Part shown: piece by piece, positions 1-43,984 of the stretch | Layout of the letters: every line of letters starts with the position of its first letter | How positions within the stretch are numbered: the first letter of the stretch is position 1 | Notes under the pieces: generated by a model | Seen by the model: only the letters and a program-made list of their open reading frames with translations | Database searches by the model: none | Told to the model about the DNA's origin: nothing | Made by a program: the position numbers and the translations under genes | Source: a virus | Lineage: Duplodnaviria; Caudoviricetes | Direction: 5' to 3' (one strand) | Virus record (IMG/VR): IMGVR_UViG_3300044652_000002 | Location: 1-43,984 of that record | Length of the DNA stretch: 43,984 bases

Positions 1-126
1 GTATCTGGTTCATTTCTCCCCCAAAAGAGCTTTCGCGGCTTCCTTAGTCTTGAAGTGCTCCTCGCGCGTCGTCATAGTCGATGCCATGCGGATGACGCGC
101 TCTGCTTCCTGCTCTAGTGCAGCGTT
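1..126. repeat. 126-bp exact repeat of 43650-43775 (shared left flank of the allelic module swap; circular junction)
   Basis: Base-by-base identity from GTATCTGGTT to GCAGCGTT; the copies diverge at 127 versus 43776. Confidence 0.97.
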
Positions 127-888
127 CACGACGGCAGGAGCGAGATAAAGCGGCTCCTGCTCCTCGCTCGCGTCGAGGTCGTTCCACGGCGTATCGGAGT
201 AGTGCCACTGCTTGCCCTTCTTCCGCTTCCAGCGCCATGCGACCGGAGCGCCCTGCGGCAGCTTCGCCTTGAGCGCCGCCATCAGGTCAACGGATGTTCC
301 TGCGTCAGGCAGCGCAGGACGGCGCGCCGCGTCCACGCAGGGCTTGCAGATGTAGATGTCGGGAAGCTCGCCGTGGGTGATCGACCATTGCTCGCGTGGG
401 CGCTGGTGTCCGCAGAGCAGGCACGAAGGGCAGAGCATCGAACCCTTCGCGTGCCGATCCCAAAAGTCCTTGTAGGTGCGGGCGGCTTGCTCCTCCCCGG
501 TGCTAGGCAGAGCAGCACCCGCAGGCCGGTCGGTTCCCTGAGTCCCGTCCTGAACCCTATCCGGTTGCCCGGTCAGAGGGGAAGCCTGCGGGGCTACATT
601 CAATAGCTCGGCGGCGAATCGCTTGGCCCAAAGGATGCCTTGCCGTGCCTCGCCATCGGGGATCGCGCAACCGAGCACTTCACGCGCTAGGCGTAGCGTT
701 TCCTCGCGCTTCCTGCCGTAGAGCGAAGGCTGCGGCGGTTCGGCGTCCACGATGGATGTTCCGGCAGAGGGCAACGCAAGCTCCATGATCTCGCGCTCGG
801 CAAGATCGGCGTCCACCGGGAAATCGCTGTAGCGGACAGCCTGAAGCAAATCCTTCAAGCGTTGCCGCTTATCGGAACATCCATTCAT
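10..888 (-). CDS. Multi-module mosaic protein (Ea22/DUF551-like style), including a Cys4 Zn-finger module and a PVAW...PLY module
   Basis: ATG at 888 overlaps the upstream TGA (ATGA); modules are joined by recurring ALPxAGTS/ALPSTGEEQ linkers. Confidence 0.8.
   Translation of the reverse strand: MNGCSDKRQRLKDLLQAVRYSDFPVDADLAEREIMELALPSAGTSIVDAEPPQPSLYGRKREETLRLAREVLGCAIPDGEARQGILWAKRFAAELLNVAPQASPLTGQPDRVQDGTQGTDRPAGAALPSTGEEQAARTYKDFWDRHAKGSMLCPSCLLCGHQRPREQWSITHGELPDIYICKPCVDAARRPALPDAGTSVDLMAALKAKLPQGAPVAWRWKRKKGKQWHYSDTPWNDLDASEEQEPLYLAPAVVNAALEQEAERVIRMASTMTTREEHFKTKEAAKALLGEK
292..347. repeat. 56-bp exact repeat of 43929-43984 (shared right flank of the allelic module swap)
   Basis: GGATGTTCCTGCGTCAGGC...GGCTTGC is identical up to the last base of the window. 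Confidence 0.97.
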
Positions 889-1605
889 GCGGGCTCTCCG
901 TCGTAGCACATGCAGTCAATGTCGATGGCCTGCTCGGGGAACAGCTTGGCTTGCCGGTCGTCGGCGTCGTACAGAGCGCCCCATGAGAAGTAGCGTCCGA
1001 GTCCCTTGATCTGCGTCAGGTCCGCGTTCTGCTCCATCGCCACGGCACGCGCGGCGAGATCCGGGTAACATGCGCCGGAGCTCGAAAATCTCCTGCTTCT
1101 TGGACGACGGGCAGAAGAAGCAGGCCGACTTGCCGGGGCTCTTAAGTCCTGCCCTCGCGATAGCCTGTTCGCATTCGGCGCGTCCCCACTCCCATTCGAG
1201 GAGCGGGTAGCGGTATCCCTCGTTGTTCTTGGCGCGGTGCGGCTCGTCTGCGTCGATCCCGACCAGCATCGTGTGCTCGATGCCTTTCAGACGGTCCTGG
1301 ATCGGCTTCACCTTCCATTCGACGGAGCAGGACTTGAAGCCGTAGGCGATGCCGGGGAGGCGCTTGTAGTGCAGGCAATCGGCCTCCAGCGTCGGCTGCT
1401 TGCGGCTCTTGTTGCTCACGACTTCAGGCACCGGCAGACCCCTGCTGGAGCACCAGAACGAGAAGCTCGAAAGGAAGTCGTAGGTGTGCGGCTTCTCGCC
1501 CCCTGTGTCTGCGAACAGGATCAGGTCAACGGGCTCGCCACGCTCCCACAGGCCGATGACCATCGCCGCCGAGTTCACGCCGCCGCCGAAGGAAGCCACG
1601 ATCAT
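885..1605 (-). pseudogene. PAPS-reductase family (PP-loop) protein with a +1 frameshift at ~1067 (real or sequence error)
   Basis: SFGGGVNS, FADTGGE, GIDADE and KSACFFCP motifs; removing one A at 1067/1068 gives MYPDLAARAVAMEQNA...IDCMCYDGEPA* ending at 885 with an ATGA overlap. Confidence 0.8.
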
Positions 1606-1835
1606 TTGGCGGGAATGTCCTGTCGGTGAACATCCATCACGGAGCTAGTGCCAGCCTCTTTGTGTGCATTCACGACTGCCTCCAACGCTGTCTCGCCTTC
1701 GCCGTAATGGAATTTGCTGTCCCGCCAAACACGCGCCCACCACCGTTGGTTCTTCGGTTTGGTGTGATCTACCTCCACGTTGGAGCACCCGGCTGTTAGC
1801 TCGGCCGCTTGCTCGGGGGTCACGGAATTACGCAC
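1602..1835 (-). CDS. hypothetical protein (77 aa)
   Basis: ORF coupled to its neighbours; ends inside the 1610 site. Confidence 0.7.
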   Translation of the reverse strand: MRNSVTPEQAAELTAGCSNVEVDHTKPKNQRWWARVWRDSKFHYGEGETALEAVVNAHKEAGTSSVMDVHRQDIPAK

Positions 1836-2208
1836 GGGCGACTAACCTGCCAGTGCGAATGTCATTGACGACCGGCGTTTCCGGGATCGGCATGTAATGG
1901 GAGACGTAGCCGTAGCTCCAACCGTTGGAGCCACCACCCTTGTATTCGTCGATTACGACCTCGCCGCTGCCAGTGATGATGAGATAGCGCCCCGGCTTCT
2001 CGGGAGCGTTGCCTTCGATCCATCCGTTCTTTTCCATTGGTTCTTGCTCCTTTCTCTCCGAGGAAACGGAAAGCCCCTTGATGGCGAGGTCGAGCAGCCG
2101 TTCCCATTCGTCTGGAAAGACGAAGTTGCGGGACTCGTACTGCTTCTTCCACCGCTCGTACTTCGCGGCTTCCTCTCCGTCGTGGCGCGATGAACATCCT
2201 TGCGTCAT
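1828..2208 (-). CDS. Two-module protein with a C-terminal DUF551-like domain
   Basis: GWI...P...G.YL...W...VSHYMPIPE.P signature; ATGA overlap at 2208; the 2045 site joins the modules and carries an SD plus a downstream ATG. Confidence 0.75.
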   Translation of the reverse strand: MTQGCSSRHDGEEAAKYERWKKQYESRNFVFPDEWERLLDLAIKGLSVSSERKEQEPMEKNGWIEGNAPEKPGRYLIITGSGEVVIDEYKGGGSNGWSYGYVSHYMPIPETPVVNDIRTGRLVARA

Positions 2209-2714
2209 TGGACGAACTTCCATTGGGCGTTCCTCCACACGGTGTAGATTTGGCGATCAGAGCAGCCGTAGATCCCGGCCAGCTCTTGAGCGGTCTTGCT
2301 GCCCTTCAGGGCGCGTATCTCGCGCACCTTGGCTACCGAAAGCTTCTGCTGCTTCACCCTGCGGCCCTTAACGTGCATGTCGATCATGTTGTCCTGGTGC
2401 GTCCCGATGAATAGGTGCTTGGGGTTCACGCAGGGCTGGTTGTCGCAGCGATGAAGGACGTGCATTCCGGTCGGGATGGGGCCATTGGCAAGCGCCCATG
2501 AATAGCGGTGCGCGTTGTAGTGCTTCTCCTTCCAGACGAAATGGCCGTAGCCCATCGGCTTGCGGGCAGCCGTCCAAGGCCAGCAGGCGTCAGGGCCACC
2601 GGACTTGTCCACGCGCATCCAGAACATCTGCTCGGCCGTAACGCCGCACTTCTGGCCGTGCTTTCCCACGGTTCCCCGGAAGGTCTGGCCGCACTTAGGA
2701 CAGGTGGCGCTCAT
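2205..2714 (-). CDS. HNH homing endonuclease with a C-terminal HTH
   Basis: CWPW..GYG..AHRYSW..VLHRCDNQPCVNPKHLFIGTHQDN. Confidence 0.92.
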   Translation of the reverse strand: MSATCPKCGQTFRGTVGKHGQKCGVTAEQMFWMRVDKSGGPDACWPWTAARKPMGYGHFVWKEKHYNAHRYSWALANGPIPTGMHVLHRCDNQPCVNPKHLFIGTHQDNMIDMHVKGRRVKQQKLSVAKVREIRALKGSKTAQELAGIYGCSDRQIYTVWRNAQWKFVQ

Positions 2715-2742
2715 GCTGCGTTGCCGTAGCTGTCGCGACGGA

Positions 2743-2916
2743 TCACAGCTCGAAGCGCTCGTAATAGTCCGGCTCCCGGTATTCGTCCGGGTCGTAGCAG
2801 CTACCTTCCTCGGCCTTCTTGTTGAGGATGTGCGCCTGGGGGTGGTCGCAATGCACCTTGCAGCCCCAGCAGATGCCGTAGCCTTTCGGGCAGTTCAGCG
2901 GCGTGTTGTCAGCCAT
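2743..2916 (-). CDS. small Cys-rich hypothetical protein (57 aa, MADNTPLNCPKGYGICWGCKVHC...)
   Basis: Read by hand; AGGAG SD inside the 2921 site. Confidence 0.65.
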   Translation of the reverse strand: MADNTPLNCPKGYGICWGCKVHCDHPQAHILNKKAEEGSCYDPDEYREPDYYERFEL

Positions 2917-2943
2917 GTCTTGCTCCTATTCCGAAGGAACGAT

Positions 2944-3223
2944 TCACCGAAGTTCCGCCGCTCCGGCTTCCATGAGGGCCAAGCGATGCTCGAACGGCTC
3001 GCGCTCCTCTTTCTTGGCGCACTTGTCGCCACGCTTGGTAGCGCATTCCGCGCAGGCGAACCGCGAAGTAAACGGTGGAGAACTCGTTGAGTCGGCGGTG
3101 GCCGCAGCAGTTGCTTGGGCGCTTATTCCGGTTCGCCCCGCTGTATCTGTAGAGCCGACCTTCGCCAGCCTCCACGTCCTTGCCGCAATCGCAGCAGAAC
3201 GACTTGTAGCGGTTCGCGCTCAC
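2944..3223 (-). pseudogene. Zn-finger protein with a +1 frameshift at ~3055 (real or sequence error)
   Basis: N-terminal CCDCGK; removing one G at 3055/3056 restores VRCAEC...AAELR*. Confidence 0.65.
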
Positions 3224-3369
3224 GCGATTTCCTTCGCGGACTTGCGGCACAGTTCCGCCGCCTTGAGCGCCGCCTGTTCGTTGCGCTTGTCGCCCACTGC
3301 CGCGTATGCCTTGGCGACTTTCTCGTGGTGCTTGGCGGTGGCTTCGTACTGCTCTTTGGTCGGTTTCAT
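3220..3369 (-). CDS. hypothetical protein (49 aa, MKPTKEQYEATAK...)
   Basis: GGAGG SD; GTGA overlap with the next gene. Confidence 0.7.
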   Translation of the reverse strand: MKPTKEQYEATAKHHEKVAKAYAAVGDKRNEQAALKAAELCRKSAKEIA

Positions 3370-3396
3370 CTGCGCCTCCGTATTAAGTGTGTAGAC

Positions 3397-3448
3397 ATTA
3401 AATCATGTCCAAGGAGGGATTGCAAGTCTTTTTTGTGTACCCCATAAT
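3397..3448. promoter_or_regulatory. Divergent sigma70 promoters sharing one palindromic -35 (TTGCAA 3420-3425)
   Basis: Plus strand: TTGCAA-17-CATAAT(3443-3448); minus strand: TTGCAA-17-TTTAAT(3402-3397). Confidence 0.7.
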
Positions 3449-3455
3449 TACGGCC

Positions 3456-3623
3456 ATGACACCTAAGAAACGGGGCAGGCCACCCCTACCGGCCAAGGAA
3501 CGGAGCACCAAACAGGTGCATTTCCGCTGCACCGCAGCAGAAAAGGCGGAATACAAGCGGAAGGCCAAGGCAGCAGAGAAGGGGCTTTCCGACTGGCTGA
3601 AGGACTTGGCCGACAAAGGCTGA
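3456..3623 (+). CDS. Small ribbon-helix-helix regulator with an AT-hook-like KRGRPP (probably leaderless)
   Basis: KKRGRPP...VHFRCTAAEK...A...GLSDWL; ATG 7 nt after the -10. Confidence 0.75.
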   Translation: MTPKKRGRPPLPAKERSTKQVHFRCTAAEKAEYKRKAKAAEKGLSDWLKDLADKG

Positions 3624-3729
3624 TCCGCTTCGTTGGCGTAAACATCCATTAGGGCCGGAGCCCCCGGCATAGCTTTGAGGCCGCCACAGCCCGATCTCGC
3701 GATCTGCTCACCGAGGGCTCCGAAAGTCA

Positions 3730-3990
3730 TCAGAAGGGAATGTCCGCGTCGTCTTGCTTGGCGGCCTTCTCTTCCTTCTTGAAGTTGGAAACTGAGGCGT
3801 ACCACTTCCCGCCCTTGGATTCCTTCACGTCGATGTTTACCCACTGCTCTCCGGCTTTGTATTTCTCGCGAAGCCACTTACCGAGGTCTTCGACCTTGAT
3901 GGCGATCCTGGCCTTTACGAAGTCGGGAGCCTTTTCGTGCGGAGCTGCGACCAAGAGGCCGTCAACGAACTCGATTTCTTTCTTTTCCAT
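3730..3990 (-). CDS. Single-stranded DNA-binding-like protein
   Basis: Acidic DDADIPF C-terminus; directly follows erf. Confidence 0.7.
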   Translation of the reverse strand: MEKKEIEFVDGLLVAAPHEKAPDFVKARIAIKVEDLGKWLREKYKAGEQWVNIDVKESKGGKWYASVSNFKKEEKAAKQDDADIPF

Positions 3991-4644
3991 CTATGCCGCC
4001 TTCTTCGGTTTGGAATCGGTGTGCATCGCCTTGAGCCTGTTTCTGATCTTCGAGTGGGGCTGAAGGACTTCCCAAATCCCGAGGAGCATTTCGTTTTCGT
4101 AGCCGGCGTTGTAGTAAGCCTCATAAGCGGCGATCTCCTTGCCCTCTCCCCACAGGTCAACGATGGTGTTGGCGACCTTCTTTGCTTTCTCTTGATCCTG
4201 CGGAGAGAGGGCTTTGAGGGAACCTGCTACCGGAGTGATCCTTGACTGCTCGCCACTGGCTACAGCGGCGTTGCCGTCGTCATCTTCTGCTGGGAGACCG
4301 CAAATCGCCTGGAGGCCGTAGCGCCGGCCGTAGGTGATCGCTGAGCCGTATCCTTGGGCATCTTCCTTCGTGGCCGGGATTCGTAGCGTCGAGCTGATCC
4401 ACTCGCCGGAGGAATGGAGAAGCATCGTTTCAATGGCGACTCCGTTCTCGGCGTCGTGAACTCCCTGAGCGAAGATGATCTCCTGCTCGAGGAGCGCAGG
4501 CTTGACGGCCTCGACCACGGACGCAAGATCCGCGTACTTCGACTTGAAGTAAGGATTAGAAGCGTCCTTCTTTACTGCGGTGATCTTGGAATGCGCCTTG
4601 ACCAGCGCAGCGGAAATCTTGGCGATGCTTTCGGACTTGTTCAG
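3991..4644 (-). CDS. erf: ERF-family single-strand annealing recombinase (CTG start)
   Basis: NPYFKSKYADL and GSAITYGRRYGL...DDDGN motifs; the frame is open to CTG 4644 with an AGGAG SD and a CTGA overlap. Confidence 0.9.
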   Translation of the reverse strand: MNKSESIAKISAALVKAHSKITAVKKDASNPYFKSKYADLASVVEAVKPALLEQEIIFAQGVHDAENGVAIETMLLHSSGEWISSTLRIPATKEDAQGYGSAITYGRRYGLQAICGLPAEDDDGNAAVASGEQSRITPVAGSLKALSPQDQEKAKKVANTIVDLWGEGKEIAAYEAYYNAGYENEMLLGIWEVLQPHSKIRNRLKAMHTDSKPKKAA

Positions 4645-4802
4645 GCGACTCTCCTAATGATTCGATCCAGTTTCTTGTCCTGTAGCTCTTGCTCTTTCTT
4701 CGGAAGCCAGCCGTGCTTTCTCCACGTTTCCTGAACGTCGGTTGACGTGGAGGGCGTGTAGCGGAAGTCCCTTTCGAGAATCGACTTGAGGGGCTTGGTC
4801 AT
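4641..4802 (-). CDS. small phage protein (53 aa, SILERDFRYTPSTSTDVQETW)
   Basis: Read by hand; overlaps the flanking start and stop codons. Confidence 0.7.
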   Translation of the reverse strand: MTKPLKSILERDFRYTPSTSTDVQETWRKHGWLPKKEQELQDKKLDRIIRRVA

Positions 4803-4885
4803 CGGTACAAAACGGCGAAGAAGAAAGACTTCACCCGGCCGAAGCCGTTGCGCCTTGCGATCTCGTATTTCTCGCGGAAGGTCAT
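4799..4885 (-). CDS. 28-aa peptide (MTFREKYEIARRNGFGRVKSFFFAVLYR)
   Basis: TGATG and ATGA coupling on both sides. Confidence 0.5.
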   Translation of the reverse strand: MTFREKYEIARRNGFGRVKSFFFAVLYR

Positions 4886-5037
4886 CAGCGGAAAAGCGGC
4901 TCGAGAACGATCAGGCAGATAACGAGGATCAACAGGACTTTGCCCGCGTCGTCCTCGGAGATCAGTTGGAAGTCGTCAATGACGCCATGCTTCAGGTCGT
5001 CTATGGCGGTAACGATTCTGGATTGGTAGAGGTCCAT
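4885..5037 (-). CDS. small membrane protein (50 aa)
   Basis: TAATG coupling; hydrophobic C-terminus. Confidence 0.6.
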   Translation of the reverse strand: MDLYQSRIVTAIDDLKHGVIDDFQLISEDDAGKVLLILVICLIVLEPLFR

Positions 5038-5405
5038 TAGCCCTCCCAGGTGTCATCGCAGTGAGCTATTTCCGCCGCTTCTTCGCGGACAGCCTCTTCC
5101 CCTATCCCATCCTTGAGGAAGTCGTCGATCAGTTCGTCCCGTATCGCGTCGGCAATCGCGCCGTGTTCTCCACGGTCAGCGAGTAGGAGAGAGCCGAGTT
5201 TGAGAAGCAGCGACTTGAAGGTGTCGCCGTTAAGCTTGGTGTCGAGGAGGTCAACGACGGAGCAGCCAGCGACTGTCTTACCTTCCTGAAGCTTGGACTT
5301 CAGCTCCTCGCGGGCTTGATCCATGAAAGGCTCGGGGTCTTGCCCCTGCGTGTCGTGGCGCAGCTCGTCTATCGAGACTCGGCAGGGGGTATCGAAAGCG
5401 CCCAT
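5037..5405 (-). CDS. hypothetical protein, first gene of the pL operon
   Basis: 122-aa ORF just downstream of the predicted pL. Confidence 0.75.
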   Translation of the reverse strand: MGAFDTPCRVSIDELRHDTQGQDPEPFMDQAREELKSKLQEGKTVAGCSVVDLLDTKLNGDTFKSLLLKLGSLLLADRGEHGAIADAIRDELIDDFLKDGIGEEAVREEAAEIAHCDDTWEG

Positions 5406-5410
5406 GCGTC

Positions 5411-5452
5411 TTTATCGCACATCCGATAATCCGTGTCAACGGACTTCCGATA
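5411..5452 (-). promoter_or_regulatory. pL promoter with two OL operators
   Basis: TTGACA-17-GATAAA; operators TATCGCACATCCGATA (5413-5428) and CAACGGACTTCCGATA (5437-5452); consensus palindrome TATCGGAnnTCCGATA. Confidence 0.75.
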
Positions 5453-5564
5453 AAGGGTAGGGCAAACCACCACAAAGACCGATGTGCGGCGCAGCAATTA
5501 GGGGCGGCGGAGGTGAAACATGGTCAGCGCTCGGTGGATAACTCCGAGCGTGACTTAGTGCCAG

Positions 5565-5987
5565 TTATCGCTTCGTCTTGCTTGTCTGTCGGCCTGGGCG
5601 GCCGTAGGCGCTTTCTACCTTGTCGTCTGGAACGGCTGGGCGCTCGGCCGCGCTGGTCTTGACCATCTCTACAACCATGTCATGAATCCGCTTCCTCACC
5701 TCGGGGGCGAGCTTCATGAACTCCTTGGCGTGCCTTACACCCTCCGCCGGGAGGGGAGATCCGACCTCTTCCATAGGCCCTTCTCCTTGAGCAAGCCAAA
5801 TTGCGCTTACTTGCAAGGCTTGAGCCAAGGCAACGAGATTAGTTCCCACAGGGGATTTGGATTCCCCCGTCTCGATCTCTGAGATTGCAGACTGCGGCAC
5901 CCCTGCGGCCTTCTCCAGCTCCTGCTGGGTCAAACCTCGCAACTTCCTGGCGTGCCGGAGGCGCACCCCTAATGCGTCTCGAGCCAT
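5565..5987 (-). CDS. cI: CI-like XRE/HTH repressor (no S24 peptidase domain)
   Basis: RLRHARKLRGLTQQEL..AAGVPQSAISEIETG; divergent from cro. Confidence 0.88.
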   Translation of the reverse strand: MARDALGVRLRHARKLRGLTQQELEKAAGVPQSAISEIETGESKSPVGTNLVALAQALQVSAIWLAQGEGPMEEVGSPLPAEGVRHAKEFMKLAPEVRKRIHDMVVEMVKTSAAERPAVPDDKVESAYGRPGRQTSKTKR

Positions 5988-6010
5988 GCCCAAATTGTGC
6001 CGCGCAGCGC

Positions 6011-6055
6011 TATCGGAACGGGGATATTGCATTTTTATCGGAGTTCCGGTTTAAT
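6011..6055 (+). promoter_or_regulatory. pR promoter with OR operators
   Basis: TTGCAT-17-TTTAAT; TATCGGAGTTCCGGTT (6036-6051) and TATCGGAACGGGATA (6011-6025) match the OL palindrome. Confidence 0.75.
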
Positions 6056-6065
6056 CGTAGGGAAG

Positions 6066-6263
6066 ATGACCAAGCAGGAAGCGATAGATCACTACGGGAC
6101 GCAGATGAAGTTGGCGACAGCTTTGGGCGTCCGGCAATCAACGATCTCCGAATGGGGCGAGTACCCGCCGGGGATTCGTCAGTTGCAGATTGAACGTTTG
6201 ACGCGCGGCAGGCTTCGCGCCGAGGCCGATGTTCTTTCTCCGAAGCGAAAGCGCGCCGCATGA
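6066..6263 (+). CDS. cro: Cro-like HTH protein
   Basis: MTKQEAIDHYGTQMKLATALGVRQSTISEWGEYPP..RQLQIERLT.G.L. Confidence 0.9.
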   Translation: MTKQEAIDHYGTQMKLATALGVRQSTISEWGEYPPGIRQLQIERLTRGRLRAEADVLSPKRKRAA

Positions 6264-6305
6264 CTTCGCCGCACCCAGCATCCTCCTCCCTCGTGCTGGG
6301 GCTTC

Positions 6306-6345
6306 ACCCCCGCCGGTTGTCCGTGGCCGGCGGGGTTTCTCTTTC
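6306..6345 (+). terminator. tR1-like intrinsic terminator
   Basis: CCCCGCCGG-loop-CCGGCGGGG followed by TTTCTCTTT. Confidence 0.65.
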
Positions 6346-6348
6346 CTG

Positions 6349-6555
6349 ATGCCGCACCGAGAAAAACGCAGCGCCCAGGTGCGCGCAAACATTCCTGCCA
6401 CGCTCAAGGAACAGCTTGAGCTATTCGTGGCCGAGGAAGGCAAGGTGATTTCCATGTCCGATTACCTCTTCGGGGTTTTGGAAGAGCACGTCGAGATGAA
6501 AACTGCCATGCGCATAGCAAAACAGAAACTCGGTCGTCGCGTGGGGAATCAGTAA
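6349..6555 (+). CDS. Ribbon-helix-helix regulator in the cII position
   Basis: VRANIPATLKEQLE....EEGKVISMSDYLFGVLEEHV. Confidence 0.7.
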   Translation: MPHREKRSAQVRANIPATLKEQLELFVAEEGKVISMSDYLFGVLEEHVEMKTAMRIAKQKLGRRVGNQ

Positions 6556-6561
6556 GCCCCA

Positions 6562-6610
6562 TGTGTCCCGAAAAAAAATTTTCCGCAAAAAGTGTCCCGA
6601 TGTGTCCCGA
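6562..6610. repeat. Three direct GTGTCCCGA repeats around A/T tracts
   Basis: Copies at 6563, 6592 and 6602. Confidence 0.85.
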
Positions 6611-6611
6611 C

Positions 6612-6719
6612 ATGTCTTACGAGCTGGCAAAGCAGGCGTGGATCTCGGACCACCCAGAAGCGACACCGCAGGAATACGAGAAGGCCATCCGCGAAATCGC
6701 GGAAAGGATTGGCTACTAA
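6612..6719 (+). CDS. 35-aa phage protein (MSYELAKQAWISDHPEATPQEYEKAIREIAERIGY)
   Basis: Read by hand; amphipathic helical pattern. Confidence 0.65.
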   Translation: MSYELAKQAWISDHPEATPQEYEKAIREIAERIGY

Positions 6720-6819
6720 CGGGGCAGCCTCGATCAAGGCGCTATGCCGCGTCCTGCCCCCTGGCATAGCAGCCCCGACCCAACAACAAAAAGGGCAGGG
6801 AAGGTGAACGGGCGGGTAA

Positions 6820-7494
6820 GTGACGGACAGGGTTGTGCGGGATGAACTGCTCACGAGCGAGCGGTATTGGTCGGTCAGCATCGAGGCTCAACGCCTCTTC
6901 GTGCATTTGATTCTCTGCGCTGACGACCTCGGAAGATTCAGCGGGAAGAATTACACCATTCGCACGGCCTGTTTCCCCGGCCAGGCAGTCCAAGCAGAGA
7001 AGGTCGAGAAGCTTTTAACCGAGCTTCAGGACGCGGATTTGGTGCGGATCTACCAGCATGAAAGTGAGCGATTCATTTTCATCCCGAGATTCCGTCAAAG
7101 GCTGCGTTATTTCCACAGCCGTTACCCTGCCCCTCCTAAAGAAATCAGCGATGTAGCTACAGAAAAGTCTGACTCAAGACGGACTACGGTCAGTCCCGAG
7201 TCTGACTCAAGTCAGCGTAAGAGAAGTGAAGTGAAGAGAAGAGAAGAAAAGCTAGTAGGTCGCGCTTCGCGCATCCCTGCTGCTTGGGAGCCTTCGGATT
7301 CCCTAACGTCATGGTTTAGGGAGAACCGCCCGGACTTAGACCTTTTTGCGACGGTTGCGAACTTCAGGGACCACTGGATAGCGGCCTCGGGGACCAAGGC
7401 GCGCAAGCACGATTGGGACGCCGCTTTCAGAACTTGGGCTAGAAACGAGCGCGGCGGGAAGGCTAGCCAGCAGCCGGTGAAGGTGGACATTTGA
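6820..7494 (+). CDS. Replication initiator (O-like, DnaT-like C-terminus)
   Basis: ADDLGRF N-terminal motif; FRDHW...DWDAAFRTW C-terminus; internal repeats. Confidence 0.8.
   Translation: MTDRVVRDELLTSERYWSVSIEAQRLFVHLILCADDLGRFSGKNYTIRTACFPGQAVQAEKVEKLLTELQDADLVRIYQHESERFIFIPRFRQRLRYFHSRYPAPPKEISDVATEKSDSRRTTVSPESDSSQRKRSEVKRREEKLVGRASRIPAAWEPSDSLTSWFRENRPDLDLFATVANFRDHWIAASGTKARKHDWDAAFRTWARNERGGKASQQPVKVDI
7166..7251. other. Putative replication origin inside the initiator gene
   Basis: AGTCTGACTCAAG repeated at 7166 and 7199, then a purine-skewed AAGAG/AAGTG tract. Confidence 0.6.
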
Positions 7495-7907
7495 CCGCCG
7501 ATCAATTCGTCTCCGGTCTCGCAAAAGTCAGACGCACAGCTCCAGGCGAATGGGTCGCCTGCTGCCCGGCCCATGAAGATCGCTCGCCATCTCTCGCGGT
7601 GAAGGAAGCCGACGACGGGCGGATCTTGGTTCACTGCTTTGCGGGCTGCTCATTCGAGTCCGTCGTCAGCGCGGCCGGCGCAAAGCCAGAAGAGCTATTC
7701 CCAGCGAAGCCGATGCAGAAAGATCACGCGCCGCGTTTCCCGTTCAACCCCGCAACAGTGCTTCGCGCGCTCGCATTTAACGCAACCATCGTGGCGATTG
7801 CCGCTTCGGACATGGCGCAAGGCAAGCAATTGACAGTTGAAGAGAAGGACAAGCTATTCGACATCGCTGGCGAATTTAACGAGGCTGTGAGTTATGCAAC
7901 TCGTTGA
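7491..7907 (+). CDS. Primase-type Zn-finger protein
   Basis: CCPAHEDRSPSL...LVHCFAGC. Confidence 0.85.
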   Translation: MTADQFVSGLAKVRRTAPGEWVACCPAHEDRSPSLAVKEADDGRILVHCFAGCSFESVVSAAGAKPEELFPAKPMQKDHAPRFPFNPATVLRALAFNATIVAIAASDMAQGKQLTVEEKDKLFDIAGEFNEAVSYATR

Positions 7908-8826
7908 GCGCGCTATCAAGCGATTTAACGGCGTGATCGACGGAGACTCGATCAATTGGCAGCAGTACATGAAGCCGTCCGATGCCGCCCGAATCGTTCC
8001 TGCGGAAGCCCTAGCCGAGAGAGGCAAAGCTCGGTTGATGATCGGCGCAGACCAAGAGGAAGGGCTAACACTCCCCTGGGCAAAGACGCATGGAAAGGTT
8101 CTGATCCGTCCGGGCAAGGTTTGCGTATGGGCAGGCTGGACGCACCACGGCAAGACGCAGATGGTTAAGCATCTCCAGCTCCACGCGCTCTCGAGATCCG
8201 AGAAAAGCCTGATCGCCTCGATGGAAGAAGAAGTCGTGGACGTTTGGACCGATATGGCCACGATGGCGTGCGGTAGCCAAGAGCCGCCGCTTAAAGAGGT
8301 CGAGTCATTCGTAGAGTTCGTGCGCGGGAAGCTTTGGCTCTACGACCAGCAAGGCATGGTTGACGCTAAGAAGATGCTCGCCGTTATCAGGTATTCGGCC
8401 GCCGAGTTGAAGGTGACTCAGGCCGTCGTGGACTCGCTAATGATGCTCGCGATGGGTCGTGATGACTACGAAGCCCAAGCCGATTTCGTAGGCGAGCTCA
8501 AATCCGTGGCGAAAGACACCGGCGTAACCGTGCATCTCGTTTGCCATATGCGAAAGCGCGATGGCAAGGCGGGCGACGAAGCCCCAGGCACTACGCACGA
8601 CATCGCTGGGGGACATGAGATCGCGTCCAAGGCCGACTACGTTTTTATGCCTTGGAGAGACAAAAAACCGAATGCGAATCCGTCTTGCATTCTCAAGGTT
8701 GACAAGCAGCGCGGCCGGAAGAACTGGATCGGATCTGTGGGATTGAACTATCACGCCAACTCGCGTCAGTTCATTGAGGACGTTCACCCGATGAGGTTTT
8801 GGGGCGATGCAGGCCAAGAGTTCTAA
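7894..8826 (+). CDS. DnaB-like SF4 helicase
   Basis: GWTHHGKT Walker A, SMEE, VVDSL, HLVCH, KQR. Confidence 0.88.
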   Translation: MQLVERAIKRFNGVIDGDSINWQQYMKPSDAARIVPAEALAERGKARLMIGADQEEGLTLPWAKTHGKVLIRPGKVCVWAGWTHHGKTQMVKHLQLHALSRSEKSLIASMEEEVVDVWTDMATMACGSQEPPLKEVESFVEFVRGKLWLYDQQGMVDAKKMLAVIRYSAAELKVTQAVVDSLMMLAMGRDDYEAQADFVGELKSVAKDTGVTVHLVCHMRKRDGKAGDEAPGTTHDIAGGHEIASKADYVFMPWRDKKPNANPSCILKVDKQRGRKNWIGSVGLNYHANSRQFIEDVHPMRFWGDAGQEF

Positions 8827-8986
8827 CCACGACCGAGCGCCTTTGTGCGCCGCTTTCGTCAAGGCGATGCGAGAAACCTTTGGTGAAATCTCTGTTCTTT
8901 ACGTTTCCGAGAATGGCCTGCAATTGGGCGAGAAGGACGCTAATCAATGGGCGTCGTGCTTCTTCGTTGGCAAGGCTGAGGAATGA
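8807..8986 (+). CDS. small phage protein (59 aa, PLCAAFVKAMRETFG...SENG)
   Basis: Read by hand; ATGA overlap with ninB. Confidence 0.6.
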   Translation: MQAKSSNHDRAPLCAAFVKAMRETFGEISVLYVSENGLQLGEKDANQWASCFFVGKAEE

Positions 8987-9378
8987 GCCGCAGTTTCGTT
9001 ATCACTACTTCGGATCAGCGCGACAGGCTCTTTCAGTTCCTATCCAGGCGCGAACTTCCTATGCAGGTTGATGTGGGCGAGCCTCGAGAGCCTAGGACTT
9101 TGAGCCAGAACAATCGCCTTTGGGCGCTGCATACCCTCGCTTCGGCCGAGACCGGGTACACCCCCGATGAGCTTCATAACCTGATGCTCGCCAAGTTCTA
9201 CGGTACTAAAGAGATCGAAGTGAAGGGCTACAGGTTCACCGTGCCGGCGAAGAGGTCCAGCACGCGAGACAAGCAGGAGTTCAGGGAATTTCTGGATAAC
9301 GTCGAAACGTACTACGCATCAGAACTAGGAGTTTGGCTTGGCCAAGAAGAACAAGAAGCCCTCGTTCGCGGCGCTTAA
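8983..9378 (+). CDS. ninB: NinB-like recombination protein
   Basis: RTLSQNNRLWAL...SST..KQEF.EFL..VE. Confidence 0.8.
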   Translation: MSRSFVITTSDQRDRLFQFLSRRELPMQVDVGEPREPRTLSQNNRLWALHTLASAETGYTPDELHNLMLAKFYGTKEIEVKGYRFTVPAKRSSTRDKQEFREFLDNVETYYASELGVWLGQEEQEALVRGA

Positions 9379-9742
9379 AAAGAAACTAGACGCTGTTTTC
9401 TCTCAGTGGATTCGCAGGAAAGATGCTACTTCCCAGGGTCTCGCTGTCTGCGTGTCGTGCGGGGCGGTAAAGCTTTGGAAGGAACAACAGTGCGGGCATT
9501 TTGTCTCAAGGATCTATCTCGCTACGAGATGGCACGAGAAGAATGCCGCCGTTCAGTGTGGCGCGTGCAACGTACTGAGGAGAGGCAACTACGCCGAGTA
9601 CACAGCCTACATGCTCAGGAAGTACGGCCAGGAGGTAATTGACGAGTTGATTAGGTTGAAGCGCCAGCCGGTGAAGATGACCGCCGCCGAGCTGGAAGAG
9701 AAGATCCAGTTCTACCAACAAAAACTAGAAAGCCTCGCATGA
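9338..9742 (+). CDS. ninG: NinG/Rap endonuclease
   Basis: LDAVFSQWIR.KD..CVSCG..QCGHF.SR...RW.E.N...QC..CN. Confidence 0.9.
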   Translation: MAKKNKKPSFAALKKKLDAVFSQWIRRKDATSQGLAVCVSCGAVKLWKEQQCGHFVSRIYLATRWHEKNAAVQCGACNVLRRGNYAEYTAYMLRKYGQEVIDELIRLKRQPVKMTAAELEEKIQFYQQKLESLA

Positions 9743-9912
9743 CCCCAAACCCGAAGAAAGAGCGAGTCCTTCAGATCGCCAAGGATCACCCAGACCTAAA
9801 TAGAGCCGAGATTGCCAGAATGGCGAACTGCTCCGCCGCCTTCGTCACTCAGACCCTCGGAACGGTCAGGCAGTACAAGAAGCGCGAGAAGCCCCAGGAG
9901 CAGCCGTCTTGA
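9739..9912 (+). CDS. small HTH protein (57 aa)
   Basis: HPDLNRAEIARMANCSAAFVTQTL; coupled on both sides. Confidence 0.7.
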   Translation: MTPNPKKERVLQIAKDHPDLNRAEIARMANCSAAFVTQTLGTVRQYKKREKPQEQPS

Positions 9913-10451
9913 GGGAGAAGATATTTAAGTCCCTCAATACCTCTGATCTCTCAAACGAGGAATGGGAGAACGCGGCCCATGTTGTAGCTTCGATTGGTGC
10001 GGCGCAAATTAACCGACGCCAATTAACCCTCGGCGCGTTGCTTTTGAGGCTCCGAGCTGGGCACGCTCAATTCCTCCCAAGGATCTTGGCTCTTCTGAGC
10101 CTCACAATCGCATCTAGAGCGCGCAGGAGCCATTGGAAGGGCATCGGACGCCACAACGCCCACACTGTCGCTCAAATCGCCGTAGATCGCTTCCTGGATG
10201 TTCTGTGCAGTGATTGTCGAGGAGTAGGAACCATCGGTGAATTAGGCCAAGTCATTGTCCTTTGCCAAACCTGCCGTGGTTCAGGCAAGCGGAAGGACTC
10301 TCAGCACTCGATGGCCGACGACTTAAATATGTCCATTGCTCAATTCAAGGAGCATGGCATTGCTGCTCACTTAAAAGAGATCTTGGCATTGATGGATCGC
10401 ATGGAAGGTATGGCGGCCGGCGGAACGAAACTTCAAGCGCGAGGAAATTAA
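9909..10451 (+). CDS. Q-like late antiterminator with a DnaJ-type Zn finger
   Basis: CSDCRGVG...CQTCRGSG; last gene before the late operon. Confidence 0.7.
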   Translation: MREKIFKSLNTSDLSNEEWENAAHVVASIGAAQINRRQLTLGALLLRLRAGHAQFLPRILALLSLTIASRARRSHWKGIGRHNAHTVAQIAVDRFLDVLCSDCRGVGTIGELGQVIVLCQTCRGSGKRKDSQHSMADDLNMSIAQFKEHGIAAHLKEILALMDRMEGMAAGGTKLQARGN

Positions 10452-10524
10452 GCGAAAGTTCTTGCGCGAGTCATCTTTTGAGCGTAGTAAGCGTTAACGC
10501 CGTACCGAAGTAGAAGAACAATTC

Positions 10525-10724
10525 GGAGCGCCCGGTCGAGCTTACTCCCGGTTATCGCGAATCTAACGGATTCGCTCGCTCTAAAAAATCGCGCCTCCCG
10601 CCAGAAACCGCTAACAACCGTTCAACCGATAGCAAGCGGGCTGTCTGCGCTCGTGGAGGCCGACTTTCCTCCTTCAAGGAACGTTCTCGGACGTAAACCG
10701 AGTGGCGCAGGCTGTAGGCGCGAT
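10525..10724 (+). ncRNA. Candidate structured RNA in the late leader
   Basis: Nested helices: 10557-63/10569-75, 10588-96/10716-24, 10597-601/10636-40, 10643-50/10705-12, 10655-59/10668-72, 10686-90/10698-702. Confidence 0.55.
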
Positions 10725-10789
10725 CTCGCTTCGATCTAAGCAGGCCGCTGGCTCCTGCGCGACGGGCCATCCTTTCAGGAAGATTCAGA

Positions 10790-11485
10790 ATCGAGCAAAT
10801 CCGGCTGTTTATTGGGCACGATCCGAGAGAAGCAGTAGGGACGCACGTCTTCCTCGAGTCTCTGTGGGAGAAGTGCGAAGCTCAGGTAAATCTAACGGTC
10901 CTGACGCCGAACCTCATTAGTGCGCTAAATCTTAGTTCGGACGGGACAAACAGCTTCAGCACAGCCAGGTTTGCGATCCCCGAGCTGATGGGTTACTCGG
11001 GAAGAGCAATCTTCATGGATGGCGCGGATATGCTTCTGCGCTGCGATATTAGGGAGCTGTGGAACGAGAAAGACGGCCCAGAGGCGGTGAAGGTCGTTAA
11101 GCACGACTACCGCACGAAGAACCCACGGAAGTACGTTGGCACTCCTCTAGAAGCGAATAACGAAGACTACGAGCGGAAGAACTGGTCTTCAGTGGTTATT
11201 TGGAACTGCGGGCATTGGGCGCACTTCCGAAACCGCGAAAAGCTTTTAAGCAACGACGGCAAATACCTTCACCGATTTAGCTGGCTTCAGGATCACGAGA
11301 TTGGGGATCTACCAGCGAGGTTTAATCATTTAGTCGGTGAGCAAGACTTTGACGAGAAAGCCAAGATCGCCCATTTCACCTTGGGGATACCTGGCTTTGA
11401 GCATTACCGCCACGCCGATTACGCGCAGGAGTGGACGGAGCAACTGAAGCGCGCGGCTCGAGGACTTCAGTATCTAGGAAAGTAA
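10790..11485 (+). CDS. GT-A fold glycosyltransferase (probable ATC start)
   Basis: IRLFIGHDPRE, TNSFSTARF, FMDGADM, KNWSSV, HFTLGIP; the frame is open from 10790 with no ATG/GTG/TTG before 10988. Confidence 0.82.
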   Translation: MEQIRLFIGHDPREAVGTHVFLESLWEKCEAQVNLTVLTPNLISALNLSSDGTNSFSTARFAIPELMGYSGRAIFMDGADMLLRCDIRELWNEKDGPEAVKVVKHDYRTKNPRKYVGTPLEANNEDYERKNWSSVVIWNCGHWAHFRNREKLLSNDGKYLHRFSWLQDHEIGDLPARFNHLVGEQDFDEKAKIAHFTLGIPGFEHYRHADYAQEWTEQLKRAARGLQYLGK

Positions 11486-11489
11486 ATCT

Positions 11490-11711
11490 ATGGCCGCTCC
11501 GAATCCCAAAGGCAGCACTGGTTACAGAGGCCGCGCCTCTACTCCAGGAAGCAATTCGCAGCACAAGGTTGGTAAGTGGAATGTGACGGCCGAGCTGCAG
11601 AAGGATACGGGCTCAATCATGGATGTTGACCGACCTTCCAGTTATGCCCAGATCGGCCCTCAGTCCAAGACTGGCTTTGGGAAGAACGAAGACCATACGA
11701 AGGGAAGCTAA
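11490..11711 (+). CDS. hypothetical protein
   Basis: AGGA SD; abuts the next gene. Confidence 0.65.
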   Translation: MAAPNPKGSTGYRGRASTPGSNSQHKVGKWNVTAELQKDTGSIMDVDRPSSYAQIGPQSKTGFGKNEDHTKGS

Positions 11712-11927
11712 ATGGCAAAGATGAACGGGTGTAACGAAGGAATGGTTGGTCCCAACGGGACGCATTCCACGAGAATGCAGCCGCAAAACCACGGACGCCA
11801 GAACCTAGCTAAGGGCGGAGTCAACAAGCACTCAGGCGGTTCTGACAAATGGGGCGAGAAGCCCAGCGTAGCGGCTGGTGGTGCTCATCAGGGCAAATAC
11901 ACCCACATGCCGAAGAAGTATGGCTAA
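11712..11927 (+). CDS. hypothetical protein (basic, Gly-rich)
   Basis: Coupled ORF. Confidence 0.65.
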   Translation: MAKMNGCNEGMVGPNGTHSTRMQPQNHGRQNLAKGGVNKHSGGSDKWGEKPSVAAGGAHQGKYTHMPKKYG

Positions 11928-12108
11928 AGGCGCTCGGCACTGGATTGCTGGTGCTATTCAGCATCCCGGCGCTCTTCACAAGGAACTCGGTATTCCAAAG
12001 GGCAAGAAGATCCCAGCGAAGACCTTAGCCAAAGCCGCCAAGAAACCAGGCATTGAGGGCAAGAGGGCAAGGCTCGCTCAGGCCCTCAAGAAGATGCGTA
12101 GCTACTAA
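11920..12108 (+). CDS. small basic phage protein
   Basis: WIAGAIQHPGALHKELGIPKGKKIPAK...RARLAQALKKM. Confidence 0.75.
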   Translation: MAKGARHWIAGAIQHPGALHKELGIPKGKKIPAKTLAKAAKKPGIEGKRARLAQALKKMRSY

Positions 12109-12524
12109 TGGCAAATCAGTTCGACCGCAGAGGCCCGCCGGAACGCCTGAAAAAGGGCCATGACGACAGCACGAAGGACAAGATTCGCGCTGAAATGCTC
12201 TCCAAAAGACTGGAGAAGTACGCCAAAGCCAAGGGTAAATCCATCGAGAAGTACCGCATGGAGCCCGCCCAGGTGCAAGCCGCCAAGGTTCTGATCGAGC
12301 GCGGCAAGCCTGCTCTACAAGCCGTAGAGCAAACCATCGTTAATCCGATGGATCAAATGAGCCCAGAGGAGATTAGGGAGCAGGCAAAGGCCCTCATTTC
12401 TTCTCAGATTCCGCTGGTGCTCGATGCAATCGACTCAGATCCAGCTCTCAAGGCCGCTGTCCAGGCGCATATCAGCCAGAAACCTGTGTTGGTAGAGCAC
12501 AAACAGGACACAAAGGCGGCGTAA
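12108..12524 (+). CDS. Probable terminase small subunit
   Basis: QVQAAKVLIERGKPALQAVE motif, size and position. Confidence 0.55.
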   Translation: MANQFDRRGPPERLKKGHDDSTKDKIRAEMLSKRLEKYAKAKGKSIEKYRMEPAQVQAAKVLIERGKPALQAVEQTIVNPMDQMSPEEIREQAKALISSQIPLVLDAIDSDPALKAAVQAHISQKPVLVEHKQDTKAA

Positions 12525-12680
12525 GTCGTTCATTCGTAAGGCAGTACAGCGGATTAGCCAACTGATGCTCAATCAGTAGGCCAGGAGATTCCCTTGGCCG
12601 AGCTGGCCGGCATGGGGTGCCCTCCCCCACGGCTCGCATGAGCGGGCACGAGTACCCCTTCCCATATTTTCGGAGCCCAT

Positions 12681-12977
12681 TTGCTTCCCCCGTTATGCCA
12701 GATGTGCGGCACGAAGCATCACGCGCATCAGGCGCATGTCTTTGCATCTAACAGGGCTGCATCTAACACAAGTGCATCTAACAGATCAGCAGAGGTCCGA
12801 CCTAGAGCGGTTATGGGCGAGGGCAAAGACAGCGCCGGCTGGGAGTGCGGAGCGCGGTCAGGTGGATTGGGAAGTGATGCGGTGGTGGGAGGAGTTAATC
12901 GGAAGCAGCGCTGGTCAAGAGACGCATACAACGCCTACCAGCGCGAGTACATGAGGAAGCGTCGGGCGCGTGGCTGA
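12681..12977 (+). CDS. Zn-finger/basic-tail protein with internal ASN repeats
   Basis: CQMCGTKHHAHQAH; YNAYQREYMRKRR. Confidence 0.65.
   Translation: MLPPLCQMCGTKHHAHQAHVFASNRAASNTSASNRSAEVRPRAVMGEGKDSAGWECGARSGGLGSDAVVGGVNRKQRWSRDAYNAYQREYMRKRRARG
12743..12783 (+). repeat. 3x TGCATCTAACA with a 15-bp period
   Basis: Copies at 12743, 12758 and 12773. Confidence 0.9.
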
Positions 12978-14022
12978 TTTCATCGCTGACTTCCGGGAGG
13001 TTATTCGGAGGGGTACAGGCAGCGAGCTAAAACAGAGACAAGTCCTGAGGAAGCTGGATCGGTTCGAGAGGGAGCTTAAAAAGGTTGGCGGGGATGTAAA
13101 TGCACATCCTCAGCGGAAGTTTGTTGAGGCTCTTTGCCAGGACGGGCACGGAGATTTTAAGGAGCTGATGAAGCAGCTCTGCTTTGCGAGACTGGTCCGT
13201 GGTGACTTTTCGAGCTGGGAGGGCTGGCAGTTCAGAAACGAGTGGGCTGAAGCTTCTTACCACCCGTCGATGTATGAAAGACGTTGGAAGCCTGGAGATG
13301 GGGCTAAATCTTTAGCTATCTTGGGGGAGCAGGGGATTGGGGACGAGATCATGTTCTCGTCTTGTCTTGGGGAGGTTTGTGATTTAGTCCCAGAGGTCGT
13401 GGTTGAGTGCGATCCTAGGTTACAAGCTGTGCTCGAGAGAAGCTTTCCGGTGAAGACGAGACCTAGGTCGGACATCATTCACCGTGGGACTTCGATCAGG
13501 TATTTAACCGCTGACCGTGAGGAGGAGAAGTTCATCCCCATTGGAGACTTACCAAAGCTCTTTAGGAGGTCCAGGGAAGACTTTCCTAGAGTCCCGTACC
13601 TCAAACCCCTGCCGGAGAAAGTCACGTCCTACGCCGATCTGAAAGGCAGGACCGGTATTGCCTGGAGGGGGAGGACTGGTCAATTTAGAGCCGAAGACCT
13701 GGGGGTGGTTAATCCGGTCTTTCTTCAATACGACGGCTGGGAGTACGAGACTGAGAATTTAAGCGGTTTCAGACCTCCTATTGATTTACACGATGACGTG
13801 GAAGACATCCTCGGGATCTGTGCGAATCTCGAGAAGGTCGTTACTACTACCCAGACGATTGTCCACTTCGCTGGAGCTGTAGGAACGAAGGTCGAAGTGA
13901 TCCTGCCGCCTAAAGGTTCTTCAAGGGTCGAGAACGCGATCCCTTACCGATACACCCAGCCGGAGATGGTGTGGTATCGGGATGTGAAAGTTTTTCCTAG
14001 CTTGATGGCTTACAAGAGATGA
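12970..14022 (+). CDS. GT-B-like glycosyltransferase (GT9/TPR-associated type)
   Basis: GEQGIGDEIMF, ECDPRL..VLERSFP, PIGDLP, GIAWRG, VHFAGAVG. Confidence 0.72.
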   Translation: MADFIADFREVIRRGTGSELKQRQVLRKLDRFERELKKVGGDVNAHPQRKFVEALCQDGHGDFKELMKQLCFARLVRGDFSSWEGWQFRNEWAEASYHPSMYERRWKPGDGAKSLAILGEQGIGDEIMFSSCLGEVCDLVPEVVVECDPRLQAVLERSFPVKTRPRSDIIHRGTSIRYLTADREEEKFIPIGDLPKLFRRSREDFPRVPYLKPLPEKVTSYADLKGRTGIAWRGRTGQFRAEDLGVVNPVFLQYDGWEYETENLSGFRPPIDLHDDVEDILGICANLEKVVTTTQTIVHFAGAVGTKVEVILPPKGSSRVENAIPYRYTQPEMVWYRDVKVFPSLMAYKR

Positions 14023-14660
14023 ACGTCTGCATCGTAGGTCACGGTCCGAGTCTCAGGACCGCGAAGCTGGGTAAAGAGATTGACGCTTGCGATTTGGTGG
14101 TGAGGTTGAAGAACTGCGGATATTTACTGGCTGAACCGCAGAACTACGGTCGCAGGACCGATGTCATGTGCTCCTCGACCGAGGTCTTGTACAACCTCCC
14201 GAAGATCAAAGCATCTGAGTATTGGGGCTGGCCGAAGAAGGGGGAATATTCTCCAGCCAGAGTTAAGAGACTCGAGCGGATCGTCAAACCGGCCCCGGTG
14301 AAAATTCCTCTGCAAGCGGCGATGCTTTGGACTGCTGTTTTCCACGAGCTGGGCGGGAAGCACAAACATCTTTCAACTGGCCTTGGCGCAATCGTTTGTG
14401 CTCTGGAACTGAAGAGGCCTGAAAAGATTTACCTCGCTGGTTTCGACAAGGTTATTAATCCAGAGACCGAGGGCTATCAGTCCACCGTCCCCACCCTTTG
14501 GAACAAAGAGGGTAAGGCGGATACGGGCCACGATTGGGCGAAAGAGAAAGAACTGCTTGGGTATCTGCAGGCTCACTACAACTCGAAAATAATCGACCTT
14601 GCTCGCGGTCACTACCTTTCACCCGCAGGGGTACAGCTCGTACGGCCGGCGGCTGCTTGA
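14019..14660 (+). CDS. GT29 sialyltransferase-like protein
   Basis: CIVGHGPSL...G.EID..D.VVRLKN...YG.RTD, STGL and AGFD sialyl-motif-like segments. Confidence 0.72.
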   Translation: MNVCIVGHGPSLRTAKLGKEIDACDLVVRLKNCGYLLAEPQNYGRRTDVMCSSTEVLYNLPKIKASEYWGWPKKGEYSPARVKRLERIVKPAPVKIPLQAAMLWTAVFHELGGKHKHLSTGLGAIVCALELKRPEKIYLAGFDKVINPETEGYQSTVPTLWNKEGKADTGHDWAKEKELLGYLQAHYNSKIIDLARGHYLSPAGVQLVRPAAA

Positions 14661-15333
14661 GGGATTAGCAGAGTTCTTTCCCGGGAAGACGGTTTCTTAC
14701 TACGAAGAGAAACCCGATCTTGAGCACGAAAAGATCGAGCATCGAGACCTCTTCCAGATTCCGGGCCTCAAGGAATTTCTAGAGAAGATCAAGAGGCACC
14801 CGGGGACAGACGGTAGGGGGCGTGATGGCCGGTACGACTACCGCTATAACGCCAGCGGGTTTTGCAGGAAGGTCTTCGCTCAGGACTCTGTTTTTGACGA
14901 AGACAGGTTTGTGTTTTGGTTCGACTCTGATTGCGTAGTCAAGAAGCCGATCCCGGAGGATTTCCTAGAAAGTCTTCTCGGCGGGACAGCACTTTGTTTC
15001 CTCGGCAGGAGTGGAGATCAGTCCTACACCGAGACCGGGTTTATTGGGTTTGACACCAAACACCCTGACTTTCAGAAATTCAGGTCACGGTATCTCAGCT
15101 ACTTCACAACCGGGAAGATTTTCTCGCAACTGAAGGGCTGGCACGACTGCATCGCGTTTGACTACGCGAGACAGGGAATAGAAGGTAAGAACCTAACCCC
15201 TGGAGGTCATGGGGTGGGGCATGTCCTGCCCGATTCCAAGATGGGGCAATACCTGGTCCACCTTAAAGGACCGAGGAAGTTCTCGGACAAATACATAAAG
15301 GACGCGCTTGCCTCCGTCGAAAGAGTGGCTTGA
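14599..15333 (+). CDS. GT-A glycosyltransferase
   Basis: F.RKVFA, FWFDSD, YTETGF, WHDC, HLKG. Confidence 0.75.
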   Translation: MLAVTTFHPQGYSSYGRRLLEGLAEFFPGKTVSYYEEKPDLEHEKIEHRDLFQIPGLKEFLEKIKRHPGTDGRGRDGRYDYRYNASGFCRKVFAQDSVFDEDRFVFWFDSDCVVKKPIPEDFLESLLGGTALCFLGRSGDQSYTETGFIGFDTKHPDFQKFRSRYLSYFTTGKIFSQLKGWHDCIAFDYARQGIEGKNLTPGGHGVGHVLPDSKMGQYLVHLKGPRKFSDKYIKDALASVERVA

Positions 15334-15410
15334 CCCGTTGTATTGGGCGATGGTGACGGATGGGATCCTCGCGCCCCCAGAAAACATAAAAGAAAAGCTA
15401 GAGGAGTTTC

Positions 15411-16445
15411 TTGCATCAGTTAGCAAGCGGCACCTGGGGGACTGAAGAACTCGAGGCTGTAAGAGAGGTGGTCGATAGCGGCCGGTTCACGATGGGCGCT
15501 AAGACCTCCGAATATGAGAAAGCGTTCGCGGACTATATTGGCAGTAAGTACGCGGTGGCCTGTAATTCCGGCTCTTCCGCCAACCTACTCATGGTTGCGG
15601 CCTATACCCTGCGCTATGGGCGAGGAGTTGCGATTGTCCCGGCCGTGGCGTGGGCGACTTCTTACAGTCCATTCCAGCAATACGGTTGGAAGCTCGTCTT
15701 CCTCGACATCGACCGCGAGACGCTTAATTACAACCCGGCTGATCTTTGGCGGGCGGTAGAAAAATACGAGGACGCGGTAATCCTGGCGGTGAATCTTCTG
15801 GGCAACCCGAACGACTTCAACGCCTTTCCCAGAAAGGCTCATGTCCTAGAGGACAACTGCGAATCTCTAGGAGCTGAGTACGACGGCCGGAAGACCGGAT
15901 CTTTCGGCTTGATGTCGTCTCACTCGACTTTCTTCAGTCACCACATCTGCACGATGGAAGGCGGTATGGTGACGACCAACGACGAGTGGTTGTATCAGGC
16001 GATGCTATGTCTCAGGTCTCACGGCTGGACTAGGCATCTTCCAGAAAAGAACGTCTTTGGGGTCAAGCCGGGGAAATTCGATTTCCTCTTTCCTGGGTAC
16101 AACCTGCGGCCCACGGAGATGCAAAGTGCCATTGGGTTACGGCAGTTGGAAAAGCTTGACCGAATTATCGAAGGCCGGAGGGACAATGCCTCAAGGTTCC
16201 CGCTCAAGACCCAGAAAGAGACAGGCAAAAGCTCGTGGTTTGGCTTTACTGTCTTTGGTTCAGATGTGGAGAGAGTGTCTAAGAGCTGCGAGACGCGGCC
16301 GGTGGTTACGGGCAATTTCCTTCGTTCGCCGTCCATAAAGTTCTACGACTACGAAAGCTTAGAGACTCCTAACGCTGATTACGTTCACGACCAAGCCTGC
16401 TTTATAGGCAATAGTCACGAGCGTATTGACTGGAGTTTTATCTGA
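15411..16445 (+). CDS. DegT/ColD-type PLP/PMP-dependent NDP-sugar dehydratase/aminotransferase
   Basis: NSGSSANLL, EDNCESLGA, FFSHHICTMEGG (His in place of the Schiff-base Lys), RSHGW, GYNLRP. Confidence 0.88.
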   Translation: MHQLASGTWGTEELEAVREVVDSGRFTMGAKTSEYEKAFADYIGSKYAVACNSGSSANLLMVAAYTLRYGRGVAIVPAVAWATSYSPFQQYGWKLVFLDIDRETLNYNPADLWRAVEKYEDAVILAVNLLGNPNDFNAFPRKAHVLEDNCESLGAEYDGRKTGSFGLMSSHSTFFSHHICTMEGGMVTTNDEWLYQAMLCLRSHGWTRHLPEKNVFGVKPGKFDFLFPGYNLRPTEMQSAIGLRQLEKLDRIIEGRRDNASRFPLKTQKETGKSSWFGFTVFGSDVERVSKSCETRPVVTGNFLRSPSIKFYDYESLETPNADYVHDQACFIGNSHERIDWSFI

Positions 16446-16459
16446 CCTTCCACCCGACC

Positions 16460-17101
16460 ATGAGGGCTGTGGTGGAGAAGGTAAGACCGCTACTTCCACC
16501 CAAAGCAAGGGTCTTGGAGTTCGGGAATCAGCGGTTCACCGCAGGCAACGATTTTGGAAGTACAGAGGACTTCTACAAGAGTCTGGGGATCGAATATCTG
16601 GCTCTAGACGTGAACGAGAAGATGGGCGCAGTTATTTGCGACCTGAATAAGACAGGTCATTCTCACCGAGCGGAGTTGGTGACAAATAACGGCACTTCAG
16701 AGCACATCTTCAACCAAGCAGCATGTTTCCAGAATGCTCACGAGATGAGCACGGACGTGATGCTCCATGTCTTACCTTTTACGCCGTGGATCAATCATGG
16801 TTTCTACAACTACAACCCGATCCTCTTCAGGGATTTGGCTGCGGCGAACGACTATAAGACGATCTTCCAGGCCATCGCCAATCGCTCGAGGCAGTGGATT
16901 GAGCTAGGTGAATGGGCGTTTGTAGAGAAAAGACCTGACGAGCTGATTAGGAAGGCCCAAAGACTCATGCCTGGAGGGGAAGTGTTCGTTGTTTTTGTTT
17001 TCCGAAAGAAGACCGACGAACCATTCAAATTCCCGTTTCAGGGCAAATACAGGCAGGACATAACGGACAGAGGCTTGGTTGACGCCTACGCTGCTGGATA
17101 A
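16460..17101 (+). CDS. SAM-dependent methyltransferase
   Basis: VLEFGNQ, ALD, VTNNGTSEHIFNQ, HGFYNY. Confidence 0.75.
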   Translation: MRAVVEKVRPLLPPKARVLEFGNQRFTAGNDFGSTEDFYKSLGIEYLALDVNEKMGAVICDLNKTGHSHRAELVTNNGTSEHIFNQAACFQNAHEMSTDVMLHVLPFTPWINHGFYNYNPILFRDLAAANDYKTIFQAIANRSRQWIELGEWAFVEKRPDELIRKAQRLMPGGEVFVVFVFRKKTDEPFKFPFQGKYRQDITDRGLVDAYAAG

Positions 17102-17756
17102 AGCCCAGCGAATTGAGACCGACCCGTTTCCTCATGTTGTTGTTGAAGGGGCTCTGCCAGAGGGTTACTACGAGAGGTTGGTAAGCACAAGACCAACCCC
17201 AGAGCAGATCATGCAGTGGACGGGCAAGATTCTGGGACCGAATCAAAGGCTGGATCTCCCGACGAAGCAAGCGCTATACAGGCTTCCTCCCATCTGGGTC
17301 GAGTTCTGTAGAGCACATACATCTGCAGATTTCGTGCAGATGGCAATGAGGCTGCTGAATGCTCCGCTAGTTCAAGCAACCAGGATCGAGTGTCAGCCGG
17401 GGATTAACACTCCCAGCCCTGTTTTATCGAAGGTCAGGGGGCCTCATTTGGACAACCCCAAGGAAATCTATGCTGGGTTGTTCTACATGGCATCTGACTC
17501 AGATGGCGGGGACTTGGAAATCTACCGCTGGAAGTCTGGAGAGAAGAAGTACCACGGAAAACTTGAAGTCTATGAGGAATGCGTCGAGCTGGTGAAGACG
17601 GTTCCTTATAAACCGAATACCTGCGTTTTTTTCCTCAACGGACCTAATGCTTTGCATGGGGTCACTCCGAGGAAGTCGAAGAACTTTAGAAGCCTAGTGA
17701 ATGTGATCGCGGAGACGCGAGAGCCTTTGTTCCGGGTCGGCCACGGCCCCTACTAA
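17079..17756 (+). CDS. 2OG-Fe(II) oxygenase
   Basis: PFPH, HLD, GGDL, HGV, distal Arg. Confidence 0.82.
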   Translation: MTPTLLDKAQRIETDPFPHVVVEGALPEGYYERLVSTRPTPEQIMQWTGKILGPNQRLDLPTKQALYRLPPIWVEFCRAHTSADFVQMAMRLLNAPLVQATRIECQPGINTPSPVLSKVRGPHLDNPKEIYAGLFYMASDSDGGDLEIYRWKSGEKKYHGKLEVYEECVELVKTVPYKPNTCVFFLNGPNALHGVTPRKSKNFRSLVNVIAETREPLFRVGHGPY

Positions 17757-17770
17757 GTAGAGAGAAGAAA

Positions 17771-18373
17771 ATGCCGAGACTAAATAACAACAGCTTCACG
17801 GCGAGCGGCGATCTCCTGTGGACGCAGGATGTCTATGGGAGTGATGGAGCTAAGCAAGTCCTCGCGGCGCAGATCAGGGCGTACGCCGATGGAGCTGCTG
17901 CGGATAGCGCCATCCCTGGCCGGTTCGAGTTCTGGACCTCGACCTCTGGCGGCACGCTCACCAAAGCGCTGACTCTGGATGCCTCCCAAGCCGCTACTTT
18001 CGTAGCCGGCATTACGGGGACCAACGTCACCGCCTCGGCTCTTCTCAAGCTCTCCGGTATCGAGACCGGTCTTACGGCGCATGCTGGCGGTGGTCAAGGT
18101 TCCGCCCTGGCCCTCTCGGGGTCCAAATCGGTTCATAACGTCACCACTGTTGGGACGGCTGCTGACTCCGTGGCGCTGCCTCTCGCTACTGGCTCAGGGG
18201 CGATTCACATTGTCAAGAACTCCGCAGCCTCCAACTCGATGCAGCTCTTCGGGTCCGGGACGGACACGATTGATGGCGTTGCCACCGGTACTGGCGTCGC
18301 GGTAGCGGCTGGTAAGTGCCGTATCTGCGTTGACTTCGCCTCGGGGACCTGGCTCTCACTCCTCGGAGCCTAA
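17771..18373 (+). CDS. Gly/Ala/Ser/Thr-rich putative virion decoration or fibre protein
   Basis: Composition; PGRFEFWT and DTIDG motifs resembling the tail fibre at 32019. Confidence 0.55.
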   Translation: MPRLNNNSFTASGDLLWTQDVYGSDGAKQVLAAQIRAYADGAAADSAIPGRFEFWTSTSGGTLTKALTLDASQAATFVAGITGTNVTASALLKLSGIETGLTAHAGGGQGSALALSGSKSVHNVTTVGTAADSVALPLATGSGAIHIVKNSAASNSMQLFGSGTDTIDGVATGTGVAVAAGKCRICVDFASGTWLSLLGA

Positions 18374-18873
18374 TGCTCATTTCAGAGGACTACCGGGAGC
18401 AGAACAGGCTTCTACACGCATCGGACAAGACCTTCGGGGTCGGGGCAAGAAAGAAAGTGGCCTTGATAAAGGAACTGGAGGCCAAGTACGGCACGAGGGA
18501 CATCCTGGACTATGGATGTGGAAAGAAAGACCTTCAGGGAGCTTTGGGTTACGAGATACAGAATTACGACCCATGCGTTGCTGGGTGTGATGCAGAACCA
18601 AGGCCGGCGAGGCTTTTAGTTTCCCTTGATGTTCTCGAGCACGTCGAACCGGAGCTATTAGACAACGTGCTAAGGCACATGCGCGGCCTGATGCTTGAGG
18701 CCGGATTGCTAATCATCGCGCCGAGAGAATCCAGCGCGATTCTTCCTAATGGGAAGAACGCCCATCAAATTGTCAAAAGCAAAAAGTGGTGGGTCAGGAA
18801 GGTTGGGGAGTTCTTCAACATCGAATCCGTCTCTCCTAAGGAGAACGACGTAATCATTTACGTCAAGGCATGA
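18373..18873 (+). CDS. Class I SAM methyltransferase
   Basis: ILDYGCGK, YDP, DVLEHV, NAH. Confidence 0.85.
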   Translation: MLISEDYREQNRLLHASDKTFGVGARKKVALIKELEAKYGTRDILDYGCGKKDLQGALGYEIQNYDPCVAGCDAEPRPARLLVSLDVLEHVEPELLDNVLRHMRGLMLEAGLLIIAPRESSAILPNGKNAHQIVKSKKWWVRKVGEFFNIESVSPKENDVIIYVKA

Positions 18874-19139
18874 CCGACGTACAAAACCTCTGGGACGAGG
18901 TAAACGGAAGGCTGACAGCGATAGTAGTTAGATACCCGGATACCGAGCGGTTCATCGAGAGCTTCAGAAAGCACGTTCGGTTTGCGCTTCATCATCCCCT
19001 AGAAGCCCGACACGAAAAGCTCCTGAAGAAGGGCAAGAAGTGGCTGCTTGAGGTCAAGTGGAAACACCCGCTTTTCAGGAATGACTTTGACGCGATCCTG
19101 AATGCAATAAGCAAATTCGAGGAGTCGCGTGGGCAATGA
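18870..19139 (+). CDS. hypothetical protein
   Basis: Coupled ORF. Confidence 0.65.
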   Translation: MTDVQNLWDEVNGRLTAIVVRYPDTERFIESFRKHVRFALHHPLEARHEKLLKKGKKWLLEVKWKHPLFRNDFDAILNAISKFEESRGQ

Positions 19140-20568
19140 AGCGAGGCAGTTAGCTGAGATCCTAGCTGCTAGTAAGAGAGAAAAAGAAACCAACCGGCTC
19201 AAGTATTACGAACCCTACCCGTACCAGCTCAACTTCCACAACGCGGAGGGGTATCTAACCCCAGGAAGACCGGCGGTACACAGGGCGTTGATGGCTGCCA
19301 ATCAGGTTGGGAAGACGACCTGTGCGGCGATGGAAGCGGCCATGCACGCCACAGGGAGATATCCGGGGTGGTGGAGAGGAAACCGGGTAAGTCGTCCTAA
19401 CGTCGGTCTTGTTGGCGGTCTTACCAACGAATCTGTACGGGACATCTGCCAGAAGGAGCTCTTCGGAGACCCGACCGACGACAAGCAAATCGGCTTCGGG
19501 ACGATTCCCAAAGACGCGATTGGGTCGATTACAAGAAAAGCCGGAGTTCCTAACGCAATCGACTCGGCCCTTGTAAAGCACGTCTCTGGAGGTTGGTCGA
19601 AGATCGCTTTCAGAGCCTACGAGCAAGGCGCAAAGAAGCACATGGGCTCGAGGATTGATTGGGGCTGGCCCGACGAAGAAGCGCCTGAAGATATTTGGGC
19701 TCAGTACATCCGGGCGACTTTAGCAACCAAGGGATTCCTGTTTATGACCTTCACCCCAGAGGAGGGGATGACGAAGGTCGTTTACGGATTTATGAACGAC
19801 CTGAAGACAGGTCAAGCCTTGGTAAGGGCGACGTGGGATGACGCGCCACACATGAACCACGACAGGCGCGAGCAAATGCTCATGTCCATCCCGGTCCACC
19901 AGCGGGAGATGAGATCCAAGGGCATCCCGTTGAGGGGATCGGGATTGGTCTACGCAGTCCCAGAAGAGTCCATCACGGTCGAGGACTTCGAGATTCCGGC
20001 TTACTGGCCTCGGGTCTGTGCTGTGGACTTCGGTATTGGTCACGGCTTCGCCTGCGTCTGGGTTGCGTGGGATAGGGATAAGGACGTTCTGTACGTCATT
20101 GATGCTTACAAGGCATCGGACGAGAAGATGTCCGAGCACGTTTCCCAGCTCAATAGAAGGGGAAACTGGATTCCGGTCATGTGGCCGCATGACGGTCTTA
20201 ACCGGGAAAAGTCTTCCGGGGAACCTTTAGCAGAGTTGTACAGGAAAGAGGGCGCGAATATGTGGCACGAGCCCTTTTCCAATCCTCCAGCCCCAGGAGT
20301 TGATGAAGGCAAGGGCGGGAACTCGGTCGAGTACGGAATTGAGGAAATTCTCGACCGGATGAGCACCAATCGCTTCAAGGTCTTCAAGACTCTCAGACCT
20401 TGGTTTAACGAGTGGATGGATTACCACCGCGACGAAGGAAAGATCGTCAAGCAATACGACGATCTGATGGATGCGACTAGATATGCGTCTTTGTCGATCA
20501 GGCACGCAACGACTCAGACGCTAAGAATAAAAATGCGCCAGCCGGCGGTGGGGATGTCGAACTGGTAG
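19129..20568 (+). CDS. terL: Terminase large subunit
   Basis: AANQVGKT, WPDEE, TFTP, VDFG, WPHDG, DDLMDATRYA. Confidence 0.95.
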   Translation: MGNEARQLAEILAASKREKETNRLKYYEPYPYQLNFHNAEGYLTPGRPAVHRALMAANQVGKTTCAAMEAAMHATGRYPGWWRGNRVSRPNVGLVGGLTNESVRDICQKELFGDPTDDKQIGFGTIPKDAIGSITRKAGVPNAIDSALVKHVSGGWSKIAFRAYEQGAKKHMGSRIDWGWPDEEAPEDIWAQYIRATLATKGFLFMTFTPEEGMTKVVYGFMNDLKTGQALVRATWDDAPHMNHDRREQMLMSIPVHQREMRSKGIPLRGSGLVYAVPEESITVEDFEIPAYWPRVCAVDFGIGHGFACVWVAWDRDKDVLYVIDAYKASDEKMSEHVSQLNRRGNWIPVMWPHDGLNREKSSGEPLAELYRKEGANMWHEPFSNPPAPGVDEGKGGNSVEYGIEEILDRMSTNRFKVFKTLRPWFNEWMDYHRDEGKIVKQYDDLMDATRYASLSIRHATTQTLRIKMRQPAVGMSNW

Positions 20569-20580
20569 AGGAGCACCAAT

Positions 20581-22578
20581 TTGGCACAACAAGAAACCTC
20601 CAATAAGGAGGTCAAGCGCCGGAAGATCAGGAAGTCCGACTGGCAGAAGGTCGAGGAGTTTCTAAAGAAGGAGCTCCAATCCAGAAAAGATAACCCTTTC
20701 CGCAAGACCCACGAGAAGCGTTGGAAAGAGGTTGATCGTCAGGTCGCGATGGAGCCGATGCTCAAGTACCTGCCGAACGGGCAGCAGGCTCCACAGACGT
20801 GGCAATCGTCCTTTGAACTAGGAGAGCTGTCCAAGGCTTCAGAGGTCATCACCGCAGATGTAATGAGGCTCGCTTTCCCGCAAAGCCGCACATGGATGGA
20901 GGCGCATGTAAAGCCCCCCATGACGGTCGGGCAGCAGGGTAATCCTGTTGTTGCCGTGGACGAGAACAAGCAGAAGAAAGCCGATGGTGTTGTGCGGTCG
21001 ATGATGACTCAGCAGCACATGGACTTTGGCCTAAAGGCCAGAGTCGAAATCTCGATCAAGGAAGCCCTCCATCACGGAAGCTTTGTAGCGACCTGTGAGT
21101 GGGAGCAGCAGAACAAGGTCTATGACGGGCAGGGGTTGGAGTCTCTAGAAGCCCCGGTCTGGAAGCCTCATTCCATGTGGAATTGCTATCCAGACTCGAG
21201 TCCTTCGGTCATCGCCGGCGCGAATATCTTCTACACCGGCTCGATGATGATTGTTTCGTATATGCCTCGCTACAAGGTTCTTGAGTTCAAGGGCGATGGC
21301 TATATGAACATCGACCCGAACAAGATTCAGAAGAAGAACCCGAACAAGGACGGGAAAGAAGAAGACTGCGAGTTAGTCACCTACTACGGCGACTTGGTGA
21401 TCGAGAGAGAGGACGGAGATATTTATCTCCCAAACTCTAAGTGCATGACCGCCAACGGGACCATCATCTACTACAAGCCCAATGACCTCCCGTTCCCGGA
21501 AGTGATTTACATGGGCTATGAGCGTCAAGACATCAGAGACCCGTACTTCACGAGCCCGCTTGAGAAGAACAGTCCCATGCAGAAGATGACGACTGTCCTT
21601 GCGAACAAGTTTATTGACGGGGTTGATCTTCACATCCAACCCCCGGGAACTTTCGACGGCAACGACGCCTACCTTGTCCAGAATGGCGGCCCCTCGATCT
21701 ACCCCGGGGCGATGAGCCCGAGCAAGGGGTCCAACAAGGTTACGTTCATGCCAGTTGGCGATCCTCGGGTCGCTCTCATGGGTGTCCAGTTTGGACTGCA
21801 GAAGATCGAGGAAGGGACCAGCGTCAACGCGATCAGGTCTGGGGCTACCGACTCCGACCGCAAGACCGCTACTGAAGTGCAGAACACTCAAGCCGGGTCC
21901 GAGATCAGGACCGTTGATTTCGTCGGCAAGCTTGAGCAGTCAGGTCTGAGACCCTACCTCTATATGCAGCACGAGAGGAACCTGAAGCAGCTCAAGTCGT
22001 ATTCGTTCTACTGTCCAGAAAAAGGACTTCCCGATTTTCTGACGATCACCAGGAAAGACCTCCCGAAGGTCGTTCACTTCGAGATCGTGGGTTCTAAAGG
22101 GGTTTTGGGCGAGCAGAAACGTTCTCAGCAGATGACTGCTGTAACGGCTTTTGCTTCGTCTAATCCGCTCTTTGCTCCTCTTCTCAACGCTCCGCAAATC
22201 CTCATTGATATGTACGAGGACGCCGGGGTTAAAGGTGCTGAGACCTACGTTAAGACCGAGCAAAACATCACGCCTCAGGTCAGGGCGCAGATGCAGCAGA
22301 TGCAAGAGGTTATCAAAGAGCTTCAGCAACGACTTCAGGAGTCCGAGTCTGGGAACCAGGCCAAGATGGCCGAGATTCAGCTCAAGGCCCGTCAGGCGAC
22401 TATGGAACTGATCGCGGAGCAAAGACAGGCGGCGGCGGAGCAAAACGCGGAGAGACATCAGCAACTCCTAGACGCGGCCTTTGACCGCTGGAAAGCCAAA
22501 CTCGAGGCTGTGACTAAGGTTCAGGTCGCCAAGATCCAGGCTGCAGCCAAACCGAAGGAAGAGAAAAAAGCCGCGTGA
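20581..22578 (+). CDS. Portal protein (podovirus type, coiled-coil C-terminus)
   Basis: 665 aa after terL; KTATEV motif; Gln-rich barrel. Confidence 0.85.
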   Translation: MAQQETSNKEVKRRKIRKSDWQKVEEFLKKELQSRKDNPFRKTHEKRWKEVDRQVAMEPMLKYLPNGQQAPQTWQSSFELGELSKASEVITADVMRLAFPQSRTWMEAHVKPPMTVGQQGNPVVAVDENKQKKADGVVRSMMTQQHMDFGLKARVEISIKEALHHGSFVATCEWEQQNKVYDGQGLESLEAPVWKPHSMWNCYPDSSPSVIAGANIFYTGSMMIVSYMPRYKVLEFKGDGYMNIDPNKIQKKNPNKDGKEEDCELVTYYGDLVIEREDGDIYLPNSKCMTANGTIIYYKPNDLPFPEVIYMGYERQDIRDPYFTSPLEKNSPMQKMTTVLANKFIDGVDLHIQPPGTFDGNDAYLVQNGGPSIYPGAMSPSKGSNKVTFMPVGDPRVALMGVQFGLQKIEEGTSVNAIRSGATDSDRKTATEVQNTQAGSEIRTVDFVGKLEQSGLRPYLYMQHERNLKQLKSYSFYCPEKGLPDFLTITRKDLPKVVHFEIVGSKGVLGEQKRSQQMTAVTAFASSNPLFAPLLNAPQILIDMYEDAGVKGAETYVKTEQNITPQVRAQMQQMQEVIKELQQRLQESESGNQAKMAEIQLKARQATMELIAEQRQAAAEQNAERHQQLLDAAFDRWKAKLEAVTKVQVAKIQAAAKPKEEKKAA

Positions 22579-22763
22579 GCATCCTGAAGGAACTGGCTGG
22601 AGATCCACGTTGGATTGGTCTCATTAAAGCCGCAGAAAAGATGCGCCCGGACGTTCCTGCGTGGAACCCGGCGGAAGCAAACGTAGAGGATTGGAAGCAT
22701 AAGTCGGCCATGCGAGACGGCTTCGATTTGTGCCTTCAAATCTTCACGGAAGTCAAGAAGTAA
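22575..22763 (+). CDS. small post-portal protein
   Basis: GTGA overlap; position. Confidence 0.65.
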   Translation: MSILKELAGDPRWIGLIKAAEKMRPDVPAWNPAEANVEDWKHKSAMRDGFDLCLQIFTEVKK

Positions 22764-22785
22764 ACCTCAAAACGGAGATTTCAGA

Positions 22786-23472
22786 ATGGCGGAAGTAACG
22801 CAGGGGAGCCCTACGCCCCCTCAAGCGCCTGCCGCGCCCGCTGCACCGGCAGAGCCCCAGCCTCAGGGTTTGGAGAAGGTCTACAAGGACTTCAACATCG
22901 AGGACACCGCATCACAGTTTCAACCGCAGAGCCCGCAGCCTGCAACGCCTCAACCACCGGCACCGCAACCGCAAGTCAAGTTCGATCCGTTCGACCCCAA
23001 TTTCGGGGCGCATATGGAGCGAGTTACGCGGGCCGCTTCCGAGGCGCAAAGCTCTCTACACCAAACGAGGCAGGAGCTTAACCAGCTTCAACAACAACTC
23101 CATTCTCAGAGGGTAGAGGCGGACATCAAACAGGCAGTGGAGACACTGACGGAAGGAACCGGGTTAAAGCCCAAGATCGCGGAAGTTGCAATGGAAGCGA
23201 AAGCCAGGGAGGACGCGAGATTCCGTGCGATTTGGCAGAACAGGGCGAAGAACCCTGCTGCTTATCAAGCGGCGCTCAAAGCTTTCAGGATGGAGCTTCA
23301 GGACGAGTACACGGTCAAGCAAGACCCGCAACTAGCTGAGAACCAGCGCGCCGTCAGGGCTTCACAACAACAAATGGCGACGACGCAGAAACCAACCGAA
23401 AACGACCGATGGGCCAATATGTCCTTGTCTGAAAGGGCGGCCGAGAGGGAGCGCATCAAGCGCATGGGTTAG
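22786..23472 (+). CDS. Capsid scaffolding protein
   Basis: Pro/Gln-rich N-terminus, coiled coil, directly before the capsid gene. Confidence 0.75.
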   Translation: MAEVTQGSPTPPQAPAAPAAPAEPQPQGLEKVYKDFNIEDTASQFQPQSPQPATPQPPAPQPQVKFDPFDPNFGAHMERVTRAASEAQSSLHQTRQELNQLQQQLHSQRVEADIKQAVETLTEGTGLKPKIAEVAMEAKAREDARFRAIWQNRAKNPAAYQAALKAFRMELQDEYTVKQDPQLAENQRAVRASQQQMATTQKPTENDRWANMSLSERAAERERIKRMG

Positions 23473-23513
23473 TAGCTGCTGTCAAGCCTTCACCAAGAAA
23501 GGCTCTTTAGAAA

Positions 23514-24614
23514 ATGGCACTTCTTCAATCGAACTTCATTAGCACCGTCCAGGGGCCGGTTAACTACGTCCTCATGGAAGAGCTGCTGTCGGCGGCTCGC
23601 AAGCGTCTTCCGTACTTCAACGGCACTCTCCCCGGCAAGCTCGACAAGATGCAGGGTTCCGCGTCGGTCAAGTGGCGTCGGATTGAGAACCTGAGCGCGG
23701 CCACCACGGCGCTCTCGGAGAACACGGAAGGCACGACCCCTGCCTTTGGCTTTGGTCGCTCCACGGTCCGCCCGAGCATTACCGATGTGACGGTTGCGAT
23801 TGCCAAGTACGGCAACGCGATCTCGCTCACGGAGGAAATCGACCTCTTCAACGTGAACTCGAACAGCCTCGCCCTGATGGACACGATGGGCGCGAACGCT
23901 GGCGAGTCGCTGAACACGCTGATGCGGGACATTTTCAACGGCGAGTCCGTGATCGTCCGTAACGGCGCTGGTTCGGCGGGCACTTCGGCCGCGACCTATT
24001 CCTCGGTCGCTGCGTCGATTTCGCTCAACGACATCAAGTACACGGTCAACCAGCTCAACCGCAACTCGGCCATGAAGTTCACGCCGGCCGGGTTCGGCTC
24101 GACCAACGTCGGCACGTCCCCGATCCGCCAGTCCTACTACGGCATCTGCCATGTGGACGTGGAAGAGGACATCCGTGGCCTGACTGGCTTTATCCCGGTC
24201 GAGCAGTACGGTGGTTACACCGAGACCGAGCCGGGCGAGTTCGGCGCGGTTGGTGGAGTTCGTTGGTGCTCGACGGAAATCGCTCCCATCATCTCGGACG
24301 GTTCTACGGAGTCGGCGGTTGCGACTTCGTTCCAGGGCTCCAGCGCGACTCTGCACCACGTCTACTCGACGTTCATCTACGGTCGCGAGGCCGTGGGTTC
24401 GGTCGGCCTTGGCGAGACGCATGCCAAGGAGATTTACATGATGTACGACCGCGTTCCGACTGTTGAGTTGATCTACCACAAGCCCGGTTCCTCGGGTGTG
24501 GCCGATCCGTTCAATGAGAACGGGACTCTGGCGTGGAAGGCGTGGTTTGCCGGGAAGCGTTTGAACGAGAACTGGCTCGGCAAGATCCAGACTCTCGCCG
24601 GCAGAGCCGGATAA
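23514..24614 (+). CDS. Major capsid protein (N4 gp56-like)
   Basis: VKWRR, KYGN, GEFGAVGGVRW, DPFNE..TLAWK; strong codon bias. Confidence 0.88.
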   Translation: MALLQSNFISTVQGPVNYVLMEELLSAARKRLPYFNGTLPGKLDKMQGSASVKWRRIENLSAATTALSENTEGTTPAFGFGRSTVRPSITDVTVAIAKYGNAISLTEEIDLFNVNSNSLALMDTMGANAGESLNTLMRDIFNGESVIVRNGAGSAGTSAATYSSVAASISLNDIKYTVNQLNRNSAMKFTPAGFGSTNVGTSPIRQSYYGICHVDVEEDIRGLTGFIPVEQYGGYTETEPGEFGAVGGVRWCSTEIAPIISDGSTESAVATSFQGSSATLHHVYSTFIYGREAVGSVGLGETHAKEIYMMYDRVPTVELIYHKPGSSGVADPFNENGTLAWKAWFAGKRLNENWLGKIQTLAGRAG

Positions 24615-24636
24615 CAACAAGACCCTTAACGGGCTT

Positions 24637-24663
24637 CTCCCCGTCGCAAGGCGGGGAGTTTTT
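24637..24663 (+). terminator. Intrinsic terminator after the capsid gene
   Basis: CTCCCCGTC-GCAA-GGCGGGGAG-TTTTT. Confidence 0.8.
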
Positions 24664-24675
24664 CCTTAGGAACGA

Positions 24676-25023
24676 ATGGATCAATTCGAGGCAGCAAAGG
24701 CAAGGGCGCTAAAGAACCAAGCCCGCTTCCGTGAAGCGAGAGAAAGACAGGCGGAAGAATCGGCCATCGTTGTGCCAGAGGTTCCCAAGGAAAAACCACA
24801 AGAAGGTCGGATGGAAAGTAGGGACGCGGTAATCGACATCTCGGTTTCACTCCCCAGCGGGGGCTTTGCGATTCGCTTGGTCAAGAAAGATGTCCTGAAG
24901 AACGTCCCGGCTCCTGTGAAGCTGAACAAGAACGAGTTTCGTAATCGTCTGATTGAGGGGCTACGCCCTCTCTTAGGAGCGGTGCAGGATGAACCTCATT
25001 ACAGCGGTCGGAAGGATTCTTAG
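24676..25023 (+). CDS. hypothetical protein
   Basis: AGGA SD; ORF. Confidence 0.6.
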   Translation: MDQFEAAKARALKNQARFREARERQAEESAIVVPEVPKEKPQEGRMESRDAVIDISVSLPSGGFAIRLVKKDVLKNVPAPVKLNKNEFRNRLIEGLRPLLGAVQDEPHYSGRKDS

Positions 25024-25675
25024 AGCAAACGGCGTCATCAGGGGGGATACCGACCTACCGACGACCCTAAGCGATCTTCAGCACGGAGCGACGATCAACC
25101 TTGCTGCGGTTGCGATTCAGGATGACCTGAACGATCTTGTTTCTGACGAGCTGATCCCCTATGAGTACGACAACACCGGGTCAATCGTCACGGTTGCGGG
25201 GACGAGGACGTACAGCCTTCCGTCTAACTTCGTTCAGTTCTTCGGGAGTCCTGCGGTCCTTTACAGGTCGTCCAACAACGTCAACCTATATGAATACCCG
25301 GGAGGGCTGGAGAGGCTAATTGTCGTCCACCAAGACTACGCGACGACGCAGAGCGATCCGCAGTATTGGTACCTGGAGCCAGGGACTACCAAGAAGATTG
25401 GTTTCTGGCCGGTTCCTTCTTCTGCGATTACGTTCACCTTCCCTTATGAGAAGGACGTTTCGGTAACTAGTGCTTCGGACACGCTTCCATTCCAGAACGA
25501 GATCGAGGCACAGACCTTTTGCCGTATTGCTTCCAGAAGGTTCAAGTTCCTCTATGAGAGCCTCGAGCTTTCAGGTCTAGACCAAGACCCTGAGAGGACG
25601 GACGCAAAAGCGACTCTCTTTGCTCTCATCAAAGGTCGCCGGCCCTCTAAGACGTGGGCTCCGATCTATAGATGA
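24989..25675 (+). CDS. Head-tail adaptor / tail tubular protein A
   Basis: GTRTYSLP, FWPVP motifs; position. Confidence 0.72.
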   Translation: MNLITAVGRILRANGVIRGDTDLPTTLSDLQHGATINLAAVAIQDDLNDLVSDELIPYEYDNTGSIVTVAGTRTYSLPSNFVQFFGSPAVLYRSSNNVNLYEYPGGLERLIVVHQDYATTQSDPQYWYLEPGTTKKIGFWPVPSSAITFTFPYEKDVSVTSASDTLPFQNEIEAQTFCRIASRRFKFLYESLELSGLDQDPERTDAKATLFALIKGRRPSKTWAPIYR

Positions 25676-27252
25676 AGCTCGTCTTCCCTGGGGGGCTTAA
25701 CGAGCAGCAAACGCCGAGCCTTTATGAGTGCGCTGAAGGGTACAACTTCGAGCTTGGGCTAAGACAGTCGAAGCTCATCCCGAGGAAGCCGATTGACCTT
25801 AAAGGCACGGCCCCTAACGGACTGGCTGCTAATGGATTCATCCAGCTCGTAAAGCGTGATAACTCGGAAACGACTCTCGTACAGGCCGGAGATACGGTCT
25901 ATCTATGGGACGGGGCTTCGAGTTTCACCAGCAAAGGGACCGTAGCTTCAAATTCAAAACTCAGGGACGTTTATTGGTCTTTGGGTGATTACTCGATCAT
26001 CGTGGACAACGCCAAGTCCACGGTGGTCAAGAAGTGGGACGGGACAACTCTTAGCACCCTGACCACTGGTTTAGGGACCAACCTCTTTGCGAAGTATGGG
26101 GTGGTGTTCCTCGGCAGGGTTTGGCTGGCGAACGTAACGACCTCAACAGACACGCCGCACCTGATGGTTGCGAGCGCGTTTGAGGACCCCACCACTTACG
26201 ACACATCCAAGCGTGGCGGTCCTTCTACCGACGGCGGCGGGTCGTTCGTTACTGGGCAAGAGGCTTTCTACATGCTCTCCCCGGACCTGAAGCCCATTAA
26301 CGGCTTCCTGGTCTTCTTCGATCAGCTAATCATGTCCACGGAGGGCGGGAGGCTTTACAAGCTCACAGGGACAACCGCCGCGACGTTCAAGTGGGTGGAC
26401 TACTACTCCGGGTCTGCAGCTAAAGGCCCTGAGTCGATGGTTAACGTCGGGAACGATGTTATTTATCTCAAGGCTGGCGGCGGGATTGATCGGCTCTCCA
26501 CGACTCAGACCTCGGGAGACGTGGCGGCTGATGATTTGTCGCGGTGGATTCCAACCACCACGCAAAACCTGACCAGCGCTTTAGCGGTCTACGATCAGAC
26601 ATATCAGAAGGTTTACTTTTTCGTCCCGAATAAGGTTCTCGTCCTTTATAAGGACTTGCTCAACGCCGAGCTGAGTCCTTGGTCGGTCTATAAGACCCAG
26701 CAAAGCTTCGCGTTCAATACCAACGCCGCGAAGTACATGAAGATGCCTGGGACGCAGACGTACACCGTCTACTTTGGAGATTCGGCGGGAAGAATCTTCG
26801 ACATTAACGGGTCTGGATCTTCCGGGGACGCTGGAAGTTCAACGATTGCGACGTACCGGAAGACGAGATTTATCTACAACGGCGAGGGCGGAGACAAGCT
26901 TGGCCGTGGAGCGCTGAACCTTCTCAAGAAGGTCCTGAACGGGATTGTTTGGTATCGGAGGATCTTTAGTTCCTGCGATGTCACGATTTCTTTTGATTGG
27001 GGAGATGAATACAACATCTCCTCGTCAACCATCACTCTGAAAGGCGCTCCATCCTCGAGCGCTGGGGTTTACTACGGTGGAAGCAACTATTACAGCGGAT
27101 CAGGTTCGTACTACTCCTCGGGCTCGGCGTTCGCCCAGAAAATCTCAAGCCAAACCTTCAGTCCCACAGGCAAAGGCCCAGGATGTTCAATCGCCGTCAA
27201 CCTCGATACCAGTACAGCCTTCCAAATCGACTCAATCGACATCCAGCCGTAG
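25672..27252 (+). CDS. Tail tubular protein B / nozzle (beta-propeller)
   Basis: FPGGLN N-terminus; beta-rich; position. Confidence 0.72.
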   Translation: MKLVFPGGLNEQQTPSLYECAEGYNFELGLRQSKLIPRKPIDLKGTAPNGLAANGFIQLVKRDNSETTLVQAGDTVYLWDGASSFTSKGTVASNSKLRDVYWSLGDYSIIVDNAKSTVVKKWDGTTLSTLTTGLGTNLFAKYGVVFLGRVWLANVTTSTDTPHLMVASAFEDPTTYDTSKRGGPSTDGGGSFVTGQEAFYMLSPDLKPINGFLVFFDQLIMSTEGGRLYKLTGTTAATFKWVDYYSGSAAKGPESMVNVGNDVIYLKAGGGIDRLSTTQTSGDVAADDLSRWIPTTTQNLTSALAVYDQTYQKVYFFVPNKVLVLYKDLLNAELSPWSVYKTQQSFAFNTNAAKYMKMPGTQTYTVYFGDSAGRIFDINGSGSSGDAGSSTIATYRKTRFIYNGEGGDKLGRGALNLLKKVLNGIVWYRRIFSSCDVTISFDWGDEYNISSSTITLKGAPSSSAGVYYGGSNYYSGSGSYYSSGSAFAQKISSQTFSPTGKGPGCSIAVNLDTSTAFQIDSIDIQP

Positions 27253-27259
27253 AGAGTGG

Positions 27260-27757
27260 CTGTTCAAAAAGTCACGACCTGTAATCAGGCCGTATGAACC
27301 TAGAGACAACGGCTACCTCTGGGCTGCTTATAAGAGCGGGTCGTTTGACCTTCCTGAGGAACTTACTCAGGAGCAGTTCCTAGTAGAGATCGCAAAGAAA
27401 TTCGGTTCCTTCCCTTTGGTCTGGGTGGTCGAGGACGACACCAAATCTCTGAAGGCGGGGAGAGGTCAAGTAGGTCTCGTTTGCCTGAAGACTGATGGGT
27501 GGGCTTTCGAGCCTCACGCTCACTTCTTTAGCTGGGCGACGAAGAGAAACAAGCTAAGGGCTGCGGTGGCGTTCTTCCACATGGTGAGGAATAGCCGCGT
27601 AGTCGGAGCTTGTGTGGTCAGAACAATAAAAAAGGACTTCGCCTATATGAAGCACATGGAAAAGTACGGACTGCTTTATGTGCGAGGGAAGATTCCTTTC
27701 GGAAGCCCCAATGGTCACATCTGGGTCTTCTCGATTGAAGGCAAGAGGGCGCAGTAA
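27260..27757 (+). CDS. GNAT-like virion assembly protein (start uncertain; CTG 27260 or GTG 27077)
   Basis: Position between the nozzle and ejection genes; GNAT-like size and pattern. Confidence 0.5.
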   Translation: MFKKSRPVIRPYEPRDNGYLWAAYKSGSFDLPEELTQEQFLVEIAKKFGSFPLVWVVEDDTKSLKAGRGQVGLVCLKTDGWAFEPHAHFFSWATKRNKLRAAVAFFHMVRNSRVVGACVVRTIKKDFAYMKHMEKYGLLYVRGKIPFGSPNGHIWVFSIEGKRAQ

Positions 27758-29050
27758 GTGGCTCTTGGGGGAATGAGAAATAGCAACCTGTCTGGACAGA
27801 ATCTCGGCTGGTCGTTTCTCGTAGGGGACAACGGAGAACCTACAAGCGAGGGCGCTGCTCTAGCGGAGGTTAACGCTGCTCGAGCCAGGGGCGTTCCTGT
27901 GCAGGAGATCCAAGCGGGCGGTTCTATACCTGACGGCTACATCGGAGCTGGAAGCATCAACGGGCGGCAGTTCATCGTTCCGATCAGCGGATACAACCAG
28001 TTCCAGGATGCCTACACCGCATCTCATAGGCAAAGCGACAGTCCTTTTGCGGCTTTGCAAGACATGAGCGAAGGTCTTGCCGTTGGTCTAGGCGGGCCTC
28101 TCGCTGGATACGGAATTACTTCACTTGCTGCAGGTACGCCATTTGCTGCTGGCGGAGCATCTGCGGCACAAGGCGCGGCTAACAGCGCTGGAGGGAGCGG
28201 TATGTGGGATTGGCTGGATTCTTTCGACCCGACGAATTTTGAGGGTGGCAGTTCGGATTTCTTCAACCCGGACTATAGCCAACCGTTCTCCCTCAATACT
28301 TCCGATCCTTTCGCGGTCAATCCAAACGACCCATTCGGGCCGAGCCAGATTGATCTTGGGCGCGATCCTCTCAACACCATCACTGCGCCGCCTACTGGCA
28401 ATCCGCTGATTGATAACCCCGGCATGGTGAGGAACCTTGCCGGGTCTGGATTTGTTCCGGCCGCATCCAATTCATTTTTCGGAGGCATTACCGGCGCTGA
28501 TGTGCTGAAAAATGCCCCTAGTCTCTTTAGCGGCCTGAAAGGACTCTTTGCTCCGTCCGGGACTGGGTCTCCTGCTCCGTCAACTGGCAGCGGTGTTCTT
28601 GGGTCAATCCTCAATGATCCACTTGGGGCGGCTTTCAACGCAACTCCCTTCCTCCTCGCACTGAATGAAGCCAATCGCCAGAGCGGAGACCTCAACAACG
28701 TCCTGAATCAGATTAACGGGGACGCCTATACGAGAACGGTCCTTAATCCCTACGACATGGAGACTGGCGCGGGTAGAACCAGTCTACTTAACGATCAAGA
28801 GCTGCGTGGGGTCCGGGGGTCGTCTTTTGGAGATCAAGCCCTGAACAACTACGACTACATGAGAGCCATCGGTCGCGGTGATCTGGCGAATCGAGGCATT
28901 CTGTCCTCGGCGCAGCTCCAAGGAAGCCTCATCAATCAAAGGAACACCAACCGCAATCTTCTCCTTGGAGCTGGCCTCAATGCTTCTGGCCGGCTTTTCT
29001 CTCCGCAGCCTGATCCGTTCGGGCTTCGCGCTCTTGGGCTGATTCAATAA
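27758..29050 (+). CDS. Internal virion / ejection protein
   Basis: Gly/Ala-rich; position. Confidence 0.6.
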   Translation: MALGGMRNSNLSGQNLGWSFLVGDNGEPTSEGAALAEVNAARARGVPVQEIQAGGSIPDGYIGAGSINGRQFIVPISGYNQFQDAYTASHRQSDSPFAALQDMSEGLAVGLGGPLAGYGITSLAAGTPFAAGGASAAQGAANSAGGSGMWDWLDSFDPTNFEGGSSDFFNPDYSQPFSLNTSDPFAVNPNDPFGPSQIDLGRDPLNTITAPPTGNPLIDNPGMVRNLAGSGFVPAASNSFFGGITGADVLKNAPSLFSGLKGLFAPSGTGSPAPSTGSGVLGSILNDPLGAAFNATPFLLALNEANRQSGDLNNVLNQINGDAYTRTVLNPYDMETGAGRTSLLNDQELRGVRGSSFGDQALNNYDYMRAIGRGDLANRGILSSAQLQGSLINQRNTNRNLLLGAGLNASGRLFSPQPDPFGLRALGLIQ

Positions 29051-30060
29051 TGGCCGCCTTCGGGGATGTGCTCAGAGGGTTGGGGTCTGTCCTTAACCCT
29101 CAGGTAGCTCAAGAGTTGGGTGCTGAAGACCGTATCCAACAGCAGGCAGGCAATCAGGTTGGGATGCTCATGCTTCAAAAGCGGCTTGAGCAGCAGTCTC
29201 CTGAGTACCAGGCGCGCCTTGAAGCACTAAATAACGAGCGTCAATTCAGGGCGGCAGCTCAAGCTTCTGCCGGAGACCCTGTGAAACTCGCGGAAGCTGC
29301 CGTTACCTACGGTAAGCCAGATCTGGCGGTGTCGCTCTACAACCAGCAACAAGCCAGAGCCGACAGGCTCCAGGCCGCTAGGGACCAACTCGTTTTTCGT
29401 GAAAAAGAACTTCAGCAACGCGCAGAAGACAAGGCGGCTGATCGAGAGCAACGCGCGCAGGCCCAGGCTGATTTAGCCGACCTAAAGAGACAGCAGTTAT
29501 CTCTTCAAGGGGAGATCGCTAAGGGCAACCAAGACCTGAAGCGCATGCAGTTCCAGATGCAGGGCGATCAGCAACTCGTCAAGCAAACGCAGCAGCTCGG
29601 CTCCGCGCTCGAGAAAGCCAATCTCCCGGAGGCTGATTCTGTCCTCGGCGCAGTTGAAGAGGCGGTGAAGAAGAATCCAGACCTTGCTTCTTACATCTCT
29701 GGGCCGAAGTCCCTGCTACCGGATATGGCGGTTGGGACAGATATTGCTGCCGGCCGGCAGGCGTTTCAGAAGCTTTTCAACATCACCTTGAAAAATCGTT
29801 CGGGGTCTGCCGTCACCAACCAAGAGCTAGAGCGCCTGAAGCAGGAATTTGCGACGGGTGCTTTCAAGACGCCGGCGCAACTGCAAAAGGCTGTGGACCA
29901 AGCTAGGAACATCATTAACAAGCATTACGCCTCGGTGGCGTCGGGATTTAGCCCCGATGCACTGAAAGCCTACAACGAGAATCTTCGTGGGTTCGGTGGG
30001 AGGGTTGTCTTGGAGGCTCCGGCATCAAGCGGCGGCTGGTCAGTCGAGGAAGTCAAATAA
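29050..30060 (+). CDS. Internal virion / ejection protein
   Basis: Gln-rich coiled coil; RSGSAVT..ELERL. Confidence 0.65.
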   Translation: MAAFGDVLRGLGSVLNPQVAQELGAEDRIQQQAGNQVGMLMLQKRLEQQSPEYQARLEALNNERQFRAAAQASAGDPVKLAEAAVTYGKPDLAVSLYNQQQARADRLQAARDQLVFREKELQQRAEDKAADREQRAQAQADLADLKRQQLSLQGEIAKGNQDLKRMQFQMQGDQQLVKQTQQLGSALEKANLPEADSVLGAVEEAVKKNPDLASYISGPKSLLPDMAVGTDIAAGRQAFQKLFNITLKNRSGSAVTNQELERLKQEFATGAFKTPAQLQKAVDQARNIINKHYASVASGFSPDALKAYNENLRGFGGRVVLEAPASSGGWSVEEVK

Positions 30061-31983
30061 GTGCCGACCTTTGAGATCACTTCCCCAGAGGGCAGGAAGT
30101 TCAGGGTAAGCGGTCCTGAGGGGTCTACTAAAGAACAGGCTCTGGAACAGGTCAAGATGCGCTTGGCCGGTCCCCAGGCCCAAGAGGAGTCTAAGCCTGA
30201 GGTTCAGGAGCCGACCGCAGGAGAGCGCACCCAAGCGGCTGTAGGCGGGGTTAATCGGGGGATCGCTGGTCTACTAGGTCTTCCGGTGGATACGGCCGAG
30301 AACATCATCAACCTTGGGATTGCTGCCTACAACACGGCTCTGCAGAGAGGCGGGGAATCGACTCCCCCTATCCAGGGGTCGTTTGGTGGATCTCAATATA
30401 TCGCCAACAAGCTTCAGCAAGCAGGGGCGAATACGCAGAATCCTCGCCCCGACGATGCGGCAAGCAGGATGCTATATACGGGAGGCTCGATTGCTGGCGG
30501 CTCCATGTTGCCCGGTGCTGGTGTTGGTAATACGGCCGCCGCTGCCGCTGGTGGGGCTATCGCCGGAGAACTATTAGGGCCTCAATGGGTCGGTGTAGGC
30601 GCGATGGCCCCTGGCGCGATCACGTCCGCTGCTGGGGCCGTTAAACGGGCCATTGCGAATCCTGAGACTGTTCAAAAGAATGTAGAGACATTCAAGGATG
30701 CTGGCACTCGCCCTGATGTAGCTCAGGCCACGGACAGTAACTTCTTCCGGGGTCTTACGAATGTGGTTGGTAGGGTTCCTGGTGGTCAGGGGATCATCGC
30801 CAAATTCCGGGAGCAAGAACAAAAAGCCCTTGGCGCTTCTGCTGAGACCGGAGTTTCCGCCGAGGCTGGCGGCAGGGCGATCCAGAAGGGAATCACCGGA
30901 GAAGGCGGTTTCCTCGAGCGCACGAAAGAGACGTGGACAAAGCTTGATGACGCCTTGGCTTCGCGCGTTCCTCAGGGCGCTGCATTCACGCCAACCAATA
31001 CGGTCAAGGCGCTGGATGAATTGACTACGCCCGTTGCTGGGGCCGAGAAAACAACCGGCGCACTGGTTAATCCAAAGCTGGCGGCCATCAAGGAGAACCT
31101 CGCGGCCGACCTTCAGGCAAATAACGGTCAGATTCCTTTTGAAGCTCTTAGGGCGCTTCGGTCCAAAGTCGGCTCGATGCTGGATGATTCCTTGGTAACG
31201 GGGATTCAGGGCGGAGAGCTGAAAAGACTTTATTCAGGGCTTTCCAAAGACCTTGAGGGCGCGGCTAACCAAGCTGGCGCTGGGCGCGAGTTTCAACGTC
31301 AGCAGACCTACTACGCCGCCCGTATGGAGCGGATCGAGAACACGCTAGATAAGGTGATCGGCAAGGGGACGCCAGAGGAAGTGTTTAAGGCAGTCGCCCC
31401 GACAGACGTTGATTCCGTCAACAAGATCCGCCGCGTAATGAGGAGCCTTGAGCCCTCTGAGCGTGAGGTCGTTTCTGATGCCATCGTCAATCGGCTCGGA
31501 AGAGCTACACCTGGCAAGGCGACTCTTGACAACGACTTCTCTTCTGAGACCTTCCTTACCAACTGGAACAAGATCAACGACAGCGCCAAGTCTCAGCTAT
31601 TTCCTGATGCTGGGATGCGGAAGAAGCTGGACGCGATTGCGGAAGTCTCTTCCAACATCCGGGAAGGTAAGACTCCGTTCGGCAACCCATCGGGGACTGG
31701 CGCTGCTGTTACTGCGGTGTCTATCTACGGCTCTCCGGTGGCGTCACTAGCGACTGGCAATCCGACGCCGCTTGTGGTGGCGGGGAGTCTTGTCGCTGGA
31801 GCAAATATTGGAGCGAGGATGCTGACCAGCCCCAAGATCGTGGACTGGCTAGCCCGGACCGCGAAGGTCTCGACTCCAGAACAACAAGCCGCCCAGCTCG
31901 GAAGGCTTGCGGTGATCTACAACGAAACAAACAGCCCAGAGCTGAAGCAAGAACTTTCGCAGTACGTCAATTCAGTCAAGTAA
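30061..31983 (+). CDS. Large DNA-ejection protein
   Basis: MPTFEITSPEGRKFRVSGPEG N-terminus; NPSGTG; 640 aa. Confidence 0.7.
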   Translation: MPTFEITSPEGRKFRVSGPEGSTKEQALEQVKMRLAGPQAQEESKPEVQEPTAGERTQAAVGGVNRGIAGLLGLPVDTAENIINLGIAAYNTALQRGGESTPPIQGSFGGSQYIANKLQQAGANTQNPRPDDAASRMLYTGGSIAGGSMLPGAGVGNTAAAAAGGAIAGELLGPQWVGVGAMAPGAITSAAGAVKRAIANPETVQKNVETFKDAGTRPDVAQATDSNFFRGLTNVVGRVPGGQGIIAKFREQEQKALGASAETGVSAEAGGRAIQKGITGEGGFLERTKETWTKLDDALASRVPQGAAFTPTNTVKALDELTTPVAGAEKTTGALVNPKLAAIKENLAADLQANNGQIPFEALRALRSKVGSMLDDSLVTGIQGGELKRLYSGLSKDLEGAANQAGAGREFQRQQTYYAARMERIENTLDKVIGKGTPEEVFKAVAPTDVDSVNKIRRVMRSLEPSEREVVSDAIVNRLGRATPGKATLDNDFSSETFLTNWNKINDSAKSQLFPDAGMRKKLDAIAEVSSNIREGKTPFGNPSGTGAAVTAVSIYGSPVASLATGNPTPLVVAGSLVAGANIGARMLTSPKIVDWLARTAKVSTPEQQAAQLGRLAVIYNETNSPELKQELSQYVNSVK

Positions 31984-32018
31984 AGACCCGCTGAAGCGGG
32001 CATAGGAGCCTACGAAGA

Positions 32019-33152
32019 ATGGGCGCGAAATACTCTTCCCAAGCCACATCCGGGTACAACGCCAGCGCACCGAGCGACGACGGCACGCAGTCTGCCTCTA
32101 ACCTCATTACCTGGGCCGGGATCAAGACAAAGCTAACCGACGTTCTCAAGACGTTCGGCGAGGCAATCAATACCAGTCTTGTTACGGCGTTCGACTACTC
32201 GGTTCGGCAGATTTCCTCGAGCGATAGCACCGTCGCCGGGGACCACATGCGGACTGTGGAAATCGCTCCGACTGTTTCCTCGTCGATCACCATTTCCTTG
32301 GGTGATGCTGCGACGATGACGAACAACTACGCGGTGTGGATCAAGAACTCCTCCACTATCCCGCAGACGATTGGAAGAGTCACCGCCAGCGACACCGTAG
32401 ATGGTGCTGCGGTAAATATCACTCTGCCATCGTTGTGCTCTATGCTCCTAAAGGTCAACAGCGGAGCGACAGGGTACTTGATTGCCGGCGCGTCCGGGGA
32501 CGCACTAGGTTCTCTTAGCGGCGCAGCAGGGACAAACACCGTAACCGCAAACGGCGCGGCTACGTCCTACAAGTTAGGGCAATCGTTCGAGCTGACCCCG
32601 GCAAGCACGAATACAGGCGCGACGACTCTCAATATAAACTCAATTGGCGCCAAGAACATTTTTGCTAATGGGGCCGCGCTAACAGGCGGCGAGTTGGTGG
32701 CCGGAGTGCCTGTGCGTCTCAAATATGACGGGACGCAGTTCAACCTAATTGGCTTTTTCCCATCTGCAGCGCAGACATTCCTTGGGTCGGATGTTGCCCT
32801 CAATAACACTGCCAATTATTTCAACGTCGTAAACACAGGAAGCATTGGGGCTTCGGGGCAGGTATGGCAAATCACGGCCACTGTTACGTGCGTAGATACG
32901 GGAGGCGCGGCTCTATTCCGTTGTCGCATTTGGGACGGAAGCTCGTCTGTATACGCATGCCAAGAACAAACCTCCGTTGGTGCTAGTTCTGAAACCTGCG
33001 CGACCATCGCGGCCACTGTCACGTTGTCGGCCGCTACGACTTTCCATCTTTCTATCAAGGATTCCACGGCAACTACTGGAAAGGCACTGACGACCGGCAA
33101 CGCCGACACCGCGAACAAATCAACTTCAATTACCGCCGTGAGGCTGCGATGA
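32019..33152 (+). CDS. Tail fibre protein
   Basis: Thr/Ser/Ala-rich; NTGATTLNINSIGAK...YDGTQF. Confidence 0.8.
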   Translation: MGAKYSSQATSGYNASAPSDDGTQSASNLITWAGIKTKLTDVLKTFGEAINTSLVTAFDYSVRQISSSDSTVAGDHMRTVEIAPTVSSSITISLGDAATMTNNYAVWIKNSSTIPQTIGRVTASDTVDGAAVNITLPSLCSMLLKVNSGATGYLIAGASGDALGSLSGAAGTNTVTANGAATSYKLGQSFELTPASTNTGATTLNINSIGAKNIFANGAALTGGELVAGVPVRLKYDGTQFNLIGFFPSAAQTFLGSDVALNNTANYFNVVNTGSIGASGQVWQITATVTCVDTGGAALFRCRIWDGSSSVYACQEQTSVGASSETCATIAATVTLSAATTFHLSIKDSTATTGKALTTGNADTANKSTSITAVRLR

Positions 33153-33436
33153 ATCTAGTTGTAGACACTTCTGGGAATGTCCTGATGTACAGCGAGATCG
33201 TTAAGCCAGACGTTCCAGACGGGTGCTCGCTGGTTTCCCTCGATGACGAGCAGGCCAAGTCCTTAATCGAGCTTACAGAGACGAAGAACTCTGGACTTGT
33301 TTTTAAAGATGGACAAATCAGTGCAAAGCCGCACGAGGAATACCAAGAGCCTAGCGTCGGGCAGAGCTTAGTCCAGGCTGTTCTTTCAGATCCGAGCGCT
33401 CTTGCCGAGCTTAAGAAATCCTTGGGGATCGTGTAA
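33149..33436 (+). CDS. Probable tail fibre chaperone
   Basis: Small acidic gene coupled to the fibre gene. Confidence 0.5.
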   Translation: MNLVVDTSGNVLMYSEIVKPDVPDGCSLVSLDDEQAKSLIELTETKNSGLVFKDGQISAKPHEEYQEPSVGQSLVQAVLSDPSALAELKKSLGIV

Positions 33437-33933
33437 TGGCCGTCTCTACCGTAATTCACATTCAAACCCCGACCTACATCACAGAAGGGACGATGTGCCG
33501 TTGCTGGGCGTACTTCTCATCGGACCTGCTGAATATGGCTACCCCGGACAGCTTGGATGCGAGCGTTACCTATACGGATCTGATTCCTGCCGGCGTGACG
33601 CCGGCATCAGGAGCGGCAATCTACATCGACAAGGTGACGCCCATCATCTATGGCTACCAAGAGAAGAATAGCGGTCGTTTCTTCGTCGGGAAATGGGTCG
33701 GGGCTGGTACTTCTGGAGCTTACGTCGATCTAGGAGAGGTGTTCGAGTCAGACCAGCACCCGGAGAGAAAGCAATTCTTCTTTCACGACGAGAGCATGTG
33801 GATTACGGCTAACGACCATATTCGCCTCCTCGGGAACATGCTGCCAAAGGCCGGCGGCCCTAACTGCTCATACCCGCCGTCGTCTATCTACCGGCAATTC
33901 TCCTGCGGGATTCAGTATCACTTCGACGTGTAA
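33436..33933 (+). CDS. hypothetical protein
   Basis: TAATG coupling. Confidence 0.65.
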   Translation: MAVSTVIHIQTPTYITEGTMCRCWAYFSSDLLNMATPDSLDASVTYTDLIPAGVTPASGAAIYIDKVTPIIYGYQEKNSGRFFVGKWVGAGTSGAYVDLGEVFESDQHPERKQFFFHDESMWITANDHIRLLGNMLPKAGGPNCSYPPSSIYRQFSCGIQYHFDV

Positions 33934-33977
33934 ACGAGAGGAAAAGACTACGCCACCTGGTTTCTCTGCCTAGTTCG

Positions 33978-34214
33978 TCATAGCCGATCCTCATCAGGCA
34001 GACTTCCGGCGATGCGCCAGAGGGCAATGATTTTCCGTATCTCGACTTCGACGCGCTCGCAGAAGGTCCGCCAGTACGGCTCGCCGGTATCGAGCGCCGG
34101 CGCGCAGTCTTGCGGAACGCAGAAGGTGCAGTAGCTCGGATCATAGTAGTGCCCCTTGTGTTTGACGGTGCCGTACCAAGGAAACTCAGGCCCGAGGGAG
34201 TGGTAGTTCATCAT
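33978..34214 (-). CDS. hypothetical protein on the opposite strand (moron-like)
   Basis: 78-aa ORF filling the gap between the tail and lysis genes. Confidence 0.45.
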   Translation of the reverse strand: MMNYHSLGPEFPWYGTVKHKGHYYDPSYCTFCVPQDCAPALDTGEPYWRTFCERVEVEIRKIIALWRIAGSLPDEDRL

Positions 34215-34330
34215 GGGCAGCGAGACCTAGTTTACACCTAGACCCCGCCCCGAACAGCAGTCCTAGCTGCGGCCCGGTTGCCCTAAAGGCAATCTCCCAT
34301 GCCGCGACAAGAAAAAGAAGGGAATAAAGC

Positions 34331-34639
34331 ATGGTTGAAGGGTGGCTTACGGCCGCTGGGCTGAAATTCGCAACTGTTATCGGTGGATTCTTCGGGGCTC
34401 TCGTATCCCTCAAGTTCATTGAAGGTCTTGGGGTTTGGCAGCGGGGGTCAACGGTTTTAGCCGGGACGCTCGTTTCGGCCTACGTCACGCCAGTAATCCT
34501 TTCCTACTTGGAGCTGACCCCGAAGATCGAGGGTGGGATTGCCTTCCTCTGCGGTTTATTCGGTATGTCCTTCACCGGAGCCGTCATCAAAGCTATGCCC
34601 GAATGGGTTGAGGCGGCGAAAGCGAAGGTGTTCAAGTGA
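34331..34639 (+). CDS. Holin
   Basis: Three TM segments; GGFFGALVSL, AFLCGLFGM. Confidence 0.75.
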   Translation: MVEGWLTAAGLKFATVIGGFFGALVSLKFIEGLGVWQRGSTVLAGTLVSAYVTPVILSYLELTPKIEGGIAFLCGLFGMSFTGAVIKAMPEWVEAAKAKVFK

Positions 34640-34935
34640 AGATCCTCCTGCTGGTCTCCTGCGCCATTCTCTCCCTGGTTCCTCTCTACTTTGTTCTTCA
34701 CCGCGTCTACAAAGACGGGGTGTTTGGACGCGGGTCTCTTCTTGCGATTTCCTTCTGCTCTATCGGCATTCTTGGGGAGACGGCCTTTGGTAATGGCTTT
34801 TATGTCCCCTCGATCATTGTTCTCCTGATCTCCGCATTTGCGGTCTTCATCACCTGGCATTTGGTGCGCTTTGAATGTCGCGTCGTCAAGAAAGAAGACC
34901 AGTGGAAACCCAGCTCGCAGGCGTTGACGAGGTAA
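34636..34935 (+). CDS. Membrane protein (3 TM; antiholin-like)
   Basis: Hydrophobic segments; YKDGVFGR. Confidence 0.6.
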   Translation: MKILLLVSCAILSLVPLYFVLHRVYKDGVFGRGSLLAISFCSIGILGETAFGNGFYVPSIIVLLISAFAVFITWHLVRFECRVVKKEDQWKPSSQALTR

Positions 34936-35078
34936 GCGAAGCCCTGGAGGGGGCGGTGGTCGAAAGCCTGACTCGCGGGGATGGTGGATTACATCTCACC
35001 TTTACGGATGGTCGAATCCTTCTTCTCGTTGACGCTGCGGTAGTTGCCTTGGTCTGCAACAGCAGGACGCTGCAATGA
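34902..35078 (+). CDS. hypothetical protein
   Basis: GTG start; ATGA overlap downstream. Confidence 0.55.
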   Translation: METQLAGVDEVSEALEGAVVESLTRGDGGLHLTFTDGRILLLVDAAVVALVCNSRTLQ

Positions 35079-35365
35079 GGCCAACGAAGTTAAAGATTCT
35101 TGGTAAAGAGTGGTCGATTGAATACGGGGCGATGCCAAAGGATGAGTTGGGCGAATCTGACTTAGAGGCCCAGCATATCAAGATCAAAGACGGTCTCAAA
35201 CAGGAGCAGGAGAAATCCACGCTCCTGCACGAGTGCATTCACGCCATAGCCGATTCGCTCGGCTTGGGCCTGACGGAGAAACAGGTCCAGGGGTTAGAGA
35301 CTGGGCTGTTTGATTTGAACAGCGCCAACCCTCGGTTCTTCTTCCACATCAGAAAACGGAAGTAA
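35075..35365 (+). CDS. Small HExxH zincin-like metallopeptidase
   Basis: STLLHECIHAI...E..V. Confidence 0.78.
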   Translation: MRPTKLKILGKEWSIEYGAMPKDELGESDLEAQHIKIKDGLKQEQEKSTLLHECIHAIADSLGLGLTEKQVQGLETGLFDLNSANPRFFFHIRKRK

Positions 35366-36324
35366 TGGCTTCCCCAGCCCATAACGAGAAAATTCCAGAC
35401 GATCTCTTCCTGAAAGAATTTGCGGCCATCGGGCCAGCGGCTTTAGCTAAGAAATACGGCGTTGCCGAACGAAACGTCCATGCAAGGCGAAGAAGGCTTG
35501 AGGGGGTTATCGGCCTATCTGTCACCCCTCCAAGGCGCGGAGGGCATGTACAGCAACTAGACCGCCATCCTGCGGCAATTCAGTTAGGGATACAGGACGG
35601 ACACGTTCTCATCGGGTCCGATAGCCATTACTACCCCGGCGTCGTTTCAACTGCCCACACCGCGTTTCTCGAGCTTGCGCGGGAGTTCAAGCCAAAGGTC
35701 ATCATCAAGAACGGTGACGAGCTGGACTTCCCGACGATCTCCAGATTCGCTCACGGATGGGAAACGCGGCCGACTGTCGCGGAGGAGATTGAATACACCT
35801 CTGCCATGCTGGCCGAGATCGAAAAGACAGCCCCCAAGGCAACGCTGGTTTGGCCGGTCGGAAACCACGATTCCAGGCTAGAAACGAAGATCGCCACGTC
35901 GGCCCCTGAGCTGGCGAAGATGAAGGGGGTTCATCTCAGGGACCATTTCAGCGATAGATGGAAGCCCTGCATGGCCTGCTTCATCAACGATGATGTGGTG
36001 GTGAAGCACCGCCTAAAGGGCGGGATCAACGCAACGAGAAACAACACCATGCTGGCCGGCAAGACGATCATTACCGGCCATCTACACAGCCTCAAGGTAT
36101 GGCCTCACAGCGACTATCGCGGGACTCGATGGGGCGTGGACTGCGGGACGATGGCCGACCCATACGGGCCGCAGTTCTATGGATACACGGAATTGGGGCC
36201 GCTGGACTGGAGATCGGGCTTTGTTCTGCTCACGTTCTCTAAGGGGAAGCTGCTCTGGCCGGAAACAGTTTGGGTCAGCGGTCCGGACACCGTTCAATTT
36301 CGTGGCAAGGAGTGGACTGTTTGA
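35365..36324 (+). CDS. Calcineurin-like metallophosphoesterase
   Basis: SDSH, NGD.LD, GNHD, H, GHLH. Confidence 0.88.
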   Translation: MASPAHNEKIPDDLFLKEFAAIGPAALAKKYGVAERNVHARRRRLEGVIGLSVTPPRRGGHVQQLDRHPAAIQLGIQDGHVLIGSDSHYYPGVVSTAHTAFLELAREFKPKVIIKNGDELDFPTISRFAHGWETRPTVAEEIEYTSAMLAEIEKTAPKATLVWPVGNHDSRLETKIATSAPELAKMKGVHLRDHFSDRWKPCMACFINDDVVVKHRLKGGINATRNNTMLAGKTIITGHLHSLKVWPHSDYRGTRWGVDCGTMADPYGPQFYGYTELGPLDWRSGFVLLTFSKGKLLWPETVWVSGPDTVQFRGKEWTV

Positions 36325-36494
36325 CGATTAACAACCTTCGAGTAAGCGAACTAGGTTCCGAGATTTGCCGCAAAGCCTCTCTCCTCAATTTCTACGAGCG
36401 GGAGGGTAAAGAGTACGAATTGATCGAGGCTCTAAAAGACATTAAACGCTTGGCCCGAGAGGCAGAGGAGCTAATGCAATGGCGGCAAGGGTAG
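36321..36494 (+). CDS. hypothetical protein
   Basis: TTGA overlap; AAGGAG SD. Confidence 0.55.
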   Translation: MTINNLRVSELGSEICRKASLLNFYEREGKEYELIEALKDIKRLAREAEELMQWRQG

Positions 36495-36772
36495 TTTTCG
36501 GAGTTCTCGCTTTACTCTGCGGCGCGGCGATTGCCCAAACCATCTTCCAAGCCAAGGGACAGGGAATCGTCCTCACTCTCTACGACCAGCCCTGCGAGCT
36601 GAAGGAAGTATCGAACCTTCCAATTCGGATTACTTGGACGGAGAACGGCAAGACCATCGAGGGCTGCGCGGCCATCCGTCCTGATGCTGGGATGGTGGTT
36701 ATGTACTTCAAAGACGACAAGACGGTGGGCCTTGCGCCGATCTCTGCTTTTAAGCCAGCCACGGGAGTTTGA
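36479..36772 (+). CDS. Exported protein with a signal peptide
   Basis: Hydrophobic core plus an AIA|Q cleavage motif. Confidence 0.65.
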   Translation: MAARVVFGVLALLCGAAIAQTIFQAKGQGIVLTLYDQPCELKEVSNLPIRITWTENGKTIEGCAAIRPDAGMVVMYFKDDKTVGLAPISAFKPATGV

Positions 36773-37213
36773 TTGCAACTGACCGAGCATTTCAGCCTAG
36801 AAGAGTTGACCCATTCCGAGATCGCCCTTCGCAAAGGGATAGATAACCAGCCAAACGCAGACCAAATCGAGAACCTGAAGACCCTCGCCGGCACGCTCGA
36901 GAAGGTGAGGGAGTTACTAGGCCATCCCCTGCACATCAATTCCGCCTTTCGAGGGCTGAAGCTAAATAGCGCCGTTGGCGGGTCTAAGACCTCGGCCCAT
37001 TTAGACGGGCTGGCAGCGGACTTCATCTGCCCCGCCTTTGGAACCCCCCAAGAAATAGCGGTGGAGATCGCCGCGTCCAACATCACCTTCGACCAGCTCA
37101 TTTACGAGGGAACCTGGGTGCATATCTCGGTTGACCCCAGATACCGCCTCCAAGTCCTGACGGCCCGCTTTGAGAACGGCAAGGCCACCTATACACCGGG
37201 GATCACCGCTTGA
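36773..37213 (+). CDS. Endolysin, M15A Zn peptidase
   Basis: LTEHFSLEEL, SAFR..LN.AVGG...SAHL.GLAAD, WVHIS. Confidence 0.92.
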   Translation: MQLTEHFSLEELTHSEIALRKGIDNQPNADQIENLKTLAGTLEKVRELLGHPLHINSAFRGLKLNSAVGGSKTSAHLDGLAADFICPAFGTPQEIAVEIAASNITFDQLIYEGTWVHISVDPRYRLQVLTARFENGKATYTPGITA

Positions 37214-37728
37214 CCTTCCTCCTCGCCAACTGGCGGCTTGTCCTGCTGGCCGTCTTGGTGGCCGCTGTCGGCATCCAGACCGCCCGACTAAATGCGACTA
37301 AATCCGAGTTCGCCCTCTACAAGGCCGACATCCAAAAGCAGGTAGCAGAGAACGCCGCAAAAGCGGCTCAGGAACGCGCCAGGATGGCGCAGAATCAATC
37401 GGAGGCATTAGGTGAGCTTCAGACCCGTCTGGATCGTCTCAATCGCTCTTACCGCGTCCTGCGCGACCGTAGAAGCACCCAGTCAATGCCCTCCCTATCC
37501 TCAGCCGCCCCAAGCATTAGCTCCTGCCCCGGAGACCCTAGCCAGCCCGACTCCGTTGCTCGACGCTTGGACGAGATCGAAGCAGAGGTTATTGGAGCGC
37601 TGGAAACGGGAGACCTCGAACTAGGAAAGTACGCCGAGCTATGGAGGCTCCAGCAGCTAAATGCTGGTGCAAATCCGGTGCAGTCCGGTGCAGAAAACGT
37701 CTCAAACGGCGCTCATGGCACGCGCTAA
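37210..37728 (+). CDS. Inner-membrane spanin (Rz-like)
   Basis: N-terminal TM segment plus coiled coil, after the endolysin. Confidence 0.8.
   Translation: MTFLLANWRLVLLAVLVAAVGIQTARLNATKSEFALYKADIQKQVAENAAKAAQERARMAQNQSEALGELQTRLDRLNRSYRVLRDRRSTQSMPSLSSAAPSISSCPGDPSQPDSVARRLDEIEAEVIGALETGDLELGKYAELWRLQQLNAGANPVQSGAENVSNGAHGTR
37412..37624 (+). CDS. Outer-membrane spanin lipoprotein (Rz1-like), embedded in +1 frame
   Basis: LTAS-C lipobox; Pro-rich. Confidence 0.78.
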   Translation: MSFRPVWIVSIALTASCATVEAPSQCPPYPQPPQALAPAPETLASPTPLLDAWTRSKQRLLERWKRETSN

Positions 37729-37845
37729 ATGGCTGATTTGTCCTGAGACCCGCATTCTGCCTATACTGCCTCTTCGGATTCGTAATCCCTAGTCAGTTGC
37801 CTTGCTTCAGAGAGTTACGTCAGTAGTTGTGCAACTGCGGTGCAG
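37665..37845. other. attP: GGTGCA arm repeats flanking an anticodon-loop core GGATTCGTAATCC (37776-37788)
   Basis: Arm repeats at 37665-37693 and 37828-37845; the core mimics a Thr(CGT) anticodon stem-loop; next to the integrase 3' end. Confidence 0.7.
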
Positions 37846-37846
37846 T

Positions 37847-37922
37847 GCTGGCGTAGCTCAGTTGGTAGAGCAGTCGCTTCGTAAGCGTCAGGTCGCGTGT
37901 TCGAGTCACGCCGCCAGCACCA
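37847..37922 (+). tRNA. tRNA-Thr(CGU), full length with CCA
   Basis: GCTGGCG/CGCCAGC acceptor stem, AGCTCAGTTGGTAGAGC D arm, TT-CGT-AA loop, GTTCGAGTC T loop, ACCA end; 76 nt. Confidence 0.95.
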
Positions 37923-38843
37923 TCAGGCAATCTTCTTAATAGCGTCCTTAAGGGTGTCTGTAGCTAGGTGGGCGTAGCGCTTTGTCGTCTGCGCCTGGGT
38001 GTGACCGAGAATCGCCCCGATGGTGAAGAGAGGTACGCCAGCCTTGGCGAGCATCGAGGCTGTCGTGTGTCTTAGGTCGTGGAAGCGAACATCCTGTAAG
38101 TCTGTCGCCTTCCTGCAAGCCCGCTGGAAGGATTTAGTCAGATACCACTTGCTGACCTTCAGCGGCAGGTATTTAAGGTACGGTCTTAGTTTGCGATGGA
38201 TCGGCACAAGCCTGGGCTTGCCCGTCTTGGTGTCGTCTAGCCTGAAGTGATCTCCCTCGACCTTGGGCGGAGACAGCAGTTCGCCTTGCCTCATTCCTGA
38301 GTAAGCGGCGAGCATGATTCCAGCCCTGACCGGACCACGCTTCGCCGCTCGAGCGGACAAAAGCAACTGCCGGCGCGTTAAATAGACGTGCCTAGCGTTG
38401 TTCTCCGGTAAGAGCTGGATCTTCATATGCAGGGGCTCCTCTAGGTAGCCCCATTCAGAGTAAGAGAGGCGCGCAACGCGCTTCAGGACGGCCAACCGTC
38501 TATTCACAGAGGCGTTGGCGAGTCTCCCCCTATGAGCCGCCTTGTAAGCCTTGGCGACCTCGGCAATCTGCTTGATTACCTTCCCCTCGACCCAATCCGC
38601 CAAGGCGTAAGCATTGGATTCGGTCCTGTCCCTGGATTTGTGGCCAGCGACCTCTTCGGTCAGCCACCGCTGGATCGCGGCCCCGATCAGGACTTGACCA
38701 GTTGCAACGGCCTTATGCTCGCGGATGGCCTTTGACTCCTTGTCCCTCGCGTCCTGCTTCGTCTCGCCCGTTCCATGTACGCGCTTTCCGTCGCGCTGGA
38801 AGCCGTAGTGCCAGCGCCCCTCTTTGTCTCTCCAGACAGACAT
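37923..38843 (-). CDS. int: Tyrosine integrase
   Basis: SGMR, K(TG), HDLRH, LGH, RY catalytic residues; N-terminal arm-binding-type domain. Confidence 0.95.
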   Translation of the reverse strand: MSVWRDKEGRWHYGFQRDGKRVHGTGETKQDARDKESKAIREHKAVATGQVLIGAAIQRWLTEEVAGHKSRDRTESNAYALADWVEGKVIKQIAEVAKAYKAAHRGRLANASVNRRLAVLKRVARLSYSEWGYLEEPLHMKIQLLPENNARHVYLTRRQLLLSARAAKRGPVRAGIMLAAYSGMRQGELLSPPKVEGDHFRLDDTKTGKPRLVPIHRKLRPYLKYLPLKVSKWYLTKSFQRACRKATDLQDVRFHDLRHTTASMLAKAGVPLFTIGAILGHTQAQTTKRYAHLATDTLKDAIKKIA

Positions 38844-38995
38844 ACCTTCCTCCCATTAAGGAAGCTTTCTAGTTCCTTGGGGTCAATCCTAATCCCGCCC
38901 CTGATGTCCAGGAACGGTAGCCCATCCTCGAGCAGCCGGTAAGCGGACCTGACCGAGATATTGAGCTGGGCAGCTACTTGGCGAATCGTGAGCAT
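38687..38995 (-). CDS. xis: Excisionase (HTH_17)
   Basis: MLTIRQVAAQLNISVRSAYRL...RIDPKELESF; overlaps the int start. Confidence 0.82.
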   Translation of the reverse strand: MLTIRQVAAQLNISVRSAYRLLEDGLPFLDIRGGIRIDPKELESFLNGRKVCLSGETKRGAGTTASSATESAYMERARRSRTRGTRSQRPSASIRPLQLVKS

Positions 38996-39021
38996 CTACC
39001 CTTCGTTCAGGGAATAGGAGA

Positions 39022-39231
39022 TCAGCGCCATGGCCACGGACGCTCTTCATAACCCATCGCCCTGCATCGGTCGCCGAAATCGAGGAGCGGCGTGATCTGG
39101 AAGGGTCCGATGTAAATCTGTATTCCGTTGTGGAACTGAAATCCTAGGAGCCACTTCCTCAGATCGTAGAGAACATGGAATCGCCTAGCGACGACCCACA
39201 TGTGGAAGTACCACCAGTGCGAGTTGTTCAT
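39022..39231 (-). CDS. hypothetical protein (69 aa, aromatic-rich)
   Basis: ATGA overlap. Confidence 0.6.
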   Translation of the reverse strand: MNNSHWWYFHMWVVARRFHVLYDLRKWLLGFQFHNGIQIYIGPFQITPLLDFGDRCRAMGYEERPWPWR

Positions 39232-39380
39232 GCGAATGCCGACCGTATGGCCGACGCAACCCGACCAAACACGGCTCTCCGCCGCGCCACCGCCGCCCAG
39301 CGGTAGTCCTTGCGTTTGCGCACTTGGTATAGGCGTCCGGTCCACCAAATATTCGTGACCTTCGACCAGCGCCGCTTCAT
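39228..39380 (-). CDS. hypothetical basic protein (50 aa)
   Basis: ORF ends in the 39232 site. Confidence 0.5.
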   Translation of the reverse strand: MKRRWSKVTNIWWTGRLYQVRKRKDYRWAAVARRRAVFGRVASAIRSAFA

Positions 39381-39406
39381 CTCGGCCCGTCGAGCGGCTA
39401 AGTTAC

Positions 39407-39622
39407 TCAGGATTCGTGGCGCTGTTCGTTGGGCCATATCTTCAACTTGCCTCTATGCTCGCAGTAGATAGTCGGGATACCGCATATGCGCCTAGGATTA
39501 AAACCAGCGCGGCGCACGTTCCAAAACACACGCGCCATCTCAGCAGGTTTAACCGGAATCACGACCGTTCCGTAGTTAGTTTCCAGAGGAACATTTACCA
39601 AGCGAAAATCCTCCTGTACCAA
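39407..39622 (-). CDS. hypothetical protein
   Basis: ORF in the operon direction; start uncertain. Confidence 0.5.
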   Translation of the reverse strand: MVQEDFRLVNVPLETNYGTVVIPVKPAEMARVFWNVRRAGFNPRRICGIPTIYCEHRGKLKIWPNEQRHES

Positions 39623-39831
39623 GGCACGGCGGCAGGCGTGACGATTCCGGCCCTTGCGCCTTCCTCATAGTCCTCGATGCGGTAGCCAGCGTCCTCCACC
39701 GCAAGCTCTACTTCCGACTTGATCGTGTAGGCCAAGGACTCGACCAGCTCGCCGTAGATGCGGTCTGAGCGGATCGGCAGGCCATCCATGACTTCGGCAG
39801 CCAAGATGCGGCATTTAGCGTCAATGCTCAC
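39595..39831 (-). CDS. hypothetical protein
   Basis: GTGA overlap; AGGAG SD. Confidence 0.65.
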   Translation of the reverse strand: MSIDAKCRILAAEVMDGLPIRSDRIYGELVESLAYTIKSEVELAVEDAGYRIEDYEEGARAGIVTPAAVPWYRRIFAW

Positions 39832-40031
39832 TTGTCGCTCCTGCTCTCGTGTGCGGCGGATAGTTCGTCAGTGACTTCCGGCACGTCCTGCCATTCGCTC
39901 CAAATCCATCGCTTCAGCGGCCCCGCTTTGCCACCGAACTCGTACCCGATGCTTTGCGTGCGGAATTGAAGCCGCCGGTACGGATTGGAGCCTGGAGCCA
40001 CGGCCGGCGAATACCAGCGCAATTCGATCAC
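39828..40031 (-). CDS. hypothetical protein (MIELRW...LQFR...WSEWQDVP family)
   Basis: GTGA overlap; recurrent small-phage-protein pattern. Confidence 0.7.
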   Translation of the reverse strand: MIELRWYSPAVAPGSNPYRRLQFRTQSIGYEFGGKAGPLKRWIWSEWQDVPEVTDELSAAHESRSDK

Positions 40032-40294
40032 TTCGGATCTCCGCTTCGCTGAGGTCGAAGTTCGTCGAGGTCTGGAACCTGCCGCCATACGACCTTCTCG
40101 CCAAGCCCCTCTAGGGCTTCCCCGAGGCCGCACGGCTGAATGTGTCCTTCATGTTGAGGCGTCGGGGCGCTTGGATGTGGGCGCACCTTGCTGAAGAACT
40201 TGCCCGGTCTGAGTCCGCAGCAATAGCGGCATTGCCCGTTCCCCATGTTCCATTCAATGATGCGCAGAAAAGAGATTGCCGGCTGCGGGTTCAC
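40028..40294 (-). CDS. Cys/His hypothetical protein
   Basis: EWNMGNGQCRYCCG...H...C. Confidence 0.7.
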   Translation of the reverse strand: MNPQPAISFLRIIEWNMGNGQCRYCCGLRPGKFFSKVRPHPSAPTPQHEGHIQPCGLGEALEGLGEKVVWRQVPDLDELRPQRSGDPK

Positions 40295-40551
40295 GGATGT
40301 TCATCTCCACACGGGAGCAATTGCTTCCCGCTCTTGTCGAAGTATTCGATCATCGAAAAGTCACCGCCGTTGCACTCGGGGCAGAGTAGCCGGATTAGAG
40401 CCGTGCCTGGAGGGTCGGTAGGGTCGGCCTCGGCCCGATGCTCCTTCTTACACCCTGTGCAGCGTAGCGTCACCCAGCAGTCGCAGCCGACGTTCATGGG
40501 CGTTCCGCACTTGACGCACGGCAGAGTTTTGAAATGGTCGAGGAAGCTCAC
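40291..40551 (-). CDS. Cys-rich Zn-ribbon protein
   Basis: CVKC, CTGC, CPEC. Confidence 0.7.
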   Translation of the reverse strand: MSFLDHFKTLPCVKCGTPMNVGCDCWVTLRCTGCKKEHRAEADPTDPPGTALIRLLCPECNGGDFSMIEYFDKSGKQLLPCGDEHP

Positions 40552-40575
40552 GCCGGATGTTCTATGTCGTGAAGT

Positions 40576-40692
40576 TCACCAGCCGATGTCCTGCGTATCG
40601 TCCTCGTCATCCCTCGGCGCTCCACCAGCGATAGCCAGCAGCAGGACGAACAGCGCACCGCAGGCCCACCACACCATTTCGTCGTAGCTCAT
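40576..40692 (-). CDS. 38-aa single-TM peptide with an acidic tail
   Basis: MSYDEMVWWACGALFVLLLAIAGGAPRDDEDDTQDIGW; bounded by two sites. Confidence 0.55.
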   Translation of the reverse strand: MSYDEMVWWACGALFVLLLAIAGGAPRDDEDDTQDIGW

Positions 40693-41207
40693 GGCCGATC
40701 CGCTTCTGTGGAAGCGGCATTTACGCTGGGTAGCAGGATGAACGCCGCGATGTGCCTGCCAGTACCCTTACCGGCTGATCCGTCCTCTGTCGCCAGCCAG
40801 CGCACGTCCCCGAGGTTTCGGACGTGGCCTTGATCGCCCACGATGGCCTTCAGGAGCATCAGGATCCACTTGTCGATCGGGTAGACCAGCACCACGGTCT
40901 TGCCCTTGCGCCATTCCTCCAGCGCCTTCCTGACCCACGCCGTGGGGCCTTTCTTGCGGCCCTGGTGAACGATGGATCCGAAGGGCGGGTTGACGTAGTT
41001 CCGCTGCCCCCATTCGCACGTCAGGCCGTCAAAGCCCTCCGGCAGCGGGTACGGGCAGGGGTCGAAGTCGAACGGCCCGAACTCGGCGGACAGCGCGGCC
41101 AGCACGTCCGGTGGCGTCAGCCAGTAGTGCTTGCCGTCGTCGCCGTTCCCGCGGTGGAACTTGTTGTCCTCCGGGGCGAGCTGCGACTGGTGGACGAGAT
41201 CGTTCAA
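40689..41207 (-). CDS. Phage DNA N6-adenine methyltransferase (Dam-like)
   Basis: WLTP, FDFDPC, DGL..EW, YVNPPF. Confidence 0.82.
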   Translation of the reverse strand: MNDLVHQSQLAPEDNKFHRGNGDDGKHYWLTPPDVLAALSAEFGPFDFDPCPYPLPEGFDGLTCEWGQRNYVNPPFGSIVHQGRKKGPTAWVRKALEEWRKGKTVVLVYPIDKWILMLLKAIVGDQGHVRNLGDVRWLATEDGSAGKGTGRHIAAFILLPSVNAASTEADRP

Positions 41208-41464
41208 GCGGGGACCTTTGCCTCAACGCCATCAAGGCCAGCCCGAGCGCGCCGCAGGCAGACCTTGCAGACGCCGCTCTCGCCCATGTTGCCGCGCCAG
41301 ATCGAGTAGGACTGGCCATCGTCTCGATTCCAGCCGTTGCGACACATCGGCAGGCCGGGGTCGGCAAAGTCGCCCTTGTAGAGATGCGCGGTCTTGGGAT
41401 GCGGGAAATCCCGCCCCAAGCCGAGGATGTATCCCTCGGGAATATTGCTGGTGAGGATCCCCAT
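41204..41464 (-). CDS. hypothetical protein
   Basis: TAATG coupling; PMC...CKVC. Confidence 0.7.
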   Translation of the reverse strand: MGILTSNIPEGYILGLGRDFPHPKTAHLYKGDFADPGLPMCRNGWNRDDGQSYSIWRGNMGESGVCKVCLRRARAGLDGVEAKVPA

Positions 41465-41658
41465 TAGCCTGCGTTGCCCTTTGGAGAAACATCCGGCTTC
41501 TCGATGGCCTTCTTCAGTTTCCTCGTCAGTCGTTCCATTTCATCGGCATGGCGGCGCTGCACGCGATAGTCGAAGAACTTGATGGAGTTCAGCAGCACGA
41601 GGCAGTCGGCCATGATTCGGTAATAGGGCGGGCGCTCGCCTTTGCGATAGTTAGCCAT
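41464..41658 (-). CDS. hypothetical protein
   Basis: ORF ending in the 41469 site. Confidence 0.65.
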   Translation of the reverse strand: MANYRKGERPPYYRIMADCLVLLNSIKFFDYRVQRRHADEMERLTRKLKKAIEKPDVSPKGNAG

Positions 41659-41815
41659 GAGGTCTCTTGAGCAGGCGGCGCTGCGACGGCCATGTGTGTG
41701 GGCGGTGGCTGATGCAGACCTTCAGTTCTCCGAATGTCTGCGTATGCAGCGGCATCCACGTTCCACCCGGCCAGCACGGTTTCCAGTCGCGAGTAGCGAT
41801 GCGGTTGCGGATCAC
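41651..41815 (-). CDS. hypothetical protein (54 aa)
   Basis: GTG start with an AAGGA SD from the 41818 site. Confidence 0.5.
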   Translation of the reverse strand: MIRNRIATRDWKPCWPGGTWMPLHTQTFGELKVCISHRPHTWPSQRRLLKRPHG

Positions 41816-41843
41816 GTCTGTCCTTTCCTATCTGCGGCAACTA

Positions 41844-42152
41844 TCAAAGGTTGAACCCGTAGCGGGTGAGCATGTCGTCCGTAACGATGGTCAACCGCTT
41901 CGGCGGCTCTCTTTTCACCGGCTCACACTCGCAGGGGCGGTTCTCGATTGCGGTGTACATCCCGTATTCCATGCGCCAGATGCGATGAGCCTCATGGGCC
42001 ACCTTGATAATCTGGCCGCCCTTGAAGCCGAACCAGTCGCAGAGCATCTGTGATGTCCACGGCAGCGGGGACGCCTGCAATAGGCTGACCAGCGCCTTCT
42101 GCATTGGCGCGTGCTTGGAGAAGCGCAGGCCGATGAAGCAGGGCTTCTTCAA
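41844..42152 (-). CDS. hypothetical protein (possible winged HTH)
   Basis: TTGA overlap at 42152. Confidence 0.6.
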   Translation of the reverse strand: MKKPCFIGLRFSKHAPMQKALVSLLQASPLPWTSQMLCDWFGFKGGQIIKVAHEAHRIWRMEYGMYTAIENRPCECEPVKREPPKRLTIVTDDMLTRYGFNL

Positions 42153-42274
42153 GCGTTGCCCCTCTCCGGGGAGGGCAGGCAGGGGCAGTCCTCCCACGGC
42201 GCGGCGGTGCAGCCGGCCTGGTGGGTGAAGGGGAGGTAGTGCTCGCCGACGATGCTTCCGCTGGAGTACGTCAT
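42149..42274 (-). CDS. 41-aa hypothetical protein
   Basis: ATGA overlap; ends LPSPERGNA in the 42151 site. Confidence 0.55.
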   Translation of the reverse strand: MTYSSGSIVGEHYLPFTHQAGCTAAPWEDCPCLPSPERGNA

Positions 42275-42900
42275 GCGGCGACGGCCTCGCGCTCGCCGAG
42301 TGCGCCCCACTGATCGGCCATCGCGTCCGCTATCCCTTGAAAGGTCAGGCTCCGCACCCTCCAGCGATCCGGCCCCGGAGCTGCCCGGTGTATCGCGTTC
42401 CATTCGCGCTTCTCCTGTAGCGACATTTCCTTGGGCGGTGGCCCGACGACGTTCGTAGCCTTGAGCGGCGGCAGGCCGTCCAGCCAGAGGCAAGTCGCCT
42501 TGGTCGCCTTGTGGCCGAACTCCCACGGCTGGATCGTCTGATCCGACTCCCGCCAGAACGTCGAAAGCACGCCGATGGGGTTCTCGATGGCCTTGCCGAC
42601 CCGGACCCGGATGGCCCACAGCGCCCGTACGAAGTGCAGAGCCGACAGTCGGGCTTCGACCCGCCATGCCTGCTTCATGCTCCAGCGGTTCGCGCTGACG
42701 GTCAGGAAGGTGCAGTCCGGGTGTGCGATCAGGATGTCCCACTCCTGCTCGATGATTTCGTGGTCCAGGATGGAGCCGGTGTAGTGGTAGGGCGAACGGT
42801 CCTCCGGCCAGAGTAGGTCGCAGCTCCATGCGTCGTGTCCCCGGCGGCGGAAGGCTTCCCGCACCCGGCCCGACGATTCGCAGGCGACCAAGACCCTCAA
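42271..42900 (-). CDS. DNA cytosine methyltransferase-like protein
   Basis: RVLVACESSG, WSCDL, IAHPDCT, IENP, QPWEFG, K.TCLWL, RS.TF.GIADAMADQW. Confidence 0.85.
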   Translation of the reverse strand: MRVLVACESSGRVREAFRRRGHDAWSCDLLWPEDRSPYHYTGSILDHEIIEQEWDILIAHPDCTFLTVSANRWSMKQAWRVEARLSALHFVRALWAIRVRVGKAIENPIGVLSTFWRESDQTIQPWEFGHKATKATCLWLDGLPPLKATNVVGPPPKEMSLQEKREWNAIHRAAPGPDRWRVRSLTFQGIADAMADQWGALGEREAVAA

Positions 42901-43103
42901 CCCTGCTGCTCCTTCCTTGCGGAAGAAGGGGATGCATCGCGGATCGCTCGGCCCTGCGCACAGGTGCAGCAGGAGAACTCCGGCGAATCGGCCTCGATCA
43001 GCAGGCCGTCCCAATCCCAACAGAAGTGCCACCGCTGCTTCTCCTCGGCGGTGAGCTTCAGCATGGGGTTGTCCATCAACTCGCGGTGACGCTGCGGCGT
43101 CAT
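42897..43103 (-). CDS. hypothetical protein (WHFCWDWDGLLI...CCTC)
   Basis: ATGA overlap; bounded by sites. Confidence 0.7.
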   Translation of the reverse strand: MTPQRHRELMDNPMLKLTAEEKQRWHFCWDWDGLLIEADSPEFSCCTCAQGRAIRDASPSSARKEQQG

Positions 43104-43513
43104 TTCCGTTCTCCGTGGGAGGGAACGTATGGCAGGCCGGTGTAGGCAGGGTTGCGCTTCGCCCACATCAGTTCCTCGCGGGCAAGTCCAGGCGTCTCCC
43201 CGAAGCCGGCCGGCGACTCTTGCAGGTTGATGAAGTCGGGATCGACGGCGCACCACATATTCCCGTCCTTGAATACGCGGGTCAGCGGGCCGCCGTGCTG
43301 CGGGCAGGCGAGGTAGGGCACATACCCCGCATAGCGGCCGTCCTCGGCCCACTCGTAGCCGTCCCAGCGCCGGAAGTACCGGGTCGGGACACGCTCGCCG
43401 TAGGCTTTCCGGTCGCAGAACCCGGCAGGACCACCGCCGCTCCACATCGGCACGGAGCAAAGCCCCTCGCCGAACTCGTCCAGTTCCTTGTGACGCTGCG
43501 AGCAGACGGCCAT
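43100..43513 (-). CDS. hypothetical Cys-containing protein
   Basis: TAATG coupling; DGNMWCA...FINLQESPAGFG. Confidence 0.75.
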   Translation of the reverse strand: MAVCSQRHKELDEFGEGLCSVPMWSGGGPAGFCDRKAYGERVPTRYFRRWDGYEWAEDGRYAGYVPYLACPQHGGPLTRVFKDGNMWCAVDPDFINLQESPAGFGETPGLAREELMWAKRNPAYTGLPYVPSHGERK

Positions 43514-43662
43514 TAGGCTTGCTCCTTCCTAGATGAGATAGCGGAGCGCAGTAGTCGTCGCAGCTTTTGAAGGGCCAGCGCACGACGGTCGATAAGCGGT
43601 CGCTTGGATATTTCGAGGTAGAGGCGCATCGCCTCGATGCCGTTGGCAAGTATCTGGTTCAT
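43513..43662 (-). CDS. hypothetical protein (49 aa)
   Basis: ATGA overlap; bounded by the 43520 and 43633 sites. Confidence 0.6.
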   Translation of the reverse strand: MNQILANGIEAMRLYLEISKRPLIDRRALALQKLRRLLRSAISSRKEQA

Positions 43663-43984
43663 TTCTCCCCCAAAAGAGCTTTCGCGGCTTCCTTAGTCTT
43701 GAAGTGCTCCTCGCGCGTCGTCATAGTCGATGCCATGCGGATGACGCGCTCTGCTTCCTGCTCTAGTGCAGCGTTGGGCAACGCAGCCAGTTCCTTCTCC
43801 ATCTTGGCCGCGAAATCGCGCATCAGCAGGAAGGCGACCTCCCATCCGTTCACGTCGTCGCCGTAGTCCAGCCCGAGCAGTCGCTTGTGCTCCTCGGCGG
43901 TGCGGGGCGCATCGGCGGGGACGAAAATGGATGTTCCTGCGTCAGGCAGCGCAGGACGGCGCGCCGCGTCCACGCAGGGCTTGC
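43659..43984 (-). CDS. 3' part of the alternative allele of the mosaic protein at 10-888 (runs off the window end)
   Basis: Same flanking peptides with a different 51-aa insert. Confidence 0.8.
   Translation of the reverse strand, partial: KPCVDAARRPALPDAGTSIFVPADAPRTAEEHKRLLGLDYGDDVNGWEVAFLLMRDFAAKMEKELAALPNAALEQEAERVIRMASTMTTREEHFKTKEAAKALLGEK

Follow-up and report, generated by a model that had tools for sequence, protein, structure and literature searches.

Phage CALINs (Qi et al. 2023, PMC9892861) are described as attC clusters that lack intI and carry small accessory genes, including methylases, and in these last two respects they resemble the locus studied here, with which they also have GTT/AAC core triplets in common. 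The PeSL cassettes of T4-type phages (Arbiol et al. 2010, PMC2839356) are likewise associated with repeated short elements, a hypervariable early region, and module exchange. Lambdoid boundary sequences, with Rad52-like recombination (PMC3029335, PMC3945230), provide a parallel in the lambdoid layout, the adjacent Erf, and joints at short conserved sequences, and the MPME mini-elements of mycobacteriophages (PMC3029335) a parallel in small accessory-region units with an inverted-repeat end.

The window, the whole 43,984-nucleotide stretch of DNA analyzed here, comes from an uncultured, temperate soil phage whose circular genome is 43,649 bp. What the preliminary description took for two halves of an array is a single accessory operon between erf/ssb-like and xis/int. 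At one end are the Erf single-strand annealing recombinase (3991..4638, minus strand; profile matches) and the ssb-like gene (3730..3990, minus strand), which had no family match in Pfam, PHROGs, or NCBIfam and owes its earlier label of ssb to an acidic DIPF tail and a position following erf. The head of the array has a divergent promoter region (3389..3448) with two GTGTA direct repeats, its rightward promoter called by a promoter scan and its leftward promoter by eye only, and an RHH/NikA-like regulator (3453..3623, plus strand; Pfam), the sole inverted gene annotated in the array. The cargo includes a Cys-rich ORF (2909..3223, minus strand), an HNH endonuclease gene (2205..2714, minus strand; Pfam), a two-module ORF (1828..2208, minus strand) with an RBS-like joint inside at 2043-2069, a PAPS-reductase-like gene (885..1605, minus strand; Pfam), and a gene (10..888, minus strand) for a mosaic protein of 292 aa with about five modules and a hairpin spacer. 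Because two of these genes appear frameshifted (the Cys-rich ORF near 3070, by eye, and the PAPS gene near 1066-1075), decay of cargo is suggested. A tyrosine integrase of ordinary phage type (37923..38843, minus strand) lies at the other end, adjoined by an excisionase (38687-38995) and a complete tRNA-Thr(CGT) (37847-37922), the latter the sole clear match in an Rfam search. Pfam thus upholds three of the module identities proposed earlier (PAPS reductase, HNH, and the regulator) and not DUF551: the sole family match of ORF 1828-2208 is an unnamed PHROG, and its homologue search returned only a self-match.

A 24-bp two-armed site, GCGYTGCC-N7-GRAACATCC, is present in four copies confined to the accessory operon. 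The copies occur in both orientations (two of four each) and in three reading frames, and two are inside an ORF. Copy 292..315 (minus strand) is at the joint of the Zn-finger module with module A/B and reads ALPDAGTS in frame, whereas copy 754..777 (minus strand), at the joint of the first and second modules of ORF 10-888, reads ALPSAGTS. Copy 859..882 (plus strand), just past the start of that ORF, reads GCSDKRQR, and copy 41471..41494 (plus strand), at a gene end in the operon's other half, uses the third frame and reads DVSPKGNA. Because the four sites face both ways and are read as three different peptides, a protein-level explanation is excluded for them. The 859 site is opposite in orientation to the 754 site and pairs with it into a long hairpin; region 748-890 folds strongly (z −3.4 and −4.4). 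The four exact copies compare with a shuffle mean of 0.64 with three mismatches permitted, for a pattern derived from its own four copies, and an unbiased spaced-motif search recovered the four-member family in the array and none in any of four control windows. In all four complete sites the arms are imperfectly inverted around N7, as in the core site of a tyrosine recombinase. Lambda-type recombinases require matching cores, whereas the four 7-base cores all differ. By eye, the sites matched neither a tRNA anticodon-loop att core, nor the CI operator, nor the attG CRGM motif.

Elsewhere in IMG/VR the exact site formed no array (10 of 10 matches were single), and it formed none beside any of 80 PAPS homologues. 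No site array was seen by eye around the shared module in phage L213. The pattern ATGGATGTT-N12-AACGC was estimated at ∼390 stretches, near a rough chance estimate, and local motif density revealed no array among the best 40 of 120 matches listed.

Exchange at these sites is indicated by a pair of alternative modules. Module A, the main allele (127..288, minus strand; 54 codons), has homologues in three other mosaic proteins. In allele B, at the contig tail, 127-288 is swapped for 150 unrelated bases (module B, 43776..43925, minus strand; 50 codons) that are in frame at both ends; the best local match between the alleles is 9 nt, and A is also in frame. The left breakpoint (109..130, minus strand) is the edge of the 110 site, after GTT on the plus strand at 124-126, and the right breakpoint is the edge of the 292 site. 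No homologues of module B were found, phmmer giving no match; by eye only, it resembles "RQLERELA" modules. Two runs, X1 and X2 (possibly one data set filed twice), contain the phage; their Logan contigs, which drop rare variants, lack allele B and include one circular contig with allele A only. The phage was absent from runs X3 and X4. Allele B is therefore known from this assembly alone, and because the flanks are identical, homologous recombination could explain the swap.

Homologous modules in other phages stop at the same joints, and their neighbors are almost always different. The Zn-finger module (319..477, minus strand), for which an atlas search named no family, is in >100 other proteins, mostly with different neighbors (29 clusters downstream and 29 upstream among 31 sequences). 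Its homologues match between 490 and 292, and the match of homologue P0006 extends from the 754 site to about 604. An xS[AST]-type linker, a pattern chosen by eye, directly follows the Zn module in 20 of 34 close homologues versus a background of 8.3%. The module is free-standing in a metagenome array where 3.3 kb contain 11 copies of TGTCCG on a single strand, mostly at gene boundaries. The earlier proposal that sites delimit modules is supported both by the in-frame swap at site edges and by homologues that end at the same joints. None of the scans found a close relative of the phage: the 74 loci of the ssb-like scan are all distant, scans of viral contigs with the mosaic protein and the Zn module and a scan with the integrase yielded no close relative, and the genome-contig scan gave a single weak Lachnospiraceae match (L212). 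Four metagenome loci were dropped as relatives (L198-L200 are the same sequence and L201 is apparently unrelated). In INPHARED, P0001 and P0030 had no match and DNA matches were limited to single genes.

Since the motif is at several joints and two in-frame alternatives are swapped at its edges, it is likely a recombination joint. That it acts as a recombinase core site at module joints, enabling in-frame mixing of protein modules, is our leading explanation, held tentatively and with somewhat less than an even chance of being right. The operon from the ssb-like gene to xis would then be a string of short gene modules with the 24-bp motif at several joints, and a tyrosine recombinase would swap modules at arm edges, fusing them in frame into mosaic proteins. 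The two arms, 7-base core, and GTT/AAC triplets suggest this reading of the motif, and the candidate enzyme may be the phage integrase acting off its att site, or an integron-type or Xer-type recombinase of the host. Ready-made alleles could spread between kin by Erf recombination in the identical flanks. Arguing against a recombinase are the mismatched cores, the small number of complete sites (four), the lack of an array elsewhere, and the lack of a second site-specific recombinase among 69 + 30 ORFs scanned, which are part of the ORFs of the genome. A broader version is doubtful: in it, a recombinase working below the gene level on compact 24-bp sites open in multiple frames would build combinatorial polyproteins, and a wide range of uncultured soil phages would do likewise, each lineage with its own version of the site.

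Beyond complete sites, signals are weaker. Thirteen sites had been counted in 110-3649; three are complete, and thirteen is reached only by counting lone arms at 490, 2006, 2043, 2215, 2718, and 2920, three of which include the RBS-like word AGGAGCAAG (at 494, 2051, and 2927). Most of the other claimed sites are ribosome-binding words or at chance level, and the complete sites do not flank the HNH gene, which the sites had been thought to bracket. Five arm-A half-sites (1629, 2193, 3641, 40295, and 40555) are located at gene ends. One, with a partly palindromic partner arm, is at the junction upstream of the PAPS gene (1612..1638, minus strand); another (2181..2202, minus strand) follows the start of ORF 1828-2208; two are at gene junctions (40292..40313 and 40552..40563, plus strand); and the promoter-proximal one (3618..3650, minus strand) combines arm A with a CCGCTT arm and has a spacer one base short. 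With gene ends annotated by eye for 28 ORFs, 7 of 9 arm-A words in the array are ≤30 nt from a gene end versus 24.6% expected (p = 0.001), and the remaining two are at protein-module joints defined by homologues. Enrichment of arm A alone does not exceed that of the best word of control windows (log10 p of −3.2 vs −2.9 to −3.6).

Two pairs of sites have arms in common. The 14-mer GGCYGATCCGCTTC, placed by the preliminary description at 3622 and 40697, occurs exactly twice, at 3618 and 40693; the second is in a short palindrome where the adenine methylase gene ends (40693..40718, plus strand), with 13 of 14 bases in common with 3618. An arm-B site at a gene end (42147..42176, plus strand) has an exact 14-mer in common with 853. 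Individually, each match is near chance. That half-sites travel with their modules, as had been suggested, fits the A/B swap and these shared arms, near chance as each of these is; nor is the arm at 40693 retained beside a 79%-identical methylase of another phage. A weak site, with an arm-B-like and an RBS-like arm (490..513, minus strand), lies, by eye, where the Zn module meets its upstream neighbor, and a hairpin (507..604, minus strand) translated in frame as a spacer peptide has attC-like geometry under relaxed rules only.

Two alternatives deserve the most weight, each of them unlikely. The modules may descend from attC cassettes acquired via a host integron integrase, with hairpins since eroded to halves and exchange now by homologous recombination only. 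The left breakpoint in allele B (43758-43779) scores as an attC-like half-site, ranking 2 and 3 of ∼88,000 positions on two attC half-site profiles; the A/B break comes after a GTT triplet; and the 3638 half ranks 45 and 17 on such profiles. In phage L224, a PAPS homologue is in a six-site attC-like array upstream of a 68%-identical ssb-like gene. The ease with which folded attC sites are deleted by slippage, as noted by Loot et al. (10.1101/2022.09.11.507474), would suit such erosion. However, the window has no complete attC (best E of 0.17 under an attC model built on sequence alone, which recovered an attC of L229 outside its training set at E 3e-4), the complete 24-bp sites score poorly, ranking from ∼100 to 12,900 on half profiles at the positions probed, and allele A at the same joint ranks just 366 and 134. 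A scan for relaxed attC geometry, which recovered four of six control sites, had 7 matches genome-wide and 1 in the array.

Equally improbable in our estimate is that no dedicated enzyme is involved, the joints having formed by illegitimate or Erf-mediated recombination at microhomology followed by selection for open frames, with the motif a co-copied boundary sequence and the rest a bias in RBS and linkers. Erf adjoins the array, and Erf of phage D3 is reported to recombine 78%-identical DNA efficiently (PMC3945230). Short repeats of the 3618/40693 type (13 of 14 bases) number 31 in the array, about twice the 15-19 per control window. The AGGAGCAAG words at several claimed sites and the unexceptional enrichment of arm A alone point the same way. 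Conversely, the fixed bases common to the sites number 15-17 and are split by a variable core, less than the pairing length of 23-27 bp given for Red-beta, and conserved arms, free cores, and both orientations look selected for protein binding over homology.

The sites could instead be inverted ends of nested MPME- or MITE-like mobile units carrying passenger genes, which we regard as still less probable. On the circular genome, arm-A words can be paired off as nested brackets (four pairs; 3641 has no partner), a pairing that ranks 3 of 120 with gapped scoring but just 18 of 120 when ungapped. Sites 40292 and 2181 form an inverted repeat of 18 of 22 bases, and 748-890 folds well; control windows, however, have one to two comparable inverted repeats each, no transposase was found among the ORFs scanned, no consistent target duplication is apparent by eye, and no inverted pair flanks the A/B swap. 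Least probable of all is a regulatory role, in which the RHH regulator or the repressor would use the sites as operators or stoperator-like roadblocks and their presence at joints would merely follow from their gene-end position: a regulator and divergent promoters are at the head of the array, the many short intergenic stoperators of mycobacteriophages (PMC3029335) are similar, and the 859 site includes TTATCGGA, a word repeated in likely CI operators, but that word is in only one of four complete sites, the complete motif is missing from both control regions, and stoperators have one orientation to transcription and are mainly intergenic, whereas the complete sites face both directions and are partly within ORFs.

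With the 24-bp motif at intragenic joints and one visible swap, the site pairs are directly testable. If a recombinase reads them, as we tentatively favor, phages would possess a natural tool for in-frame domain shuffling; if none does, the locus clearly exemplifies either cassettes that have eroded or boundary sequences.

The site at 3618-3650 had also been likened to an integron attI, the entry site of the array, and the likeness to attI1 of the class 1 integron extends to its being promoter-proximal and ending in GTT. Measured by likeness to attI1 (sequences of attI1 and IntI1 from record MH445380), it comes 122nd among the genome's 1158 22-mers that end in GTT, its spacer is one base shorter, and the CTAA-N5,6-GTT pattern is no more frequent than chance predicts (5 vs 5.5). 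The 754 site and a GATGTT stretch upstream in attI1 agree in 14 of 19 bases, a post hoc comparison. The integrase, unlike that of a class 1 integron, lies at the opposite end of the operon from this site and is not an intI: it scores 26.6 bits against TIGR02249 (cut-off of 265), without the IntI insertion, its Arg-to-His distance is 70 aa versus 131 in IntI1, and its best structure matches are phage integrases. The idea that the site stays fixed beside ssb gained no support from a weak test: the arm was within 400 nt downstream of 0 of 72 ssb-like relatives (2 of 74 loci were left out for short flanks), all distant (30-75% identical). A fixed, integron-like entry site is thus not supported, and 3618-3650 is more likely just another degenerate joint, first in the row by chance, than a dedicated point of entry.

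Among phage systems, cargo similar to that of this operon is in attC-like arrays at six loci (L223, L224, L226, L236, L249, and L296). Unlike the phage CALINs described by Qi et al., the site here is GTT on the left with AAC 12 bases on, rather than a complete attC, and many of the units are modules smaller than a gene, joined in frame. PeSLs are described as intergenic promoter-terminator units (PMC2839356), whereas several sites here are inside ORFs; a promoter scan of 1-6200 had one promoter-like match (3420-3448) and none at sites, and terminator-like matches were near shuffle level. MPMEs are described as nearly identical copies of 439 bp, with 6 bp added at one end (PMC3029335), which have no counterpart here. 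Unlike lambdoid boundary sequences as described, the motif here repeats within one genome, faces both ways, and combines constant arms with a core that is free to vary.

Bases 43650-43775 of the window exactly repeat bases 1-126, and the phage forms one circular contig in sequencing runs X1 and X2, closing at 43,649 bp. The window holds the whole of a temperate phage organized in the lambdoid manner, with repressor and cro genes (near 5565-6263), erf (3991-4638), an ssb-like gene (3730-3990), and ∼28 small leftward ORFs that continue from the ssb-like gene over the junction of the contig ends as far as xis, int, and tRNA-Thr. Because the genome is circular and these ORFs cross the contig ends, the two halves of the cassette array in the preliminary description are one operon, of which the "left half" (110-3649) is the promoter-proximal half. 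Elsewhere, TTATCG[GC]A repeats at 5412-5453 and 6009-6050 flank the repressor gene and are likely CI operators. A complete tRNA-Thr(CGT) lies in 37755-37922. Ahead of it, a short stem at 37779 contains another copy of the anticodon-loop word TTCGTAA, which may be the attP core; the full tRNA would then be a replacement copy. In phage L213, the 5' half of tRNA-Thr(CGT) adjoins the integrase. A gene cluster at 12970-18873, just ahead of terminase, has glycosyltransferase-like, DegT aminotransferase, 2OG-Fe(II) oxygenase, and methyltransferase-like members and possibly modifies DNA or the virion.

The motif GCGYTGCC-N7-GRAACATCC occurs at 292, 754, 859, and 41471, all in the array, with no fifth match even when three mismatches are allowed. 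Since this pattern was derived from its own four copies, a search without the prior was run: pairs of spaced words (8+9), differing at no more than two bases, grouped into a family of four in the array, and none of the four control windows gave a set larger than three. Complete sites are present in two copies per orientation and use three reading frames; the constraint therefore acts on DNA. Arm A (GGATGTTY) is found 12 times in the genome, nine of them in the array, an enrichment not above that of the best word in control windows. Seven of the nine have a gene end no more than 30 nt away (p = 0.001, using our own gene annotation) and the other two are at module joints. Thirteen sites had been counted between 110 and 3649; the complete copies at 292, 754, and 859 stand, but the extra arms needed are weak and three have an RBS-like word. 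A 14-mer shared by two sites is present, at 3618 and 40693 rather than 3622 and 40697. Similar pairs number 31 in the array versus 15-19 per control window, and both members are near gene ends in five of the 31 versus 1.9 expected (p = 0.04 with a limit of 30 nt; 0.07-0.08 with limits of 20 and 40 nt). The feature is real but smaller than claimed.

The assembly includes a swap between two alternative modules of a 292-aa ORF (10-888). Past the 126-base overlap, the contig tail has 150 bases (module B, 43776-43925) unrelated to module A (127-288) before it returns at the 292 site, with AA shared before one mismatch and 56 identical bases to the contig end after rejoining. The left break is directly after GTT at 124-126, the right break is the edge of arm A, and the ORF is open with either allele. 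We infer that B is the less frequent allele and entered the assembly as a tip. It is missing from the Logan contigs for X1 and X2; these contigs omit rare variants, and the two runs may be one data set. Searches with module B gave no homologue, and the swap is therefore single-source evidence. In the same operon, the PAPS-reductase gene is seemingly frameshifted at 1066-1075, bases identical in the Logan contig, and its usual C-terminus runs on in another frame to 885. The Cys-rich ORF at 2945-3223 has its second Cys pair in a different frame, which suggests a frameshift near 3070.

The mosaic 292-aa protein is matched by 194 proteins and, among the best 150, nearly all have only one module in common with it. 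One (P0006) matches from the 754 site to about 604, three have module A, and the part common to most is a Zn-finger module (between 490 and 292). Among 37 close homologues of the Zn module, neighbors long enough to compare gave, counting the window itself, 29 clusters among 31 sequences on either side. An xS[AST]-type linker, a pattern picked by eye, directly follows the module in 20 of 34 cases versus a background of 8.3%. In metagenomic locus L200, the Zn module is a free-standing gene within a small-gene array that has 11 copies of TGTCCG on a single strand of a 3.3-kb stretch, mainly at gene boundaries. This site differs from that of the window, its core being partly similar. No recombinase was seen in the 20 kb of L200 covered. 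L200 7830-10680 (identical in L198 and L199) has ∼10 small genes, most preceded by TGTCCG, with TGTCC-N6-GGACA palindromes in places, and the array is close to an IS-like transposase ORF and a tRNA-like stretch. The exact window site does not form an array in IMG/VR, where 10 of 10 matches are single, and is absent from PAPS loci (0 of the best 80 of 127). Phage L213 has a module in common with the window but lacks the site, and the 40693 arm is absent beside the 79%-identical methylase of a Bradyrhizobium phage. In locus L214 (5000-7500), a gene that contains long low-complexity repeats rich in Ala is present in at least five copies in tandem.

The 24-bp site has two imperfectly inverted arms, a free 7-base core, and GTT/AAC triplets, and breaks fall at arm edges, which together suggest a tyrosine-recombinase core site. 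The cores differ, which argues against lambda-type exchange and would require either partners specific to each position or an integron-like reaction that does not depend on homology. We tentatively favor, at somewhat below even chances, that the sites are joints of a predicted recombinase. An origin as eroded attC cassettes is unlikely. Half-site profiles built from 11 attC-like sites of phages with PAPS homologues place the allele-B breakpoint 2nd and 3rd among about 88,000 positions. The ranks are 45th and 17th for the 3638 half and only 366th and 134th for allele A, with complete 24-bp sites far lower. No complete attC was found in the window, and the array was rejected as a CALIN. It is likewise doubtful that the joints arose at boundary sequences through Erf or through illegitimate joining, for which PMC3945230 and PMC3029335 are cited; under every reading, finished alleles could spread by Erf recombination in identical flanks. 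That the sites belong to nested inverted-repeat units is improbable, and that they are operators is more improbable still.

An attI-like entry site had been proposed at 3622-3649. The half-site at 3618-3650 is the first of the operon, but a role as dedicated entry site has no support: arm A or the shared arm was found within 400 nt downstream in 0 of 72 ssb-like relatives (a weak test because these are only 30-75% identical), likeness to attI1 (from record MH445380) ranks 122 of 1158, and the phage-type integrase is at the opposite operon end. The integrase scores 26.6 bits against an integron profile with a cut-off of 265, is most like phage integrases, and lacks the IntI insertion; the I2 helix is a hallmark of integron integrases according to PMC7790495. 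On these grounds, integron membership was rejected. A hairpin separates the stop codon of the ssb-like gene from the first site (3650-3729; z of -1.6 for the folded stretch, not significant), and stretches of similar appearance come after the ssb-like gene in L005, L006, and L010.

Literature within our coverage, which leaves out most subscription papers, describes neither the site nor the splicing of modules in frame at sites of this kind. It does cover phage CALINs, Rad52-like mosaicism, boundary sequences, and MPMEs, and the array represents a further form of module shuffling between sites. It is unlikely that soil phages broadly have a system for shuffling parts of genes. In several phages, attC-like hairpins adjoin PAPS homologues. 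Phage locus L224 (80-3260) carries PAPS-reductase and methylase-like genes in an array of six attC-like sites, and the ssb-like gene downstream of this array has 68% identity to the one in the window. Such arrays match phage CALINs as portrayed by Qi et al. (PMC9892861), and the array of the window may be partly descended from a CALIN.

Follow-up and report, generated by a model that had tools for sequence, protein, structure and literature searches.

The accessory array of this temperate soil phage is divided at its gene and domain junctions by about 20 two-armed sites, and we read these, with a probability of roughly 60%, as addressed crossover points for a tyrosine recombinase, probably the phage integrase. 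The sites themselves are real; that a recombinase works on them is a likely candidate reading drawn from sequence comparison. The window, meaning the whole 43,984-nt stretch of DNA analysed here, holds a 43,649-bp circle, closed by a 43,679-nt contig, and its last 335 bp are redundant and contain an alternative allele. The array (8,385 bp; core, 35,264 bp) continues over the circle, as an earlier sequence-only reading of this DNA had proposed, but with its redundant end the window is not a clean circle. Coordinates are collected in Table 1.

Enrichment of the sites was evident at the level of single arms and of arm pairs. The 7-mer GGATGTT, previously reported at nine positions, has 9 copies in the 8,385-bp array, where 0.68 would be expected and 300 dinucleotide shuffles gave at most 3. 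No array 7-mer is more over-represented (p 4.7e-8); it outdoes the best 7-mer of each of 200 shuffles, and the 35,264 bp of core hold 6 copies. Inverted pairs of A and B arm cores had the main spacing described earlier: the array contains three, each with a gap of exactly 6, and none was present in the core. With leave-one-out scoring, the array held 6 dyads scoring at least 19 at spacer 6 and the 35-kb core held 0, and spacers 4, 5, 7 and 8 gave 0 to 1 in the array; at a score of at least 18 there were 11 in the array versus 3 in the core. Clustering recovered the five arm families (A to E) that had been aligned by eye. Two-armed sites thus exist as claimed, but the estimate of about 25 comes down to 17 curated sites and about 3 weaker ones (2716, 39608 and 40038), with curation seeded by the earlier arms and the arms degenerate. 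Another three copies arise by duplication from the redundant end of the window. A generic search for repeats failed to pick up the system.

Table 1. Features of the phage genome, in window coordinates; sites are written as arm-centre-arm.
Feature	Coordinates	Strand	Remarks
Site C-TTGGCG-A	3622..3649		first site, core border; centre common to L088 and L089
Site D-CGAAGG-E-like	2921..2948		weak, leave-one-out 14
Candidate B-7 bp-C	2716..2744		just before HNH start; fits 7-bp centre between two class-2 arms
Site C-GCGCGA-A	2174..2201		
Site D-CTCCGA-C	2045..2072		centre common to L088 and L089
Site (E-like)-TGTCGG-A	1610..1637		leave-one-out 16
Site B-CTTATC-A	857..884		in frame in ORF 10-888; centre common to L088 and L089, B-like arms there
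Site A-GGCAGA-B	752..779		in-frame domain junction
Site D-GGTGCT-B	488..515		336-nt source-run contig branches here
Site A-TGCGTC-B	290..317		right joint of X/Y swap; duplicate 43927-43954
Site D-like-AGCGTT-C	110..137		left X/Y joint; with allele Y (43759-43786) right arm is perfect B
Site D-like-TAGTCT-E	34..61		out of frame relative to other five in ORF 10-888; duplicate 43683-43710
Site D-AGATGA-C	43520..43547		
Site D-TGCGGA-C	42907..42934		centre common to L088 and L089
Site B-CTCTCC-B-like	42151..42178		ambiguous side assignment; excluded from 16-site tests on relatives
Site B-TTTGGA-A	41469..41496		
Site A-ATGTCG-E	40553..40580		centre common to L088 and L089
Site A-TCTCCA-C	40293..40320		centre common to L088 and L089
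Candidate C-7 bp-E	40038..40066		gene end
Candidate D-like-CCAAGG-C	39608..39635		gene junction, leave-one-out 17
Accessory array part 1	38995..43649	-	small genes, Dam-like and second DNA methyltransferase; continues over circle into 1-3730
Accessory array part 2	1..3730	-	modular ORF, PAPS-reductase-like, HNH, small genes
Modular protein ORF	10..888	-	292 aa; modules lie between six sites
Allele X module	127..291	-	165 bp; form found in public circular contig
Allele Y module	43776..43928	-	153 bp; in-frame alternative to X, same two centres
Duplicated block	43650..43775		126 bp, identical to 1-126, stops exactly at centre edge
Tyrosine integrase	37923..38843	-	sole site-specific recombinase found in genome; candidate enzyme
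tRNA-Thr(CGT)	37847..37922	+	abuts int, likely attP; 7-nt T-loop and flanks (37889-37917) resemble site 110
Excisionase-like HTH gene	38847..38995	-	start 38995; 3' end approximate
Ribbon-helix-helix (NikA-like) small gene	3456..3623	+	within first cassette; promoter-like site at 3420-3448
Erf-like single-strand annealing protein	3991..4518	-	ORF as listed; true start probably further upstream

The placement of the sites also followed the earlier description in most respects. A gene end is found no more than 15 bp away from 12 of the 17 curated sites, versus about 23% of positions (an approximate background, with 5 of 28 array gene calls off by a few bases), and four of the remaining five sit at domain junctions of ORF 10-888. 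The suggestion that the outermost sites mark the core/accessory borders holds for site 3622, but the lowest candidate, 39608, lies about 600 bp from xis. Arm D doubles as a Shine-Dalgarno sequence, and two of the centres, like this arm, overlap ribosome-binding sequence. The ORFs read through arm A in four combinations of frame and strand, so its constraint is at the DNA level. The arms are not mutually palindromic, and the 17 curated centres all differ within the genome.

Direct evidence of where the borders lie came from a swapped allele inside the window, which the earlier reading had overlooked along with the use of the centres as ordered addresses. Alleles X and Y agree at every base up to 126, after which X goes on into a C arm and Y into a perfect B arm; the divergence falls exactly at the centre edge, and the lengths of 165 and 153 bp both preserve the frame. 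Three homologous proteins share the start and end edges of the X module, and the Y module has an independent homolog in P0273 (73% over 44 aa) with different flanks. For allele Y the window assembly is the sole DNA source, with Y absent from Logan contigs and runs X1 and X2 forming one data set; in runs X3 and X4 none of the query words was present. A second border appeared in a 336-nt contig from the source run, which shares 476-505 and departs one base past the spacer of site 488 with a C-like arm. The short contig pieces that aligned imperfectly to the methyltransferase and PAPS-reductase genes were attributed to other organisms. Within ORF 10-888, the 6-bp spacer amounts to two complete codons at five of the six sites, and one module is present in 146 of 151 related proteins of widely differing lengths. 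Because the swaps within the sample are flanked by long identical stretches, X and Y could be moved today by ordinary homologous recombination; these swaps locate the borders but do not tell what made them.

Comparison with L088 and L089, the two informative relatives, with array limits set by the analyst, extended these borders beyond the sample. Both are distant phages with unrelated accessory genes (tblastx between the arrays gave a single marginal match of 23 aa), and the centres they share with the window are ordered as they are there (tau 0.68 and 0.38, combined p 0.0014). Breakpoints fall at the sites, as the earlier reading expected: five of 19 exact L088/L089 matches of at least 12 nt end on a window spacer and none on hexamers shifted by 1 to 4 (junction-biased null P 4e-5). 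Of 61 hits, 27 also match at the base next to the spacer toward the A/D arm (about 16 expected, p 0.001-0.002), compared with 11 on the other side; on the opposite strand the raw side asymmetry was reversed (7 vs 20 of 57) and was not significant after context correction. Dyads are enriched at the 6-bp spacer originally described, but the conserved centre is probably 7 bp, which would also account for the two sites first listed with 7-bp spacers; two candidate sites between class-2 arms have a 7-bp centre.

The arms behaved differently from the centres. Arms of the relatives recur across different addresses in exact register, with 9 pairs against 0.41 expected; with the 7-bp anchor, this number was reached in 0 of 3000 null runs and fell to 0 pairs when shifted, and with all 68 six-base hits the reuse was weak (7 pairs; null mean 2.05, maximum 9). 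At the same address, identity to the window arm is 2.1 and 2.9 of 10 bases for L088 and L089, respectively. At the sequence level, these comparisons show arms tracking phage lineage, not address. The centres are common to phages with integrases 45-46% identical to that of the window (L088 and L089), not to L001, with an integrase at 28%. L088 repeats some centres, one of them four times, so centres are not always unique, and no site in the window corresponds to the L088/L089 centre ACGTAT. Window 7-mers are weakly raised in L088 and L089 (p 0.015 and 0.032, with 12 of 79 control loci reaching p<0.01), and whole-array 7-mer counts did not single these two phages out.

Searches of other collections gave the following. 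The six arms of the earlier reading at spacer 6 produced 0-2 dyad hits per locus in 35 relative loci, and an exact B-A site pattern had 0 matches in viral contigs. A 16-nt L088/L089 junction pattern occurred at 17 loci including L088 and L089; the remaining 15 gave no tblastx match above 50 bits with any of the three (window, L088, L089), and a pair inspected among them seemed unrelated. No locus was returned by a single-protein integrase scan or by a module scan of viral contigs, and the module scan of metagenomes gave four loci, three of which are one bacterial locus with a different repeat type. An ssb genome scan gave two uninformative loci, helicase and cII-like scans gave one locus each and no new array, and phage and plasmid collections matched only methyltransferase, HNH, PAPS-reductase and hypothetical genes. 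Integrases 67-81% identical to that of the window exist; the array comparison was made with more distant phages.

These results bear on the idea that the dyads are operators of a regulator, or a pattern picked by eye and compounded by assembly artefacts. A small ribbon-helix-helix gene does lie within the first cassette, and the degenerate arms and seeded curation invite caution, but the leave-one-out and anchor-only tests, the breakpoints at centre edges, the centres shared in order and the occurrence of module Y in an independent protein make this explanation highly improbable; its artefact part is largely refuted.

A stronger challenge holds that the sites are short boundary or linker sequences kept through homologous recombination or Erf annealing, their conservation coming from translation signals. 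The genome encodes NinB and NinG homologs beside Erf, arm D is a Shine-Dalgarno sequence, and L001 repeats a Shine-Dalgarno-like sequence resembling D without dyads. Whole linkers, arm plus centre, are common only between L088 and L089, at some addresses, and form the longest matches between their arrays (13-18 nt); boundary sequences have been proposed for phage mosaicism, as the cited part of PMC3029335 relates. This explanation leaves three observations unaccounted for: the inverted reuse of the same arms at a fixed gap, the arms that are alike across addresses within a lineage and unlike at one address between lineages, and the confinement of cross-phage identity mostly to 6-8 bases at the centre. 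We therefore regard it as unlikely, though the most serious of the alternatives.

The earlier reading had further proposed a site-specific cassette system driven by host Xer or another tyrosine recombinase. Cassettes bounded by sites are supported, since breakpoints fall on centre edges both among variants from the sample and in two distant phages, but the part involving host Xer and dif is not supported. Sites serving as pdif-like targets of host XerC/XerD would fit the 28-bp two-arm outline, and plasmid dif modules offer a precedent in the section of PMC9455709 cited here. The noted likeness of C and E arms to the XerC arm is no greater than chance would give (best 7/11, P 0.21, reached by two E arms; best to the XerD arm, 6/11), mean arm identity to the XerC arm is lower than random (2.49 vs 2.81), and site GC is 57%, unlike the low G+C of dif. 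The inner part is the most conserved portion of dif (PMC2731167); its palindromic motif ATAA/TTAT occurs in 0 of 35 arms, none of which has even three of the four bases. Cross-phage identity runs one base further toward the A/D arm, in keeping with a centre of probably 7 bp. Finally, L001, the closest core relative, has a normal dif (18/22) located outside the array, so hosts of this phage group probably use ordinary dif. On this evidence, targeting by host XerC/XerD seems hardly credible.

For the addressed crossover points favoured here, the phage integrase is the leading candidate. Its best matches are phage integrases, each of four genomes has a single tyrosine recombinase gene, and no resolvase was found. 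The T-loop dyad beside int agrees with site 110 at 15 of 21 positions, a level reached by 0.048% of core positions, with the match noticed before the test and the 10-7-11 frame chosen afterwards; the anticodon loop reaches 7-8 of 21. Integrases with Xis normally require arm-type sites and host factors, a point against this enzyme. An overlap of 7 bp is that of lambda-type integrases, according to the cited portion of PMC8371274. The same architecture could instead be worked by a tyrosine recombinase that is encoded by the host, but is not ordinary XerCD, or by a different mobile element. In 16 anchored sites no A/D arm is paired with another A/D arm, which suggests two different subunits (same-family avoidance was not significant by clustering, P 0.24-0.27), and most arms, including the commonest (A, B and D), are unlike the tRNA loop flanks. 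However, arms change with phage lineage, which a phage-borne enzyme fits better unless the hosts differ too, and we consider such a foreign enzyme improbable. That some site-specific recombinase acts at the sites may be held with fair confidence; that it is the phage integrase specifically is a possibility we put somewhat short of even odds.

As we picture addressed exchange, each arm would bind one recombinase subunit, strand exchange would require identity only over the probably 7-bp centre, and the recombinase would swap the piece lying between two matching centres. Because the curated centres differ within the genome, deletion inside the array would be rare, and in-register trade of the intervening module could take place with a co-infecting phage or a resident prophage whose centres are the same. 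Since the centres keep frame in ORF 10-888, exchange would rebuild this protein from modules. We tentatively suggest, at slightly lower confidence than the choice of enzyme, that the integrase has a second job, in which it reads a fixed series of ordered 7-bp addresses in the early accessory region and trades genes and in-frame protein modules from phage to phage, the combinatorial assembly of accessory proteins by site-specific recombination being the outcome. The sites also suggest a mechanism by which the accessory proteins of this phage group became patchworks. Should the integrase act on them, they would form a natural system of ordered cassette exchange with many distinct centres, of interest for DNA assembly.

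Our literature search found no paper describing this ordered-site system, and its parts resemble several known ones. Like the phage array, an integron is an array of small exchangeable genes parted by recombination sites. Integrons have attC-type hairpins, cassettes stacked at one attI and an IntI-type enzyme; the phage has 28-29 bp dyads of two unlike arms, modules that appear replaced at fixed addresses, and no IntI-type enzyme identified. Promoter-plus-stem-loop (PeSL) cassettes of T4-type phages, in the cited part of PMC2839356, similarly use repeats in hyperplastic regions to mark insertion, deletion and replacement of small genes, each repeat having a sigma-70 promoter and a stem-loop terminator, but the sites here are short, non-palindromic and often inside genes; a promoter scan of 3100-3800 alone gave one promoter-like site, about 170 bp from site 3622. 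Lambda-type core and tRNA att sites have two binding sites around a 7-bp overlap, which the probable 7-bp centre here would resemble, and here too the integrase lies beside a tRNA, but the phage has about 20 sites per genome, with differing overlaps, between accessory modules (compared with PMC8371274 as far as cited above). In Acinetobacter, two-armed sites of about 28 bp likewise bound mobile accessory plasmid modules acted on by XerC/XerD; in contrast to those modules, as the cited section of PMC9455709 presents them, the phage arms lack the dif motif and vary by lineage, the centre is probably 7 bp, the centres follow one another in a set order, many sites fall within coding sequence and preserve its frame, and the carrier is a tailed temperate phage.

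Another parallel in phages is with the lambdoid boundary or linker sequences, which are also short, conserved in order and placed at mosaic junctions of the early region (PMC3029335, in part). A short sequence conserved at the same junction amid otherwise unrelated neighbours is found here as well, but our sites differ in having two inverted arms at a fixed distance, only a short centre shared by distant phages, and sharp, register-specific edges. How the sharp mosaic junctions of phage accessory regions arise is an old open question, usually answered by illegitimate recombination and selection because boundary sequences are missing at most junctions (in the part of PMC3029335 cited). To that question the sites described here bring exact, testable coordinates for a programmed alternative to illegitimate recombination.

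The paired-arm sites of the accessory array are a real feature, with better support than the sequence-only reading could know, and we put the probability that they form a site-specific exchange system at about 70%. The window is the complete genome of a temperate phage with a lambdoid layout (integrase, excisionase, leftward small-gene array, ssb-like gene, Erf, repressor, replication, NinB/NinG, terminase, portal, capsid, lysis), recovered from a soil metagenome run that was filed twice. The window ends are redundant; positions 1–126 equal 43650–43775 and 292–347 equal 43929–43984, with different DNA in between, designated alleles X and Y. The run has a public contig, a single 43,679-nt circle carrying X, which gives a genome length of 43,649 bp and makes Y probably a minor allele retained by another assembler. 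As given, the window does not close into a simple circle. Before the terminase, 12970–18873 holds a probable sugar-modification cluster (glycosyltransferase 29-like, DegT-type aminotransferase, 2OG-Fe oxygenase, methyltransferase), partially conserved in G003.

Enrichment of GGATGTT at nine array positions was borne out, with 9 copies in 8,385 bp versus 0.68 expected, above the top 7-mer of 200 shuffles. Inverted pairs anchored on the A and B arm cores alone had a gap of 6 in 3/3 array pairs and were absent from the core; partners of arm D most resembled those of arm A at gap 6 (p 0.003), gap 5 being close behind. With 17 curated sites, seeded from the arms of the sequence-only reading, leave-one-out scores of at least 19 numbered 6 in the array versus 0 in the core (at least 18, 11 versus 3), and other spacer lengths gave far fewer matches. 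A gene end lay within 15 bp of 12 of the 17 curated sites, versus ~23% of positions. A count of ~20 distinct sites is defensible rather than ~25, three additional ones being duplicates within the redundant end. Arm A is translated differently by gene (G-C-S; M-D-V or P-D-V; G-T-S; E-H-P), which indicates that the constraint acts on DNA; arm D is weaker evidence because it doubles as a ribosome-binding site. Two more dyad-like matches in one gene (40439–40467 and 40496–40524), each an A/D-type arm with a 7-bp gap, would imply an 8-bp centre and may be chance matches. Within the first cassette (3220–3623) lie an AT-rich intergenic stretch bearing a promoter-like site and a ribbon-helix-helix gene in divergent orientation, so this cassette may import its own regulation into the array.

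Features located in the window and in L001, a related tailed phage
Feature	Position	Size or match	Context
Allele X	127-291	165 bp	In-between DNA at left end of window
Allele Y	43776-43928	153 bp	In-between DNA at right end of window
Near-canonical proteobacterial dif	L001:1236-1263	18/22 arm bases	Intergenic, late region; L001 also has an integrase

Comparison of the two alleles places the breakpoints at the sites. At site 110, X and Y have the left arm and the spacer in common and part at the next base, where X has a C arm and Y a perfect B arm; the alleles come together again within the A arm at site 290. Their length difference is 12, so the reading frame is kept. An independent protein matches Y (73% over 44 residues) with different flanks, a homology that marks Y as a genuine module. 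Y was absent from the Logan contigs, which discard rare variants. In run X1, the sole mismatch-free piece other than the main circle was a 336-nt contig (depth 6.3) that shares 476–505 without mismatch and departs one base past the spacer of site 488 into a new arm, which matches the C2 arm at 8/11 when aligned by hand. Its far end did not rejoin any of the window stretches compared, and it may therefore derive from a related phage. Homologous recombination through the identical flanks could also drive X/Y exchange at present.

ORF 10-888 contains six sites, the spacer forming a whole codon pair in five. Among 151 homologous proteins, 146 had the cysteine-rich module bounded by sites 488 and 290, three had module X, bordered at the site edges and otherwise flanked, one had the module that follows site 752, and none had the first module. 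On a bacterial contig (L084:7800-10700), a homologue of the cysteine-rich module is a stand-alone gene among about a dozen small genes in a row; in front of each stands a different short repeat whose core is TGTCCG, and the row may be another cassette array. A PAPS-reductase-like ORF (916-1605) and an overlapping ORF (885-1043) look, from their translations, like one frameshift-split gene broken near 1050–1080.

Two distant relatives among IMG/VR phages, L088 and L089, have integrases 45–46% identical to that of the window. Their arrays, with limits set by eye, showed no gene-level similarity to each other and one marginal 23-aa match to the window. A window spacer nevertheless lay at the end of 5/10 exact matches of at least 13 nt within or between them, versus 0/5 in comparisons including L001 and 0/57 control matches. 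These ends were register-specific (5/19 at shift 0 and zero at each of eight other shifts; with junction-biased hexamers as the null, P 4e-5), in agreement with the expectation that breakpoints in relatives fall at spacer edges. Raw 7-mer counts failed to set the two arrays apart from control loci; the order of centres followed the window (tau 0.68, p 0.004; tau 0.38, p 0.02; combined 0.0014) with all 7-mer matches used unfiltered. L088 also carries an exact 72-bp duplication (3320–3391 and 3632–3703) within a single modular gene of its array, where a small module that contains cysteine is repeated.

On the A/D side, the base beside the spacer was the same as in the window in 27/61 spacer matches (~16 expected, p 0.001–0.002; p<0.03 in L088 and L089 separately), compared to 11/61 on the other side; the controls were not significant; on the opposite strand the raw asymmetry was reversed and not significant once corrected. 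This excess suggests that the centre is probably 7 bp. The A and D arms as first drawn would then contain one centre base, and the 7-bp sites 2716 and 40038, between two class-2 arms (B and C at 2716, C and E at 40038), would be explained. Under a 7-bp anchor, arms of L088 and L089 recur at different addresses (positions in the ordered series of centres), inverted ones included, in exact register, with 9 pairs matching at 8/10 or better versus 0.41 expected and none on shifting. Same-address arm identity to the window was just 2.1 and 2.9 of 10 bases; partners of window arms within the window reached 9.1 and 7.8, but as these two figures are best matches the comparison is not a strict one. CG at arm positions 4–5, as in arm B, was kept in 10/27 versus 3/34. 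Centres track address, and arms track lineage.

An inverted arm pair at a fixed distance, a short exchange-invariant centre and edges at that centre are the anatomy of a tyrosine-recombinase core site. Distinct centres in direct order would allow a module to be replaced only by one with the same flanking centres. Somewhat short of even odds, we infer from sequence that the enzyme is the phage integrase. In each of the four genomes the integrase was the only enzyme of this kind found. Among proteins of solved structure its best relatives are phage integrases, and its putative catalytic residues, with roles that we assign from established knowledge, are invariant or almost so among 39 homologues. 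The integrase adjoins a tRNA-Thr, whose T-loop and flanks match site 110 at 15/21, attained by 0.048% of core positions, a likeness spotted before testing and limited to C-type arms. L088 has a tRNA 3' fragment beginning at a T-loop. In both distant relatives, xis and int lie in a rightward early operon between cII-like and replication genes (L088:9849-10935, L089:9850-10975), well away from where the tRNA cluster and the putative att fragment lie (L122, near 6148).

The sites are not dif-like in sequence, and the proposed role of host Xer finds no support there. The inner part of dif arms is the most conserved (PMC2731167); the inner motif occurred in 0/35 arms, and XerC-arm similarity was at chance level. 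L001, the nearest relative by core genes, carries its near-canonical dif flanked by late genes and is not enriched for the window's centres; in the window, the dif match at roughly the corresponding place (12545) is only 14/22 and has the opposite orientation. At L001:10820-14940, similar modular genes form an array that lacks the window's centres; exact 17-nt repeats, in two pairs, lie at its gene junctions and comprise a ribosome-binding site plus start.

A full-text literature search, with subscription journals mostly outside its reach, found no description of such sites in tailed phages, and bioRxiv 10.1101/2023.04.06.535777 gives no mechanism in the part of its text examined. The system is distinctive in its non-palindromic, lineage-specific arms, its probable 7-bp centre, in-frame module exchange in one protein and alternative alleles in one sample. 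Lambda-type integrase sites have a 7-bp overlap and dif has a 6-bp spacer (PMC8371274).
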